A stretch of 64,000 nt of DNA from a phage. The stretch lies in the NCBI GenBank assembly GCA_012813795.1, contig GCA_012813795.1_4087.1; one strand, 5' to 3'. Shown piece by piece: positions 1 to 64,000 of this stretch (the first letter of the stretch is position 1; each line of letters opens with the position of its first letter). The notes under the pieces were generated by a model. The model worked only from the letters and a program-made list of their open reading frames with translations. It made no database searches and had not been told where the DNA came from. The translations under genes were made by a program, and so were the position numbers.

Positions 1-257
1 ATAACTTCAATGCGGTTATGAGTGATTGAGTCTTCAATGAAATACATTATTTTACTGGTCATGTCATTTTCGAGTATCATATTCACAACAATACCAGTAC
101 CGCTATGACGCAGTTCTCCAGTTCTTGAATGTGAAGCATACACAACAACATCACCAATACAGGCATGACTGAAATTTAATTTCACCTCACGTTTCTTTTT
201 ATGGAAAGCATGGAATTCTTGTCTTTCCTTATAAGTAGGTAATTTAAATTTCGTCAT
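1..257 (-). CDS. hypothetical protein, partial (3' end beyond window start)
   Basis: ATG at 255-257 (minus) preceded by AGAGG SD; frame open to position 1 (MTKFKLPTYKERQEF...); not in ORF track because it runs off the edge. Confidence 0.45.
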   Translation of the reverse strand, partial: MTKFKLPTYKERQEFHAFHKKKREVKLNFSHACIGDVVVYASHSRTGELRHSGTGIVVNMILENDMTSKIMYFIEDSITHNRIEV

Positions 258-272
258 TTGTGCCTCTGATGG

Positions 273-2171
273 TTAAAAGAATATATCACGTAGTAAATGT
301 TCTATAACAGGTGCTGTCCAGCCATTACCAAGCATTTTGTACGCTTGTGTTGAACTACTAACTTTGAAGTAGTTTACATCAATTCCTTGCAACATGCAAC
401 ACTCTTGTACTGTTAAATGACGATAGTCCACATTTCGTTTACCCTTCTCAATCAGGAAGTTCCTGTTGATATCAGGGTCTTTGAAAACGATTTGTCTTCT
501 TGACTTATTGAAGTACTGATTCGGATCTCCACCCTTGAAGTAGTTTGCGTCAATGCAATATGATTTATCACGATCAGTATACCAATTACCAGTTAGTATA
601 TCTTGTAATTTTGGTGCTAAAATAAGAGGTTTTGGAATAAACAACTTATCCGAGCTATACCAGTAGTAACGTTGGCGATAATGTGCTGTATAATTTTGTG
701 AATTTATCAAAATTGGTGTCATTTCCAACACGCCATTGATATAATCCTTGAAATCTTCCTTCATCTTAACATTCTCAAAAAGAACTTTCAAGTTAGGATT
801 GAGACTTTTTATGTGCTGGTAAATATCAACCATTGTATGGAATAACATACCACGAGGATCATTCACACCGCCTTGTTTCCCAGCAACTGACCACGCTTGG
901 CAGTTATGAACTACAATATTGTTCGCCGTATATGTGTTATCTACTGCAACTTCAATATTGTAAACGGTTTTCCATTCTCCGGTTGTGGTGTTCGATTTAA
1001 CACCTTTTACCCATGAATATGACCCATCATCATAGAATGCTTCATCTTTTCGGTGCTTTTCTTTTTTGTATGTTAATACGTAATACGGCTTCTGATTAAC
1101 AACACGTTCTTCTATAACTTTTGTTTCAGACGGTTTAAAGTATGTTATGTTAGAATGACGACCATACACATTCATAATTAGTTGTTGTATACCAAGAATA
1201 ACATTCTTTGATGTTGATGTAAATTTTAAACAATCATCTTTCTTGTCATGGTGACCATCTGCGTCAAAATAACCATCAATGAATGCTTTCTGATTAGCGA
1301 TACTTTCAGTGAAAAGTGTGGGGTGTACTTGTTTATTTGAAGCACCCTTACCCATTTGTTCACAAAATTCAACTAGTTCTTTTGAACAAATATAGAATTT
1401 ATAAGATGTTCTTTCTTTAACAAAATTATATTTCATATTCATACCATCAAAACATGAAACCAATTCATCAAATTCATCATGAGCACAGCAAATAAAAACA
1501 CGATATTGATAACTATTTTTTCTATTTTGTCGTTTTACTTTGTAAGTCCATCCATCACCCATAAATCTACCCATGAAATACCAAAAGCTTTCACTCTTGT
1601 TATGTTGAAAATTCACATTACAACGAACATTACATATAGCATGTTCTTCTGTGAGTTCATGTGCATCGATCCATGTAGGTTCTGTATATTCACGAACATA
1701 TTGTCGTTTTTCATTATCCCACTTCTTGCTCATTTTTCTCGCATAAAATGGATGATTATCAGTGCATTCAATTGGTATATGTCCCTGACCTGTGATGATT
1801 CTTGTTGGTGCAATCTTGCTACCAATACTCAATACTTTTTGGTATTGTCCAGTGTGTGTAAGAACCATATCACCAATTTTTATATCTTTTATATCTTTAT
1901 GACCTTCATTTGTCATGATCATGGTTCCTGCTGGGAAGCAAGGAAAACCACCCATCAGAAGATCTATCTTGTCCCATTCGATATCCCATTCTTTCCATCT
2001 AGTTACATCACCCAATTGGATGATATCAGGAAAGTTAGCCTGGGATTCAGCTATAGCAAATTTATCAATTTCAGATGAGTAGTACTTTTCAACTGGTATT
2101 CCTGCACTTTGCAAGGCCATATACCCAACACTCATCCCATTGAATAGTGATAGTACACGTATCGGTTCCAT
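273..2171 (-). CDS. C5-cytosine DNA methyltransferase interrupted by an intein
   Basis: Motif I LSLFNGMSVGY; after intein removal GGFP-CQAWSVAG reconstitutes the PCQ catalytic motif; ENV motif, QECCMLQG and GNGWTAPV C-terminal motifs; exteins total 286 aa. Confidence 0.85.
   Translation of the reverse strand: MEPIRVLSLFNGMSVGYMALQSAGIPVEKYYSSEIDKFAIAESQANFPDIIQLGDVTRWKEWDIEWDKIDLLMGGFPCFPAGTMIMTNEGHKDIKDIKIGDMVLTHTGQYQKVLSIGSKIAPTRIITGQGHIPIECTDNHPFYARKMSKKWDNEKRQYVREYTEPTWIDAHELTEEHAICNVRCNVNFQHNKSESFWYFMGRFMGDGWTYKVKRQNRKNSYQYRVFICCAHDEFDELVSCFDGMNMKYNFVKERTSYKFYICSKELVEFCEQMGKGASNKQVHPTLFTESIANQKAFIDGYFDADGHHDKKDDCLKFTSTSKNVILGIQQLIMNVYGRHSNITYFKPSETKVIEERVVNQKPYYVLTYKKEKHRKDEAFYDDGSYSWVKGVKSNTTTGEWKTVYNIEVAVDNTYTANNIVVHNCQAWSVAGKQGGVNDPRGMLFHTMVDIYQHIKSLNPNLKVLFENVKMKEDFKDYINGVLEMTPILINSQNYTAHYRQRYYWYSSDKLFIPKPLILAPKLQDILTGNWYTDRDKSYCIDANYFKGGDPNQYFNKSRRQIVFKDPDINRNFLIEKGKRNVDYRHLTVQECCMLQGIDVNYFKVSSSTQAYKMLGNGWTAPVIEHLLRDIFF
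903..1940 (-). mobile_element. intein (346 aa) with LAGLIDADG homing-endonuclease domain
   Basis: Starts CFPAGTMIMT (block A), TDNH block B, two LAGLIDADG-like motifs FMGRFMGDGW and AFIDGYFDADGH, ends VVHN followed by +1 Cys. Confidence 0.75.
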
Positions 2172-2192
2172 CTATAATCCTTTATAAAATAA

Positions 2193-2220
2193 AATACTGG
2201 ACGAATATTCGCCCAGTATT
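2193..2220. promoter_or_regulatory. 26-bp near-perfect inverted repeat in methyltransferase leader (operator or terminator hairpin)
   Basis: atactggacgaatattcgcccagtat, two mismatches from a perfect palindrome; followed on minus strand by T-rich run and AAAGGA SD of the MTase gene. Confidence 0.45.
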
Positions 2221-2370
2221 GTCCTTTTTAATACTATTTAAAACTTATGTGGATTTCTCTTTTTAAGACCATCCAGTACATCAGTAGGTAGAATTTCACG
2301 GAATGACCCCACTGGGATAAGGATCATTACATATTTCAATTGGAGTTTCCTCGTTGTATAAGATTGATTA

Positions 2371-2399
2371 ATTGTATAATATTATTGCTCCATTGTCAA
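2371..2399 (-). promoter_or_regulatory. sigma70-like promoter TTGACA-N17-TACAAT
   Basis: Minus strand -35 TTGACA (2394-2399), 17-nt spacer, -10 TACAAT (2371-2376); about 200 nt upstream of MTase start. Confidence 0.4.
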
Positions 2400-2457
2400 G
2401 CAAAATATAATTCCTTATACATTCTTTCTCTCTGATACAAACATTATATCTCCTAAT

Positions 2458-2748
2458 TTAGAAATCGTCAATACTTTTTTCTTGACACCATCGGGCAGTA
2501 CAGATGATTGCCGATGCAAGGATTGAAGCACTAGCACGACCACCGCCTAATATGTACTGACTGACCACACCAATCATATTGAACACTTTATCACTCTCGG
2601 ACAGTTGTTCAAAATCCTTTTTCCAAAATTCATATTCTTCGTCTGAAACTTCAAATTCACTACCCATATCATTTAAAATCTTTTTTAGTACTGCACTATG
2701 TTCACTCATCTTTATCACCATAACGTTCGTCGTAGTAATCATCATCAC
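2458..2748 (-). CDS. hypothetical protein
   Basis: ORF track; start uncertain (no clear SD). Confidence 0.4.
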   Translation of the reverse strand: MMMITTTNVMVIKMSEHSAVLKKILNDMGSEFEVSDEEYEFWKKDFEQLSESDKVFNMIGVVSQYILGGGRASASILASAIICTARWCQEKSIDDF

Positions 2749-2785
2749 GGTCTAATGGTTCTTTTGGTTTTTCGCTCATATTTCC

Positions 2786-3046
2786 TCACATGGTAAACGT
2801 GTTATCACCATCCATGTCTTCATCAGTTGCTTCTGCTAAGGTCTTGATAGTTAATAATCCACGCTTCACATACAACATGAAAACCTTTTCATAATTACCA
2901 AACATGATTTCCGGTGACATGTAATTTTCTGTTACAATGACAATTGGTCGCCCCTGTGTCAGCATACGAAACATAGTGCGATATTTGTCAAATGTACGGA
3001 ATTCATCCATGTTCATCATGTGGCGTTTACGAACTACTGTAGTCAC
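2786..3046 (-). CDS. hypothetical protein
   Basis: ORF track, fits minus-strand tiling. Confidence 0.4.
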   Translation of the reverse strand: MTTVVRKRHMMNMDEFRTFDKYRTMFRMLTQGRPIVIVTENYMSPEIMFGNYEKVFMLYVKRGLLTIKTLAEATDEDMDGDNTFTM

Positions 3047-3050
3047 TGTG

Positions 3051-3473
3051 TTACCCTTTCAATTGTTTCTCGATATGGAATGTATTGTATATCTTGTTGT
3101 ACACAGTGTCAATAATTTTCTTAACGTCTGCTAACTCTTCGACAGTTGTGCACACATCACTGATAGTACTTAACTGAAACAACTCTTCTTCAGTACTGTA
3201 CAGTGTTATATCAAATTTGTTGCGAAGTTCATCTTCGATAACGTATTGATTTGTGACAGTATATGATGCAATTTCAACATCCAACAACTTATCACCTTCA
3301 AAAACATTATAAATGAACACAAATGTTAGTTCTTCACTCTCATCATCACTGTAGCTTATATATACATTGTAATTTTCACCATGAAAATCAAGATTGTGCT
3401 CAAACCTATTATCAGGTACTAGTGAATCTATAGGCATTCCCTTTAACAAATCAAAACAATCTCTTGGGTTCAT
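3051..3473 (-). CDS. EEx-FQ-SL paralog family member 1
   Basis: C-terminal TEEELFQLSTI motif shared with six neighbouring ORFs. Confidence 0.6.
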   Translation of the reverse strand: MNPRDCFDLLKGMPIDSLVPDNRFEHNLDFHGENYNVYISYSDDESEELTFVFIYNVFEGDKLLDVEIASYTVTNQYVIEDELRNKFDITLYSTEEELFQLSTISDVCTTVEELADVKKIIDTVYNKIYNTFHIEKQLKG

Positions 3474-3910
3474 TTTACATCCATTTGTCGCTGTTCATCA
3501 ATAAAAAAGATGTTAAAGATAGCTGAACGCATTTTTGTTAGCGTACTCATGAGATATTTTAAATCCTTGAAATCAATATTAAATGTTTGAACCAGTGATT
3601 CCTGGAAATACCCCTCTTCAGTAGTGCATTCACTTACATTTTGTACCTGATATATTTTGATAATATTATCATCACGAAGCATAATTTCTAAGTTATTGTT
3701 ATTAACATTGTGCACGATATACATCTGATCACCATATACCAGATTATTAACTGATAATGATAATACATTATTTTCAATAATAATCTTAAAGCAATTCTGA
3801 CCTACGTATGTGGTATTTTTAATTTGTTCTTCAGGATCAGTCAAACCATCGTTGATAAATTTAATTTTATTAAAAGTACTGATATATTTTTTAACTAATT
3901 TAATGTTCAT
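3470..3910 (-). CDS. EEx-FQ-SL paralog family member 2
   Basis: TTEEGYFQESLV motif. Confidence 0.6.
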   Translation of the reverse strand: MNIKLVKKYISTFNKIKFINDGLTDPEEQIKNTTYVGQNCFKIIIENNVLSLSVNNLVYGDQMYIVHNVNNNNLEIMLRDDNIIKIYQVQNVSECTTEEGYFQESLVQTFNIDFKDLKYLMSTLTKMRSAIFNIFFIDEQRQMDVK

Positions 3911-4287
3911 TGCTTTACCTTAGATAGAGCATAATTCATTATTGACTTGATTTTTTGTAAATTGTCATATGACATTACATGTTTTTCAATTAATGATAGT
4001 TGAAATAATTCTTCTTCAGTTGAATTCAAGTAAACTTCTGAACCATCATAATTTTCAAAATCATAAAGGTATGAAAGACGGTCATCTATATACCAACCAA
4101 TCCATTCAATGGTGTTTCTTTCTTTGAAAACACAAGTATATGGATTATCTCTTGAATCTAAGGTTATGGTTAAACGTAAACATGAATTTGATTGTTGTAC
4201 ACTCTGTCTCCCATAATATACAGTAACCTCATCGGTTTCAATTGATTTATACAAAGCATCAATTTTTCTATCCAATTCATCTACCAT
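3907..4287 (-). CDS. EEx-FQ-SL paralog family member 3
   Basis: STEEELFQLSLI motif. Confidence 0.6.
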   Translation of the reverse strand: MVDELDRKIDALYKSIETDEVTVYYGRQSVQQSNSCLRLTITLDSRDNPYTCVFKERNTIEWIGWYIDDRLSYLYDFENYDGSEVYLNSTEEELFQLSLIEKHVMSYDNLQKIKSIMNYALSKVKQ

Positions 4288-4691
4288 AATCTTACCCTTT
4301 TCAATGCTTTAACTTCGTCAGTGCACGGGAACACAACGAATCCAGTTAATGTTAGACCATCAAAATGGTTGAATCCATAATCATGAATCTTAGTTGCAGT
4401 GAATCCTTCAGCTTTCACTTTATCGAATAGATTAAGCATCTGTTCTTCAGATTTAGCCTTTAAGATAATCTTGCGGCGACCGTCCTGTACCCAAGTACTG
4501 AAATCGTTCAGGATCTTTTCATCTTCATCTCTTGGGTTCTCACCAACAGCATTACAACCACGAATTGATGTACCAGCAACTGTAACCGTGGACCAGATAG
4601 AATCAACCGCATGACCCGCCTGAGCAGCAAGCTTCCCAACTGGCATATCTAAGTCTTCACGAATGATTATGTAACATTTACTTACTGTCAT
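4281..4691 (-). CDS. peptidyl-tRNA hydrolase, Pth2 family
   Basis: YIIIREDLDMPVGKLAAQAGHAV resembles the Pth2 core (vvRtDLkMgkGKiaAQcsHAav); C-terminal pattern also similar; AAAGGAG SD. Confidence 0.75.
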   Translation of the reverse strand: MTVSKCYIIIREDLDMPVGKLAAQAGHAVDSIWSTVTVAGTSIRGCNAVGENPRDEDEKILNDFSTWVQDGRRKIILKAKSEEQMLNLFDKVKAEGFTATKIHDYGFNHFDGLTLTGFVVFPCTDEVKALKRVRLW

Positions 4692-5103
4692 CTACAATCT
4701 CCTTTTCATATTGCTCAAGTATCGAATAGATCTTATTGGAAATGTCCAATGTTTTAACATAATCACAGTACCTGATACACCCAAAATCATACAAAGTACT
4801 AACCATAAAGAATTCTTCTTCAGAGTACTTCTTTTCATTGAATGTAATGGTATTTGTAATTTTTCCAGATTCTGAATATTTTACATAGATAATACTACCA
4901 TTACTTATGTAATCTAATGTCTCTGAATACTTTTCAATACTAGAACTATGTCTAAATTGAATTCCTACAGATTTATCATACCAAAGAGATTTATTTCCGT
5001 CAGTAAGTATAGCATAATCAATCTTACGTTTATCATTGACACACATACCACAATCGGTAATTTTTAGTTTAGTGATATCAATATTCAACAGATCACTTAT
5101 CAT
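4678..5103 (-). CDS. EEx-FQ-SL paralog family member 4 (divergent)
   Basis: SEEEFFMVSTL variant of motif. Confidence 0.55.
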   Translation of the reverse strand: MISDLLNIDITKLKITDCGMCVNDKRKIDYAILTDGNKSLWYDKSVGIQFRHSSSIEKYSETLDYISNGSIIYVKYSESGKITNTITFNEKKYSEEEFFMVSTLYDFGCIRYCDYVKTLDISNKIYSILEQYEKEIVDDSK

Positions 5104-5527
5104 CCAATTCTCCGAATTTGGTTAGAGCAAACACTTTTGCCTCATCATGCAGTTTGTGAATTAGTATGATATTATCATATGTTAAATCTAGTACATTGTC
5201 AACAAGTGAACGTTGAAATAGTATCTCTTCAGATGTGATTTCATGGATGTTTTCTATCTTAATTTCATTGAATGTATCAGTTTCATTTTCTCGCGTACTC
5301 ATGATCAACGTACCACTCGTTGAAATGTATGATATCTTGGTATCCACACCATCAATGGTTGCGTACAGGCGAATTATTTCATATGAATCAGTTAATCTTA
5401 CATTAACCTTAATTTCATCCTCTGTACAAAACCACACACTTTTAGCAAAGAAATTGACACGTACTTTCATATCTTTAAGTTTATTATTTTGGAAATATTT
5501 TAGTACTTTTTTGAATGATATAATCAT
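5093..5527 (-). CDS. EEx-FQ-SL paralog family member 5
   Basis: TSEEILFQRSLV motif. Confidence 0.6.
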   Translation of the reverse strand: MIISFKKVLKYFQNNKLKDMKVRVNFFAKSVWFCTEDEIKVNVRLTDSYEIIRLYATIDGVDTKISYISTSGTLIMSTRENETDTFNEIKIENIHEITSEEILFQRSLVDNVLDLTYDNIILIHKLHDEAKVFALTKFGELDDK

Positions 5528-5544
5528 ATGTATCTCCTTTAGTA

Positions 5545-5940
5545 CTATATCGCATAGTACTTAAATAATGTTTTTAGATCATCAATAGTGAATGGTAAAT
5601 CCTCCAAAAGCAACTGTTGAAAGTAATGCTCTTCGTCAAGATACTTATGTATATTGATGAATGATTTTCTATGATAATCCGCTTTCCATGTAGGTCTTGT
5701 ACCCTTAGTATATTCAGTGAATACAATTTTGTCCATACCATAATCATACACGAATTCATTCTTTTCTGCAACCCCCTGATACTTTAGTTTTACCGGTTCT
5801 TTGCTGATAGAAAATTTATGCTCAGATGATTCATAATAGAATGATGATTGCTGATATTTTGATAAATCAATCTTTGAAAAATCATTTAGATAATAAGAAA
5901 GTTTAATTGTGACGATGCTGCCTATTCGACGACCCAACAT
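5545..5940 (-). CDS. EEx-FQ-SL paralog family member 6
   Basis: DEEHYFQQLLL motif; AGGA SD. Confidence 0.6.
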   Translation of the reverse strand: MLGRRIGSIVTIKLSYYLNDFSKIDLSKYQQSSFYYESSEHKFSISKEPVKLKYQGVAEKNEFVYDYGMDKIVFTEYTKGTRPTWKADYHRKSFINIHKYLDEEHYFQQLLLEDLPFTIDDLKTLFKYYAI

Positions 5941-5962
5941 ACTTTTATCCTAATATAAAAAA

Positions 5963-5979
5963 TGCCCCTGGGAGGGGCA
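5963..5979 (-). terminator. hairpin tgcccct-ggg-aggggca followed by T-run on minus strand
   Basis: 7-bp GC-rich stem, 3-nt loop, TTTTTTAT downstream on minus strand. Confidence 0.4.
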
Positions 5980-6089
5980 GTACGAAAAGATATAAAATGT
6001 ACAATAAGAAATGGAAAATATAATAAATTAATTTTATTATAGAAGGGAGGAAAAATAACATAATAATATGTTAGCCATTACTGGCATAA

Positions 6090-6641
6090 TTATTTATCAT
6101 TAAGCTCTTTTAATTTAGTCTGAACATCTAGTGTTAATTTTCTTAGTTTCTTAAAGACAAAAGCACTGTCATCTAGTTCAAGTTTCATACCATGTGTAAT
6201 GGCATAAAGAACTTCAGCTTTAGCCAAATCATGACGCATCCAATTACCATTCTTATAGAGAGTCATTACACAAAAAGGGCAAACACTTTCAGATGTTTGA
6301 TGACCAATAAAAACGGATTGTATCGTATCATGTTGGAAATTAATAAATGACTCGTTAATTTTTTGAATTTCTGCAATTACATCAAGTTTAGCATCCGTAT
6401 TAATAGCAAAAATATTGTTCCCGTTGTCATCAGTATTGATGTTTAGCTCTATATCAGAACCTATTTTGCGTACTGCCATTGTATAAAGCAATAACTCATA
6501 CATGTCATATGACGTTACATCACCGCTTGGTGCAGTAACGTTAAGGTTAACACCGTGATGTGTAACTTCAGTACTGAATCCTTCTTTATCTGCTAGGAAA
6601 TTTACAATTTGGTTCGTGAATTTTTGAATTTGTTCGATCAT
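6090..6641 (-). CDS. hypothetical protein
   Basis: ORF track; AAAGGAG SD upstream. Confidence 0.55.
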   Translation of the reverse strand: MIEQIQKFTNQIVNFLADKEGFSTEVTHHGVNLNVTAPSGDVTSYDMYELLLYTMAVRKIGSDIELNINTDDNGNNIFAINTDAKLDVIAEIQKINESFINFQHDTIQSVFIGHQTSESVCPFCVMTLYKNGNWMRHDLAKAEVLYAITHGMKLELDDSAFVFKKLRKLTLDVQTKLKELNDK

Positions 6642-6682
6642 ATTAAGTACTCCTTTACTTTGTCTTATTTAACAAATGAATA

Positions 6683-6706
6683 TAAGGCTCCCGATTGAGA
6701 GCCTTA
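6683..6706. terminator. hairpin taaggctc-ccgattga-gagcctta, T-rich on both sides
   Basis: 8-bp stem; downstream of gene 6719..7156. Confidence 0.4.
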
Positions 6707-6718
6707 TTTCTTTTTATA

Positions 6719-7156
6719 TTATGCGGTTTCTTCTTCGAACTTAGCGACGATATCAACCATTTCATTGATTAGTTTGATATGGTCATAAGTTACTGAACGG
6801 AAATCTACAACAAGTGACTGTTGGAAGAATTCTTCTTCTGGCAACCCACCATCAAAGTTGAGATCAACATTCTCATCATCATTAGTTGGTGCAACCTTGA
6901 TGTTGAAACTATTTTCATCAACAACCAGTTTAACTACACAACCCAAGCAGATAGATAGTACATATGCTGGTTTCTTAGCTGCTTCTTTACGGAAAGGTGC
7001 ACGAAGAGCACATACTACGCTACTAATTTCATCACCTTCTTCTTTATATTTGACGGTAATCATTAGCTCTTCAACTTTAATCGCTTCAATTACACGAGAA
7101 GGGTTTTCTGCGAAGAATGGGTTGTTACGGATTACTTGTTCAAGATTCATATTCAT
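6719..7156 (-). CDS. EEx-FQ-SL paralog family member 7
   Basis: LPEEEFFQQSLVVDF motif. Confidence 0.6.
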   Translation of the reverse strand: MNMNLEQVIRNNPFFAENPSRVIEAIKVEELMITVKYKEEGDEISSVVCALRAPFRKEAAKKPAYVLSICLGCVVKLVVDENSFNIKVAPTNDDENVDLNFDGGLPEEEFFQQSLVVDFRSVTYDHIKLINEMVDIVAKFEEETA

Positions 7157-7347
7157 TCCTTATTCATATCACTAAAGTTACGGAGATTGCGATTAGCTTT
7201 GAATTGTTTCAAATCACTGAATCGGTCATCAACCAAAAATGTTGCTGTTTCTGTTGCCTGACATGTTGTACAAACTAACATACCTTGTATTGTATACGCT
7301 GTATTGCAATTTGTACAGTACTTTTTTTCAATCAACTCGACGTTCAT
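7153..7347 (-). CDS. small zinc-ribbon protein
   Basis: CTNC ... CTTC cysteine pairs. Confidence 0.45.
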   Translation of the reverse strand: MNVELIEKKYCTNCNTAYTIQGMLVCTTCQATETATFLVDDRFSDLKQFKANRNLRNFSDMNKE

Positions 7348-7679
7348 AAAACCTTCACATCACTACGTTTATTTCGTGCGTCTTTCTTTTCCTCATCAGT
7401 TCGTGTATCATCTAATTGTAACACAACTTCTTTAAGAATGTCAACATCAATTTCAGCTTCTACGTAATGAAAGTCATTGCGACCAAAAACATACTTCACT
7501 GCAACCCATACACGCTTGTACCATTTAAGAAAAGGATTCAAACGCATACTGACTGTACATTGACCAAGTTTATCATCACCGTGTTCTTCTGTCAAGTCAA
7601 ATTGTGCAATGTGAACACAATGTTCATTTTTATCACCACAAGTACAACGCAACATAAACTCTTTGCTATCTTTACTCAT
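7344..7679 (-). CDS. hypothetical Cys/His-containing protein
   Basis: CTCGDKNEHCVH cluster. Confidence 0.5.
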   Translation of the reverse strand: MSKDSKEFMLRCTCGDKNEHCVHIAQFDLTEEHGDDKLGQCTVSMRLNPFLKWYKRVWVAVKYVFGRNDFHYVEAEIDVDILKEVVLQLDDTRTDEEKKDARNKRSDVKVL

Positions 7680-8137
7680 ACTGGATATGCCTTTTCAAAC
7701 GATTTCAGAACACCAAACTTAGCAGCATCGTAATCAAATTGATAACTCAATTCACGATTTTCATTCATACGATATACCATATGAAAGTTTGGATAACCAA
7801 TTCTAACAGGTTTATTAGAATTAGCAAGGAGAATTGCCCATTCTTTTACAGGGAACACATTTTCCTGTAACATTTTAAGATTACGTTCAAAGTACTTCAT
7901 AGCTTGTGTGCCAATCTTGTATTCTTGTTCAGTAATCTCATCAATCTCTACACTTTTGGATTCTAAATCAAAAACCCAATTGTTATCTTCGTAGTATAAA
8001 TCTTTTACATCATCGATGGTATATGAATCTGGAAGATCATAAAAAATCCACGCTGATGCCCCTGAACTGGTAATGATACGAATTTTATAATACTTCATCA
8101 CGATCCTCATTACTGTTAATGTAATAGTAACAGACAA
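7676..8137 (-). CDS. hypothetical protein
   Basis: ORF track. Confidence 0.5.
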   Translation of the reverse strand: MSVTITLTVMRIVMKYYKIRIITSSGASAWIFYDLPDSYTIDDVKDLYYEDNNWVFDLESKSVEIDEITEQEYKIGTQAMKYFERNLKMLQENVFPVKEWAILLANSNKPVRIGYPNFHMVYRMNENRELSYQFDYDAAKFGVLKSFEKAYPV

Positions 8138-8263
8138 TACAGTGTATTACCAATAAAATTAGTTCTATGATGTTAAGCATAACCACATGTGATTGTGGGA
8201 ACACCAGAGCCAATATCAACATTATAGTTGGAATGACGAATATTGTCAACTCTTTTTTCATGT

Positions 8264-8494
8264 TTATTCCTTAATATATGCATACGGCATAAAAACAACT
8301 TCAGCACCATCTACAGTATCAGCTATCACCTTAACAATACTTTCATTTTTGTTACATTGCCATACTTTTGTTATTTTATGCCTGAATACATTTCCATCTT
8401 TGACAATCCAGTACATGTTCATTTTAACAGTGCTTTCTTCACTTGGCACTAAAAGTTCATTTATTGGGGTTGCATCAAATGTTAGTTTGTTCAT
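8264..8494 (-). CDS. hypothetical protein (start uncertain; track gives 8545)
   Basis: Internal Met start reduces overlap with upstream gene. Confidence 0.35.
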   Translation of the reverse strand: MNKLTFDATPINELLVPSEESTVKMNMYWIVKDGNVFRHKITKVWQCNKNESIVKVIADTVDGAEVVFMPYAYIKE

Positions 8495-8822
8495 TTTTAT
8501 ATAAATCCAAAACATATTGTCCAAAATAAAGCTCAATAGCATCATTTACCATTTGAACCTCATTGCGATATATACCATTTCCACCACACACAGAACACAA
8601 ACACTGATACTGTGGTGTTTTTATTATAACACGACCAGCAGAAAATGACCTTATATCTTTTGCATAGTTCATCTCCATATATTCAAGTTCAAGAGTATGA
8701 TCTACATCCTTATTGTAACATATCCAACAAGTTCTTGAATGATTCATATCAGTTGAACCCCCATAAATGTGCAAATGAACTGTCATTTCTAACCAATTCT
8801 TTTGCATACGAACTAATTGCAT
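8475..8822 (-). CDS. small zinc-ribbon protein (CxxC pairs)
   Basis: CWIC ... CSVCG; resembles neighbour 8749..9024. Confidence 0.45.
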   Translation of the reverse strand: MQLVRMQKNWLEMTVHLHIYGGSTDMNHSRTCWICYNKDVDHTLELEYMEMNYAKDIRSFSAGRVIIKTPQYQCLCSVCGGNGIYRNEVQMVNDAIELYFGQYVLDLYKNEQTNI

Positions 8823-9024
8823 TCACAACCATAATATTAACACAATTCAACTCATGAAGAACAAGTTCATTACCACATAATGAACAAGATGTACTATAAA
8901 ATGGTGTTGGTAATTTTATATAGCCACCTCTTAATGGAAAGACTTGTTCCTCTATTGTCAACATTGTATCAGACGGAGTGACAAACATCTCACATTCAAG
9001 ACAACAAATTTTCACTTTATCCAT
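8749..9024 (-). CDS. small zinc-ribbon protein (CxxC pairs)
   Basis: CCLEC ... CSLCG. Confidence 0.45.
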   Translation of the reverse strand: MDKVKICCLECEMFVTPSDTMLTIEEQVFPLRGGYIKLPTPFYSTSCSLCGNELVLHELNCVNIMVVNAISSYAKELVRNDSSFAHLWGFN

Positions 9025-9511
9025 TATTCATCTCCTTCAGTACAGTTCTGATATCCTCAAAGGTCTGAACAAACCAGCGGTGTTCATCACTAACATCAAT
9101 GATCTTACCACTATACAAATAATAATGCTCAAACTTCAGAGTACTTTTACGCAATCGTTCAGCAAGTTCAGGATTCTGCATTATTTTAGCACATATCGCA
9201 TCCTGGATTACATTTAATCGCTCAGGTGTCATCTCTATACGGTCATGCATATATGTGTTTGCAGCGGCTTTCGCTGCGGCTCCTGACACCTTTCTAAGTT
9301 CTTCATGCTGTTGTCCAGTGAGGAACCAGAAATAAAAAGACTCAACCGAAGGAAACCATCCATATGGTTCTAGTGTAAAGCTATGGGGAGAAAAATTAGA
9401 TAAATCTCTCCCTAGCTTAGTTTTCCCTTTACTGTAGATATTGATATGCGTGTATCCATCTTCAGTACAGTCAATGTAGTTTTTTGGTTGTTCATCAGGA
9501 AATTCAAACAT
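9017..9511 (-). CDS. hypothetical protein (possible NADAR/DUF1768-like)
   Basis: LSNFSP...F...G.F.S.E pattern; weak. Confidence 0.45.
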   Translation of the reverse strand: MFEFPDEQPKNYIDCTEDGYTHINIYSKGKTKLGRDLSNFSPHSFTLEPYGWFPSVESFYFWFLTGQQHEELRKVSGAAAKAAANTYMHDRIEMTPERLNVIQDAICAKIMQNPELAERLRKSTLKFEHYYLYSGKIIDVSDEHRWFVQTFEDIRTVLKEMNNG

Positions 9512-9864
9512 TATTCTTCATCACCTGATGGTGTTCCGCGTAGTTTATCAAAATCTACCCAAATACCATGCTCATTTTTAAAACGACACTTACCATAGTA
9601 CCAGCTATAGTCAGTTTCGACACCTTGTGAATATGAGCGAACGCTACAATCATACATACCATAGAGATGGCCTTTTACACAGTATGTTCCAAATAACATA
9701 ACAACAAAAACAACGGCTGCACTGATTTTAGGAAAATCCATAACTAAATCGATAACAGAATTTTCTTGATGATTATCAATTTTAGAACGAATAGTTGAAA
9801 TAGTTTTCAGTACTAATACTGCTACAACCAATGAAACCAAAAGCACACATAAGTAAATCAACAT
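9511..9864 (-). CDS. membrane protein (N-terminal TM helix)
   Basis: Hydrophobic N-terminus LIYLCVLLVSLVVAVLVL. Confidence 0.5.
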   Translation of the reverse strand: MLIYLCVLLVSLVVAVLVLKTISTIRSKIDNHQENSVIDLVMDFPKISAAVVFVVMLFGTYCVKGHLYGMYDCSVRSYSQGVETDYSWYYGKCRFKNEHGIWVDFDKLRGTPSGDEE

Positions 9865-9865
9865 A

Positions 9866-10396
9866 TTATTCTCCTAACATTCTTAATACATTAGAAATAA
9901 AGAACACATCAAATGGTTCTTTTGGATTTGCTACAGAATGCTGAAATGCATATTCATGAAAATTTTCACGGTCTAACCAATCTTCATTATTAACTAACAT
10001 TTTTTTCTCACCAAGAATCACACTATGTATAGATGTGAAAGATTCTGTTGATATGGTATATCCAACCAATGTACCTTTTTTAGTGAAATCGAAAGTACCA
10101 AAATAATTTCGGGTATATTGTCTTGTTCTATTTTCAAACATTCTTGCAATATTTTCTTTGTATGGATCAGAATATGGCTGACGATATATGGGGTCTAAAG
10201 ATCCAAACATTTCTATTTTAGATTGCAGGGTTATTAAATTATCCGTGATAAAAAAATGAACGCCTTTATATTCGAAATCCTTCTTACGATTATATGAAAA
10301 TACTGATACATCCCACTCTGATATTACCTGAACGAACTCATTAACACCTCTTTCCAGATCGGGGAGATATGGTAGATCTTTATTATCGTATTGCAT
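9866..10396 (-). CDS. hypothetical protein
   Basis: Start moved to ATG with AAAGGA SD (track 10414). Confidence 0.5.
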   Translation of the reverse strand: MQYDNKDLPYLPDLERGVNEFVQVISEWDVSVFSYNRKKDFEYKGVHFFITDNLITLQSKIEMFGSLDPIYRQPYSDPYKENIARMFENRTRQYTRNYFGTFDFTKKGTLVGYTISTESFTSIHSVILGEKKMLVNNEDWLDRENFHEYAFQHSVANPKEPFDVFFISNVLRMLGE

Positions 10397-10964
10397 GTTT
10401 ATAATCCTTTTCAAGATTTAATACTTCTAAAATACTAAATTTATTGGAACCCTCAATGTCTTTAATAAATGCATCTGGATTGTCTTCTAATGAATATATT
10501 TCACCATTGATAAGCGTTTTTTCATGTAGAATCATAGCTGACATAATCTTATTACCCATAGATTCTTTCTCAGGCGTTGTACCATTACTATTGGTGAAGT
10601 AAATGAAGTTACTTGGTAGTTCACTCCACTCAACTGATATGATATTTTTCATAGCTGTTGTTGTACAAACTTTAATATAACGCTCAATAATCGTATTGGA
10701 TGAAGTTGCCGCAATTGTCATTGGATGACCGTGGGCAATATTTACACCGCTTGGAACTGCGATAGATGATGATATATTTGGAACATTGGATTCAATTTTA
10801 GGTTCTTTTATCCCTAAAATAAATTCATAATGACGAGCATGATGCTTCATTTTAAAAATTATAGTATCTGATTCAAAACTATAAGGAAGAATTATATTAT
10901 CATATGCACGCTTTTTGATTTCTGCTATACGCTCGAACAACTTAAGAGTTTCATTATAAAACAT
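10383..10964 (-). CDS. hypothetical protein
   Basis: ORF track; AGGA SD. Confidence 0.55.
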   Translation of the reverse strand: MFYNETLKLFERIAEIKKRAYDNIILPYSFESDTIIFKMKHHARHYEFILGIKEPKIESNVPNISSSIAVPSGVNIAHGHPMTIAATSSNTIIERYIKVCTTTAMKNIISVEWSELPSNFIYFTNSNGTTPEKESMGNKIMSAMILHEKTLINGEIYSLEDNPDAFIKDIEGSNKFSILEVLNLEKDYKHAIR

Positions 10965-10985
10965 AGTTTATATCCTATTAAAAAG

Positions 10986-11007
10986 GGAGTACATTATTGT
11001 ACTCCCC
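10986..11007 (-). terminator. hairpin gggagtaca-ttat-tgtactccc plus T5
   Basis: 9-bp perfect stem followed by TTTTT on minus strand. Confidence 0.5.
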
Positions 11008-11013
11008 AAATAC

Positions 11014-11568
11014 TTACAATTTAATTACTTCCTGAATACCAGTTTCCATTGCTTTCTTAGTGCGAGTATCAGAAACGACAGTACACAAATGTTCAATATC
11101 TTTACTTGGGAATGTATTAGAATCGATGATTTTTGAGTTCCAGAATCCTTTACGGAATTTCTCATAATCAGTACATTGTTCAATTTTCATTTTCTGCAAG
11201 TTATTGAACTTCTCACGCCCTGCATCAATTGTAACCATCAACTCTTGATAAATCTTAGGATCAAGATTTGGAACTTGTTGTTGAATCTGTGACATTACAA
11301 ATTTCTGATCAACTCCTTCACGTCCCTTAAAGTACGCTTCGATTGTCTCTTTCAATGCATCCTTATATTTGTCCGATACTTGAACCTTTTCTTGAATAGT
11401 TAGTGTATAACTACTCAGTTGACTTTCAGATGCATCGTAGTACTTTTTAATATTACCTTCAAAATTCACTGCACTATCATGTACTGAACTATACATACTT
11501 ACAGTTGCAAACACACCAATAACAAAAATCACCAACATACCAACCAACAAAATCATAGGCTTATTCAT
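11014..11568 (-). CDS. membrane-anchored protein
   Basis: N-terminal TM segment ILLVGMLVIFVIGVFA. Confidence 0.55.
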   Translation of the reverse strand: MNKPMILLVGMLVIFVIGVFATVSMYSSVHDSAVNFEGNIKKYYDASESQLSSYTLTIQEKVQVSDKYKDALKETIEAYFKGREGVDQKFVMSQIQQQVPNLDPKIYQELMVTIDAGREKFNNLQKMKIEQCTDYEKFRKGFWNSKIIDSNTFPSKDIEHLCTVVSDTRTKKAMETGIQEVIKL

Positions 11569-12662
11569 ACATTATTTTCCTTCATATAAAGACCAACAAC
11601 AATCGACAGTACAATGAGAATCAAAGATGCAGCAATCATAACATCTTTTCGTGGTTCCATTTTAACTGCCATGTATTCAAACTCTTTATTAGACAGACGT
11701 TCAAACTTAGTCTGTATATTATGAACCTGAACTTTAAGTAAGTCAAGTGTTAATACTTCATTTAACGCATCCATTCGCATTTTAGAATGCAATTCTTCAT
11801 TATTCATACCTTTAGCGAATGACGTACTATTGAATGATTTAACGACACCATCATTACTGATACCAAAGAACATAATCACATCGTTCTTCTTGCCACCACG
11901 CCAGATTGAGGTTACTGCATCAACAAAATTCACGTCATGATAATCATATACTAGTACTTGAATGTTTACTTGCTTTTGTGCACCTAATGTTTTTAACACT
12001 TCACGTAAATATTCATCATACCCACTCACATCGTAATCAGTTTTATTAATAACGTGGTGTGTTTTATAATAATCACTAATACTTGGATATTCAGGTAAAG
12101 ATTCCAGATATTCTTTATCATACATAGAAATCAAATCTTCAGTACTGAATAATGAGTGTTTATCTGCAAATAGATAATTTATGTATGTGTTTTCTGCTGC
12201 TGCATAATCACCATTTTTCACTTCTTGCCAGCGTGGTGGAGTTTGTGTTCCTTGTCTATTGACCCTTTCAATCTCAAACTTACCAACAGTGCTTTTAACG
12301 TACCAATCAATCTCATACGGATAGTCGAATACCTTATAAGATTCACATTCACGTTGTGAGCGACCTTTAGAATCATAGGTAGTCCAGCAACGCTCATGCC
12401 AAGTATAGTGTTTACAAGAACTTGATTGTGATGTGCAGTTCTCACGTTGGCTGTATTTCTCTGTAACCTGACCATTTAGAATTTCAACATCACGAAGTTG
12501 GCTGTAGTTTATCAAGTATGATGTTCCCAATACCAACACCGCTGCAAGAAAGCAAATTCCAGTATGAATTAGCAATTCCTTTGTTGTTATGGCAGTATGG
12601 TATTTGAACTTCATGATTAGAACAACTATCAAACTTGGTATTAGAAGAATTGCTAAGTTCAT
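11565..12662 (-). CDS. membrane protein with N- and C-terminal TM segments
   Basis: Start at ATG with AAAGGT SD; TM segments at both ends, Cys-rich region between. Confidence 0.55.
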   Translation of the reverse strand: MNLAILLIPSLIVVLIMKFKYHTAITTKELLIHTGICFLAAVLVLGTSYLINYSQLRDVEILNGQVTEKYSQRENCTSQSSSCKHYTWHERCWTTYDSKGRSQRECESYKVFDYPYEIDWYVKSTVGKFEIERVNRQGTQTPPRWQEVKNGDYAAAENTYINYLFADKHSLFSTEDLISMYDKEYLESLPEYPSISDYYKTHHVINKTDYDVSGYDEYLREVLKTLGAQKQVNIQVLVYDYHDVNFVDAVTSIWRGGKKNDVIMFFGISNDGVVKSFNSTSFAKGMNNEELHSKMRMDALNEVLTLDLLKVQVHNIQTKFERLSNKEFEYMAVKMEPRKDVMIAASLILIVLSIVVGLYMKENNV

Positions 12663-12672
12663 TGTGTTACCT

Positions 12673-13374
12673 TTAATAGTTCCCGCGTTCGTTGATTGCA
12701 TTTAAGCAATATGAAACCTGGATAGCTTCACGTGCTGCATCGAATAATGGGTGGTGAAGTTCTAGACCATAAAGACCATGATCAGCAACCATCTCCACAA
12801 ACTTTTTCAATTGTACATCAACAATGGAATCCATGTCAAATTTTTCATCTTCAGTTAGGCGATTCTTAACACTTCGGGCATTCTGTGGTGCATTATATTT
12901 CCACAATTCGCCCACACCAAACATTTTACGATGGTTTGCTTGAAGAATACTACAATCGAAGTGGCAGCCATTACCCCAAATTTCAATATTGTTCTCATTT
13001 CCATTAAGATCATAACGAAGTGAATTCCACAAATCAAGTACATTTTTTGTTTTATACAAATTGTTCTGACTACCGGAAATAATCTCAGGATCTGTCAACG
13101 TGAGTGTGCTAACTACTTCTTCATATGCACCTTTATGATCATTTTGACACATATTCATCCAAAAGTTCATTGAACCTGCATCAACTTTAAGACCAGCATC
13201 AATTTGTTTTTGGAATGGTAGTTTAACATATGCATAACGTGAGATATCTTTCATTGGGTTAGTTGGAACTAAAACAATTGCGTAATTTGGAATGATAATA
13301 TCATAACCACTACGTTCTGGAGTTCCGAAAGATTCAATATCAACTGCATAGTGTGTAACTTTATCTGCCATCAT
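12673..13374 (-). CDS. DEDD-type 3'-5' exonuclease (DexA-like)
   Basis: YAVDIESFG Exo I-like motif; AAGGA SD. Confidence 0.5.
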   Translation of the reverse strand: MMADKVTHYAVDIESFGTPERSGYDIIIPNYAIVLVPTNPMKDISRYAYVKLPFQKQIDAGLKVDAGSMNFWMNMCQNDHKGAYEEVVSTLTLTDPEIISGSQNNLYKTKNVLDLWNSLRYDLNGNENNIEIWGNGCHFDCSILQANHRKMFGVGELWKYNAPQNARSVKNRLTEDEKFDMDSIVDVQLKKFVEMVADHGLYGLELHHPLFDAAREAIQVSYCLNAINERGNY

Positions 13375-13400
13375 ATTATCCTTAGATAATTAATAAAATA

Positions 13401-13424
13401 TGTGCCCATTATACAATGGGCACA
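13401..13424 (-). terminator. hairpin tgtgccca-N8-tgggcaca
   Basis: 8-bp stem, T-rich downstream on minus strand. Confidence 0.4.
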
Positions 13425-13439
13425 TTTATATGTCAACTA

Positions 13440-14567
13440 TTACTTGTTAGCTTTGTCAGCAATTTCGCGAAGAGTTTCTTCAAGTTCGTAGGACAACTGT
13501 GCAATTTCATGTTTAGCACGTTCACGTTCTTCCTTACCTTTCTTCTCTTCAATCAGTACTGCTTCGATGCTATCAATCATTGTTTTGTGTACGTTACGCA
13601 ATGTTTTAATATCCACAATACCACGGTTATTAGCTTTAGCAGCATCTAACATATTAGTTGCTACCATTTTGGAGTTCACTTCAAGTAAACGGTTAGTTTC
13701 ATTATCAATCAAATTACCCAACTCGTTATCTTTGCGTTGGCGTTCAGAAATCAATTGTTCTGCTAGTTGTGATTTCCATGCAGGGATGACAACAGATTTC
13801 AGATCTTCAAATTTAGATACAGTGTTTAGATTCACTTTCTTCATACTCATCAGACGAGGGCCACTAAGCTCACACATCATGATAAGACGGCGAATCTTAT
13901 CTTCCTGTTTAGACAATGCTTCACAAATCATCTTCTGCTCTTGGATTGCGAAAGAATCCACATCAGGGTTCGCTTGCATTTCTTCCAGTTTAGCATCTTG
14001 AGTTTTTGTGACTTGTTCCAATTCAACCAGCGTATCGCGTAATTCAAATAGATAGGCTTTATTCTCATTGTAAGCAGTATCCAACCACTCACATTCACTA
14101 TGTTGGCGATTGATACCAACCTGGAGTGTGTTCATGATTTCATCAATCTGCTCTTTACTATTCTTGTACTGATCACCAACTTTCTGTTTTGCATTGACAA
14201 AGAGTTTTTTGACCCAACCTACAATTGATTTATCATCTTGTAGACTGTCAATATCAACAGCACGGGTTAGGGATAAAATTGTGGTAATTGATTTACCAAA
14301 TTCAGTATTGTCATCAGTGACGTTCACTTTTGACATGATTTCATCAGCCAAACGTCCTACACCTGCACCAGCAGTTGTTCCAATGGTGTTAATGTTCTGA
14401 ACAGTTAAAGACATAGTGTTACCTTTTGTATCTTTCAGTACAGGTAACGTTTTAGCCTGTTGGTCGAAAATATCACTCGCATCAAAAGTATTACCTTTGG
14501 TTTTGGTTGTAGTACGCTTAGTAGTTTTGGTAGTTGCTTTTTTTGGGTTGATTTCTTTCTCGGACAT
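13440..14567 (-). CDS. coiled-coil protein, possibly TelA-like
   Basis: Long helical heptad-rich sequence; C-terminal pattern recalls TelA/KlaA family; GAGGAA SD. Confidence 0.5.
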   Translation of the reverse strand: MSEKEINPKKATTKTTKRTTTKTKGNTFDASDIFDQQAKTLPVLKDTKGNTMSLTVQNINTIGTTAGAGVGRLADEIMSKVNVTDDNTEFGKSITTILSLTRAVDIDSLQDDKSIVGWVKKLFVNAKQKVGDQYKNSKEQIDEIMNTLQVGINRQHSECEWLDTAYNENKAYLFELRDTLVELEQVTKTQDAKLEEMQANPDVDSFAIQEQKMICEALSKQEDKIRRLIMMCELSGPRLMSMKKVNLNTVSKFEDLKSVVIPAWKSQLAEQLISERQRKDNELGNLIDNETNRLLEVNSKMVATNMLDAAKANNRGIVDIKTLRNVHKTMIDSIEAVLIEEKKGKEERERAKHEIAQLSYELEETLREIADKANK

Positions 14568-14597
14568 TAGGTTAATTCCTCATTTAATTTAAGATAG

Positions 14598-14631
14598 TGT
14601 TGCTCTGTGATAAACATTATACGAGCAACAC
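14598..14631 (-). terminator. hairpin gtgttgctc-N17-gagcaacac
   Basis: 9-bp stem between two genes. Confidence 0.3.
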
Positions 14632-14653
14632 ACATTCATGTCAACAACTATTT

Positions 14654-15775
14654 TTACTCTTTATCACCGTAAGCTAAGTTGCGAATGATAGCTGCGGTAT
14701 CAGCGTCTACTGCTTTTCCAACTTGTGTCTGTAATCGATTGATAATCAACGGAATAGTAATAGTTTGGATATCTACCATTCTATTCATGTCAATCTGATA
14801 CTGTTTACTCACATTAACTATACTAGCTTCAGTCATTGCGGCGGTAATGCTCATTTTCATGATACGTTCAAGAGTCAGTTCATATTCAAATGCATCATCC
14901 AAACGACGAATAGCATACTCACACCCAATTTTTCCGTATTCTAATTCATCTTTAATATCACGAACTTCAGTTCGAATTTCATTAAACAATGAAGTTAAAC
15001 CACTAAACTTATTCGTATCATATTTCACTGCATCATTCAATGCTTTCATTACTTTCGGTAAATCGGCCTGTTGAACCTTTATATCCGCTTTACCAAACAG
15101 TTTTTGTGTAAATGTTGGTTTCAATGGGAATAACGATTCAAGTGCAGTGGTTAAGTTATTCATTAATGTTCTAACATAATCACTATGCTTATGTAATGCA
15201 TCATTAAGATCCAATTGACGCTCTGAAATTTTTTGAATCTTCACACCAACTTCCTGTGCACATACTGGTAAGTTTACGAACCAATCCAGTACTTTTACAG
15301 AATCCTTTTTAATAGTTTCAGGAAATTCCATCCATTGTTCGATATCCGCAATGCGTTCATCTTCTGGATCAATTGGTGTTTTAGTCAGAACAATTGGTGC
15401 TGGCACTTCAACCACTGCAAGTTCTGGACGTGGTTTAAGACGACCTTCTTTCCATGCTTCGTATTCACGCTCAAGTGGAGGTACTGGCAAATCACGAATC
15501 TGAATATTTTTAAAATGAATTTCATCTTTCATGAGATCTAACATATTCAAACGTGTGTTTGAATAGTAAATTTTTGATAGTTCTAAATTACGAACATCAA
15601 ATTCGGGATTTCCCATTGAATCATAAGTACGTTTTACGATTACATTATAAAAGTACTTTTTATTGTCGCGACGATCATACTTTTTCAGTAATGAATTCAA
15701 CACAAACTGGTAATCAAACTCTTGGATTTCAATTTCTTGTTTGTTCTCAATGAAAAAATATTTTCCTTTCATCAT
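14654..15775 (-). CDS. hypothetical protein (similar size to neighbour 13440..14567)
   Basis: ORF track; AAGAGG SD. Confidence 0.55.
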   Translation of the reverse strand: MMKGKYFFIENKQEIEIQEFDYQFVLNSLLKKYDRRDNKKYFYNVIVKRTYDSMGNPEFDVRNLELSKIYYSNTRLNMLDLMKDEIHFKNIQIRDLPVPPLEREYEAWKEGRLKPRPELAVVEVPAPIVLTKTPIDPEDERIADIEQWMEFPETIKKDSVKVLDWFVNLPVCAQEVGVKIQKISERQLDLNDALHKHSDYVRTLMNNLTTALESLFPLKPTFTQKLFGKADIKVQQADLPKVMKALNDAVKYDTNKFSGLTSLFNEIRTEVRDIKDELEYGKIGCEYAIRRLDDAFEYELTLERIMKMSITAAMTEASIVNVSKQYQIDMNRMVDIQTITIPLIINRLQTQVGKAVDADTAAIIRNLAYGDKE

Positions 15776-15811
15776 CAGCCTCTTTTTAATTAATAGTAAA
15801 TCAATAATGCT

Positions 15812-15840
15812 ATTCTATCTAACTTGATTAGTATTGTCAA
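15812..15840 (-). promoter_or_regulatory. sigma70-like promoter TTGACA-N17-TAGAAT
   Basis: Minus strand hexamers with 17-nt spacer, about 40 nt upstream of ATG at 15775. Confidence 0.4.
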
Positions 15841-15866
15841 CACCTAAATGAAAAAAAGGACGCACC

Positions 15867-16685
15867 TTAGCACGTCCCTTTGTTGTTCTTCTCTCTGTAC
15901 CAGTTGAAACCCTTAACTGGTGGGTACTTCTCATCTTTAGGTGGCTCCGGCATATCATACACCGTTGCATTCCTAAATTTTAAAATGTAAACTTCCATAA
16001 GACGTATGATAGCATAGTTTAAACATTTCTGTGCTCTTTCTTTCCAAAAATGTTTATATGGTTCTGGACAGTTTAGATAGTCCAGTTTATACATACCCAT
16101 TGCTGCTTGTACAAATCTCTGTGCTGAAAATTTACGTTTGTCAACCTTACTGGCTCTGTACTGATCAGATGTCCAGCTTTGTACCCCAGGTAAATGACAA
16201 AACAAATCAAACTCTACCATAGAACTAAAATATTCATTATGACCGTGTAGTTCACCATAGAACAATGCCTCATTGACAGTCTCATATAATGAAAAATTCA
16301 TATGTATATGTTCATTATCAAAGATGTTCTTTAGTTCTTTGTACGTCTCTGGTACTGGTGGTTCAGGTAACAACTCACCAAATGTCTCAATGCACCAGAT
16401 TTTCCACAATCCTTTTGTGAATTGTACTTCACGTTCTCTATCACTGTCAATATAAAATGTTTTTTCATTAATGAAAACCTTTCGTGCCATATATGCTTTA
16501 AAGATTGCATCGGGATCGATATCATCACGTTTAATGTCATCCCATCCCTTACCAATCCTTGAAATCTCAAATCTACGCATATACATTCTACAAGCTAAAT
16601 CTTTTGTAGTACTGCGACGATACTTTTCATCCTGAACCAATTTAGTACTTTCATGTAGAGATTTCAACATATTTAAAATTCTCAT
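15867..16685 (-). CDS. hypothetical protein
   Basis: ORF track. Confidence 0.55.
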   Translation of the reverse strand: MRILNMLKSLHESTKLVQDEKYRRSTTKDLACRMYMRRFEISRIGKGWDDIKRDDIDPDAIFKAYMARKVFINEKTFYIDSDREREVQFTKGLWKIWCIETFGELLPEPPVPETYKELKNIFDNEHIHMNFSLYETVNEALFYGELHGHNEYFSSMVEFDLFCHLPGVQSWTSDQYRASKVDKRKFSAQRFVQAAMGMYKLDYLNCPEPYKHFWKERAQKCLNYAIIRLMEVYILKFRNATVYDMPEPPKDEKYPPVKGFNWYREKNNKGTC

Positions 16686-17362
16686 CTTAGCACCAGATAC
16701 TTCCCATCTCTACCAACTATATACTGATTACCACTACGTAGTACTGTATAGTTTTCACCTAATATAGAACTAAGTCTTGATGTATCTAATTTGGTTTCAG
16801 TTTTCAGCATAGATTTGATGTATTCCTCAGATGCAAAACCACTACCAGTGCTATAACATAAATCACCATACACGGTTTGTAGTTTTAGGTTATTACCCTC
16901 TTTGAGTACAGTTATACCAGCATAATCCAAAAACTCGCTTAGTGCATCTGGAGTTCCTAATTCTACACGTTGTTGAACTTCATCAAAGTCTACATCAATT
17001 GGATCATTAACACCATAAAGCTGAATTTTCCATCCAGGATTTGGACAAATGTTTTCAATAGTCTTAATTAGAGTTAGTAATTTTTCTGGAAACTCTGCAT
17101 TACGTTCCATTTCAACAAATACTTGATATCTACCATCTAGGTTAGGTGTTTCAGCAGCTTCAGTATCTACCGCAGTGATTGGTGATTTCTCAATGAAAGA
17201 GGACAAATCATATGCAGCATCAAAATTATTCAATACCTGAAACATAACAACGATATTACCATCTTCAATCTTGGGTGTATATTCATCAACACTGATAATA
17301 GGGTAAATCAGATCTTTAAGTACTTCAGGACGTAATCCCTGTTCATTTAATTGTTTAGACAT
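16682..17362 (-). CDS. hypothetical protein
   Basis: ORF track. Confidence 0.55.
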   Translation of the reverse strand: MSKQLNEQGLRPEVLKDLIYPIISVDEYTPKIEDGNIVVMFQVLNNFDAAYDLSSFIEKSPITAVDTEAAETPNLDGRYQVFVEMERNAEFPEKLLTLIKTIENICPNPGWKIQLYGVNDPIDVDFDEVQQRVELGTPDALSEFLDYAGITVLKEGNNLKLQTVYGDLCYSTGSGFASEEYIKSMLKTETKLDTSRLSSILGENYTVLRSGNQYIVGRDGKYLVLR

Positions 17363-17937
17363 TACATTCCTCCTTTTTGTTCATCAGGTGCACCAAATTC
17401 TGCATCTAATTCTTGAACATCCTGCTCATCTTCCATACTCATATCAGGTGTATTTTGATCTAAGTTCATTGGATTACTATTAAATTCAGATGCCATTAGT
17501 TTGTATTCATCAAAGCTTTCTGGATTAATTAGATTTCGAGGTATTTGAAAACGAACTAGTAGTACTGGTACTCTTTCGGTTCTTGGTACATTCACTGATC
17601 CATGTTGAGTTGCTTGTGTTTTCATATCATTACGACTACGAGGCTTCGCAATTGGTCGTATTTCGTAATCAGCTTTAACTTGAACTTTAGTGCCGTGTTT
17701 TTCTAAAACTGTGAATGCTGTTGGATCTGGAAAGTTTTCTCTATAATATTTGAATGTAACAGTACACCAGTACTTAGTAACATTTGGTCCCTCAACTAGT
17801 TCACCTTCAATTACACCAGTATAGGCATATAAATCATTGTCATCAAAATATTTTTCAACCGCCAGAAGAATGTCTAATATTCCAGAATTATCATATAATT
17901 GCTGGATAGCATTGTCTGTTGTATTCATATCTTCCAT
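17362..17937 (-). CDS. hypothetical acidic-tailed protein (start uncertain; track gives 18066)
   Basis: Track start overlaps upstream gene and a terminator hairpin; internal MEDM start avoids both. Confidence 0.4.
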   Translation of the reverse strand: MEDMNTTDNAIQQLYDNSGILDILLAVEKYFDDNDLYAYTGVIEGELVEGPNVTKYWCTVTFKYYRENFPDPTAFTVLEKHGTKVQVKADYEIRPIAKPRSRNDMKTQATQHGSVNVPRTERVPVLLVRFQIPRNLINPESFDEYKLMASEFNSNPMNLDQNTPDMSMEDEQDVQELDAEFGAPDEQKGGM

Positions 17938-17998
17938 GTTTTTTATTCCCTTAAAAACTTGAACATTTATATTATTTACTACTTTGAAAACAATGAAA

Positions 17999-18015
17999 GG
18001 GGAATCAAGTTCCCC
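17999..18015. terminator. hairpin ggggaa-tcaag-ttcccc flanked by T-runs
   Basis: 6-bp GC stem; T-rich on both strands. Confidence 0.4.
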
Positions 18016-18020
18016 TATTG

Positions 18021-18641
18021 TTATTTTTTCATTAGTTCGTAAATTTTTAGACGAAGTTCGCTCCAATTATTAACATAATCAAAGCCGTTGTTATGCTTGT
18101 ATTCATGGTTATGACACGCACACATCATAACAGCAGGTATATCCAACTCTATAGCCGTTTCTATATTTTTAATATAATCGTCAATCAAAAATTTAACGTC
18201 ATATTGAGCTTTTAATTTCATTAGTGCTGATTTTTTGGATTCATACATTTCAATGATAATGATATCATCAAAAATACCCTCACCAAAGACATTAATGAGA
18301 TTCACATTACGGAGAACTTCTCCGTGTCCGAATGTACCCGATTTAGTCAGTACTACAAATTTATCATATGGGAACTTATCACGTAATTCTTGCATAATTC
18401 CAACCGTGTTATGTTCTACTGGGTCAAGTAGACCAAACTCATAAGAACGATGGTTGAAGTGTTTTAGAATCTCTTGCACTTCAGGTTGAGTAATTCCACC
18501 CAACCACTGACACAAATCATATTTTTCTGGATATGGTGTTTCTGGATGAATATCATAATGTTCTTTAACAAAATTATATAGACCACCAATGTGGTCCAAT
18601 AGCACTTCATCACAATCCCATACTACACAACGTTGTTTCAT
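18021..18641 (-). CDS. HAD-superfamily 5'-nucleotidase-like protein
   Basis: WDCDEVLLD matches HAD motif I (DxDxV); ATG overlaps gp44-like stop as TAATG; track start is TTG at 18659. Confidence 0.5.
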   Translation of the reverse strand: MKQRCVVWDCDEVLLDHIGGLYNFVKEHYDIHPETPYPEKYDLCQWLGGITQPEVQEILKHFNHRSYEFGLLDPVEHNTVGIMQELRDKFPYDKFVVLTKSGTFGHGEVLRNVNLINVFGEGIFDDIIIIEMYESKKSALMKLKAQYDVKFLIDDYIKNIETAIELDIPAVMMCACHNHEYKHNNGFDYVNNWSELRLKIYELMKK

Positions 18642-19594
18642 TACATATTTCCTGAACAAATCAAGTCAATTTCACATAGTAATGCACTCAGGTTCATCTC
18701 ACGATCAGAAACTGTTGATTGTTTGACAACTGCATCACGGATTTTAACCTTGATTTTCATTAGTGTGATTTCATCAGTACTGAACATTTCTGCATTACGA
18801 TACAGATACGAGAAAAACGCATCCATTTCGTCATCAGGGATATTTTGAACAATCTGCTCACGCATCTGACGAATGTTTCCCGCCTTTAATGCATCAACGA
18901 TTGCCGTGCGATACCCAGCAGAATTCTCAATACTGTCTTCTAGTTTTACTAGTTTACCATCAACTACTGAACTCTGCAATACGTTTAATGTTTTGCGGAA
19001 GTCAGGGTACGATGCATTGATGTATTGCTGCACTTGATCAATACTTTCTTCTGATGATAAATCTACACCCTCAGCTAACAGTACGTTGATGATACGGGTC
19101 ATAAACTGTTCCATATCATGCTTCTCGATTGTAATTACTTGCACACGAGAAATAATAGGTTTCAAAATTTTATGTGGCTCATTACTGGTTAGAATAAAAC
19201 GAGCATTCTCGTGATAATCTTCCATGACACGCTTCAGGCTACCTTGTGCTTTGTGGTTCATCTGTTCCATTTCTTCCAGAACAAATACACGATAACGTCC
19301 AAAACATGATAGTTTTGCGGCAGCGTCAATCTTATCACGCACAGCATCAATACCCTCATCTGACATGTTTAGAGTTGTTACATCACTTGGGTCCAGGTGA
19401 CCATTAGCTTCAAGTCCATTTAGTAGTACTTTAATCGCTGAAGTTTTTCCTGTACCAGCGGGACCAAAGAATCCAATATGTGGAATATTGCCAGTACAAA
19501 TCCATTCTTCCATCTTTTTACGAAGAGCATCATTTTTGAAAACGTAATCTTCTAGGGTTTGTGGGCGATATTTTTCAGTCCATAGTGTAGTCAT
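18641..19594 (-). CDS. 44: clamp loader ATPase subunit (T4 gp44-like)
   Basis: EKYRPQTL, Walker A GPAGTGKT, AAA+ clamp-loader layout; GAGGAA SD. Confidence 0.85.
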   Translation of the reverse strand: MTTLWTEKYRPQTLEDYVFKNDALRKKMEEWICTGNIPHIGFFGPAGTGKTSAIKVLLNGLEANGHLDPSDVTTLNMSDEGIDAVRDKIDAAAKLSCFGRYRVFVLEEMEQMNHKAQGSLKRVMEDYHENARFILTSNEPHKILKPIISRVQVITIEKHDMEQFMTRIINVLLAEGVDLSSEESIDQVQQYINASYPDFRKTLNVLQSSVVDGKLVKLEDSIENSAGYRTAIVDALKAGNIRQMREQIVQNIPDDEMDAFFSYLYRNAEMFSTDEITLMKIKVKIRDAVVKQSTVSDREMNLSALLCEIDLICSGNM

Positions 19595-19613
19595 TTATTA
19601 TTCCTCATGTAAA

Positions 19614-19883
19614 TTAGTGAGTCCAATCTGATAGATGGTATAGTAGTGCGGTGAATAGGTCTTCTGTCATCTCCAACTGATTAAAGAGATAGTCAAAAGA
19701 ATTTACTTTATTGTCAATGCCCCTGGCTTTTGCATTCGCAGCAACCACAAGTAAGTGCTTAAATACATCGTGAGATACTTCATAAACATATTTGGTATTC
19801 TTCCTATCTTCAAACAAAAATCTATTATTCTTTGAAACAAGTTGAACATCCGAAAAGCTAAACTTATCATTATCTGTAATCAT
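19614..19883 (-). CDS. hypothetical protein
   Basis: ORF track. Confidence 0.45.
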   Translation of the reverse strand: MITDNDKFSFSDVQLVSKNNRFLFEDRKNTKYVYEVSHDVFKHLLVVAANAKARGIDNKVNSFDYLFNQLEMTEDLFTALLYHLSDWTH

Positions 19884-19937
19884 ATTATATAACCAAATAA
19901 AAAGCCCAGAATATATATTCCGAGCTTACTTTTATAA

Positions 19938-20261
19938 TTAACGTCCAAATGTTTGTACTGAAGTACGTGGGTCTTCATCGGAAACCAAAGATACTGCGGC
20001 TGGGTAATCAACTAAGTTTAATTGAACACCATCAACCTCAATAGTTCTGGACCAGCGACCGTGGTCAATAAGAATCCATTGACCTTCTTTGATATCAGTT
20101 ATATCTTCACCAACTGAATAAACTTTAGCCCAACGACAACGAATACCACGAATTTTACCGTCATCATTTGTTAAAACAATTCCACCAGCAGTTTTTCGTT
20201 CGCCATGTTCTAAATCAGTAACCAGTACTTTTCCCTTACATGCTGTCATAACTTTAGACAT
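19938..20261 (-). CDS. GroES-like co-chaperonin (T4 gp31 functional analogue)
   Basis: KTAGGIVLT matches GroES KSAGGIVLT; overall GroES pattern; CAGGAG SD. Confidence 0.75.
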   Translation of the reverse strand: MSKVMTACKGKVLVTDLEHGERKTAGGIVLTNDDGKIRGIRCRWAKVYSVGEDITDIKEGQWILIDHGRWSRTIEVDGVQLNLVDYPAAVSLVSDEDPRTSVQTFGR

Positions 20262-20266
20262 TTGTA

Positions 20267-20629
20267 TTACTCCTGATCTTTAGTTTTTGCTCTGCGTGGT
20301 GCTTTCTTCTCTTCAGGTGAAACTGAAGGATCAACTGTTTCTTCGTTTTGTACAACGACATGCTCAACTTCAAAGCTTGCATCATCCCAACCATCATCAG
20401 AATAATCAGTGCTTTGTGCCTGATGTTCTGGAATATAGTCAGGAATTTGCATTTCACGTTCTTTCTCTTGAAGTAGTTCTTCACGAGTTTTAATTACAGT
20501 TCCACCAGAACCAATTTTATCACCACGAGCATTTAGTTTAGCATTACCCAATGCAACCTGATGTTGGTTCTGATATTTTAGCATATCCATATCAATGATA
20601 GTGCCACGATAAGTAGTATGTTTTGACAT
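20267..20629 (-). CDS. hypothetical protein
   Basis: AAGGGA SD; extended -10 upstream. Confidence 0.5.
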   Translation of the reverse strand: MSKHTTYRGTIIDMDMLKYQNQHQVALGNAKLNARGDKIGSGGTVIKTREELLQEKEREMQIPDYIPEHQAQSTDYSDDGWDDASFEVEHVVVQNEETVDPSVSPEEKKAPRRAKTKDQE

Positions 20630-20670
20630 ATAAAAATCCCTTTTCTAAGTGCTATAACGTCACAACAACC

Positions 20671-20680
20671 ATTATATCAC
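20671..20680 (-). promoter_or_regulatory. extended -10 element TGaTATAAT
   Basis: Minus strand GTGATATAAT about 42 nt upstream of ATG at 20629; weak -35. Confidence 0.3.
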
Positions 20681-20688
20681 ATGTTTCG

Positions 20689-21231
20689 TTACCATTTCAG
20701 AAATTCGTTCACATCGAGATCATACTTCAATGAGTCAACCATATGCAAACCAATCAGAAACAGACAATATGAGGCTACAGAACTACCACGCCCTAAGCCC
20801 CAGAAGATGTTGTGCTCTTCCATATAATCTACCAACCATATCATACAACGCAATAGCTTTGTCATATTATATTGTTCGTATAAATCAATTTCGTATTCCA
20901 CACGCTGTTTTGCTTCAGGTGTGGAACACTTTTGTAAAAAGAATTCTCTTAGATTGATATTGTCATACATTGGATCATAACGCCATAACTCATGATTACT
21001 ATCATGGTCAATTGTATAATCCAACATACGTTGCTCTAGTCCAAATTTTTTACAGTTATCGTTAAACTTCAAACGCTCTTGTTCATCTATATCTTGTAAT
21101 TGTAAGTACTGAATATCTGAACCACAATTCATAGCATAAACTACAGCATTTAAATTACATTTAACATCACCATTGGGACTTATATATCTGTTTCCTTGAA
21201 CTTTCATTTGTCTTTTTACTATCCTCTTCAT
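20689..21231 (-). CDS. hypothetical protein with DnaE-like GxGRGS segment
   Basis: WGLGRGSSVASYCLFLIGLHMVD resembles Pol III alpha GPGRGSAAGSLVAY region; start uncertain. Confidence 0.4.
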   Translation of the reverse strand: MKRIVKRQMKVQGNRYISPNGDVKCNLNAVVYAMNCGSDIQYLQLQDIDEQERLKFNDNCKKFGLEQRMLDYTIDHDSNHELWRYDPMYDNINLREFFLQKCSTPEAKQRVEYEIDLYEQYNMTKLLRCMIWLVDYMEEHNIFWGLGRGSSVASYCLFLIGLHMVDSLKYDLDVNEFLKW

Positions 21232-21475
21232 CTGATAGATAAGAATTCATATCAAAAATACATGGATCAGCTTCCTCGTATGTATCTTTCTCTTTTCTAC
21301 CTTGTCGTAAAGTCATTTCTTCATAGCACTGATTCAGTACTATCTGCATGTTACCAATGATAGAATCACTCATACCAGCGGCACGAGCGGAACTAATACG
21401 TAAACTTTGATCATTAATCTTTTGTTGGAGTTCTTTATCACTCATACCAGAAGGGTCATAAAATGGATTAAACAT
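21167..21475 (-). CDS. hypothetical protein
   Basis: ORF track; overlaps next gene. Confidence 0.4.
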   Translation of the reverse strand: MFNPFYDPSGMSDKELQQKINDQSLRISSARAAGMSDSIIGNMQIVLNQCYEEMTLRQGRKEKDTYEEADPCIFDMNSYLSDEEDSKKTNESSRKQIYKSQW

Positions 21476-21487
21476 ATTTTTCTCCTA

Positions 21488-23875
21488 TTATATTATGTCA
21501 TTCTGTAAAGCAATTCTAAATGTATCATGTACATAACGTTCATGGTCCTGTGCAAAGTATCCAAATTCAACAGCAGTTACTTCGAATTCAGTACTAACCA
21601 TAGAACTATGCTCATTGTTTTGTAACAACATTTGGAAAAATGCTTCACCCTTACCAGGCAAACAGTATGCTACTGGAATGATAGGCATGAATTTCTTCTC
21701 AATACCATCTTCGATATATGGATGGTTCATGAAGCGTGGAACTGTGTCAATCATCTCATCACTTATGCCTGGTATAGCATCCACATATAGACCACGATTG
21801 ACTAAATCAGTTGGGTCTTTAACCAAGTTTGTTGTATCTTCACCAACAGCCTTATAGATGTTTTGGCGTAAACCAAACAACTCAGCAAGTAAACCATTAT
21901 CTACATTAGTGTAAATTCGAGGGTTGGTGGATACTACAACTTGTGTTCCTTCTGGATGAAGTTCTCTAAACACCAAATCATACAGAAGATTCCCTTTGTT
22001 GTCAAGTGCTGACATGATTTTATAATTACCAATAACCATCTTGAATTTACCATTGGGAATAGTAGCCCCTGATGGATCTATAATATTCTCACGGAGAACT
22101 TTTTTCAAATCACTTAAGTTGGTGTAATTATAGTTCTGATTTACAAAGTTTTCTTTCAATAGAATTCTAGGAACTTTCTGTAACCCATATCTATCATCAG
22201 ATTGACGATGGAATCCAAAATTAGCAAATGTTTGAGTACTGATGCATTTAAACCAATCACGCTCAAACTGTACCGATGGTACAATATGTGAACTCAAATG
22301 ATTTTGTCCCAACCCACGAACGATTTTTAATTTGAAATCACCAATAACACTACTACCCTCGGTGTCATACACTTCAACCTTGAAATTCAATTTTATATCA
22401 TCATTGGCACTAAAATCAGTACTTAATGCATATGCAGTTCCTACAAGATAACCGTCAGGGGTAAGGTCCAATCCATATTTAGTTATATCATCACCACCTG
22501 CCAATACACAAGATACTTGATTCTTACTATTAGTGAGTATTCGTGGGTATACCGTATGTCCGAAATATTCACCAACATGGATGGTTCCCAAGTCTGGATC
22601 GGTGATTATCTGTATAGATGAACCTTCTGCGGCGTTTTCCAAAAATCGGAACATACGTTTCTCACCAATAATACCACTACCTAAAGATACGTCATAATAA
22701 CCTAAATCATTCCAATCTGAACTTTTGAATAATGGTTTTATCATACCTTCATCATATTCACCACTAATAACATATGGATAAACAACGTTATCCCTTAACT
22801 GGTATAAATGGTTAGGTTTGGGTTTTTCATCAGTTGCAGCAATAGTAGATACATCATTTGGACATACCCACATTTGATATGCTTTGAAACGTTGGTCGAT
22901 TGCAAAACGTTCAGCGAGTGTAATGTATGTTTTAAGAATATCTACAATTTCAATCTTAAAGTAAACATCCGTTGGTTCGGATTCATGTAAGAATGTTTGT
23001 AAGAATTGCCCATTAGGGTTAAAGGAAAGACCACTTTTTGTTATCTTCCCAGTGTCATCAACTATGTTAACTTTAACTTCTTTATTAATTCCATCAACTG
23101 GAAATGCTAAATCATCAGGGCGTAGGTAAGCTGCTTTACCTGTAACGTGTCTTGTTGGTAAATCCTGTTCAGTTATATCCAGTAGGCGATACGCTGGAAA
23201 GAACACACGAGGACTAGTATCGGTCGCACTATCTACATTTGGCTGGTATGGACGTTTACGACCGAAGCCTTGAATGAACAAAGTACTGTCAGAACCATAT
23301 TCAATATCACCAATGCAATATAATCGATCGTCATCTGTGATAGTTAATCCAGGGGTTACCCATATTTCTTTACTATCAAAAGTTACTGTTGCTTTGTTTG
23401 CACGCAACAAACCAGATGGTGAAATGTTCCCAAAATGCATAACATTAACTGCCTGTAAATTGAAAACAACACTCTCAACGTTGTTAAATGTACCATCACG
23501 CTTACAATGCAACTTTAGATAATAAACATCTTCACTGATTATAGTACTTGGAAGATAAAAATTATTCTTTTGTATTCTACACTTATGTCTTCCATTTAAA
23601 AACTGGTTTCCAGTGGTTCCGTCCGATAGTGGGACTAAATTTCGTGGGTCATTACCAACAAATAATGAATAATGGTTTTCAGCGTTAAAAACATTACCAA
23701 CATTATCTAAACATTGTATAGTGAAAATCATCTCTAAGTATTCGTTTTCACTTAGTGTATAGCTATCACCTGTAGTTCCTTCTTTATTGATACTTAATCT
23801 AATAAGAATGTCAGATCCTTCTTGAATATATTGAGTATCAGCCTTTAAATCCCAATACGGGGTAAAAGATGCCAT
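21488..23875 (-). CDS. large hypothetical protein, probably late/structural
   Basis: 795 aa, beta-rich composition; TATAAATA late-type box and GGAGAAA SD upstream. Confidence 0.6.
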   Translation of the reverse strand: MASFTPYWDLKADTQYIQEGSDILIRLSINKEGTTGDSYTLSENEYLEMIFTIQCLDNVGNVFNAENHYSLFVGNDPRNLVPLSDGTTGNQFLNGRHKCRIQKNNFYLPSTIISEDVYYLKLHCKRDGTFNNVESVVFNLQAVNVMHFGNISPSGLLRANKATVTFDSKEIWVTPGLTITDDDRLYCIGDIEYGSDSTLFIQGFGRKRPYQPNVDSATDTSPRVFFPAYRLLDITEQDLPTRHVTGKAAYLRPDDLAFPVDGINKEVKVNIVDDTGKITKSGLSFNPNGQFLQTFLHESEPTDVYFKIEIVDILKTYITLAERFAIDQRFKAYQMWVCPNDVSTIAATDEKPKPNHLYQLRDNVVYPYVISGEYDEGMIKPLFKSSDWNDLGYYDVSLGSGIIGEKRMFRFLENAAEGSSIQIITDPDLGTIHVGEYFGHTVYPRILTNSKNQVSCVLAGGDDITKYGLDLTPDGYLVGTAYALSTDFSANDDIKLNFKVEVYDTEGSSVIGDFKLKIVRGLGQNHLSSHIVPSVQFERDWFKCISTQTFANFGFHRQSDDRYGLQKVPRILLKENFVNQNYNYTNLSDLKKVLRENIIDPSGATIPNGKFKMVIGNYKIMSALDNKGNLLYDLVFRELHPEGTQVVVSTNPRIYTNVDNGLLAELFGLRQNIYKAVGEDTTNLVKDPTDLVNRGLYVDAIPGISDEMIDTVPRFMNHPYIEDGIEKKFMPIIPVAYCLPGKGEAFFQMLLQNNEHSSMVSTEFEVTAVEFGYFAQDHERYVHDTFRIALQNDII

Positions 23876-23908
23876 TTTATTTCTCCATAGCTACTAATAT
23901 CTATAGAT

Positions 23909-23916
23909 TATTTATA
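23909..23916 (-). promoter_or_regulatory. T4 late-promoter-like TATAAATA box
   Basis: Minus strand TATAAATA about 35 nt upstream of ATG at 23875. Confidence 0.35.
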
Positions 23917-23927
23917 TAAAGGAGGAA

Positions 23928-23948
23928 GGAAGACCCATAGGGTCTTCC
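23928..23948 (-). terminator. hairpin ggaagaccc-ata-gggtcttcc plus U-rich tail
   Basis: 9-bp perfect stem downstream of the topoisomerase medium subunit gene. Confidence 0.5.
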
Positions 23949-23956
23949 ATTATATA

Positions 23957-25369
23957 TTAATCTTCAGACTTAGGTGTAAAGTCCATTTTTAGTAATTCTT
24001 GTAGTTCTTCTTTATAGATATTCCAGATTTTATCTTGGTTATTAAGTAAATCATTATAACTATCCATTAGATCTAGATTATCTTGAATGTCTTTCAGTAC
24101 TACATCGTAATTATCTTTCGTCCAGCGATAAGATGGGAAGTTTACAATACTCTGGATATTCTCAGATGTAGCTTCGATTTCAGTATTAAGCGAAGTTACA
24201 AATTCAACCATTTCAGCACGGTTTGCAAAGCCTTTTACTTTACCAATCATGTCATTATCAAAACACTCTTTGATGAGAATCTTATAACGAACTTCGGCTG
24301 CACAGTCTTCCAGTTTCTTCTCATATCGCTTCACATAGTATTTGAAACGGAAATTTACGAAATCTTTAATCAGGTCAAGTGTACTGTCATATACACGAAC
24401 TTTACCATTTTCACCAAGAACAGTTAACAATTGAGTCATTTTCTTATTCAATCCAAAATACTCAATTACATCAGCTTCGGTCCATTTTTGAGAAATTCCG
24501 CGTGGTAGTTTGATCGTGATATCAATAACATCAGTACTATCATTATCGTAATCACGAATATCACCATCATCACTCATCTTGATTAGTTTTTCGATAAACT
24601 TTTCAATACTATAATTGGGTGGAAGACCTGTCACTTTAACAGTACTTGCGTCAATTACCTGTGCTTTACCATAAAATTCATATTTGTTTTCGTCTAGTTT
24701 AGTTACTATATCACTAGCACCAACCGATGCATAATATGGTGTCATTTCTTTAAGGGGTTTCCCTTCAATTGCACGAATACAGTTCTTTATTACATCCTCA
24801 ATCTTATGTGGAAGAATTGTACTCTTATACCCTACTGACATACTATCATTACCAAACAATGCTAATGGGATGATAGGTAGGAAGTGTACTGGTTCCATTG
24901 TAGTACCATCATAGTTCTCTTTCATTGGAATTATATCCATATCACGTAGAACTAATGCTTCAGTCGTTTTTGTCTTTTTGACGTAGGTATAACGAGCAGA
25001 TGCCGGAGTACTGTTAACTTGTGTCCCGAAACCACCACGCTTACCAATCAGTGGGTAGTTGTTAGCAACTGGACTAGCTAGGTTTTGTAATGTTCCTGAT
25101 GCAGATGTGTCACCATGAACGTAAATCCCATCACTGATCATACGACCTGCACATGAAACAGTTTTAATCTCCCCACTGATTTTGGATAATGTGAAGATTG
25201 CTTTACGTTGAGAACTCTTGAGTCCGTCAATCCCTGGGATAGCACGGTCAAGTGTGTACATTGAGTATTCTAATGATGTAGTATTGACATAATCTGAACT
25301 TTTATAATCAAGTAAAGTTAGAGTTAATTCATCAACATTTGTATTAGTGTTTTTCTTACTTTTAGCCAT
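23957..25369 (-). CDS. 52: DNA topoisomerase II medium subunit (T4 gp52-like, GyrA-type)
   Basis: YSMYTLDRAIPGIDGLKSSQRKAIF matches the GyrA-family N-terminal motif. Confidence 0.8.
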   Translation of the reverse strand: MAKSKKNTNTNVDELTLTLLDYKSSDYVNTTSLEYSMYTLDRAIPGIDGLKSSQRKAIFTLSKISGEIKTVSCAGRMISDGIYVHGDTSASGTLQNLASPVANNYPLIGKRGGFGTQVNSTPASARYTYVKKTKTTEALVLRDMDIIPMKENYDGTTMEPVHFLPIIPLALFGNDSMSVGYKSTILPHKIEDVIKNCIRAIEGKPLKEMTPYYASVGASDIVTKLDENKYEFYGKAQVIDASTVKVTGLPPNYSIEKFIEKLIKMSDDGDIRDYDNDSTDVIDITIKLPRGISQKWTEADVIEYFGLNKKMTQLLTVLGENGKVRVYDSTLDLIKDFVNFRFKYYVKRYEKKLEDCAAEVRYKILIKECFDNDMIGKVKGFANRAEMVEFVTSLNTEIEATSENIQSIVNFPSYRWTKDNYDVVLKDIQDNLDLMDSYNDLLNNQDKIWNIYKEELQELLKMDFTPKSED

Positions 25370-25417
25370 TCCATTGTCTCTTTGTTAAGCGGGGAACACC
25401 ATGTCCCCCTTATTACA

Positions 25418-27382
25418 TTATTCCATCCAGTTTTTACGATCATCAGCACGTTTCTTGTTGAAAATCAAATCTAATGTTTCACCAAGACGACCGTCATCAG
25501 TAATTGCTACTGCAACACTATTCGTAAATGCATCGCGGAAGTTACTTTTTTCGAGTGTTCCTAAACCTTTCGCACGAGTTGCTTTCCACCCTTTCCAATC
25601 TTCAGGAATATATTCATGGACGTTATGACCATAAAAATACTTAGATTCCTTACCTTTCTCCAAGATAATAAATGGAGTTTTGAATACGTATACAAACGGA
25701 TTATCAGGATCTTGGAATAATTCGGGCCAGAATTTGTACAAGAAGTTACAAACTAGTGCACCAATGTTCTTACCATCCTCATCTTCGTCCGCACAGATAT
25801 ATAGCTTACCGTAATTCAAATCAGCACGGTCAGCTTTAACTCCAGGGACCAAGTTGATGCTTGCCATTATATCATGCAATGCCATAGAATCCATTAATTC
25901 TTTGGTTTTCTCATTCCCACTAACGTTCATAATCTTACCACGCAATGGGAGGATACCATGAATACTAGGAATACGAGCACTTGCCATGTTGGAAATAGCA
26001 GAGTCACCTTCCGCAACCAATAGAATACATTGTGAACGGTCAGTTCCAGTACTATCAAGTAGTTTTGCAACTTTACCTTTCAAAAGTTTCTTGGCAAGGC
26101 GACGGTCTTCTTCTGCGTCTTTCTTATTAGTACGGGCAGCACAACGTTCAAAAATCTCATCAACCCATTCTTTATTTTTCTTGACCAATTCATCAAACCA
26201 GTCAGTACTCATAGCTTGCTGAATAGGACGAATTACATTTTCATTAGTCAACTTAGATTTAATCTGTGAGTTGAATGATGGTGCTTTCATTGTAGTTACA
26301 TTGTAAATCAACAAACCTTCTTCAATATCAGAACGGTTTGGTTTCATCTTACGCTTCTTCGCTTCTTTCTCTAATGCAGTTCCTACCCCTAAAGAGAAGA
26401 ATTTCTTGAAGGTATCTAGATGTGTACCACCATCAAATGCTGGAGCATTATTCACAAGACCATGCATATGGAAGTTTGTGTTCATACCAGATACAGCATT
26501 AGGTACAATATAAAACGTACTATTGAAATTGAATGATTCATCTTTAACATTCAATGACATTAGTTTTGAAGCATTAAAGAGTGCCTTTTCTGTGCTTCCT
26601 TTAATTGCAATACGTTTACCATTCAAGAAGATTTTGTATGTTGGGTTCGCTGCTGCCATTTCTTTTAGAATACTATAAAGTAATTCAGTTGGTAGCTTGC
26701 GATTAGGAAATACTTCTTTACTTAGGGTAAAGCGAATAGTTGTACCAGTTTTATCGGATTGTACTTTTCGAATAGTTGGTTCATGTACATGAAGTTCAGG
26801 GAACATAATTGTACCTTCTTCAAACTTCTGTGTATATTTGTACATACCATCATAACCGTCATTACTGGATTGCGTTTTATATGGACGTCCGGTTCGGTGA
26901 ATTTCAAGTTCTGCTTTAGAGCTAACAATCATAGCCACAGAACCACCTAGACCGTTTTGACCGATTGTTTCATCACGCTTAGAATCATCAAAGTTACGAC
27001 CAGTTTTAGTTTCAGTCATTACCATCGTACAGAGGTTTTTCTCATACTCTGGGACATAATCAATCGGAATACCACGACCATTATCACTGATTTCGAAGGA
27101 AAGGTCTTCTTCATTGAAATCAACTTTCAGTACTGGTTCTTTCGTACCAGCTTTTTTGAATTCATCAAGACTGTTATCAATAATTTCACGAGTTGCAGTA
27201 AGAATTGCAGGAACCCATTCCATATTTTTTACAGCATAATCATTTTCACCAAAAATCAGTACTTGACTTTCGTGAATAGAACGAGAACCAAGATACATCT
27301 CAGTACGTAGACGAGCATGTTGATAATCGTTTAGACGTTGAACGTCATGTTCTTGTAGAACAGCACTTTCTTTCTTAGCCAT
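25418..27382 (-). CDS. 39: DNA topoisomerase II large subunit (T4 gp39/gp60-like, GyrB-type)
   Basis: GHKL ATPase motifs IIDNSLDE and DNGRGIP, TOPRIM LLVAEGDSA; AAGGA SD. Confidence 0.85.
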   Translation of the reverse strand: MAKKESAVLQEHDVQRLNDYQHARLRTEMYLGSRSIHESQVLIFGENDYAVKNMEWVPAILTATREIIDNSLDEFKKAGTKEPVLKVDFNEEDLSFEISDNGRGIPIDYVPEYEKNLCTMVMTETKTGRNFDDSKRDETIGQNGLGGSVAMIVSSKAELEIHRTGRPYKTQSSNDGYDGMYKYTQKFEEGTIMFPELHVHEPTIRKVQSDKTGTTIRFTLSKEVFPNRKLPTELLYSILKEMAAANPTYKIFLNGKRIAIKGSTEKALFNASKLMSLNVKDESFNFNSTFYIVPNAVSGMNTNFHMHGLVNNAPAFDGGTHLDTFKKFFSLGVGTALEKEAKKRKMKPNRSDIEEGLLIYNVTTMKAPSFNSQIKSKLTNENVIRPIQQAMSTDWFDELVKKNKEWVDEIFERCAARTNKKDAEEDRRLAKKLLKGKVAKLLDSTGTDRSQCILLVAEGDSAISNMASARIPSIHGILPLRGKIMNVSGNEKTKELMDSMALHDIMASINLVPGVKADRADLNYGKLYICADEDEDGKNIGALVCNFLYKFWPELFQDPDNPFVYVFKTPFIILEKGKESKYFYGHNVHEYIPEDWKGWKATRAKGLGTLEKSNFRDAFTNSVAVAITDDGRLGETLDLIFNKKRADDRKNWME

Positions 27383-27482
27383 TTTAATTCCTTTTAGTGT
27401 CTCTGTGTCTTGTGATATTGTATCACGAAAAGTTTATTTGTCTCAAAAAGAATTCGGAGAGCATAAAGCCCCCCGAATATAA

Positions 27483-27869
27483 TTACAAAAGAAGTAATCC
27501 AAAAATGATAACATAATGGGTAAAATGATGAATCATTTGATCATACCCTAACCACCACCAAAATTCAGCATCTTGTGGTGTGTGTTGTTTAGAGCCAACA
27601 ACTTTAACTCGGTCCATTACAAAATGAACAACTGCATCAATTGCAAGAAGCATGAAAAACACCTTCCACGTTGTTCCAATATAACAAGCAAAAATTGCAA
27701 TAATTATTGCAGTTCCTAATACATGAACAGCAACGTGTGCTGCCAATGGTAGAAACCACCCATGCTCTTTAAATTTACCAAGCATGTATTTGCCTTGGAA
27801 TATATAATCACACAGAAAATGTTTTATTTGAAATAATGCCAATAGCCCAAAAACTAAAAGTATACTCAT
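27483..27869 (-). CDS. small integral membrane protein (DUF3307-like)
   Basis: Several TM segments; HFLCDYIFQ N-terminal motif. Confidence 0.45.
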   Translation of the reverse strand: MSILLVFGLLALFQIKHFLCDYIFQGKYMLGKFKEHGWFLPLAAHVAVHVLGTAIIIAIFACYIGTTWKVFFMLLAIDAVVHFVMDRVKVVGSKQHTPQDAEFWWWLGYDQMIHHFTHYVIIFGLLLL

Positions 27870-27878
27870 ATAGTATCC

Positions 27879-28733
27879 TTATTTAACAAGGAGTAATTGT
27901 AACTCAGCACTTGGGCTTGTCTCATCATCACTCCAATATTTGTGAACTTTTTCTGGTGTTGCCTTTGCTAAAACTTCACCACCACCAACAATGTACACTT
28001 GATGTGATCCAATTAGTCTAGTCCAAAATTTAATTGCATCATCAGTGTGTAAACTATCACTAAGTATAGCGTAGCCGTGCTTTAGCATATCCATAAAGAT
28101 AGTGTAAATGATACCTTTTGTGCCTGTTTTAGATGCAGTTGCTGCGATTTCGAAAACATTCTGAACACCTAGTACTGCATCATTAGAAGTATAACCACTA
28201 ACAATAGCTAGTTGTTTACCGCTCTTATCATATGCGATAAAACCAGTACCATTCTTATTCTGATAAACGTCATAATCATTGTGCTTAGCAAAGATTACCA
28301 TGTTATGCTTACCTGTCATTTCTGCTGTCTTATCTACAAACTCATCACGGTCTTGGCCCTGAAAACTATCAAAGCGTTGTGGCATTTCTTCCAACTTCTC
28401 AGTATTTTCATAGAAGTGATGTTCTTTATTTTGACAACACTGTTCACACTCACAATCATCTGCGTGTACATCCATTGTATCATCAATTTCAGGATTGTCC
28501 TGTGCAATTTCTGCATCTTGAATGATATCCACCCAACCTTTCATTGAAGATTCAGTAGTTTTCTTTTTAACGTGTTGGGGCAACTTCGCCCCCTTTTTAA
28601 GATTTCCAGCTTTTTCATCAGCATGATTCCATTCCTTAGCAGTATCTGTTGATACACCATGTGATTTTGCAATCTCTGGGTCATGTGCCATAGCAGCAAA
28701 TAGTCTTGCTTGACTCTTAGATTTAGATGGCAT
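27879..28733 (-). CDS. hypothetical protein with central Cys cluster
   Basis: DDCECEQCCQNKEHH cluster; basic N-terminus. Confidence 0.5.
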   Translation of the reverse strand: MPSKSKSQARLFAAMAHDPEIAKSHGVSTDTAKEWNHADEKAGNLKKGAKLPQHVKKKTTESSMKGWVDIIQDAEIAQDNPEIDDTMDVHADDCECEQCCQNKEHHFYENTEKLEEMPQRFDSFQGQDRDEFVDKTAEMTGKHNMVIFAKHNDYDVYQNKNGTGFIAYDKSGKQLAIVSGYTSNDAVLGVQNVFEIAATASKTGTKGIIYTIFMDMLKHGYAILSDSLHTDDAIKFWTRLIGSHQVYIVGGGEVLAKATPEKVHKYWSDDETSPSAELQLLLVK

Positions 28734-29658
28734 TTTTAATATCTCCTATTAAGTTCTCTAATATAGTTCGGTGATTTTGTTTATAATTTATTCGTATCAA
28801 ATTGATATTGTTAATATTACAAAAATTAGTTTTTATCAAATCACGTTTTTTAATATTAATCAATTCGTCAACACCACCCCAATGTTCCTTTTCGACGTAA
28901 TGCTGTTCACCATCATATTCTATACATATATTATAATCTGGTAAATAAAAATCAAAAGGTAATGGGTTTATATTCTTACAATCATCAAACTTATATTCTG
29001 TTATGTATTTAATTTTATTAATAGTGAGTATGTGACTAATATCTTGAACAGCTTTGGATATTTTATTATTACATAAGGAACAACCTTTTCCAGCTTGATG
29101 GTCAGAAAGTCTTTGGAAATAATAACCATGATTTGGGCAACCAATTTCAACAATATCATTCATATATTCATAATCTAATTTAGAATAATCATACTTATTA
29201 TTATGTATAAAATTACATTTATTAATAACTTTTTCTTTAGATTTTTTTCTTTTATTACCAATTACCACATTAGCACATTTTTTACATCCCTTCCCATCCA
29301 AATGAGAATTAACGGTTTGATAAAACATACCATGATTTTCACATGGACAAAATATTTTGATGGTTGTGGAATGTGATATTTTTTCGCAATATTCATATAT
29401 ATACTTATTGTTATGTATAACATTTGAACGTTCTATAAATTTATCATATGTTAATTTCGCATTACCTGAACACTCTGGACAACCGCCACCATTTCTATGA
29501 TAATAAGCATCTTGTACAAATTCACCATGAAAAGGACATATTATAATTATATTTGATTTTATTTTTATCAAATCAGTTTGAGTGTAATCATAAAAGAAAT
29601 TATGTTTTAAATGACATGAAATTATATATTCTTTCAATGTTATTTTAGGTCGCCCCAT
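28723..29658 (-). CDS. putative endonuclease: three zinc-ribbon repeats plus Vsr/DUF559-like PD-(D/E)xK domain
   Basis: Three copies of NNKY...CP.HG.F...H..GKGC..C; C-terminal FDFYLPDYNICIEYDGEQHY. Confidence 0.5.
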   Translation of the reverse strand: MGRPKITLKEYIISCHLKHNFFYDYTQTDLIKIKSNIIIICPFHGEFVQDAYYHRNGGGCPECSGNAKLTYDKFIERSNVIHNNKYIYEYCEKISHSTTIKIFCPCENHGMFYQTVNSHLDGKGCKKCANVVIGNKRKKSKEKVINKCNFIHNNKYDYSKLDYEYMNDIVEIGCPNHGYYFQRLSDHQAGKGCSLCNNKISKAVQDISHILTINKIKYITEYKFDDCKNINPLPFDFYLPDYNICIEYDGEQHYVEKEHWGGVDELINIKKRDLIKTNFCNINNINLIRINYKQNHRTILENLIGDIKNAI

Positions 29659-29661
29659 GAA

Positions 29662-32906
<3,245 letters not shown>

Positions 32907-32954
32907 GTAATAAAAGCTCCAAATAGTTTGTAATAGGTGTTGGTTACAGTAAAG

Positions 32955-32983
32955 ATTGTATAACAATAATTGATTTCTGTCAA
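32955..32983 (-). promoter_or_regulatory. sigma70-like promoter TTGACA-N17-TACAAT upstream of IF3 homologue
   Basis: Minus strand -35 at 32978-32983, -10 at 32955-32960. Confidence 0.45.
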
Positions 32984-33174
32984 GCTCCATTATTGTATTT
33001 TTTCAATGCATCACAAATAGCTTGTACTTGAATAAGATAAGTTTTTGCAAACTCAGCTTGTGTACGAACACGTGGGTTTGGTGCATTTTTAATCATAATG
33101 TCAAGGTCATATACAACTTTGTCGAATACACCTTTGTCATCAATGATACGATCATAGAATGATTTGTCTTCCAT
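32980..33174 (-). CDS. small hypothetical protein
   Basis: GGAG SD 8 nt upstream of ATG. Confidence 0.45.
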   Translation of the reverse strand: MEDKSFYDRIIDDKGVFDKVVYDLDIMIKNAPNPRVRTQAEFAKTYLIQVQAICDALKKYNNGA

Positions 33175-33198
33175 GTCAAGAACTCCATGTAATAAAAA

Positions 33199-33765
33199 TT
33201 ATAGTTTAACGTATGTTACTTCGGTTGCATCAGCCAAAGATGGCACATCAACGTAAATGTTTTCATATTCCACAAAATCAATGGTGGTTTTTACGAAAGC
33301 ATTATCAATACGTTGGATAGTTTTTTGAACTGAAATTTGTTCTTGTTCTAATGCATTAGTGCCGTTACCAGTTAATGCTGCATTTAGCATATCCTGAATA
33401 ACTTTTGCAGCGGCAGCAGTTTTTTGATCTTCAGTTTTGAGTTCTTTTTGTTCTTCAGCACTCAATGTGCTCAGGAACGGCTCATAACTAATATACCCAA
33501 CATGAATAGATGCATCAGAAGGGATAGTTTTTGCTGTACCTTCAGTGTTAAATTCTACTGTGTAATAGGTAGGGACTGAATGTTCAGATAGTAGGCGTGT
33601 TACATATTGCATACGCAAATAGGCAATACTTTTCGCTTTTGTTTCTGCATCAGATGGGGCCAGGGTTGCATCTGATGAATCATAATCATCATATTGATTA
33701 TACATTTTGTTATCTAGATTTGTACCAGACACACTGATTTTAAATACTTTTAATAAATTGTTCAC
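33199..33765 (-). CDS. hypothetical protein
   Basis: ORF track. Confidence 0.55.
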   Translation of the reverse strand: MNNLLKVFKISVSGTNLDNKMYNQYDDYDSSDATLAPSDAETKAKSIAYLRMQYVTRLLSEHSVPTYYTVEFNTEGTAKTIPSDASIHVGYISYEPFLSTLSAEEQKELKTEDQKTAAAAKVIQDMLNAALTGNGTNALEQEQISVQKTIQRIDNAFVKTTIDFVEYENIYVDVPSLADATEVTYVKL

Positions 33766-33809
33766 TGTATATTTTCTCCATTATACAAAGCACTTTTGAT
33801 TATTTATTG

Positions 33810-39392
<5,583 letters not shown>

Positions 39393-39418
39393 TCACCATA
39401 AAACACACAGTACCAGAT

Positions 39419-39592
39419 TATTCTTCAATTTTAGGTGTAAACATTATCACATGTGCTTGCACGAGATGTGTACCATCATTTAAGATCATACCATTATCAC
39501 GTACTGCAATCACAGAACCAGTAATTTTGTATCCACCTACAACAACAAACTCATAGACGATACCAGGCTCAATTGAAAAAATATCATTCATA
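39419..39592 (-). CDS. small ORF (57 aa) not in ORF track
   Basis: ATG at 39590-39592 (minus) to stop at 39419-39421 fills a gap; weak SD. Confidence 0.3.
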
Positions 39593-39610
39593 AAATATAC
39601 CCATGTAAAA

Positions 39611-39630
39611 GGGGATTCAGTTGAATCCCC
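39611..39630 (-). terminator. hairpin ggggattca-gt-tgaatcccc plus T-run
   Basis: Near-perfect 9-bp palindrome downstream of nrdB stop, followed by TTTT on minus strand. Confidence 0.5.
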
Positions 39631-39642
39631 TAGGTTAGATTA

Positions 39643-40767
39643 TTATAGTTTGAATGGACTAAAAGTATCTTCATTCACATCGTTCACAATACCACCAATG
39701 ATATATGAACTGATTTCAGTTTCTTGTGGTGCGACTTGAACATCTGCACTTGTAATCCAGTGTTCAGTCCAAGGTAGTGGATTGTTCTTTGATACACTGT
39801 ACGGACATTTAACACCAACACCGGACATACGTTTAGAACCAATCCAACGAACATATTGTTTTAGGATTTCTGCATTCAAACCAATGATAGAACCATCTTT
39901 GAATAGATAGTCTGCCCACTTTTCTTCTTGTACAATGGCATCAATGAACATTGCTTGTACTGTATCATAGCACTCTTCTGCAATTTTTGCAAAGTCTGGA
40001 TCTTCTTTCTTAAGAAGACGTAGAATCATTTGGGTTGCGGCAAGATGTAGGTTTTCATCACGACAGATTAGACGGATAATCTTTGCGTTACCTTCCATCA
40101 ATTTATTTTCAGCAAAAGCCCAGGAACAAGCAAAAGAAGCGTAAAAACGAACGCCTTCAAGAATGTTGATACTATTCAAGCACAGCCACATTTTCTTTTT
40201 AAGTTCGTACATATCAACGACAATAGTTTTACCATTGACATTATGTGTTCCTTCACCCAGTACTTTGTACCATGTACCTAGCTCATCCAGTTCATCATAG
40301 TACTTAGACACATCTGCCGCACAATCGGTGATTTCTGGAATATCAAGCATAGTATTAAAAATTTCTGATGGATTTGCATAGATATTACGAATGATGTGCG
40401 TATATGACTTACTGTGGATTGCACCTTCGAAAAATGCCCAAGTTTCAATGAAGTTTTCTAATTCTGGTAATGATGCATAGGGGAGAAGCATCAAGTTTGG
40501 ACCACGACCCTGAACCGAATCAAGTAAGATTTGACGCTTTAGATTCGAATCAAAGATATGCTTTTCAGATGTTGATAAACCTGCAAAATCAATCTTATCT
40601 TTGGTTACATCAACTTCACCTGGTGTCCAGAAGAAACTTTTTTGTTGCTCAGTTAGTTTCTCTAGTGCTGAATATTTTACACTTTCAAATCGTTGAATGT
40701 CAACACTTTCATCAAAAAACATATTTTTTTCTAAGTGTGATTTTTTGTTAATTTTAAAGACTGACAT
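39643..40767 (-). CDS. nrdB: ribonucleotide reductase small subunit NrdB
   Basis: Ferritin-like diiron fold pattern typical of class I RNR beta; adjacent to nrdA; AAGGA SD. Confidence 0.85.
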   Translation of the reverse strand: MSVFKINKKSHLEKNMFFDESVDIQRFESVKYSALEKLTEQQKSFFWTPGEVDVTKDKIDFAGLSTSEKHIFDSNLKRQILLDSVQGRGPNLMLLPYASLPELENFIETWAFFEGAIHSKSYTHIIRNIYANPSEIFNTMLDIPEITDCAADVSKYYDELDELGTWYKVLGEGTHNVNGKTIVVDMYELKKKMWLCLNSINILEGVRFYASFACSWAFAENKLMEGNAKIIRLICRDENLHLAATQMILRLLKKEDPDFAKIAEECYDTVQAMFIDAIVQEEKWADYLFKDGSIIGLNAEILKQYVRWIGSKRMSGVGVKCPYSVSKNNPLPWTEHWITSADVQVAPQETEISSYIIGGIVNDVNEDTFSPFKL

Positions 40768-40788
40768 TTATATTCCTTTTTTGTAGAA

Positions 40789-40808
40789 AATCCCACCGAA
40801 GTGGGATT
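40789..40808 (-). other. intercistronic hairpin aatcccac-cgaa-gtgggatt between nrdA and nrdB
   Basis: 8-bp stem, 4-nt loop. Confidence 0.35.
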
Positions 40809-40813
40809 AATTA

Positions 40814-43132
40814 TTAGATTTTGCAACTGTCGCAGTCATCAGCATCCATTCCGGTGAGGTCAGGTAATACAAAACCACCTTTCTCTTTTGGTGCTGATTC
40901 ATTTAGTAGTTTCTCAACGTCGATTTCATCTGAACCATCATTGGTGTTATGATAGTAAAGGTTCTTAAGACCTACTTTGTACGCATACATCAATTCAGTC
41001 AAAAGTGTAGACATTGGTAATTTCCCTTCTGGGAAATGCTCAGGATTGTAACTAGTGTTGACACTAATACTTTGGTCAATATACTTCTGAAGAATACCAC
41101 AGATTTGTAGATAACCAATATTATCTTTTTGATCCCATAGTAGATCGTACTTATTCTTCAACTTACCAATCTCAGGAACTACTTGTTTCAAAATACCATC
41201 TTTGGATATTTTACGTGATACTAGCGAACGCGGTTTTTCGATACCATTAGTACTATTACTAATTTGTGCACTAGTTTCTGCTGGCATTAATGCCATAGTT
41301 GTTGCGTTACGAATACCATATTGTTTGATATCAGCACGTAATGATTCCCAGTCTTGTTTCAACTCAGAAGAAACTAATTCATCAATATCCGATTTATAGG
41401 TATCGATAGGCAAAATACCTTTTGCATATTTCAGATTTTCAAAACCTTCACAGCGGCCTTTTTCTTTTGCCAGTTGGACGGATGCCTTAAGCAAATAATA
41501 TGACCATGCTTCAGTCCATGTGTTTACGGTATCCAATGCTTTAGAATCGTAACGTAAGCCACGCTTAGCTAAGAAGTAAGCGAAGTTAATGATACCAACA
41601 CCCAATGGACGATATAGGTTTGTAGCTCGTTCTGCGTGCAATACGGGGTAGTCCTGATAGTCTAATAGAGAGTCTAATGCACGAACTGACAACTCACACA
41701 CCAACTCCATATCTTCTGGATTTTCAAAATTACCCCAGTTAATTGCACTTAGAGTACATAGGCTAATTAGACCATCACCATTATTAATATCATCAAATGG
41801 CACTGACGGTAGTGCGATTTCTTGACATAAGTTGGATTGCTCAACAGGTGCAACAACTTCATCAAATGGTGAATGCGTATTTGCATGGTCAATATTTTGA
41901 ATATAGATACGACCAGTTTCTGCACGCTCTTGCATTAAAGTACTGAATACTTCCAATGCTGGAACCACTTTCTTACGAATACTTGGGTCTGCTTCATATT
42001 TCTTGTATAGACGCTCGAATTCTTTTTGGTTAGAGCAGAATGCTTCATATAACCCAGGAACATCACCAGGACTAAAGAAACTAATATTTTTATTATCAAC
42101 CAAACGTTGATATAAAGTTTTATTAATCTGGAAACAATAATCTAGTTGACGTACTCGGTTAAATTCTGTACCTTTGTTATTCTTTAATACAACTAAACTT
42201 TCAAATTCTAAATGCCACAATGGGAAATGCACAGTTGCTGCACCACCACGCACACCACCTTGGGAACAGCTTTTAACGGTTTTTGCAGTACTTGCGATAA
42301 ATGGAATCAAACCAGTATGTACTGCATCACCACCACGGATTTCAGAATCAAGTGCACGAATACGTCCCATGTTGATACCAAGTCCGGCTTTGCGGGAGAT
42401 ATAACGCAAAATAGCATGGTTTGATGAGCCAATACTATCTAGACTATCACCAACGTTTAGTACTACACATGAGCTAAACTGACGTGTATTAGTACGTAAG
42501 CCAGCCATGATTGGTGTAGGTAGACTAATGTCGAAGTTACTGATTGCATCATAAAACTTCTTAACATATGACATACGAACGTCTTTATCATAACCCATAA
42601 AGATAATTGCTGCAATGGTCATGTATGCCATTTGCGGGGATTCATAAATCTTTTTGGTTACACGGTTCTTACACAAATACTTCCCTTCCCATTGACGCAT
42701 TGCGACATAGGTGAAACGGTCATCACGCTTATGCTTGATATACTTACCAAGTTCTTCGATTTCTTGAAGGGTGTATTTTTCTAGGATTTCAGGATCATAA
42801 ATCTTAGTGTCTACCATCTCCTGTAGATGAGCAGAATATTTAATTGGCTCATATTGTCCATATACTTGCTTACGAATACTATAGTTTAGTAGGCGACCAG
42901 CAACGTATTGATAATTCGGGGTATCCTCTGTGATTAGTTCAGCAGCGGATTTAATAAGAATATCATGAATAGTACTACTTTCGATACCTTCATAAAATTG
43001 TAGTTGTGCTTTAATCTCGATTTCAGATACAGACACACCACTTAGACCTTCACACGAAAAGAATAAAATTTGGTGAATTTTGTCCAGATTCAACGGTTCC
43101 TTTGAACCATCACGTTTGGTTACGTTAATCAT
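40814..43132 (-). CDS. nrdA: ribonucleotide reductase large subunit NrdA
   Basis: N-terminal ATP-cone pattern (VTKRDGSKEPLNLDKI), catalytic core, C-terminal CxxC tail; AAGGA SD. Confidence 0.9.
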   Translation of the reverse strand: MINVTKRDGSKEPLNLDKIHQILFFSCEGLSGVSVSEIEIKAQLQFYEGIESSTIHDILIKSAAELITEDTPNYQYVAGRLLNYSIRKQVYGQYEPIKYSAHLQEMVDTKIYDPEILEKYTLQEIEELGKYIKHKRDDRFTYVAMRQWEGKYLCKNRVTKKIYESPQMAYMTIAAIIFMGYDKDVRMSYVKKFYDAISNFDISLPTPIMAGLRTNTRQFSSCVVLNVGDSLDSIGSSNHAILRYISRKAGLGINMGRIRALDSEIRGGDAVHTGLIPFIASTAKTVKSCSQGGVRGGAATVHFPLWHLEFESLVVLKNNKGTEFNRVRQLDYCFQINKTLYQRLVDNKNISFFSPGDVPGLYEAFCSNQKEFERLYKKYEADPSIRKKVVPALEVFSTLMQERAETGRIYIQNIDHANTHSPFDEVVAPVEQSNLCQEIALPSVPFDDINNGDGLISLCTLSAINWGNFENPEDMELVCELSVRALDSLLDYQDYPVLHAERATNLYRPLGVGIINFAYFLAKRGLRYDSKALDTVNTWTEAWSYYLLKASVQLAKEKGRCEGFENLKYAKGILPIDTYKSDIDELVSSELKQDWESLRADIKQYGIRNATTMALMPAETSAQISNSTNGIEKPRSLVSRKISKDGILKQVVPEIGKLKNKYDLLWDQKDNIGYLQICGILQKYIDQSISVNTSYNPEHFPEGKLPMSTLLTELMYAYKVGLKNLYYHNTNDGSDEIDVEKLLNESAPKEKGGFVLPDLTGMDADDCDSCKI

Positions 43133-43196
43133 TTATCATCCTTGTTACTCATTATTTCAGTTCAATATTTAGTACTGCAAAATTATGGGGAAGAAA

Positions 43197-43213
43197 AAGG
43201 CGGGACGCCTTTT
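43197..43213. terminator. hairpin aaggcg-gga-cgcctt flanked by A/T runs
   Basis: Downstream of gene 43212..43793. Confidence 0.4.
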
Positions 43214-43793
43214 AAGGTTTGTCCCACCCACGGTATACAAATTCTAAAGTATATCCTGATTCTGCAAAATCATTATTACGAACTGTGAAACTCATATTTT
43301 TAGTTTGTTCATCGTAACTTGGATTTTCGAATGTAATCGATATAATAGCATCTGGTCTGTTGGTATTGTTAAATTGGGTTAGTAGAGTGTTTCCACCAAT
43401 CGTTACAATTTGAATAGTTCCTGATTCAAGAATTGTATTACTGGTGTTGTAAGCAATGTAATCAACGAATACACGACTTTGACTTTGAATATAAATGTCA
43501 TACATCTCTACATCTTTAAGTAAATCATAAACGAATGGTCGATTTATAATTTTAGAAACAGTTTGCCACGGGGTAAATTCTGTGATGATTTCCACGTTTT
43601 CTTTACCAGAATTAGGGTCAGTTTCCCATGTTCTACCCGCTACAATACTAGCTGGGTCAGATGAAGAAGGTAAACCAACAAACATACGACCTACATCAGT
43701 ACTGAATGCTAATTGACCCTTTTCTAATGCATCTGGTAAATCACGCTGTTTGCCAGTTCTAATTTGCTGCAACGCAATCTGTTGTTGTGCCAT
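43212..43793 (-). CDS. hypothetical protein
   Basis: ORF track. Confidence 0.55.
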   Translation of the reverse strand: MAQQQIALQQIRTGKQRDLPDALEKGQLAFSTDVGRMFVGLPSSSDPASIVAGRTWETDPNSGKENVEIITEFTPWQTVSKIINRPFVYDLLKDVEMYDIYIQSQSRVFVDYIAYNTSNTILESGTIQIVTIGGNTLLTQFNNTNRPDAIISITFENPSYDEQTKNMSFTVRNNDFAESGYTLEFVYRGWDKP

Positions 43794-43821
43794 ACTAATG
43801 TTCTCCTATAGTATTATAGGA

Positions 43822-44382
43822 TTATTTAGCATTTTCTTTTACTTCAGCAATACGCTCGTTAACTAAGCGAGATACAACTGAACTATCAACCGCTGCAAGA
43901 ATTGCTTCTGGAACTTCAGCTTTTAGGTGTTTGATATATGCTGCTACAGTTTTTAGTTCTTTTGATTGTAGAGAAGTTTTGATGATATCTAGATCTTCTT
44001 TGGAAGCTTCGATACGCTCAATAACAACAACATCTTCTTCGGATTCAACAGATTCTTGTTGTTCTTCTACAATTTGTTTTACTTCTTCTAGTGCTTTTTC
44101 TTGATCTTCTGAATTTTCTACGTATTCTTCGATAACTTCAGGTTTAACATTACGAGATGCTTCATCTACACTAATATCTTCAAAAATCTTTTCTTTGATT
44201 ACTTCTACTGGCTTAGCACCACGAGCTTTGTAATCCTTTGCGTTTTCAATGATACGCTGTGGTAATGGTAATGCTTCGATTTCCTCAATGCTCATTGCCA
44301 TAACTTCATCGATTTCATAACCTTTACTACGTAGTGCTTTGATAATATATAAGTCTTGTTTCATTTGTTTATGCTGCTCCAT
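43822..44382 (-). CDS. hypothetical acidic protein
   Basis: Start set at MEQHKQ with GGAGAAA SD (track 44475 overlaps upstream gene by 107 nt). Confidence 0.45.
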   Translation of the reverse strand: MEQHKQMKQDLYIIKALRSKGYEIDEVMAMSIEEIEALPLPQRIIENAKDYKARGAKPVEVIKEKIFEDISVDEASRNVKPEVIEEYVENSEDQEKALEEVKQIVEEQQESVESEEDVVVIERIEASKEDLDIIKTSLQSKELKTVAAYIKHLKAEVPEAILAAVDSSVVSRLVNERIAEVKENAK

Positions 44383-45088
44383 TGGCTTCAATTTCTCCAC
44401 GTAAAATATAATATTGTTCCACACGACCAATCCACATATCAACTGCATCTTTAAAGTCTTGTCCTTCAATAACAAATTCTTGATATTGTAAATTTTGTGG
44501 ATCTTTTCTTACACAAATAAAAATCACACCACGCTCAATGTTAGTACCATGCATTTGATTATGTGCTAATGCATACGCGGCGATTTGCATACGATAATTT
44601 TCAATATGTTCCCATGTTTTGAGTTTTCGGGAGTTTTTATAATCCATTATCGTAGGTATACCATCATGAACACCAACTAAATCTGTTGTTCCTGCCCACA
44701 AACCTTCATAGAATAAAGGAACTTCTTGACCCCATACCTCGTTGATTCGAGGCCATGCTTCTGACTGGATTTTATCAGCCATTTTTCGTGCAAGAACTCG
44801 TATTGGCATTCCACCTTCATGGTCCGGTTTACCTTCCAAACGGAATTCTAAATTTTCATGCATGAAAGTACCAACAGTACAGGCTTCCAACGTTATCTCA
44901 TTTGCTTTTTCTTCTCCAACAAACTCACGCCATTTCTTCAAACCTTCATTATCTGAAGTGGCACTAAGTATTGTTGTTACTGACGGCAGATTACCCGTTG
45001 GAGTAGAATAAAGGCGACCTTCAGAGCCGCCTTCAATTCTTTTATAATCAACATAAGTATATCTGCTAACAATCGGTGGTGTGTACAT
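44369..45088 (-). CDS. putative PD-(D/E)xK nuclease (RecB/Cas4-like)
   Basis: TDLVGVHDGIPTIMDYK (D...D.K) followed by QIAAYALA (QxxxY). Confidence 0.5.
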   Translation of the reverse strand: MYTPPIVSRYTYVDYKRIEGGSEGRLYSTPTGNLPSVTTILSATSDNEGLKKWREFVGEEKANEITLEACTVGTFMHENLEFRLEGKPDHEGGMPIRVLARKMADKIQSEAWPRINEVWGQEVPLFYEGLWAGTTDLVGVHDGIPTIMDYKNSRKLKTWEHIENYRMQIAAYALAHNQMHGTNIERGVIFICVRKDPQNLQYQEFVIEGQDFKDAVDMWIGRVEQYYILRGEIEANGAA

Positions 45089-45136
45089 CCGTGTACTCCT
45101 AATTATAGCACTATATTTTTGTTTGTCTCAATTTTT

Positions 45137-45469
45137 TTAATCTTTAGTCACAGATGCAGCTTTAGTAGCCCAATCGGTGACCTGTTCTTCTGAATTTTCT
45201 TGTCCATCAGGTGATGGATTTGTGTCCCCATCAGCACCTGCAAATTTCACTATATCAGAATTAACATCTTGTACAAATGGCAATGTGTTAAGAATATCCA
45301 TCATCACATTGTAAGGTACGTCGATGTTAGTTCTTTTTTTAATTTCGGAAATTAAGGATTGCAAATTCACTTCTTCACGACCAGAAGATACCAGAGACAA
45401 TGCAATAGATGTGATCATGTTGCGAATATCTTTTGGTGGTGCATCTTCAGTTAGATCACTGAATTTCAT
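45137..45469 (-). CDS. hypothetical protein
   Basis: ORF track. Confidence 0.45.
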   Translation of the reverse strand: MKFSDLTEDAPPKDIRNMITSIALSLVSSGREEVNLQSLISEIKKRTNIDVPYNVMMDILNTLPFVQDVNSDIVKFAGADGDTNPSPDGQENSEEQVTDWATKAASVTKD

Positions 45470-45479
45470 AATTATATCC

Positions 45480-46109
45480 TTATTTCTTCACAACGCCCAA
45501 AACTTTTTTGATTTTGTGTTGGTTTTCAGTTAGCCAAGAATTCATTTCTGCTTTATTTGAGAAGTACTTAGTACCAATAGTACCGCGAATACTTTCCATC
45601 TCAACACCAATTTTTGTGAATTGTACAGATTCTTTCATTTCACGTTCGGTCGGGATTGGTTCTGAAATTAGGTCTTCTTCGAAATCTGCATCTGCACCCA
45701 TATCAAAAGATGGTTCAGAAGTTACATCAACATCAAACTCATCAGCACCCAAATCGGATACGTCTGGTGCATCAGTGATATCACCAGTTAGCTTTAGAGT
45801 TTCAGTACTGATCTTGTCCTTAACATCCATTAGTGTTGTTACTGCTTGTTGTAGTAAACCACTAACGCTGTTTTTAAAGTTTTCTGCTGCATCTAGACCT
45901 TGCTCAGCTTTGATACGGTCAAGTAGTGGGCCTAGTACGTCAACGCCCATGTTGTTGATAACTTCAGATTGACGTTGTAGCTTATCAACGATTTCACCTT
46001 TAACTGCCAAAACAATTTCTGCTTTTTCGATATTGGATTCGTTGAGTTTAATAAAAGTCATTGCTTCAGCCTTAGAAGAAGACTCCATTAGTTTTTTGTA
46101 ATTTGACAT
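45480..46109 (-). CDS. hypothetical acidic protein
   Basis: ORF track. Confidence 0.5.
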   Translation of the reverse strand: MSNYKKLMESSSKAEAMTFIKLNESNIEKAEIVLAVKGEIVDKLQRQSEVINNMGVDVLGPLLDRIKAEQGLDAAENFKNSVSGLLQQAVTTLMDVKDKISTETLKLTGDITDAPDVSDLGADEFDVDVTSEPSFDMGADADFEEDLISEPIPTEREMKESVQFTKIGVEMESIRGTIGTKYFSNKAEMNSWLTENQHKIKKVLGVVKK

Positions 46110-46142
46110 TTGTATTTCCTTATAAAAATATCCTAAATTTAT

Positions 46143-46832
46143 TTACTTGATATAACCTTCACTCTTGAGGAAGTTCATAACACGTTCTTTGAGTTTTAAT
46201 GCTTCTGCTTTCTTTTCAGCAATTAGTACGTCTAGATCTTTAGCTTCATCGTACTTAGACTCATTCAATACTTGTTGTCTCTTCTTTGCAGCATTAAGTG
46301 CTTCGTTCATCACATGAGTGAATTGCATCCCAGAGCTAATGATACCTAAAATTTTAGCATCAGTCAATACTCGACCTTCATTTAATAAGTTAACTAAAGT
46401 AAGTGCAGCTTCGTACATCATGATATTATTCATTAGTATTTGTGAGCTATGATTACTTTTGATACTATAGGTTTTTGTATTTTTAGTTCCTGGAACTTTC
46501 TCTTCTACTAAACACCAGTTGGTTTTTGGTTTAGTACTGGCACTCGGTGCGTATTGTGGTGTGGACGCTGGATGCCCCATAATGTGTTCATTGTAAGGGC
46601 TATTATATGTTGTTACATGAGGATGTTCTTGGTGTACCTGTTGTACTGGTTCACCGTAATTCATACCAGCCTCATTTAATGAGGTCAAAATATCAGTCAT
46701 TGCCCCAATATCACCACCAGTATTATAATGTGCACCAGATGATGCAGACACATTACCAGACTCGATATCATTCAAACCACTTAGTAAGTTAGTCATCATG
46801 TCAACCGATTTTTGGTCATATTCGTAATTCAT
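46143..46832 (-). CDS. hypothetical protein
   Basis: ORF track. Confidence 0.5.
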   Translation of the reverse strand: MNYEYDQKSVDMMTNLLSGLNDIESGNVSASSGAHYNTGGDIGAMTDILTSLNEAGMNYGEPVQQVHQEHPHVTTYNSPYNEHIMGHPASTPQYAPSASTKPKTNWCLVEEKVPGTKNTKTYSIKSNHSSQILMNNIMMYEAALTLVNLLNEGRVLTDAKILGIISSGMQFTHVMNEALNAAKKRQQVLNESKYDEAKDLDVLIAEKKAEALKLKERVMNFLKSEGYIK

Positions 46833-47071
46833 TTCTTACTCCTTATTGACACATATACTTCATCACCATCATCGTTCTGTTCCTTATTTAGAACACCACG
46901 AGATACAAGTTTTTCAGCCAATTCTTCATAGTATTCATTGACATTTTTAACAGGCACAGTACCGCGTGCCTTTATTTTTTGTAATAACTTATATTCTTCG
47001 TTGGAAACCATAGTATTGTGTCCGTGTAAATTCGGAACAGTACGCATTATAGTCCTCTCATTCTCGAACAA
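46829..47071 (-). CDS. small hypothetical protein
   Basis: ORF track. Confidence 0.4.
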   Translation of the reverse strand: MFENERTIMRTVPNLHGHNTMVSNEEYKLLQKIKARGTVPVKNVNEYYEELAEKLVSRGVLNKEQNDDGDEVYVSIRSKK

Positions 47072-48003
47072 GCATCAATAATTTGGTTAATAATATCATC
47101 ATTATCCGATTGAGCACTATTACCCATTTGACTTTCTTCACCAGAAAGGTCTTCTTCTTTCTCAATATCATTGATTGCATGAATCATCTCACCCATACCA
47201 GGCTGATGATTGGTCAATGGTGATTCACTTGGTTCATCGGTTGAAAGACCTGCATTATCAGGGGGAGCCATCAATTCATCATTGATTTCATTGGGGTCTT
47301 TTTCATCAGAAACACGGGTTTCTTGATCTTCAGTAACTTTTTGATTTTGCATATCAACCGGAGTTACATCATCAAGTGAAAATACATTTAATTCATTTGG
47401 TTTATTACCATTTTTTGTAATAACCAAAGATTGGTCTGGGGTTGCACCAATATCAACACCAATGACTGGCTCAACAGCATCAGTTCCAGATTGTGACCCA
47501 GGAACAGTAACTTGCATATTATTAGCGTTCTTTTGTAATTCCGCTTGTTTAAGTTTTGCTTGTGTTTGTGGATTCATTTGTTGTGTATTATTGTTCATAT
47601 TCACGGCTTGATTTGATTTTAGCTGTGAAGTGATATCTTCAAAAACCAAAGCTTTAAGTTCTTGAATACTAAGACTGGATACATCACAGTAGGTGTTCAT
47701 TGAACGATAATGTTCGGTTAATTCTTTCGCACTCATTGAGTCAACTTTAGAACACAATTCAGATGATTCATTGATGTGTTTCATAAAATTGGTTGGGCTA
47801 AAATAATTATAACTCTCACTCATATGTGCTTTATATTTTTGTAGCAATTGCATAATTGTACGGTTGTCTGAATTATCCATTGCACCATTAAGAGCAACGA
47901 AATCACCTGCATCCATATTATCAATAATAATTGCCACATCGATGTTCATTCCATGAGCATCAGCAAACTTCTGTAGTTCGCTTGCGGTTTGTTGCATGTC
48001 CAT
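47047..48003 (-). CDS. low-complexity N/Q/D/E-rich hypothetical protein
   Basis: ORF track; biased composition. Confidence 0.5.
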   Translation of the reverse strand: MDMQQTASELQKFADAHGMNIDVAIIIDNMDAGDFVALNGAMDNSDNRTIMQLLQKYKAHMSESYNYFSPTNFMKHINESSELCSKVDSMSAKELTEHYRSMNTYCDVSSLSIQELKALVFEDITSQLKSNQAVNMNNNTQQMNPQTQAKLKQAELQKNANNMQVTVPGSQSGTDAVEPVIGVDIGATPDQSLVITKNGNKPNELNVFSLDDVTPVDMQNQKVTEDQETRVSDEKDPNEINDELMAPPDNAGLSTDEPSESPLTNHQPGMGEMIHAINDIEKEEDLSGEESQMGNSAQSDNDDIINQIIDACSRMRGL

Positions 48004-48056
48004 ATATTCTCCAAAATAAAAAAGACCTTAGTCTTGCTTTATGATATTTATCACAA

Positions 48057-48449
48057 TTAAGAAAAGGTCTGTTTACTGATGCTAATATTACGAGTACAAT
48101 TCGTTGTGATAAATTTTGTAATGCGGTTATTATTAACCACTGTAGGTAGTACTAATGGTATTCCATTTAATCTCAAATTCACATCAACTGGTAATGCAAA
48201 TTTGAAAGTACTAACAATACATTTTCCCCATGACGATGGTAAGCTGTAAAATTCAGAATTGTTTCCTTTGGTCAAATCAACTTCATCTCTAACAACACTT
48301 ACCATCATTGGATAATCATGCACCATAATTGCTTCAAGTAATCGTGACAAATTCATAGCACCTGTGAATTTAGAATCGATTATTGTTGGAGTACTACCAT
48401 CACCAATATCTACAACGGTATTAATAGTGTAGAATGTATATGGTTTCAT
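48057..48449 (-). CDS. hypothetical protein
   Basis: ORF track. Confidence 0.5.
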   Translation of the reverse strand: MKPYTFYTINTVVDIGDGSTPTIIDSKFTGAMNLSRLLEAIMVHDYPMMVSVVRDEVDLTKGNNSEFYSLPSSWGKCIVSTFKFALPVDVNLRLNGIPLVLPTVVNNNRITKFITTNCTRNISISKQTFS

Positions 48450-48631
48450 TCCTTATCCTTTTTAATTTTATATTCTTTATACCCAAAGAAATTGGTTGGA
48501 GGAATACGTTTGAGTAATGGATAATTTAATCCAGTACTGATTGATGCAACTGCCCCTGCCGAGGTAGCACCTGCTGAAGCATTTTCTTTTAATTTCTTTT
48601 TCATATCAATTACCTTTATTACGTTTTTCAT
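48446..48631 (-). CDS. small hypothetical protein
   Basis: ORF track. Confidence 0.3.
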   Translation of the reverse strand: MKNVIKVIDMKKKLKENASAGATSAGAVASISTGLNYPLLKRIPPTNFFGYKEYKIKKDKE

Positions 48632-48878
48632 CCAGTGCTATATTTTCCAACCCCTTCTGAAACTTTTTGTAATCTCGGTTCTTGATACTCAAAAATAATC
48701 GTTTCTTTAAATCTTCAGCATCAATACTATTAAACTCATTATCTATACTCTCCAATAAATGAATTACAGAATTTATGGCATGGTCGGCCCTATTACCAAA
48801 ACTCTGCAATGTATCCTTCTCTGGAGTATAATTTACTATACTATCAAGTAGATTCTTTTTACTGGATTCATTAGCCAT
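48606..48878 (-). CDS. small hypothetical protein
   Basis: ORF track. Confidence 0.4.
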   Translation of the reverse strand: MANESSKKNLLDSIVNYTPEKDTLQSFGNRADHAINSVIHLLESIDNEFNSIDAEDLKKRLFLSIKNRDYKKFQKGLENIALDEKRNKGN

Positions 48879-48881
48879 TCG

Positions 48882-50408
48882 TTATTTCCTTTGATTCAAC
48901 CATTGTTTCATCATATTCGCACGATTAGTGCCAATATTAACAGGTTGTTGGGTTTCCTCTGTAGTGCTAGAAAGTGTAGCATTTTCTGTATTTAGTGTTA
49001 CGTCATCAGCTTCAACAGTACTTTGTGTTTGTACTGGTTTTTGTGCACCAGAAAGCGTGTGACGCAGTGTTTGCATAGTGGTTGGGGGGAGAGCCATGTT
49101 GCCACCACCGACCTTTGTTAGTCCGCTATGCTTGAACCCAGAACCATCGGTTTCGAATTGCTGAATGGTTGTTGCATGGTCCAACACACGTAATGAATCA
49201 ATGTCATAAGACATACGCAAACGCGAACCTACTGCACTACTGTTACGTGTTTTCTGGAAGTCAAACCACATCTCACCAGTTTCTTTACGTGCTTCAATGT
49301 AAATTACGTTATCTGCGGTATAGATCTTTGAAATACCACCAGCAATCTGACTTTGACTTTTCTTATCTTCACCCATACCACTACGGTTAAACTGGGATGC
49401 AGTGAATACAGTTAAATCCATTTTAGTTGCTAGAGCACGCAATTCTTCAGAAACAAACTTATCTTTGGTAAATGTATTAGATTTATCATTTGGACCTAGG
49501 CGATTAGATGTTAATAGATCTAAGTAGTCCACGCAAACATAGTCAAGTTTAATTTCCAATTTGATTTGTAATTCACGAAGGTAACTTTCAACATCATCTG
49601 TGGTTGTTACAGATTCAGGTAGACGCTTGATACGCATAACACCACTATTTTTACCTTCCATTTGTACTTGTAAACCGATTCGGTCAGCTTCATGTTTAAC
49701 ATTACTCAATTTGGATTCAGTCATCATACCATAGATACGGACTGCAACCAACTCTTCAGCAAGTTCTAGTGAAATGTAAGCACCGTTCAGTCCAGCTTTA
49801 GCAAAGTTTACTGCTAAGTTTTGTAGAACAACTGATTTACCACCACCTGATGCTGCGGCGAAGATTTCAAGTTCACGGCGACCGAAACCACCAAACAGTT
49901 TAAAGTCCAGTGTTTCCCAACCACTCTTGAATGAACCTTGCATCGTACTTAGTGAGCGAATTGTATCTTCTGGATTTTCAAAGATATCCAGACCTAGTTC
50001 GTTTTGTACAGAAACAAGCATAGCTTCACGAATTAGTTCTTCGATTCCACCATATTTTTTCTGATGTACTAACTCCATACCTTTCTCAACAGCTAAAGCT
50101 AGTGCTTTGTGTCGGCAGAACTCACTGCATGTATCAAGTACTGATTGCTTGTGTAGCTCACTTACTTCAGTACTATCATATGCAAAACCACCCTTAACTT
50201 CAATATCTTTTAAAGTTGGTGATGCACTATATTTTGCACTGTAATCATGAACGAATTTAATACTTTCATGAAAAGTGCTATCGAAATATTCAGGTTTAAG
50301 AATATTTTTACAGCGTACATATAAATCTGGGTTACTGAAAATTTGTGATAATAAATATTGTTGGGCATTAATCCCATATTGTTTGACGTCCACTGTGCTT
50401 TGAATCAT
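48882..50408 (-). CDS. 41: replicative DNA helicase (T4 gp41-like, DnaB family)
   Basis: Walker A AAASGGGKS, RecA-like core, DnaB-like N-terminal domain; AAGGGA SD. Confidence 0.85.
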   Translation of the reverse strand: MIQSTVDVKQYGINAQQYLLSQIFSNPDLYVRCKNILKPEYFDSTFHESIKFVHDYSAKYSASPTLKDIEVKGGFAYDSTEVSELHKQSVLDTCSEFCRHKALALAVEKGMELVHQKKYGGIEELIREAMLVSVQNELGLDIFENPEDTIRSLSTMQGSFKSGWETLDFKLFGGFGRRELEIFAAASGGGKSVVLQNLAVNFAKAGLNGAYISLELAEELVAVRIYGMMTESKLSNVKHEADRIGLQVQMEGKNSGVMRIKRLPESVTTTDDVESYLRELQIKLEIKLDYVCVDYLDLLTSNRLGPNDKSNTFTKDKFVSEELRALATKMDLTVFTASQFNRSGMGEDKKSQSQIAGGISKIYTADNVIYIEARKETGEMWFDFQKTRNSSAVGSRLRMSYDIDSLRVLDHATTIQQFETDGSGFKHSGLTKVGGGNMALPPTTMQTLRHTLSGAQKPVQTQSTVEADDVTLNTENATLSSTTEETQQPVNIGTNRANMMKQWLNQRK

Positions 50409-50426
50409 TATATTCCCTTATTTCTT

Positions 50427-51476
50427 TTACATCCATTTATCGGTTTGTGCTTTGATATAGAAAGGTTCGTCAACTATACTTTCGTGTATTAGTTGTAGAC
50501 AAAATAAACGACCATATTTGGCACAGGCTTCGTCAAAATCTTTTATGTGACGAATACCACTACCTTCTTTTACGGCTCCAAAGTTTGGGAAAGCAACACT
50601 AAATCCATGCTCCAATGCTTGGTCAATTGTCACTAAACCATCTTTATCCCTGTCTGGTACAATTACTACTTTTTTACCTTTACTCTGTGCCAGTTTGAGT
50701 ATTTCAATCTGTGGTGTAGATAACTTAAAGTTATTTGCTGATACACCACCCATCAATGCGGCATCCATTGGTCCTTCACATACCAATAAAGTTTTTATAC
50801 GTTCATCATTCAACAAATCATAATTGTACAAAATATTAGTACTTACCTGATTAATAAAACGATACGTACTTCCTGGGTCTTTTAATTTATGTCTTGCAGT
50901 ATACCCAATTATTTTACCATTCATATAGTAAGGTATAATAAATCTATCATACATTTTATGTTCTTTAGATGGACTCCAATATAATTCCAAATCCAATAGA
51001 TATGGATTTCGGTCATTTACTGCATTCAGTACACTAAAAAATTCATTGGGTGCATTATCATCTGAAGCCCATTCAAAAAATGTCTTTGAATTAGGTGGTA
51101 AATCGCGTGCTGTTACCCTTTGATATAACTTCGATGTGGTAGACTCTTGTTCAGCATAATCACCACTCTCTACCATTTCTTTTATGTAAAATTTTAATAA
51201 TTCTATATCTTTTTGTTGTGCACCAAAAGAAATGAGCAAAGACTCCATATCTTTGCTCATATATTTTCCAGGTTGCCAACCTGTCTTTAAACTACAGTTA
51301 AAACAGTTATAAGATACTGAACCATCAGAATTAAACATATGATTACCACGACCCTTTACATCAGGTCTTGAATGTCCACGAAACACACACATAGGACAGT
51401 TGTGGTGTGTCCATATACCAATACCAGGTACAGGGTCATTCATGATTTGTGCCATAATGTCTTGTACTGAGTTCAT
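50427..51476 (-). CDS. 61: DNA primase (T4 gp61-like)
   Basis: N-terminal zinc finger CPMC...CFNC, TOPRIM-like C-terminal region; AAAGGA SD. Confidence 0.8.
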   Translation of the reverse strand: MNSVQDIMAQIMNDPVPGIGIWTHHNCPMCVFRGHSRPDVKGRGNHMFNSDGSVSYNCFNCSLKTGWQPGKYMSKDMESLLISFGAQQKDIELLKFYIKEMVESGDYAEQESTTSKLYQRVTARDLPPNSKTFFEWASDDNAPNEFFSVLNAVNDRNPYLLDLELYWSPSKEHKMYDRFIIPYYMNGKIIGYTARHKLKDPGSTYRFINQVSTNILYNYDLLNDERIKTLLVCEGPMDAALMGGVSANNFKLSTPQIEILKLAQSKGKKVVIVPDRDKDGLVTIDQALEHGFSVAFPNFGAVKEGSGIRHIKDFDEACAKYGRLFCLQLIHESIVDEPFYIKAQTDKWM

Positions 51477-51529
51477 ATGTAATTCCTTTTCTTGTCTTCG
51501 ATGATTATATCACAGCTTATACCATCGTC

Positions 51530-52507
51530 TCATCGACGAATCAAAATTTTAGGAACAGTTAAGAGTGGGTTATAGATTTTACGGATTGCAGCATAATCAT
51601 ATGGGATTGGCTTAGAGATTGGACGAATACTAACAATCACACGAAGCCACATATAATTACCTTTAAAATTAAATGCTTGTATACCTTCCAACGGAACGGG
51701 TACGCCATTTTCATCTATACCATTCTCGATGTACTCTTTTCCATCCAACTTGATAATAAACCACTTATAGTTATCACTATCACTTGGTACATCATTACTC
51801 AAGCATCCTTGTAACTGTATCCTACCAATAAAACCATTACAGTAAATTGCAATAGTACTTAAACCATCAACTAAACCATATTGCATTTGTGCTCTCAAAG
51901 GCGATGTACACATAACATCAAATTCACCTTTAAAACCATCACTAATAGGTTCTCTGAACGCAGACTTGATAGATTTCCAAGATGGATTCTGATCAGCAGA
52001 AACTTCAATGCTTGGTACGAAAACAGGTGCTGCTTTGTCGGAGATAATTAGTTCAGATGATGCTTCATAATTTAAACCAGTATATAAGTACTGTGTTGGT
52101 TCAATCAACGAACCGTCCATAGTTACTTTAGTAATACTCCATCTGTATTTGGAACCAGGACTAGTATCTTGTATAATACCAGCAGGGATTATACAACCAT
52201 AATATACTTTTTTACTATTACCCAATGTAGGTTTTGCCTGACCACTGTCATTTAACCAACTGGGTTGAATCTTTTCCAATACAGTATCAAACAAAACAGT
52301 GTTGTTACGTGCATCGAAAATCATAAATGTTAAATATTCATTAGTTTTTAATTGAGTGTACTTTCCATCAGCATTGTGTACTGTGAAAGTTACGTTATTG
52401 TTAGCACCACGATAAATCGTTAACTTATCATTGTTAAATGGCATATTAAAATTGCCCAATGATACTTCCTGATTATAAGGGTACATATACACACCGTGAT
52501 GGGACAT
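51530..52507 (-). CDS. hypothetical protein (start set at internal ATG with GGAAGGA SD; track 52702)
   Basis: Track N-terminal 65 aa is low-complexity and lacks an SD. Confidence 0.5.
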   Translation of the reverse strand: MSHHGVYMYPYNQEVSLGNFNMPFNNDKLTIYRGANNNVTFTVHNADGKYTQLKTNEYLTFMIFDARNNTVLFDTVLEKIQPSWLNDSGQAKPTLGNSKKVYYGCIIPAGIIQDTSPGSKYRWSITKVTMDGSLIEPTQYLYTGLNYEASSELIISDKAAPVFVPSIEVSADQNPSWKSIKSAFREPISDGFKGEFDVMCTSPLRAQMQYGLVDGLSTIAIYCNGFIGRIQLQGCLSNDVPSDSDNYKWFIIKLDGKEYIENGIDENGVPVPLEGIQAFNFKGNYMWLRVIVSIRPISKPIPYDYAAIRKIYNPLLTVPKILIRR

Positions 52508-52564
52508 GATTATTCCTTCCATAAATAATAGGTATAAATTTATACTAATATTTATGGAACTCAT

Positions 52565-52918
52565 ATGAATCAATATAATACTATTCCACCATTTATTACA
52601 GTACTGCAATATAATGGTAAAACTTACATTGGTATCATCAAGATTAAAAGTAAGCAATATACTACTTTGTATTGTTTTGATCTTATGGATGAATCTCTGC
52701 AAGATGAATTGTTAGGAATAGCACATGATTGGTGGTGGCAAAGTAACAGGTCAATACCAGTGTGTCTTTTCTTTCAAGAAGAAATGGAGAAATTTGAACC
52801 CTTCACACAACGCTTCGATACACCTATGGTGAATTTTGTTTGTGGTCCGGTAATTTCGTTAAGTGATTTACCACAAAAACGTATTAAAAGACGTAATGTG
52901 GCACTCAAGAAGAAGTAA
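52565..52918 (+). CDS. hypothetical protein on plus strand
   Basis: Fills a gap between minus-strand genes; basic C-terminus; weak SD. Confidence 0.35.
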   Translation: MNQYNTIPPFITVLQYNGKTYIGIIKIKSKQYTTLYCFDLMDESLQDELLGIAHDWWWQSNRSIPVCLFFQEEMEKFEPFTQRFDTPMVNFVCGPVISLSDLPQKRIKRRNVALKKK

Positions 52919-53543
52919 GATGTTCAACCAATGCGTTTAATTGTACCACAATCATTAAGCTATAAGCATAAGCATGTGGTTTTTTAAAATAACGCAATTT
53001 TTTGCCCTCACTATCTAGCCCAATACTACTATAATCCCAAATAACAGATTCCACTTCAGACCAAGAGTTCATACTTTGACAATTTCGTTTCCCTGGACGA
53101 ATCATAGCAATAAACATAGCCAACTCGTCTATAGAACGGGGTTTCCAAACATTAAGTAAAGTTATATGCTTTTTAATTTGTGATAAATGATCAACAATTT
53201 CTGGTTCTAACAACAGATCCCAATTAGGCTCTCTGTTCATAAGTTCCTTTAGATGTTCTCTGTCACGAACATACATGTAAGCCGATTGTGAAAGGATATC
53301 AACCTTCTGATAACCCAACCTCTCGGCTTCTTTATATTGTATACTAGCCAATCCAGTTATTGGATCAATTGGAATATTATCAAAGTGTACACCACTATTG
53401 TGTGCAATCAATCCATCTTCTGTAATCTTTTCAGTACTTCTTACACATGGCAATTGAGCTATGACAGATTTACTATCTTTAAAATCAATATCAATATCTG
53501 TTCTAGCTTTTCTGTAATGATTAGAATTGGTTGAATCCTGCAT
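52905..53543 (-). CDS. hypothetical protein
   Basis: ORF track. Confidence 0.5.
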   Translation of the reverse strand: MQDSTNSNHYRKARTDIDIDFKDSKSVIAQLPCVRSTEKITEDGLIAHNSGVHFDNIPIDPITGLASIQYKEAERLGYQKVDILSQSAYMYVRDREHLKELMNREPNWDLLLEPEIVDHLSQIKKHITLLNVWKPRSIDELAMFIAMIRPGKRNCQSMNSWSEVESVIWDYSSIGLDSEGKKLRYFKKPHAYAYSLMIVVQLNALVEHLTSS

Positions 53544-53850
53544 TCTTTATTTGATCCTGTAATTTATTAATAGAATTTCTTAAGGTTCGTATTTCGTTTT
53601 CCATGTACTGAATCTTTCTTTTCAACTGTGCTGACTCACTAGACACAGAATGTAAACGTTCTTCATGCCTCTCGACTAGCTTAATCAATTGTTCTATTTT
53701 TACTGGATCATGAACTTGGAACGTTTTGTCACCCAATGTTATTTCAGTTATGCTTCCTTGACGAAGTAATTGTAATTCTTTACTTTTGTCCGATTTAGGT
53801 ACAGGAACGTACCCTTCTGGTATTTTATTGTATATACTTTTATTATTCAT
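53521..53850 (-). CDS. coiled-coil hypothetical protein
   Basis: ORF track. Confidence 0.45.
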   Translation of the reverse strand: MNNKSIYNKIPEGYVPVPKSDKSKELQLLRQGSITEITLGDKTFQVHDPVKIEQLIKLVERHEERLHSVSSESAQLKRKIQYMENEIRTLRNSINKLQDQIKNAGFNQF

Positions 53851-54554
53851 AAACCCACCTGAGTTAACATGCTTCTTATATCCTCAAACTCTTTCTTATA
53901 TTTCAACTTTTTAATTTCAAAAAAGCTAGGATCGATGTATTTAAGTATATATTCAAATTCAGAATCTGATAGTCGTGAGAACAATTCATTGGATGAACTC
54001 ACTGGGGCAGTCCATATCAACCAAGGTGATATTTTACCACTTTCAATCCAAGAAATCAAACGTGCAGAACTAACATTCTTAAAGAATGTATTCCACGGAT
54101 TATTTGTCATTTGTTCCCATTCTACTAAAGCATTTACGCTTCTTGCAACGGCATCGTTTGGATGCTCATTTCGTATACATGAAAGTATCCATTCATCCTT
54201 AGCTTTGTAGGTGCTCCATTGCATAATAGGAACATTAGTTCTCATAAGATGTAAAGTGAAATCATCTATATGCAATATATCCCTATTATTCAGATAGTAT
54301 TCGGCAAAATCATAGAAATCTTTAAAGTATCTTGACTTTATAAAACTAATGTATGGTTCTAAATCTTTTTTAATTTTGAAATTATTAGTTTCCATGAATT
54401 GCATATACAAACGAAAAGCCTCACGCATAGTGCGGCTATCTCGATTATCATATCTATCACGCTTTTCACATTTGTGAGAATGTACAGTATCTTCACGTTT
54501 AAATTCACGATCACAAAATTTACATTGATATACAGGTTTAGATATCTTTGCCAT
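53847..54554 (-). CDS. hypothetical protein with N-terminal C2H2-like zinc finger
   Basis: YQCKFCDREFKREDTVHSHKCEK. Confidence 0.5.
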   Translation of the reverse strand: MAKISKPVYQCKFCDREFKREDTVHSHKCEKRDRYDNRDSRTMREAFRLYMQFMETNNFKIKKDLEPYISFIKSRYFKDFYDFAEYYLNNRDILHIDDFTLHLMRTNVPIMQWSTYKAKDEWILSCIRNEHPNDAVARSVNALVEWEQMTNNPWNTFFKNVSSARLISWIESGKISPWLIWTAPVSSSNELFSRLSDSEFEYILKYIDPSFFEIKKLKYKKEFEDIRSMLTQVGL

Positions 54555-55380
54555 ATTTCTTACATTCTTCTTTGAATAGTTTCATCATTGCTTTTGAATC
54601 TTTATCTTGATAACCCATATTGTCAAGTAAAGTTTCGAATGATTTCTTAGTGTATTGTAATAAGATGATTTTATACTCATCCTCGTTCATTTGATTGGCA
54701 ACTGAACTTGGTTGTGTAGTTTTAATCAAATCAAATAATGCATTGTTTGCATGTTTTAAACTCTTTGAAAAGTTCAACCAACTACGTGGTAATTCTTTAC
54801 CACCAACCATATCCTGAACTGCACACATCAATTGATAAACTAGTTCAGGGTGTTCTTTCATATCCCAGAAACCATCATTGACCATATCATTTAACATAAT
54901 CAATTGATATTTTACTGTTGTACTATCAACCAAAGAAATTACTTCAGACCCTGAAATGCTAAAATCATTCATGGCTGCAATCAATTTGTTTGCATCGGAT
55001 TGACTCTGTACTGCAAACTTGATTCGCCAGTCGTAATCAGCATGACAGTACTTTGTTACTGATGATACATTCACTCCACTTGAATTTAATTCGGTGATTA
55101 ATTCAGTAAGTGCGTCTTTACCACCAGCTTTCCATTTTCCAAAAACGCTTTCAACTTTACTGCTTGGGTAAGTTACTTGGAGAGAATCATCCAGCGAACT
55201 TACCCAACGAAGAACAGTATAAGGTGTGAATTCTTTACGTTCTTCTTCGGTCATTTCAGAGTAATATTTGTAATCAGCCCTGTCAATATGTTTAAGAAAA
55301 TCATTAATAGAAAATGAATGACTTTCTTGTTTAATAACTTCATCAGACGATTTACTTTTAACATTACTGAAATCTAACAC
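54538..55380 (-). CDS. hypothetical protein
   Basis: ORF track. Confidence 0.5.
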   Translation of the reverse strand: MLDFSNVKSKSSDEVIKQESHSFSINDFLKHIDRADYKYYSEMTEEERKEFTPYTVLRWVSSLDDSLQVTYPSSKVESVFGKWKAGGKDALTELITELNSSGVNVSSVTKYCHADYDWRIKFAVQSQSDANKLIAAMNDFSISGSEVISLVDSTTVKYQLIMLNDMVNDGFWDMKEHPELVYQLMCAVQDMVGGKELPRSWLNFSKSLKHANNALFDLIKTTQPSSVANQMNEDEYKIILLQYTKKSFETLLDNMGYQDKDSKAMMKLFKEECKKYGKDI

Positions 55381-55384
55381 TATT

Positions 55385-55882
55385 TTATACTCCTAAGTAT
55401 AAGTCTTGAATCTTTTCGTTCTCATCGGCAAAGTAAACACATGGTGGATTATCACCATTACTCAATGGAACACATAGTAAATTCTTTTTAGGTAACATAG
55501 GAATCTGCCACTTAGTTGTAAGTGCAAATACTCTTAGTACTTTTACTTGCTCGAATTTTGGATACATCGAACGAATCGGGTTGTATACAAATGCTTTAGG
55601 CTCTTTCATGTTTAAGATGTTTTCAATAGTACACATCTCAACCATACCTGATTCTTCATCACCTAGCATAATTTGCCATCCCAATGGTACTTGAATAATC
55701 TTATCACCAATTTGAAGATCTGCACTGATACTATTAAAAGATACAGTGTTTAGAATATGTCGGAAATAAAAATCTGAATCACCATTTGCACTCAAATCCA
55801 ACACACAATACATTTCTTCTGGAATGTGTTCAGTAACCAAATCCATATCAAATGAATTATTTTCTGGGGTTAATACGTTCAT
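55385..55882 (-). CDS. hypothetical protein
   Basis: ORF track. Confidence 0.5.
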   Translation of the reverse strand: MNVLTPENNSFDMDLVTEHIPEEMYCVLDLSANGDSDFYFRHILNTVSFNSISADLQIGDKIIQVPLGWQIMLGDEESGMVEMCTIENILNMKEPKAFVYNPIRSMYPKFEQVKVLRVFALTTKWQIPMLPKKNLLCVPLSNGDNPPCVYFADENEKIQDLYLGV

Positions 55883-55891
55883 ATTGTCTCC

Positions 55892-56332
55892 TTAGTATAA
55901 TGAATCTTCGTCTTCTTCTTCATCATAATAATCTTCTTCTTCATCACACCCATAAAATTCTAATCCATAGGTATCACAAAGTTCTTGAATCTTATCACTA
56001 TCAGTATCAAGATATGAATCAAAGTTTCCACTTAGACTAACAATATCAACGAATGTTTTAGAATCAGTACTTGCATAAATGATATCATATTTTAGTGATT
56101 CAAATTTAGAATCTATACGTTGCTGTAATTCATAGATATTAACCCACGAATCACCATCAGTGTTACAACGCCATACATTTGTGTCATCTGTTTCTAATTC
56201 AGGAATATAATCCAATGAAGATACCATGTCATCCATGATATTATCATCATTCAATAACACATCCATAATGTCTAAAGTTTCTTGGTCGCAGATAAATGCG
56301 ATACTCGATCTAAGTTCCATATTTGTTAACAT
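55892..56332 (-). CDS. hypothetical acidic protein
   Basis: ORF track; D/E-rich. Confidence 0.45.
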   Translation of the reverse strand: MLTNMELRSSIAFICDQETLDIMDVLLNDDNIMDDMVSSLDYIPELETDDTNVWRCNTDGDSWVNIYELQQRIDSKFESLKYDIIYASTDSKTFVDIVSLSGNFDSYLDTDSDKIQELCDTYGLEFYGCDEEEDYYDEEEDEDSLY

Positions 56333-56374
56333 CCTTGATTTATTATACAGTCCATTATATCATAAACAGCGGGA

Positions 56375-57859
56375 TTATCCCGCTGTATTTTCCCAATCTT
56401 TCACGTCGATTACACTATGTGGATATTGTGCTTCTTTATAATATGCAATTCTTTCACGTAAGTGTTTTGCACTGTACTTATTAGAACCGCTTATATCATA
56501 AATCTCTACGTGGTCTTTATCTTCTGCTCTACGCAACCCACGTCCAATGGATTGTATCGTTCGCACAAAGCTTTTGCCTGGTTCTATCAGTACTACATTA
56601 TATAAACGTGAAATACTAATACCAGTACTAGCTACACCATATGTTGCAATGAGTATTTTGTTGTCGGCCCAGCGAATTTCACCATATGATGATTCACGGT
56701 CTTTCTTCTTCGTTTCACCACGAACAAATTCAGTTTTGGGTATCCCCAAAAACTCACATAACAATTCACCTGCTTCTAAACGGTCAACAAGCACCAACGT
56801 GTTACCAGATTCAGACAGTGCACTTATCAAAGATGCCACATATGCCATTCGGTCACGGTCAGTTACTAAGTATTTTAATTCTTCTGCATATGATGCAAAT
56901 TTTAAATTACTTTTTAATTTGATACAGTTAACGTTACAGGTACTTAGAATTTGCTTATCTTGCAATTCTTTTGCAGTGATTTTGAAAATAACATCACCGA
57001 CATTACATTTTATCTTTGCAGCCACTACTGGATCTTTCGGTATTGTACCAGTTAGCCCCCAGCGTAATGGGACATTGTTCATCACCTTCGATAGAACCTG
57101 TACCAGTGCATCACCACCAGCACCTTGACATTCGTCAACTATAACACACACAACGCCATCGATAAAATCATGAACGTCTTGTTCAGTTAGTTCGATTTCA
57201 CCCTTCTTAGTCTTTTTCCATAAAGAGTTGAATGACTGCCATGTGGTAATTGTGTGTTGGTGACCAAAATCCTTTTGTGCACCATAAAAAACACCAGTGT
57301 CTAATCCACACATAACATAATCATCATATGTCTGTTGGACTAGATCAGTACTAGGTACAATAATAACAGAACGTCCATACTCTTGGACCTTCTTGGATAA
57401 TGCTGCTGTGATTAGCGTCTTACCCGCACCAGTAGCAGCTAATAATAAACCATGTGGGTTAGCAAGGCAAGCATTAACTGCATTAACCTGGTGCTCCCTG
57501 AGCTTGATTGACTTACCTTCCATGTGGTGTCCAGCACCAAAAACCACATCACTAAAGATATTTTCATCAATAGGTTCAAAATTGAATCCATAATTTGGTC
57601 TATGGTCTTCAAGTTCAATGTCAATGTTAGCTTCTTCAAGAATAGGTAAAAGTTTGTCAAGCATATGAAAGTAAGTGCTTCCACCTAAATTCATAAATTG
57701 AACTTTTCCATCCCAACGCCCGATTCTACCTGCTGGGGTGAATTTGGCATAAGGCAACACATATTCAGTTGCCCTAATCATCTTTTGACGAATTGAAGGA
57801 GAAAGTCCTTCAAATTTACAATTAACCTCATCCAATAAGGTTAGCTTACAAGTATTCAT
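56375..57859 (-). CDS. uvsW: UvsW-like SF2 helicase
   Basis: Walker A ATGAGKT, Walker B VDECQ, helicase C-terminal motifs, UvsW-like N-terminal domain. Confidence 0.8.
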   Translation of the reverse strand: MNTCKLTLLDEVNCKFEGLSPSIRQKMIRATEYVLPYAKFTPAGRIGRWDGKVQFMNLGGSTYFHMLDKLLPILEEANIDIELEDHRPNYGFNFEPIDENIFSDVVFGAGHHMEGKSIKLREHQVNAVNACLANPHGLLLAATGAGKTLITAALSKKVQEYGRSVIIVPSTDLVQQTYDDYVMCGLDTGVFYGAQKDFGHQHTITTWQSFNSLWKKTKKGEIELTEQDVHDFIDGVVCVIVDECQGAGGDALVQVLSKVMNNVPLRWGLTGTIPKDPVVAAKIKCNVGDVIFKITAKELQDKQILSTCNVNCIKLKSNLKFASYAEELKYLVTDRDRMAYVASLISALSESGNTLVLVDRLEAGELLCEFLGIPKTEFVRGETKKKDRESSYGEIRWADNKILIATYGVASTGISISRLYNVVLIEPGKSFVRTIQSIGRGLRRAEDKDHVEIYDISGSNKYSAKHLRERIAYYKEAQYPHSVIDVKDWENTAG

Positions 57860-57873
57860 CCATGAATATCCTT

Positions 57874-58692
57874 TTAGTTAGTACGACTACTATACTCGTA
57901 CTCAAATGTATATACTAAATCTTTATCACAGTTTGGATTACTCGTGTCTAGGATATCACTATTAGTAATCATCCATTCAATGTAATTCAATGGTACAGTA
58001 CTCATTGGTTCGCCTTTATGCTTACCAAATGGCATAAATTGATAACACATTGGTGTATTGCAGAATGTGACAATTTGTTCACCAATATCCTGTTCTGGAT
58101 CAATATGACCACGTTCAATAGCAACTTCAATAAGTTTAATTAGAACCTGATAGCACATGAATACATCATCTTTTGCAGCATGAGCATTAACAGGACGATG
58201 TACATCACGATAACATCCAAATTTATACCACAAATAACTTAGTGTTAGATTTTTGAATTCTACATCTTCAGCAAACATTTTCTTAGCAAAACGAAGGGTA
58301 CAAATCCATTTATCCTCATCAAGAAGATACTGTGAAATTGAGTTACGATATTTATATTCATTATCAACCATCATTCTACGGTCAAATTGTACATTGTGAC
58401 CAACATAATATTCTCTGCACCCCATTAGTGCATCAATATTTTCGAGATCATCTTTATACCCAATACAATTTGCAACATCTTCAGTACTGATAAAATGCAC
58501 TGCCGACGCTTCAGGTGGAATGTCTTTCAATGGTTTATATCGCAATGTATAGTTATCAACTGTGTCAATATTTTCATGTGCATTTTGAGGATAAGAAATA
58601 CTAAATTCAATAATATCATCATCACTCTCAACACCAGTGGTTTCAGTGTCGAGTACTGAAACTTGTTTTAGAAAATCATCTATTTTAGACAT
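57874..58692 (-). CDS. DnaQ-like DEDDh 3'-5' exonuclease
   Basis: Exo I LDTETTG, Exo II HNVQFD, Exo III HAAKDDV. Confidence 0.7.
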   Translation of the reverse strand: MSKIDDFLKQVSVLDTETTGVESDDDIIEFSISYPQNAHENIDTVDNYTLRYKPLKDIPPEASAVHFISTEDVANCIGYKDDLENIDALMGCREYYVGHNVQFDRRMMVDNEYKYRNSISQYLLDEDKWICTLRFAKKMFAEDVEFKNLTLSYLWYKFGCYRDVHRPVNAHAAKDDVFMCYQVLIKLIEVAIERGHIDPEQDIGEQIVTFCNTPMCYQFMPFGKHKGEPMSTVPLNYIEWMITNSDILDTSNPNCDKDLVYTFEYEYSSRTN

Positions 58693-58710
58693 GTTTTTTT
58701 CTCAAATAAA

Positions 58711-58732
58711 AAGGACGCATGATTGCGTCCTT
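58711..58732 (-). terminator. hairpin aaggacgca-tgat-tgcgtcctt plus T-run
   Basis: 9-bp stem followed by TTTTTATTT on minus strand. Confidence 0.5.
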
Positions 58733-58741
58733 ATGATTAGT

Positions 58742-59203
58742 TTATTCTAAACGAGCATCTTCGATACCTGCTGTTCTTAGTTTTACTATATTGTTAAGTT
58801 GAAATGCTTTCATCTCCAACGATTTAACAATGCTACTATATTGATTTCGAATATATGATACTTCATTAATTAGTTCATATAATTCACATACTTCTTTATC
58901 ACCATCAACATACTTTTTACAATCAGATGATGATAATGCTCTACGGTATGCCTCAAGATAGTATTTGAACTTTTCAGCTTGTATCTGCTTCATTTCAATT
59001 TCTAACATTTCTAGTACTGCTTCAAGTTCTTGAAGCTGACTAAGACGTGTCTCATGCCAGCCAGGGATTTCTTGAGCAATCTTTTCAATGATACCAATCT
59101 TCTTGACTTCCTTACGTGCTTCTTCGATTTCTGCATCGAAGAATGTAATCATATCAATAAGTTTGCTTTTATCATCTTTAATGATCCAATGCCAAGGTTT
59201 CAT
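58742..59203 (-). CDS. putative UvsY-like recombination mediator
   Basis: Size and helical pattern similar to UvsY; ATG overlaps uvsX stop as TAATG; assignment tentative. Confidence 0.4.
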   Translation of the reverse strand: MKPWHWIIKDDKSKLIDMITFFDAEIEEARKEVKKIGIIEKIAQEIPGWHETRLSQLQELEAVLEMLEIEMKQIQAEKFKYYLEAYRRALSSSDCKKYVDGDKEVCELYELINEVSYIRNQYSSIVKSLEMKAFQLNNIVKLRTAGIEDARLE

Positions 59204-60321
59204 TATTCCTCACCGAGTCCAACATCAGTGCCAAAAGATTCATCACCTTTTTCTTCTTCCTTGACTTCTTCAATCAATGGGTGACGTTTAAATTGATGCA
59301 TAACCAAATCTAAACATGAATCTTCATTACGCATCCAGTCTTTACGGTACTTGAGGATTTGTTCACCTGTGTCAATGTCTACATACATTAGACGGTTACC
59401 AGATTTAACAATCAGTCCGTATTTCTCGAACATATCTAATAGGCCACTACGTGGGTCCATTCCTTTATCCCAAGGAATCTTGATTTCAACATCTTCAAAC
59501 GGTTTATTATAACGAGTTTTCATTACTTTACATTTTGAACGGATACCACTTACATCAGATGTTTTATTACCATCTTCATCTTCTTTAAGTTTTAGTTTCC
59601 CCATTGCAATTACCATAGATGATGCATAAATCAACCCGCTACCACCAGATACTTTAGGATCAGGGTTGAACATATCTTGTGATTCATAACTATGGTTAAC
59701 ACAAACCATACCAATGTTCAATGCACCGATACTGTTCACACAGTTTGTGATGTATGCTTTAAGCTGTTTAGGTTTGTGACCCATATCACCTTTTAGGTTA
59801 CCAGCTTTCATTTGGTCATTAGCAACTTCAGTGTTAAGCATACCGATAGAATCGATAATAAACAACACTTTTTGTCGTTCTTCTTTAGGTGTATTTTCGT
59901 ATTCTTTACGATACCCTTCAATGAACTCATAGGTGAATTTAGCAACGTCGCCAATCATACCCATGTTAACTTTCAATAATTTTTCTTCGGAAGTATCTAC
60001 TCCGAGTGCATGTAGCCAATCAGAATCAAGGGCGTTTTCAGAGTCAATCATGACAACGAAGATACCTTGCTGTTGTGCTTCACGTGCAATGTTACCAGAT
60101 ACGATAAATGATTTACCAGAACCAGATTCACCAGCAAACATTGTTACTTTACCCAGTGGGATGCCACGGTCAAAATAACCACTGATACGGTAGTTCAGAG
60201 CGTAGTTACCAGTACTAATCCATGTGTCTGGATCGTGAAAACCAACACTTACACCTGTATTCTTTTTAACACTACCAGTACTATTTTTTAGAATGTTTGC
60301 AAAACCACTTGTCATTTTCAT
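59203..60321 (-). CDS. uvsX: UvsX recombinase (RecA-like)
   Basis: Walker A GESGSGKS; VLFIIDSIGML, NHSYESQDMF and GMDPRSGLLDM match T4 UvsX blocks; AAGGAG SD. Confidence 0.9.
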   Translation of the reverse strand: MKMTSGFANILKNSTGSVKKNTGVSVGFHDPDTWISTGNYALNYRISGYFDRGIPLGKVTMFAGESGSGKSFIVSGNIAREAQQQGIFVVMIDSENALDSDWLHALGVDTSEEKLLKVNMGMIGDVAKFTYEFIEGYRKEYENTPKEERQKVLFIIDSIGMLNTEVANDQMKAGNLKGDMGHKPKQLKAYITNCVNSIGALNIGMVCVNHSYESQDMFNPDPKVSGGSGLIYASSMVIAMGKLKLKEDEDGNKTSDVSGIRSKCKVMKTRYNKPFEDVEIKIPWDKGMDPRSGLLDMFEKYGLIVKSGNRLMYVDIDTGEQILKYRKDWMRNEDSCLDLVMHQFKRHPLIEEVKEEEKGDESFGTDVGLGEE

Positions 60322-60351
60322 AATTCACTCCTTGAATTTTATGAAATAAAA

Positions 60352-60373
60352 TAGGGCAAACTCCGTTGCCCTA
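60352..60373 (-). terminator. hairpin tagggcaa-actccg-ttgcccta plus T-rich tail
   Basis: 8-bp stem downstream of gene 32 homologue. Confidence 0.5.
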
Positions 60374-60394
60374 CGTACATTTATCTAATACTAA

Positions 60395-64000
<3,606 letters not shown>

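Follow-up and report, generated by a model that had tools for sequence, protein, structure and literature searches.

Homing endonuclease genes (HEGs) of the type considered here were recently described in introns of group I and of group II ('Presence of group II introns in phage genomes', NAR 2025; PMC12350094). Their products consist of three to five domains of ~60 aa, remote relatives of CapR, DUF4379 and DUF723, and a C-terminal EDxHD/Vsr-like domain of ~100 aa; the same report counts them as a large HEG outgroup and notes thousands of uncharacterised homologues. The EDxHD prototype, I-Bth0305I (PDB 3R3P), comes from Bacillus phage 0305phi8-36, where a group I intron of recA encodes it, and contains NUMOD/helix-turn-helix motifs; the roles of its active-site residues were discussed by its authors, and we read the 'E' of EDxHD as its residue E170 (PMC3239194). 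HEGs that stand free between genes and combine repeated CapR/DUF723 zinc fingers with a nuclease, in this case with a T5orf172/GIY-YIG-like catalytic domain, are known from Vibrio phage ICP1 (PMC10448857). The same kind of zinc-finger array occurs in the satellite repressor CapR, and DNA binding by CapR-type fingers was shown experimentally both for CapR (PMC8096241) and for the CasPRs (CasPR preprint). E. coli Vsr and DUF559/NGO0050-type proteins, in contrast, are single-domain and non-mobile, have a repair or unknown role and lack a zinc-module array. For the zinc-module subfamily, no literature report was found of a mapped target site, of homing or of measured activity in any of its members.

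The window, a stretch of 64,000 nucleotides (64 kb), derives from an Asteriusvirus jumbo phage with 98% identity to Escherichia phage A4. It contains a complete open reading frame at 28723..29658 on the minus strand, with an ATG start and 311 aa plus stop, exactly as it had been called in the first-pass annotation. This ORF is very probably a free-standing (intergenic) homing endonuclease gene, whose product joins a CapR/DUF723/DUF4379-type zinc array to a C-terminal EDxHD/Vsr-like nuclease. Matched by their description, the HEGs of the 2025 report have the same architecture, here with three modules and a nuclease domain of 112 aa; the present gene differs from them in being free-standing at a gene junction and in having Val at the conserved Glu of the family. 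I-Bth0305I is likewise intron-encoded, has helix-turn-helix motifs where this protein has zinc modules, and shares only about 17-18% sequence identity with it. The ICP1 HEGs resemble the present gene in their intergenic position and their fingers, but their catalytic domain is not of the Vsr-like kind. A full-length homologue from Staphylococcus Kayvirus SAP1 (QNH71135; 28% over 267 aa, E = 4e-21), labelled by its depositor 'group I intron-associated VSR homing endonuclease', has three Cys-rich modules, the first of them above the Pfam CapR threshold, and a Y-D-F-Y...IEY-x-GEQH nuclease domain. Its modules are of the CxxC/CxC type, whereas those of the present protein are C-x2-H...C-x2-C, and it is flanked by the two CDSs of the terminase large subunit, within a group I intron according to the depositor, rather than standing between genes. 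F-CphI of cyanophage S-PM2 was considered as a Vsr-like free-standing comparator and dropped, since it has an Endo VII motif (PMC6083498).

The gene sits between two genes for virion structural proteins, all on the minus strand: upstream a 529-aa protein (29662..31251; A4 counterpart A4_77, 'structural protein') and downstream a 284-aa protein (27879..28733; A4 counterpart A4_79, 'structural protein'). Alignment with the empty site of PBECO4 (GGGAGTTTATAA followed by TGCCA) delimits an inserted segment of 928 nt (28734..29661, minus), with a 1-nt ambiguity of its boundary; the segment has the upstream gene's TAA stop on one side and the downstream gene's ATG on the other. The insert has a GC content of 25.3%, while the window averages 34.8% (sd 2.4), and no other 928-nt segment of the window is as low. 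The first 11 nt of the downstream virion gene, whose product has a conserved N-terminus (MPSKSK..AQA..FAA), provide the final codons and the stop of the ORF. Two Shine-Dalgarno-like motifs were read directly from the sequence, and their function is putative. The first, GGGGAG (29669..29674, minus), belongs to the 3' end of the upstream virion gene; at the empty site it stands ahead of the downstream virion gene, in the present phage ahead of the endonuclease ATG. The second, AGGAGA (28742..28747, minus), is internal to the endonuclease ORF, in its 3' end; the ATG of the downstream virion gene (28733) follows 8 nt further on, and AGGAG is found at the equivalent position in L003 and L004 too. 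A scan for promoters and terminators returned 26 promoter-like sites in comparison to 25.1 expected, and the site just upstream of the gene was not above chance; the single TATAAT there is present in the empty site too. No paralogue of the gene was detected elsewhere in the window by tblastn.

The same junction exists in filled, degraded and empty form. In PBECO4 the flanking genes overlap as TAATG, and the site is also empty in 28 further relatives among the matches listed, with match spans of 6.15-6.21 kb; the uninterrupted junction of PBECO4/121Q reads ...GGGAGTTTATAATGCCAAGTAAGAGTAAAAG.... Phage A4 retains at this locus a 67-aa in-frame remnant, in surroundings that are 98-99% identical. 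The remnant is the product of a 732-nt in-frame deletion between 14-nt direct repeats (TTTTTATCAAATCA; promoter-distal copy 28830..28843, promoter-proximal copy 29562..29575, spacing 732), and this is the only large indel relative to A4 across the 64 kb. Two distant jumbo-phage contigs, in which the upstream flanking protein has 28-30% identity, carry three-module orthologues (P0041 and P0051) that are 50% identical, a level at which synonymous sites are saturated, and occupy the identical junction. The site shared by the three lineages could also stem from a single old insertion that was lost many times, instead of from repeated homing. Among homologues in cultured phages the best-scoring, that of Klebsiella phage KP13-7 (41% identity), was not counted as an orthologue; its neighbours are of different sizes, and judged by these it does not look like the same locus.

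The N-terminal 200 residues of the protein are made of three tandem CHCC zinc modules (residues about 5-66, 67-132 and 139-199), and no family of the HTH or NUMOD type matched the protein in Pfam. Module 1 (29461..29646, minus; residues 5-66) has the ligands C41, H44, C60 and C63 and a sub-threshold match to DUF723 (E = 0.0035, residues 29-64). Module 2 (29263..29460, minus; residues 67-132; ligands C104, H109, C125 and C128) matches DUF4379, also below threshold (E = 0.058, residues 97-130), and when modelled on its own reaches a pLDDT of 89.5. Module 3 (29062..29244, minus; residues 139-199; ligands C174, H177, C193 and C196) is preceded by a basic linker, NKRKKSKEK. Pairwise local alignments of the modules scored 90, 95 and 126, where shuffled sequences averaged 25-28 (z = 12.6, 14.7 and 17.0), and the observed scores were reached by none of 1000 shuffles. 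The three repeats proposed beforehand are therefore significant, but their period is 63-70 aa (module lengths 62-66 aa) and not the ~50 aa first suggested. Of the shared motif, NNKY is replaced in module 1 by HNFFYDY. All 12 of the 12 zinc-ligand positions are invariant in 50 homologues. At the DNA level the protein repeats are hardly discernible, with one 45-nt pair at 73%; TRF returned nothing relevant, and no tandem DNA repeat lies beneath them. Among 48 modules of the family, matches at E <= 0.01 were obtained to DUF723 (24/48), DUF4379 (14/48) and CapR (7/48), and homologues carry precomputed matches to PF05265 and PF14311, in some also to PF21817. The profile check thus bore out the zinc domains, although 'zinc ribbon' is a loose term for them; a fold search with a single module found no structural neighbour in the PDB, and the module may be either a zinc ribbon or a treble clef.

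The remaining residues, 200-311 (28726..29061, minus), form the nuclease domain, in which D236, E247, D249, H253, D273 and K276 are conserved. The Vsr/DUF559-type signature which had been noticed beforehand, FDFYLPDYNICIEYDGEQHY, is present at residues 235-254. D236, E247, G250, H253 and K276 are invariant among homologues (D236 in 30/30 and 50/50) and D273 is at least 90% conserved. In the structure model of the protein (pLDDT 92.4) the catalytic domain adopts a Vsr-like alpha/beta nuclease fold, and Vsr was the best match in a fold search with the model. When the domain profile was compared by hhalign with I-Bth0305I residues 167-253, a match of E = 9e-5 was obtained, which pairs D196 with D236, E206 with E247, N208 with D249, D222 with D273 and K225 with K276; the active-site roles of the paired residues of I-Bth0305I are given in PMC3239194. 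D236, at the place of the metal-binding Asp, is moreover paired with D51 of E. coli Vsr, and D273 takes the place of the second Asp, on the following helix (D222, or D97 in Vsr). H253 lies 17 residues past the Asp, the same spacing as in I-Bth0305I; hhalign has a gap there and does not pair it with H213, so that its equivalence to the general-base His (H213, or H69 of Vsr) is suggested by spacing. Sequence-only searches were weak, and the fold assignment needed the fold search together with the I-Bth0305I profile comparison. On this protein no Pfam or NCBIfam model reached its curated threshold and NCBIfam gave nothing relevant; DUF559 (PF04480) scored 14.3 bits against a Pfam gathering threshold of 20.6. 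Matches to DUF2726, DUF5889, PvuRts1I_N, AbaSI and mREase_II were likewise sub-threshold. Against the PDB, phmmer gave no match, and the other sequence-only searches returned AbaSI alone, at E = 0.012. A nuclease match was nevertheless obtained by profile comparison and the gene is missing from relatives, contrary to what would be seen for a conserved gene without nuclease similarity.

Since the best fold match is Vsr, several homologues are auto-named (JGI) 'very-short-patch-repair endonuclease' and a C5 cytosine methylase is encoded in the window at 273..2171, one may consider a genuine very-short-patch repair endonuclease, which would nick T:G mismatches arising from deaminated 5-methylcytosine made by the phage methylase. 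We regard this as exceedingly improbable. The hhalign comparison with E. coli Vsr is not significant (E = 0.24, only 42 columns), and E251, Q252 and H253 would stand, in a register extended by eye, at the Vsr zinc ligand C66 and the intercalating F67 and W68; the homing enzyme I-Bth0305I lacks this zinc motif of Vsr as well. No zinc-module array is present in Vsr, whereas the present protein has 200 extra N-terminal residues. Furthermore, A4 keeps the methylase yet has deleted the gene core, and most relatives are without the gene.

The PADLOC mREase_II match (E = 2.8e-5, residues 203-309) may instead be taken to point to a weapon or defence nuclease of the AbaSI/PvuRts1I kind, directed against competing phages, satellites or modified DNA and not self-propagating. 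Homing endonucleases also cause marker exclusion between phages, as the seg and mob genes of T4 do, which can be counted for such a function. The similarity, however, goes no further than the common Vsr-like catalytic fold; no SRA-like or other modification-reading domain is present, and the remainder of the protein is a zinc-module array of HEG type. Insertion at the same junction in three lineages, with the series of filled, remnant and empty alleles, is the pattern that a homing element would leave. A weapon that does not propagate itself is thus distinctly improbable, and the weapon and homing roles are not mutually exclusive.

A deviation from the family is found in the active site. At the position of I-Bth0305I E170 and Vsr E25 the protein has V204, in a motif S-K-A-V, where the family has S-K-G-E and 112 of the best 120 homologues carry the Glu; SAP1 QNH71135 retains the Glu, in S-R-G-E. 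Both same-locus orthologues have A-V at this position too. Val in place of the conserved Glu could mean that catalysis is weakened or altered. The three same-locus proteins are also the sole three-module members of the best 120 matches, the rest having 4-6 modules, and the gene is dispensable, as A4 has lost its core. These features would suit a domesticated or decaying derivative which still binds DNA and makes no double-strand breaks, a nickase or a site-specific repressor, for instance of the flanking virion genes. There is precedent for such CapR-type binders: CapR (PMC8096241) and the CasPRs (CasPR preprint) are derived from homing-endonuclease DNA-binding domains. This reading is nonetheless unlikely. 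D236, E247, D249, H253, D273 and K276 are kept across orthologues at 50% identity, which argues for selection on the nuclease site; for E170 a role was suggested in the words that it 'might also participate' (PMC3239194), and the Glu is missing in 8 of the best 120 members. A useful regulator, moreover, is unlikely to be missing from nearly all relatives. In a related and likewise unlikely proposal, the three-module proteins at this junction (the present one, P0041 and P0051) would form a distinct sublineage in which the Glu-to-Val change, with all else retained, perhaps altered the chemistry, giving a nickase or a non-cutting binder kept for its supply of a ribosome-binding site to the downstream virion gene, in other words an HEG part-way to domestication.

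The view of the ORF as a homing-endonuclease-like gene inserted between phage genes, put forward in the first-pass annotation, is supported by the architecture together with the allelic series, and from it we infer that the modules bind DNA and that the protein cleaves, what its target is and that it is active at present. What the three zinc modules read is most likely an extended stretch of DNA, and the nuclease domain would then cut close by, most likely through a Mg2+-dependent active site of Vsr type, in which D236 and D273 are proposed as metal ligands and H253 as general base, with E247, D249 and K276 assisting. The target is most likely the uninterrupted virion-gene junction of phages without the gene, and the 5' end of the downstream virion gene, which is conserved, probably forms part of the homing site. 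When phages with and without the gene infect together, repair of the break would use the endonuclease-carrying genome as template and so copy the gene into the junction. The insert appears to be built to be harmless: its ORF starts 3 nt past the upstream stop codon and ends 11 nt into the downstream gene, and it would take over the ribosome-binding site that formerly served the downstream virion gene and, at its 3' end, bring an AGGAG as substitute.

The family to which the gene belongs is very large, with 4919 homologues at E <= 1e-5 and a published figure of thousands in UniProt, and its members are often mislabelled 'HNH endonuclease', 'Vsr' or 'hypothetical'. The protein matches PHROG 559 at E = 3.7e-59 and phrog_9084, 'homing endonuclease', at E = 1.7e-30, and PHROG families labelled homing or intron endonuclease are among the matches. 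No HNH family of Pfam matched this protein at E <= 10 and its fold is Vsr-like, so the 'HNH' label, which PHROG 559 and several GenBank records carry, appears to be a propagated annotation error; the present result corrects both the 'HNH' and the 'Vsr repair' labels. As a large family was already described in 2025, the gene is a clear but ordinary example of it. The locus offers a ready test set, composed of the intact gene, the near-isogenic natural knockout A4 and cultured relatives with an empty site, e.g., PBECO4 and 121Q, all of which infect E. coli. With this set cleavage, homing and co-conversion could be measured directly. Such work could reveal how CapR-type finger arrays read DNA, a question of some relevance to programmable nucleases; otherwise this is an ordinary selfish gene. 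As for the 'active selfish-element traffic' proposed for this region, the cytosine methylase does contain an intein with LAGLIDADG, but such traffic is weakly supported, since across all 64 kb no large difference from A4 was seen other than the decay of this gene.

The candidate endonuclease gene starts with ATG and encodes 311 aa on the minus strand (28723..29658); it was found in the six-frame ORF list just as the first-pass annotation had placed it, and is co-oriented with all other large genes of the window. The window belongs to an Asteriusvirus jumbo phage. Over the 7.6 kb around the ORF it shares 98.9% identity with Escherichia phage A4, while PBECO4, 121Q and many others reach about 80%. 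The flanking virion genes adjoin each other in PBECO4, their stop and start overlapping (…GGGAGTTTATAATGCCA…), with no ORF in between, and in the other 28 listed relatives there is no room for the gene, since the match spans 6.15-6.21 kb of the 7.6-kb query. The window reads …GGGGAGTTTATAA / TTCATGGGG…gene…ATATTAAAA / ATGCCATCT… at this place (slashes at the insert ends), so that the proposed insertion between phage genes is seen as a 928-nt insert (28734-29661) precisely at the junction of two virion genes. The insert begins 3 nt past the stop codon of the upstream gene, and its gene is placed to use the GGGGAG that precedes the downstream gene when the site is empty; the insert supplies AGGAGA 8 nt ahead of the downstream ATG, and its gene ends 11 nt inside the downstream gene. 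Its GC content of 25.3% is below that of any other 928-nt segment in the window (mean 34.8%, sd 2.4).

Phage A4 carries at the same position a 67-aa ORF, A4_78, which joins residues 1-32 of the window protein in frame to its final 35. The 732 nt missing there lie between two exact 14-nt direct repeats TTTTTATCAAATCA, located in the window at 28830-28843 and 29562-29575. Presence and absence in related phages had been proposed as a check, and the locus is filled in the window, degraded in A4 and empty in PBECO4 and the other 28 listed relatives. Furthermore, two metagenomic proteins, P0051 (on a 332-kb contig) and P0041, are 50% identical to the window protein, have three modules each and are encoded at exactly the same junction, in the order IF3, ClpS, KTSC, 527-aa protein, endonuclease-like gene, virion protein and topoisomerase. 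Their genes begin no more than 3 nt from the upstream stop and carry AGGAG ahead of the downstream ATGCCAAG. The flanks of these contigs are diverged from the window, the upstream protein being only 28-30% and the downstream one 46-66% identical. Three allele states at one precise site, together with orthologues there in diverged genomes, are what a homing endonuclease gene (HEG) is expected to leave behind as it passes through invasion, decay and loss; repeated homing and a single old insertion with many losses fit these data alike.

The 6-kb Logan contig with P0041 encodes at 4488-5222 a second zinc-module/Vsr-like paralogue (36% identical), directly upstream of the topoisomerase II large-subunit coding sequence; both were called as one ORF (gene 4155-6173), and the paralogue could be another free-standing HEG or a product of fused gene calls. 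On the 332-kb ENA contig, the orthologous endonuclease is followed downstream by a gene (5920-8550) for 876 aa, comprising the N-terminal 56 and C-terminal 220 aa of the window's 284-aa virion protein and, between them, an insert that shows 27% similarity to the 529-aa virion protein encoded upstream.

The N-terminal part of the window protein is composed of three tandem Cys/His modules (residues ~5-66, 67-132 and 139-199), as had been claimed, although the period is 63-70 aa instead of ~50 aa and the NNKY motif holds for modules 2 and 3 (HNNKY.Y) but not for module 1 (HNFFYDY). Module-versus-module Smith-Waterman scores of 90, 95 and 126 compare with means of 25-28 for shuffled sequences (z = 12.6-17.0), and none of 1000 shuffles scored as high. 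The C-x2-H ... C-x2-C set of each module and one additional His do not vary across 50 aligned homologues. The array is an old protein repeat rather than a recent duplication, since the repeats are nearly erased at the DNA level: a single 45-nt pair at 73% is left, and TRF detected no relevant array underlying the protein repeats. Pfam matches of the full protein were sub-threshold (DUF723, 0.0035; DUF4379 'probable treble clef', 0.058; PvuRts1I-like_N, 0.067), and among 48 family modules DUF723 was matched by 24, DUF4379 by 14 and CapR by 7 at E <= 0.01. The modules had been called zinc ribbons; a single-module model (pLDDT 89.5), with a helix, a small sheet with C-P-x-H at the hairpin turn and C-x-x-C opening a helix, suggests a treble-clef-like layout rather than a classical ribbon. 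Zinc-dependent DNA binding by CapR-type fingers was established experimentally for the CapR satellite repressor (PMC8096241) and for CasPR anti-CRISPRs, and by analogy the modules of the window protein probably bind DNA.

The predicted nuclease motif FDFYLPDYNICIEYDGEQHY is present at residues 235-254. The invariant residues of the C-terminal domain include D236, E247, G250, H253 and K276, and conservation of D273 is at least 90%. With 50 homologues as input, an AlphaFold model reached a mean pLDDT of 92.4 and a pTM of 0.49, the latter as expected for domains on flexible linkers, and its best interpretable Foldseek matches are to Vsr. The anticipated Vsr/DUF559 relationship is recovered by profiles: the domain profile matches the Vsr-like domain of AbaSI (E = 0.012), and of 30 family members 22 match DUF5889, 22 DUF2726 and 11 DUF559 (best 4e-5). 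The PADLOC model for methyl-directed type II restriction enzymes covers residues 203-309 (2.8e-5). Such likeness of a shared catalytic fold is the sole basis for reading the gene as a weapon or restriction-like nuclease, which is very unlikely.

The sequence of I-Bth0305I, the prototype of the EDxHD homing endonucleases, was taken from the phage 0305phi8-36 record and compared with the domain profile by hhalign (E = 9e-5, I-Bth0305I residues 167-253). The alignment pairs D196/D236, E206/E247, N208/D249, D222/D273 and K225/K276 (I-Bth0305I/window), and the active site E170, D196, N208, H213 and D222 corresponds to Vsr E25, D51, H64, H69 and D97 (PMC3239194). The invariant H253 lies 17 residues past the Asp, the same spacing as for H213, and is probably its equivalent; since the alignment is gapped there, this correspondence is put forward from spacing. 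True Vsr repair tied to the phage's C5 cytosine DNA methylase (273..2171, minus strand, 632 aa) is hardly credible: similarity to Vsr itself was not significant in hhalign, the Vsr-specific zinc site and intercalating residues appear absent (with the hhalign register extended by eye), and A4 keeps the methylase and has lost the endonuclease gene.

One catalytic position departs from the family. V204 aligns with I-Bth0305I E170 and Vsr E25, a position at which 112 of the 120 best homologues have Glu (family motif S-K-G-E), and the window protein and both same-locus orthologues have S-[KR]-A-V. This change and the fewer modules than in the family would suit a domesticated or non-cutting derivative; however, all other catalytic residues are conserved at 50% identity and the gene is absent from most relatives, so that such a derivative is unlikely.

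The large protein search gave 4919 homologues at E <= 1e-5, typically of 420-530 aa with 5-6 modules; only 3 of the best 120 have the three-module architecture. Their precomputed Pfam matches are PF05265 and PF14311, and several are auto-named 'very-short-patch-repair endonuclease'. NCBI already lists the protein of the window, as hypothetical, and no homologue above 60% identity was found in a phage collection of 50,697 records. The NCBIfam search returned nothing relevant and phmmer against PDB sequences nothing. PHROGs matched phrog_559 over the whole length (E = 3.7e-59, 'HNH endonuclease'), phrog_9084 at residues 191-300 (1.7e-30, 'homing endonuclease') and phrog_7140 ('intron encoded nuclease'). 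The 'HNH endonuclease' label of PHROG 559 and several GenBank records is unsupported, for Pfam gave no HNH match and the fold is Vsr-like. Many homologues in the phage collection are labelled 'HNH endonuclease', 'type 2 secretion system protein' or 'exonuclease ABC C subunit', which do not fit the Vsr-like fold found here for the family. Related jumbo phages carry the family in multiple copies, at as many as 9 places in Escherichia virus TH47 and 8 in Klebsiella phage KP13-7, and Prevotella Lak megaphages have members too.

Vsr-like (EDxHD) homing endonucleases were predicted as a family in 2009 (PMC2677866) and characterised in 2011 through I-Bth0305I (PMC3239194). Enzymes of this type bind via NUMOD/helix-turn-helix regions, whereas the window protein has zinc modules. 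CapR/DUF723-type finger arrays were described in 2023 on phage HEGs with T5orf172 nucleases (PMC10448857), and the exact combination of the window protein, an EDxHD/Vsr-like domain preceded by three to five CapR/DUF4379/DUF723-like domains, in 2025 (PMC12350094). Homology over the full length (E = 4e-21) extends to a Staphylococcus Kayvirus ORF of the same architecture; it sits between the two CDSs of the terminase large subunit, and its annotation links it to a group I intron. The architecture is thus already described and the window gene adds little that is new. What makes it useful is the series of natural alleles in cultivable E. coli phages, by which the first target site of the subfamily could be mapped, together with the exchange of Glu for Val in the sublineage occupying this junction.

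The homing-endonuclease-like nature first proposed for the gene is supported by its architecture, the exact junction insert and the filled, degraded and empty alleles. The three zinc modules would bind an extended site and the Vsr-type domain, judging by its fold and conserved residues, would cut nearby with Mg2+. The target would be the intact junction, probably together with the 5' end of the downstream gene, which is conserved and codes for MPSKSK..AQA..FAA in every lineage. In a mixed infection, repair from the donor genome would copy the gene into the junction; such donor-templated copying is established for other phage HEGs. It is quite likely that the gene is, or recently was, a homing endonuclease acting in this way; its activity today is less certain because of V204.

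Across the window (1..64000 versus A4 231554-294817) the two phages are collinear in just two blocks at ~98% identity, the only large indel being the 732-nt deletion within A4's endonuclease gene, and their mobile-element content is otherwise equal over the compared stretch. The methylase contains an intein (Hint_2 at residues 77-133, LAGLIDADG_3 at 294-360, both inside DNA_methylase matches), presumably the one mentioned in the first-pass annotation; it appears common to both phages and not polymorphic, since A4_120 is a methylase CDS of equal length. A DUF3307 membrane-protein gene (27483..27869, minus strand, 128 aa, Pfam E = 6.6e-9), between the downstream virion gene and the topoisomerase II large-subunit gene, is present in the window, A4 and the 6-kb Logan contig and absent from PBECO4 and the other relatives with 71% coverage. 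It lies 1 kb from the endonuclease and is the second gene here that varies in presence among these phages. Just past the window's end, at A4 230273-232584, the large terminase subunit is annotated as two CDSs (A4_29 and A4_30) 275 nt apart, which could be an intron or a split gene; by comparison with A4, the window ends inside the second piece.

Follow-up and report, generated by a model that had tools for sequence, protein, structure and literature searches.

An open reading frame (ORF) at positions 44,369 to 45,088 of a 64,000-nucleotide stretch of phage DNA, hereafter the window, raises the question of what kind of nuclease it encodes and what such an enzyme might do for the phage. A first-pass annotation had proposed a RecB/Cas4-like PD-(D/E)xK nuclease with a lambda-exonuclease-like arrangement of motifs, lying among unassigned acidic proteins. 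The ORF exists as an intact frame from ATG to TAA and can now be placed on the minus strand; read on the plus strand, the same interval is riddled with stop codons.

44369..45088, minus strand: coding sequence of an MGME1-like RecB-type PD-(D/E)XK exonuclease (239 aa, pI 5.25, 27.4 kDa)

The window matches Escherichia phage A4 (Asteriusvirus, 355 kb) at about 99% identity, and the ORF product is 100% identical to that of A4_55, a gene annotated in A4 as 'exonuclease'. The PHROG 298 'exonuclease' profile matches residues 2-232 over profile positions 33-263 of 293 (E 3e-62), and Pfam PDDEXK_1 (PF12705) matches residues 100-202 with 24.6 bits (E 2.8e-5), above its gathering cut-off of 22 bits. 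That this frame is a genuine exonuclease gene, carried by a jumbo phage of E. coli, was known beforehand through existing annotation. Public records give the same gene the names 'exonuclease', 'restriction endonuclease type II-like', 'Cas4', 'PD-(D/E)XK nuclease superfamily protein', and 'hypothetical protein'. The best-supported name is 'MGME1-like', and the labels that point to Cas4 or a restriction enzyme mislead.

Both strings quoted by the first-pass annotation are found in the product, TDLVGVHDGIPTIMDYK at residues 135-151 and QIAAYALA at residues 168-175. Taken alone, D..(D/E)xK..QxxxY is a loose pattern at chance level and not discriminating, as it occurs in four of the 82 window ORFs of at least 100 aa versus 3.4 expected from shuffled proteins. 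A set of five motifs (H..hE, E, D, (D/E)xK, and QxxxY) is found among the window ORFs in this one only, versus 0.03 expected, and on profile and structure evidence the nuclease match is far beyond chance. The product carries the RecB-type motif residues H77 (motif Ia), E122 (I), D136 (II), D149-x-K151 (III), and Q168-xxx-Y172 (IV). The original proposal hinged on conservation of its motif residues, and D136, D149, K151, Q168, and Y172 are invariant in an alignment of 44 homologs, as are H77 and E122. In a more distant set of 129 cluster representatives (30-47% identity), for which counts are given out of 130, the seven residues are kept in 123 to 130 sequences.

The closest characterized relative of the product is human MGME1, a mitochondrial DNA-end-trimming enzyme that prefers single-stranded DNA (PMC6237815). 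Features of the MGME1 family include metal-dependent exonuclease activity, a need for free ends, and bidirectional polarity in vitro. Searched against the PDB, the profile of the 44 homologs matched human MGME1 over residues 32-232 with an E value of 4e-16, the next match standing at 0.026, and hhalign against MGME1 gave a probability of 97.8% (E 7.5e-13). An AF2 model of the product (pLDDT 94.6) returned MGME1 for all of its best nine Foldseek matches (E 5.9e-11, TM 0.69/0.73). In the reciprocal direction, the nuclease domain of human MGME1 retrieved PHROG 298 with an E value of 2.3e-23, the next PHROG following at 1.9e-4. By both sequence and fold, MGME1 is the best relative of solved structure, by a clear margin and reciprocally. 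The link is reached only by the family profile: a single-sequence phmmer search of the PDB returned nothing meaningful (top match Rab GDI, E 0.56), and phmmer with the MGME1 domain alone retrieved SAR11, cyanophage, and metagenomic members of the family and not the A4 protein. The A4 protein is only 22% identical to human MGME1, a similarity low enough that the substrate preference of the phage enzyme could differ. A literature search on MGME1 and phages (jumbo phages, cyanophages, and Ackermannviridae) found no paper on phage homologs, a search for biochemical characterization of any phage family member found none, and the Asteriusvirus genome papers held nothing specific on this gene.

This placement sharpens the class originally proposed, in that the RecB-type assignment stands (PDDEXK_1 and PHROG 298) while the likeness is to MGME1 and not to Cas4, lambda exonuclease, or YqaJ. 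An enzyme of the Lambda-Exo/RecE/YqaJ type would form a ring-shaped oligomer and resect double-stranded ends processively in the 5'-3' direction together with a single-strand annealing protein. We consider this quite improbable, since Pfam YqaJ (PF09588) has no match at E <= 1, MGME1 is clearly closer to the product than lambda-Exo or RecE and favors single-stranded DNA, and no annealase gene adjoins the nuclease gene in phage A4, which relies on UvsX and UvsY. The annotation of the gene in Xanthomonas phage XbC2 would make it a Cas4-type nuclease, a phage Cas4 that takes part in acquiring CRISPR spacers or serves as a decoy. PMC4176176 gives four conserved cysteines binding an Fe-S cluster as a requirement of Cas4; the product has only C70 and C192, neither among the conserved columns, and thus no four-cysteine cluster. 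The NCBIfam cas4 model (TIGR00372) scores 27.5 bits versus an equivalog cut-off of 65, and we regard the likelihood of a Cas4 identity as close to negligible.

Alignment with human MGME1 places the following features along the gene.

44966..44986, minus strand: N-terminal PSVTTIL box (aa 35-41), a family signature that aligns with PSVTRVL of MGME1
44837..44947, minus strand: two helices (aa 48-57 and 59-84) resembling the MGME1 'helical arch', from the predicted model and the alignment register
44723..44725, minus strand: motif I glutamate E122, equivalent to MGME1 Glu223 by alignment
44636..44686, minus strand: motifs II and III, TDLVGVHDGIPTIMDYK, in which D136, D149, and K151 correspond to MGME1 Asp238, Asp251, and Lys253
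44618..44632, minus strand: SRKLK loop 3' of motif III, in which K155 and K157 align with MGME1 Lys257 and Lys259
44564..44587, minus strand: motif IV QhxxY with Q168 and Y172, the RecB-type hallmark, aligning with QVVAY of MGME1

Within the N-terminal box, S36, V37, T38, T39, I40, and L41 are invariant in the 44-homolog alignment and kept in 114-123 of the 130 distant sequences. The helical arch of MGME1 consists of alpha2 (143-160) and alpha3 (162-187), with Trp152 as a pin residue (PMC6237815); in the alignment register the two model helices fall on MGME1 147-156 and 162-187, and W53, the counterpart of Trp152, is kept in 127/130. An arch with a Trp152-type pin, which marks the MGME1 family, is seen in the product in the predicted model only. 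The helices also carry motif Ia (GTFMHENLE) with H77, equivalent to MGME1 His180 and kept in 130/130, as is E122, whose counterpart Glu223 is a second-shell ligand of metal B (PMC6237815). Conservation is equally high for D136 (130/130), D149 (129/130), and K151 (129/130). The roles of MGME1 His180, Glu223, Asp238, Asp251, Lys253, and QhxxY are documented by mutations and structures (PMC6237815), and by analogy D136 and D149 would be metal ligands and K151 the catalytic lysine. MGME1 Lys257 and Lys259 contact the DNA backbone (PMC6237815), and a lysine or arginine occupies position 157 in 122/130 and position 155 in 100/130. In motif IV, as defined for RecB-type nucleases (PMC6237815), Q168 is kept in 125/130 and Y172 in 123/130.

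The same features bear on the names that point to a type II restriction-endonuclease-like or anti-defense nuclease, that is, a sequence- or structure-specific enzyme aimed at host or competitor DNA. Such names are used in some records (CBB, pEa_SNUABM_50), and PD-(D/E)XK is the usual fold of restriction enzymes. However, the name mirrors the generic fold only, while motifs Ia and IV and the arch belong to RecB-type exonucleases and not to restriction enzymes. No methyltransferase adjoins the gene, and in SAR11 and SAR86 the family holds a syntenic position in a housekeeping context. Taken together, we judge a restriction-type function highly unlikely.

We consider it very probable that the gene product is a small, stand-alone DNA exonuclease of the MGME1-like RecB-type branch, dependent on Mg2+/Mn2+, that would thread single-stranded DNA ends and serve in replication and recombination trimming. 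The explanation as a whole draws on the homology, fold, catalytic-residue conservation, and genomic context reported here, and it is from these that we infer the metal dependence, single-stranded-end specificity, polarity, and biological role of the phage enzyme. On the pattern of human MGME1, metal A would be held by H77, D136, D149, and the main-chain carbonyl of Y150, and metal B by D136 and, through a water molecule, E122. K151 would orient the attacking water, while Q168 and Y172 of motif IV, with the basic loop K155/K157, would grip the DNA backbone. The two helices (aa 48-84) are predicted to arch over the active site, such that only a free single-stranded end could thread in, with W53 probably positioned at the junction of single strand and duplex.

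The setting of the gene adds the following features.

45102..45131, minus strand: candidate sigma-70-like promoter with an extended -10, TTGAGA-N18-TG-n-TATAAT (11/12), within the 48-nt spacer that immediately precedes the nuclease gene
45096..45100, minus strand: Shine-Dalgarno sequence AGGAG, 7 nt before the ATG and invariant in a five-phage alignment
43822..44382, minus strand: downstream neighbor A4_56 (186 aa, pI 4.66, 24% D+E, PHROG 15452), given for context only

The promoter candidate is the top-scoring site of a 5.5-kb promoter scan in which the number of sites overall matches chance, and its TGCTATAAT is invariant in phages 121Q, vB_Ec-M-J, CBB, and XbC2. The order of the nuclease gene and A4_56 is the same in these four phages, and the ATG of A4_56 overlaps the final 14 nt of the nuclease gene, making translational coupling between the two possible. 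The acidic character ascribed to the neighbors is borne out by A4_56 and by A4_54 (pI 4.31), A4_53 (4.59), A4_50 (4.25), and A4_57 (4.56). None of them has a Pfam match. In public records, most are labeled as virion structural proteins. Scanned for a partner function, these proteins gave only lineage-specific 'virion structural protein' PHROGs and no Pfam domains.

On a larger scale, the gene lies in a DNA-metabolism block of about 50 kb that encodes a gp32-like SSB, UvsX, UvsY, a UvsW-like helicase, primase, a DnaB-like helicase, ribonucleotide reductase (RNR), RNase HI, and a Dda/PIF1-like helicase. During infection, the enzyme would most likely trim the single-stranded tails and flaps left by the T4-type replication and recombination machinery, and it may also contribute to the final breakdown of linear or host DNA. 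Phage A4 encodes further nucleases, namely a FEN-type 5'-3' exonuclease (A4_27, PF02739), RNase HI, a DEDD exonuclease, and a gp46/47-like nuclease; because these are candidates for flap removal and end resection, a unique role for the MGME1-like enzyme is not evident. We rejected the idea that it stands in for a missing FEN/T4 RNase H at Okazaki flaps, given the presence of A4_27 and RNase HI in A4. Phage S-PM2, which has a family homolog, also carries rnh.

The neighborhood also admits a different main substrate for the same enzyme and chemistry, namely host or linear DNA degraded to mononucleotides that feed phage nucleotide metabolism. The genes nrdA and nrdB lie on the same strand two genes downstream of the nuclease gene, no terminator-like site is found on that strand between them, and the order is kept in Asteriusvirus and Mimasvirus. 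The conserved host-type extended -10 candidate suggests transcription by unmodified host RNA polymerase, i.e., early expression. Homologs lie near thymidylate synthase and PhoH genes in S-PM2 and near dCTP deaminase and thymidylate synthase genes in S-CBS4, and PMC5928156 and PMC6584726 offer a parallel in the role of MGME1 in degrading linear mtDNA. However, two virion-protein genes separate the nuclease gene from nrdA, the neighbors in Ackermannviridae and SAR11 are recombination and repair genes and not genes of nucleotide metabolism, and an enzyme specific for single-stranded ends could not by itself attack intact duplex host DNA. Salvage as the main task is possible but unlikely, and trimming in replication and recombination is the reading we prefer.

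By tblastn, 987 phage records carry a homolog, among them those of Synechococcus and Prochlorococcus myoviruses, Kuttervirus, Limestonevirus, and phages of Vibrio, Rhizobium, and Stenotrophomonas. PHROG 298, of which the ORF product is a direct full-length member, corresponds to T4-like gene cluster 325 of cyanomyoviruses and to the 'putative exonuclease' of Ackermannviridae, and its genes typically lie within replication or recombination modules. In favor of replication and recombination trimming, the Ackermannviridae homolog is located between UvsY and UvsW, and that of cyanosiphovirus S-CBS4 lies near a Sak-like annealase; neighbors in Agrobacterium phage OLIVR5 and phage 023Pt_psg01 are uninformative. 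Asteriusvirus, Mimasvirus, and relatives make up a divergent jumbo-phage branch that shares only 28-40% identity with the remaining phage groups and has a conserved neighborhood of its own between virion-protein genes and RNR.

Pelagibacteraceae (SAR11) and SAR86 carry an MGME1-like gene of this family on their chromosomes, with 35-41% full-length identity, and these copies outscore the phage A4 protein against human MGME1. Both are cellular: the SAR11 copy is syntenic, in the order hisG-rmuC-X-sbcB in 39 loci (sbcB being exonuclease I), and the SAR86 copy lies among metabolic genes. Homology between the phage family and MGME1 is evident from the comparisons above, and the phage, SAR11, and SAR86 family may be the prokaryotic or viral stock of animal mitochondrial MGME1, with the phage enzyme serving the T4-type replisome likewise. 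We offer this direction of descent and functional equivalence tentatively. If so, the phage enzyme would trim flaps and clear linear DNA as MGME1 does for Pol gamma and Twinkle. A literature search found no paper linking the family to the origin of MGME1, and the MGME1 name is already attached to some members in automated annotations.

For this window the importance is small, as the gene is a common phage exonuclease whose annotation is correct. What is gained is a more precise label, a concrete active-site model drawn from solved MGME1-DNA complexes, and the recognition that SAR11 and SAR86 have the same family as a syntenic gene on the chromosome. Were the evolutionary link to MGME1 worked out, the abundant and easily expressed phage and bacterial homologs could model the human disease enzyme.

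Compared with Cas4 (SSO0001, Pcal_0546, and type I-C Cas4), the phage gene lacks both the Fe-S cysteines and a CRISPR context. Compared with human MGME1, several features are not shared. First, the pin residue Phe173 aligns with Ala69 of the phage protein and the base-stacking Phe266 with Glu163, both phenylalanines being described as features of human MGME1 (PMC6237815). Second, the mitochondrial targeting sequence and the N-terminal extension of about 100 residues are absent, the phage protein aligning from residue 32-34 with MGME1 residue 128-130, as is expected for a non-eukaryotic homolog. Third, the C-terminal tails are unlike. Finally, the phage protein is encoded beside a T4-type replisome, whereas MGME1 acts with Pol gamma and Twinkle.

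Read on the minus strand, nucleotides 44369..45088 form an intact open reading frame that runs from ATG to TAA and encodes 239 aa, while the plus-strand translation of the same interval contains stops throughout. The first-pass annotation had proposed a RecB/Cas4-like PD-(D/E)xK nuclease here from two successive strings, both of which are present in the protein:

aa 135-151 of the nuclease: TDLVGVHDGIPTIMDYK
aa 168-175 of the nuclease: QIAAYALA

The loose motif D...(D/E)xK...QxxxY is not significant by itself, occurring in 4 of the 82 window ORFs of at least 100 aa against 3.4 in shuffled proteins. Since this count equals the chance expectation, the co-matching minus-strand ORFs starting MRIVMKYYKIRI (144 aa), MMADKVTHYAVD (233 aa) and MNKPMILLVGML (184 aa) are probably coincidental. 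The longer RecB-type string (H..hE, E, D, (D/E)xK and QxxxY, in that order) is found in the nuclease ORF alone within the window, with 0.03 matches expected.

The 10 kb surrounding the ORF share 99.3% identity with Escherichia phage A4 (ON286972.1, Asteriusvirus, 355.5 kb), and the protein is 100% identical to A4_55, labelled 'exonuclease'. About 70 jumbo phages, whose hosts are Escherichia, Salmonella, Klebsiella, Yersinia, Erwinia, Pectobacterium and Xanthomonas, encode relatives with 80-95% identity, under the labels 'exonuclease', 'PD-(D/E)XK nuclease superfamily protein', 'restriction endonuclease type II like-protein', 'CRISPR/Cas system-associated protein Cas4' and 'hypothetical protein'; the restriction endonuclease-like label was set aside as describing merely a generic fold. 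The nuclease matches PHROG 298 'exonuclease' over its full length (E 3e-62) and Pfam PDDEXK_1 slightly over the gathering score. Among the residues invariant in 44 homologues (>=45% identity) are W53, G73, H77, L80, E81, E122, D136, D149, K151, Q168 and Y172. A profile search run exhaustively over 1.84 billion cluster representatives retrieved 7615 relatives at E <= 0.001, and 129 near-full-length representatives were aligned with the query to give a more distant set.

Residue conservation in the distant set (n=130, including the query; representatives 30-47% identical to it)
W53: 127/130
H77: 130/130
E122: 130/130
D136: 130/130
D149: 129/130
K151: 129/130
Q168: 125/130
Y172: 123/130

The first-pass annotation had let its reading stand or fall with conservation of the motif residues among homologues; they are conserved in both sets, and the nuclease interpretation therefore holds. 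Together with the PHROG 298 and PDDEXK_1 matches, this conservation supports assignment to the RecB-family PD-(D/E)xK nucleases.

A single-sequence search of the PDB with the nuclease found nothing. AlphaFold2, run on the alignment, gave a confident model (pLDDT 94.6, pTM 0.89), and a Foldseek search of the PDB with this model returned MGME1, the human mitochondrial DNA-end-trimming exonuclease, in places 1-9 (E 5.9e-11, TM 0.69/0.73), followed by the putative exonuclease 3L0A (6e-6), RecE (3e-4) and Cas4-family proteins (~1e-3). In the reciprocal direction, the human MGME1 nuclease domain retrieved PHROG 298 at E 2.3e-23 (next family 1.9e-4), and its sole Pfam match is PDDEXK_1, as for the phage protein. 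Automated pipelines have already noticed this link, since many metagenomic members bear the JGI name 'genome maintenance exonuclease 1' and one BFVD phage protein carries the name of the MGME1 structure; our literature search found no paper linking MGME1 with phage or bacterial homologues.

In MGME1, metal A is bound by His180 (motif Ia), Asp238 (II), Asp251 (III) and the Trp252 carbonyl, metal B by Asp238 directly and by Glu223 (motif I) via a water molecule, Lys253 orients the nucleophilic water, and motif IV is QhxxY (PMC6237815). The aligned phage residues are H77, D136, D149 and Y150 for metal A, E122 for Glu223, K151 for Lys253 and Q168/Y172 for motif IV. Single-stranded DNA lies beneath an MGME1 arch of helices α2 (143-160) and α3 (162-187), with Trp152 and Phe173 as the duplex-junction pin and Lys257 and Lys259 contacting the DNA backbone (PMC6237815). 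Helices 48-57 and 59-84 of the predicted phage model correspond to this arch, W53 aligns with Trp152 and K155/K157 with Lys257/Lys259, whereas Phe173 and Phe266 align with Ala and Glu. From these corresponding residues and helices we infer that the nuclease would be a two-metal exonuclease acting on single-stranded DNA whose end is threaded, with chemistry and specificity both drawn from homology.

Cas4 membership, the other part of the earlier reading, is rejected on defining features. With the NCBIfam cas4 equivalog the nuclease reaches 27.5 bits, where the cut-off is 65, and it has just two cysteines, neither conserved, against the four Fe-S-ligand cysteines that PMC4176176 gives as a Cas4 feature. 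For YqaJ/lambda exonuclease, whose profile the first-pass annotation had suggested searching, no Pfam match to the nuclease was found at E <= 1; this family is structurally far more remote than MGME1, and a lambda-exonuclease-type function is unlikely. The evidence supports a sharper version of the original proposal, namely an MGME1-like RecB-type exonuclease.

Genes of this region all lie on the minus strand of the window, in the order primase, DnaB-like helicase, seven small lineage-specific genes, nuclease, A4_56, A4_57, nrdA and nrdB. The seven small genes match chiefly 'virion structural protein' PHROGs, and A4_57 is a virion protein. The acidic, unassigned neighbours described earlier are indeed present: A4_50, A4_53, A4_54, A4_56 and A4_57 have pI values of 4.25-4.66 and no Pfam match. 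The order of two virion-protein genes, nuclease, acidic protein, virion protein and nrdA is kept in the related jumbo phages 121Q, vB_Ec-M-J, CBB and XbC2. Flanking the nuclease gene are:

45096..45131, minus strand: promoter-like site and Shine-Dalgarno sequence in the 48-nt spacer upstream of the gene
43822..44382, minus strand: A4_56, 186 aa, 24% D+E, pI 4.66, PHROG 15452, no Pfam match

The start of A4_56 overlaps the end of the nuclease gene by 14 nt, and Asteriusvirus and Mimasvirus both keep the two genes paired; A4_56 may be coupled to the nuclease in translation, as its partner or its regulator. The spacer reads TTGAGA-N18-TGCTATAAT (an extended -10), then AGGAG, then ATG, and contains the top promoter-like site of a 5.5-kb scan in which the total site count was at chance level. 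Neither TGCTATAAT nor AGGAG varies between two phage genera (121Q, vB_Ec-M-J, CBB, XbC2), although the intergenic sequence around them diverges, which suggests that host RNA polymerase may transcribe the nuclease gene.

Small, lineage-specific, mostly acidic 'virion structural protein' genes occupy 45137..48878 and 43212..43793 (minus strand), a run within the replication module, between the DnaB-like helicase and RNR. The paper on the related phage phAPEC6 describes 62 virion proteins identified by mass spectrometry and dispersed along the genome, and a capsid inner body; the acidic neighbours could plausibly owe their 'structural protein' labels to data of this type. The nuclease gene is not specifically treated in the Asteriusvirus papers examined.

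The wider block encodes a gp32-like SSB, UvsX, UvsY, a DEDD exonuclease, a UvsW-like helicase, DHFR, RNase HI, a Dda/PIF1-like helicase, topoisomerase II and the clamp loader. DHFR, RNase HI (PF00075, 140 aa) and the Dda/PIF1-like SF1 helicase are tightly packed and overlapping at 33810..36099 (minus strand). Just beyond the window, A4 encodes a FEN-type 5'-3' exonuclease (A4_27, PF02739), a family B-size DNA polymerase, gp46/47-like proteins and endonuclease VII. The MGME1-like enzyme is thus not the sole candidate for flap removal or end resection, and a role as stand-in for a missing FEN is rejected, given A4_27. Elsewhere in the window, at 20689..21207 (minus strand), lies a 172-aa ORF labelled 'DNA polymerase III alpha subunit' whose match to the PF07733 NTPase-domain profile covers only ~80 positions (E 7.6e-10). 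This gene is isolated and of fragment size, and the phage has its own ~1000-aa DNA polymerase. The large terminase is annotated as two separate CDSs ~275 bp apart, A4_29 and A4_30 (A4 record 230273..232584; window end near 62967..64000), suggesting a split gene or an intron/intein-type interruption.

By tblastn the family is present in 987 phage records, mostly cyanomyoviruses, Ackermannviridae and phages of Vibrio, Klebsiella, Rhizobium, Dickeya and Stenotrophomonas. In two Ackermannviridae the homologue is flanked by UvsY and a UvsW-type helicase and adjoins clamp and clamp-loader genes. This UvsY/UvsW slot holds the MGME1-like nuclease in those phages (L006:4890-5636, L009:3887-4618) and a DEDD (RNase_T family) exonuclease in A4 (57874..58692, minus strand), so non-homologous exonucleases may share one position in the recombination module. 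The S-PM2 homologue is flanked by PhoH and gp33/gp32, with rnh also present in that phage, and the cyanosiphovirus S-CBS4 homologue has a Sak-like annealase ~0.8 kb away, with dCTP deaminase and thymidylate synthase nearby; neighbours in OLIVR5 and 023Pt_psg01 were uninformative. Taken together, the neighbourhoods favour a role in replication or recombination; a few of them would also fit nucleotide salvage.

The family is not phage-specific, as bacterial chromosomes also carry it. Among species-representative genomes of bacteria and archaea, a scan recovered 233 relatives; the gene is present in many genomes of Pelagibacteraceae (SAR11) and SAR86, on contigs of up to 1.26 Mb. The SAR11 order hisG-rmuC-X-sbcB, where X is the MGME1-like gene, is kept in 39 loci whose flanking proteins have diverged to ~60-85% identity. 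Examples of the chromosomal loci, SAR11 and SAR86, are:

L080:3941-4627: SAR11 example, Pelagibacteraceae, 966-kb contig (with 38 other loci among L035-L094)
L038:3998-4687: SAR86 example, 1.19-Mb contig, gene among metabolic genes

The SAR11 position beside RmuC and exonuclease I points to processing of single-stranded DNA ends in recombination or repair. In direct phmmer comparison with human MGME1, the members from SAR11 and cyanophages and some of those from marine metagenomes reach 45-58 bits, whereas the A4 protein was not retrieved, which marks the jumbo-phage clade (Asteriusvirus, Mimasvirus and relatives) as a divergent branch of the family. Chromosomal SAR11/SAR86 copies are nearer to human MGME1 than the A4 protein is, and they bear on the question of an alphaproteobacterial or a phage origin for mitochondrial MGME1.

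The finding is otherwise ordinary, because the source genome already labels the gene an exonuclease and the phage family to which it belongs is large and known; the unpublished but database-visible MGME1 homology and the core-like presence in SAR11/SAR86 are only mildly novel. Mitochondria maintain their DNA with a set that includes RNASEH1, PIF1, MGME1 and Twinkle, and the phage combination of RNase HI, Dda/PIF1-like helicase, MGME1-like nuclease and DnaB-family helicase bears a loose resemblance to it.
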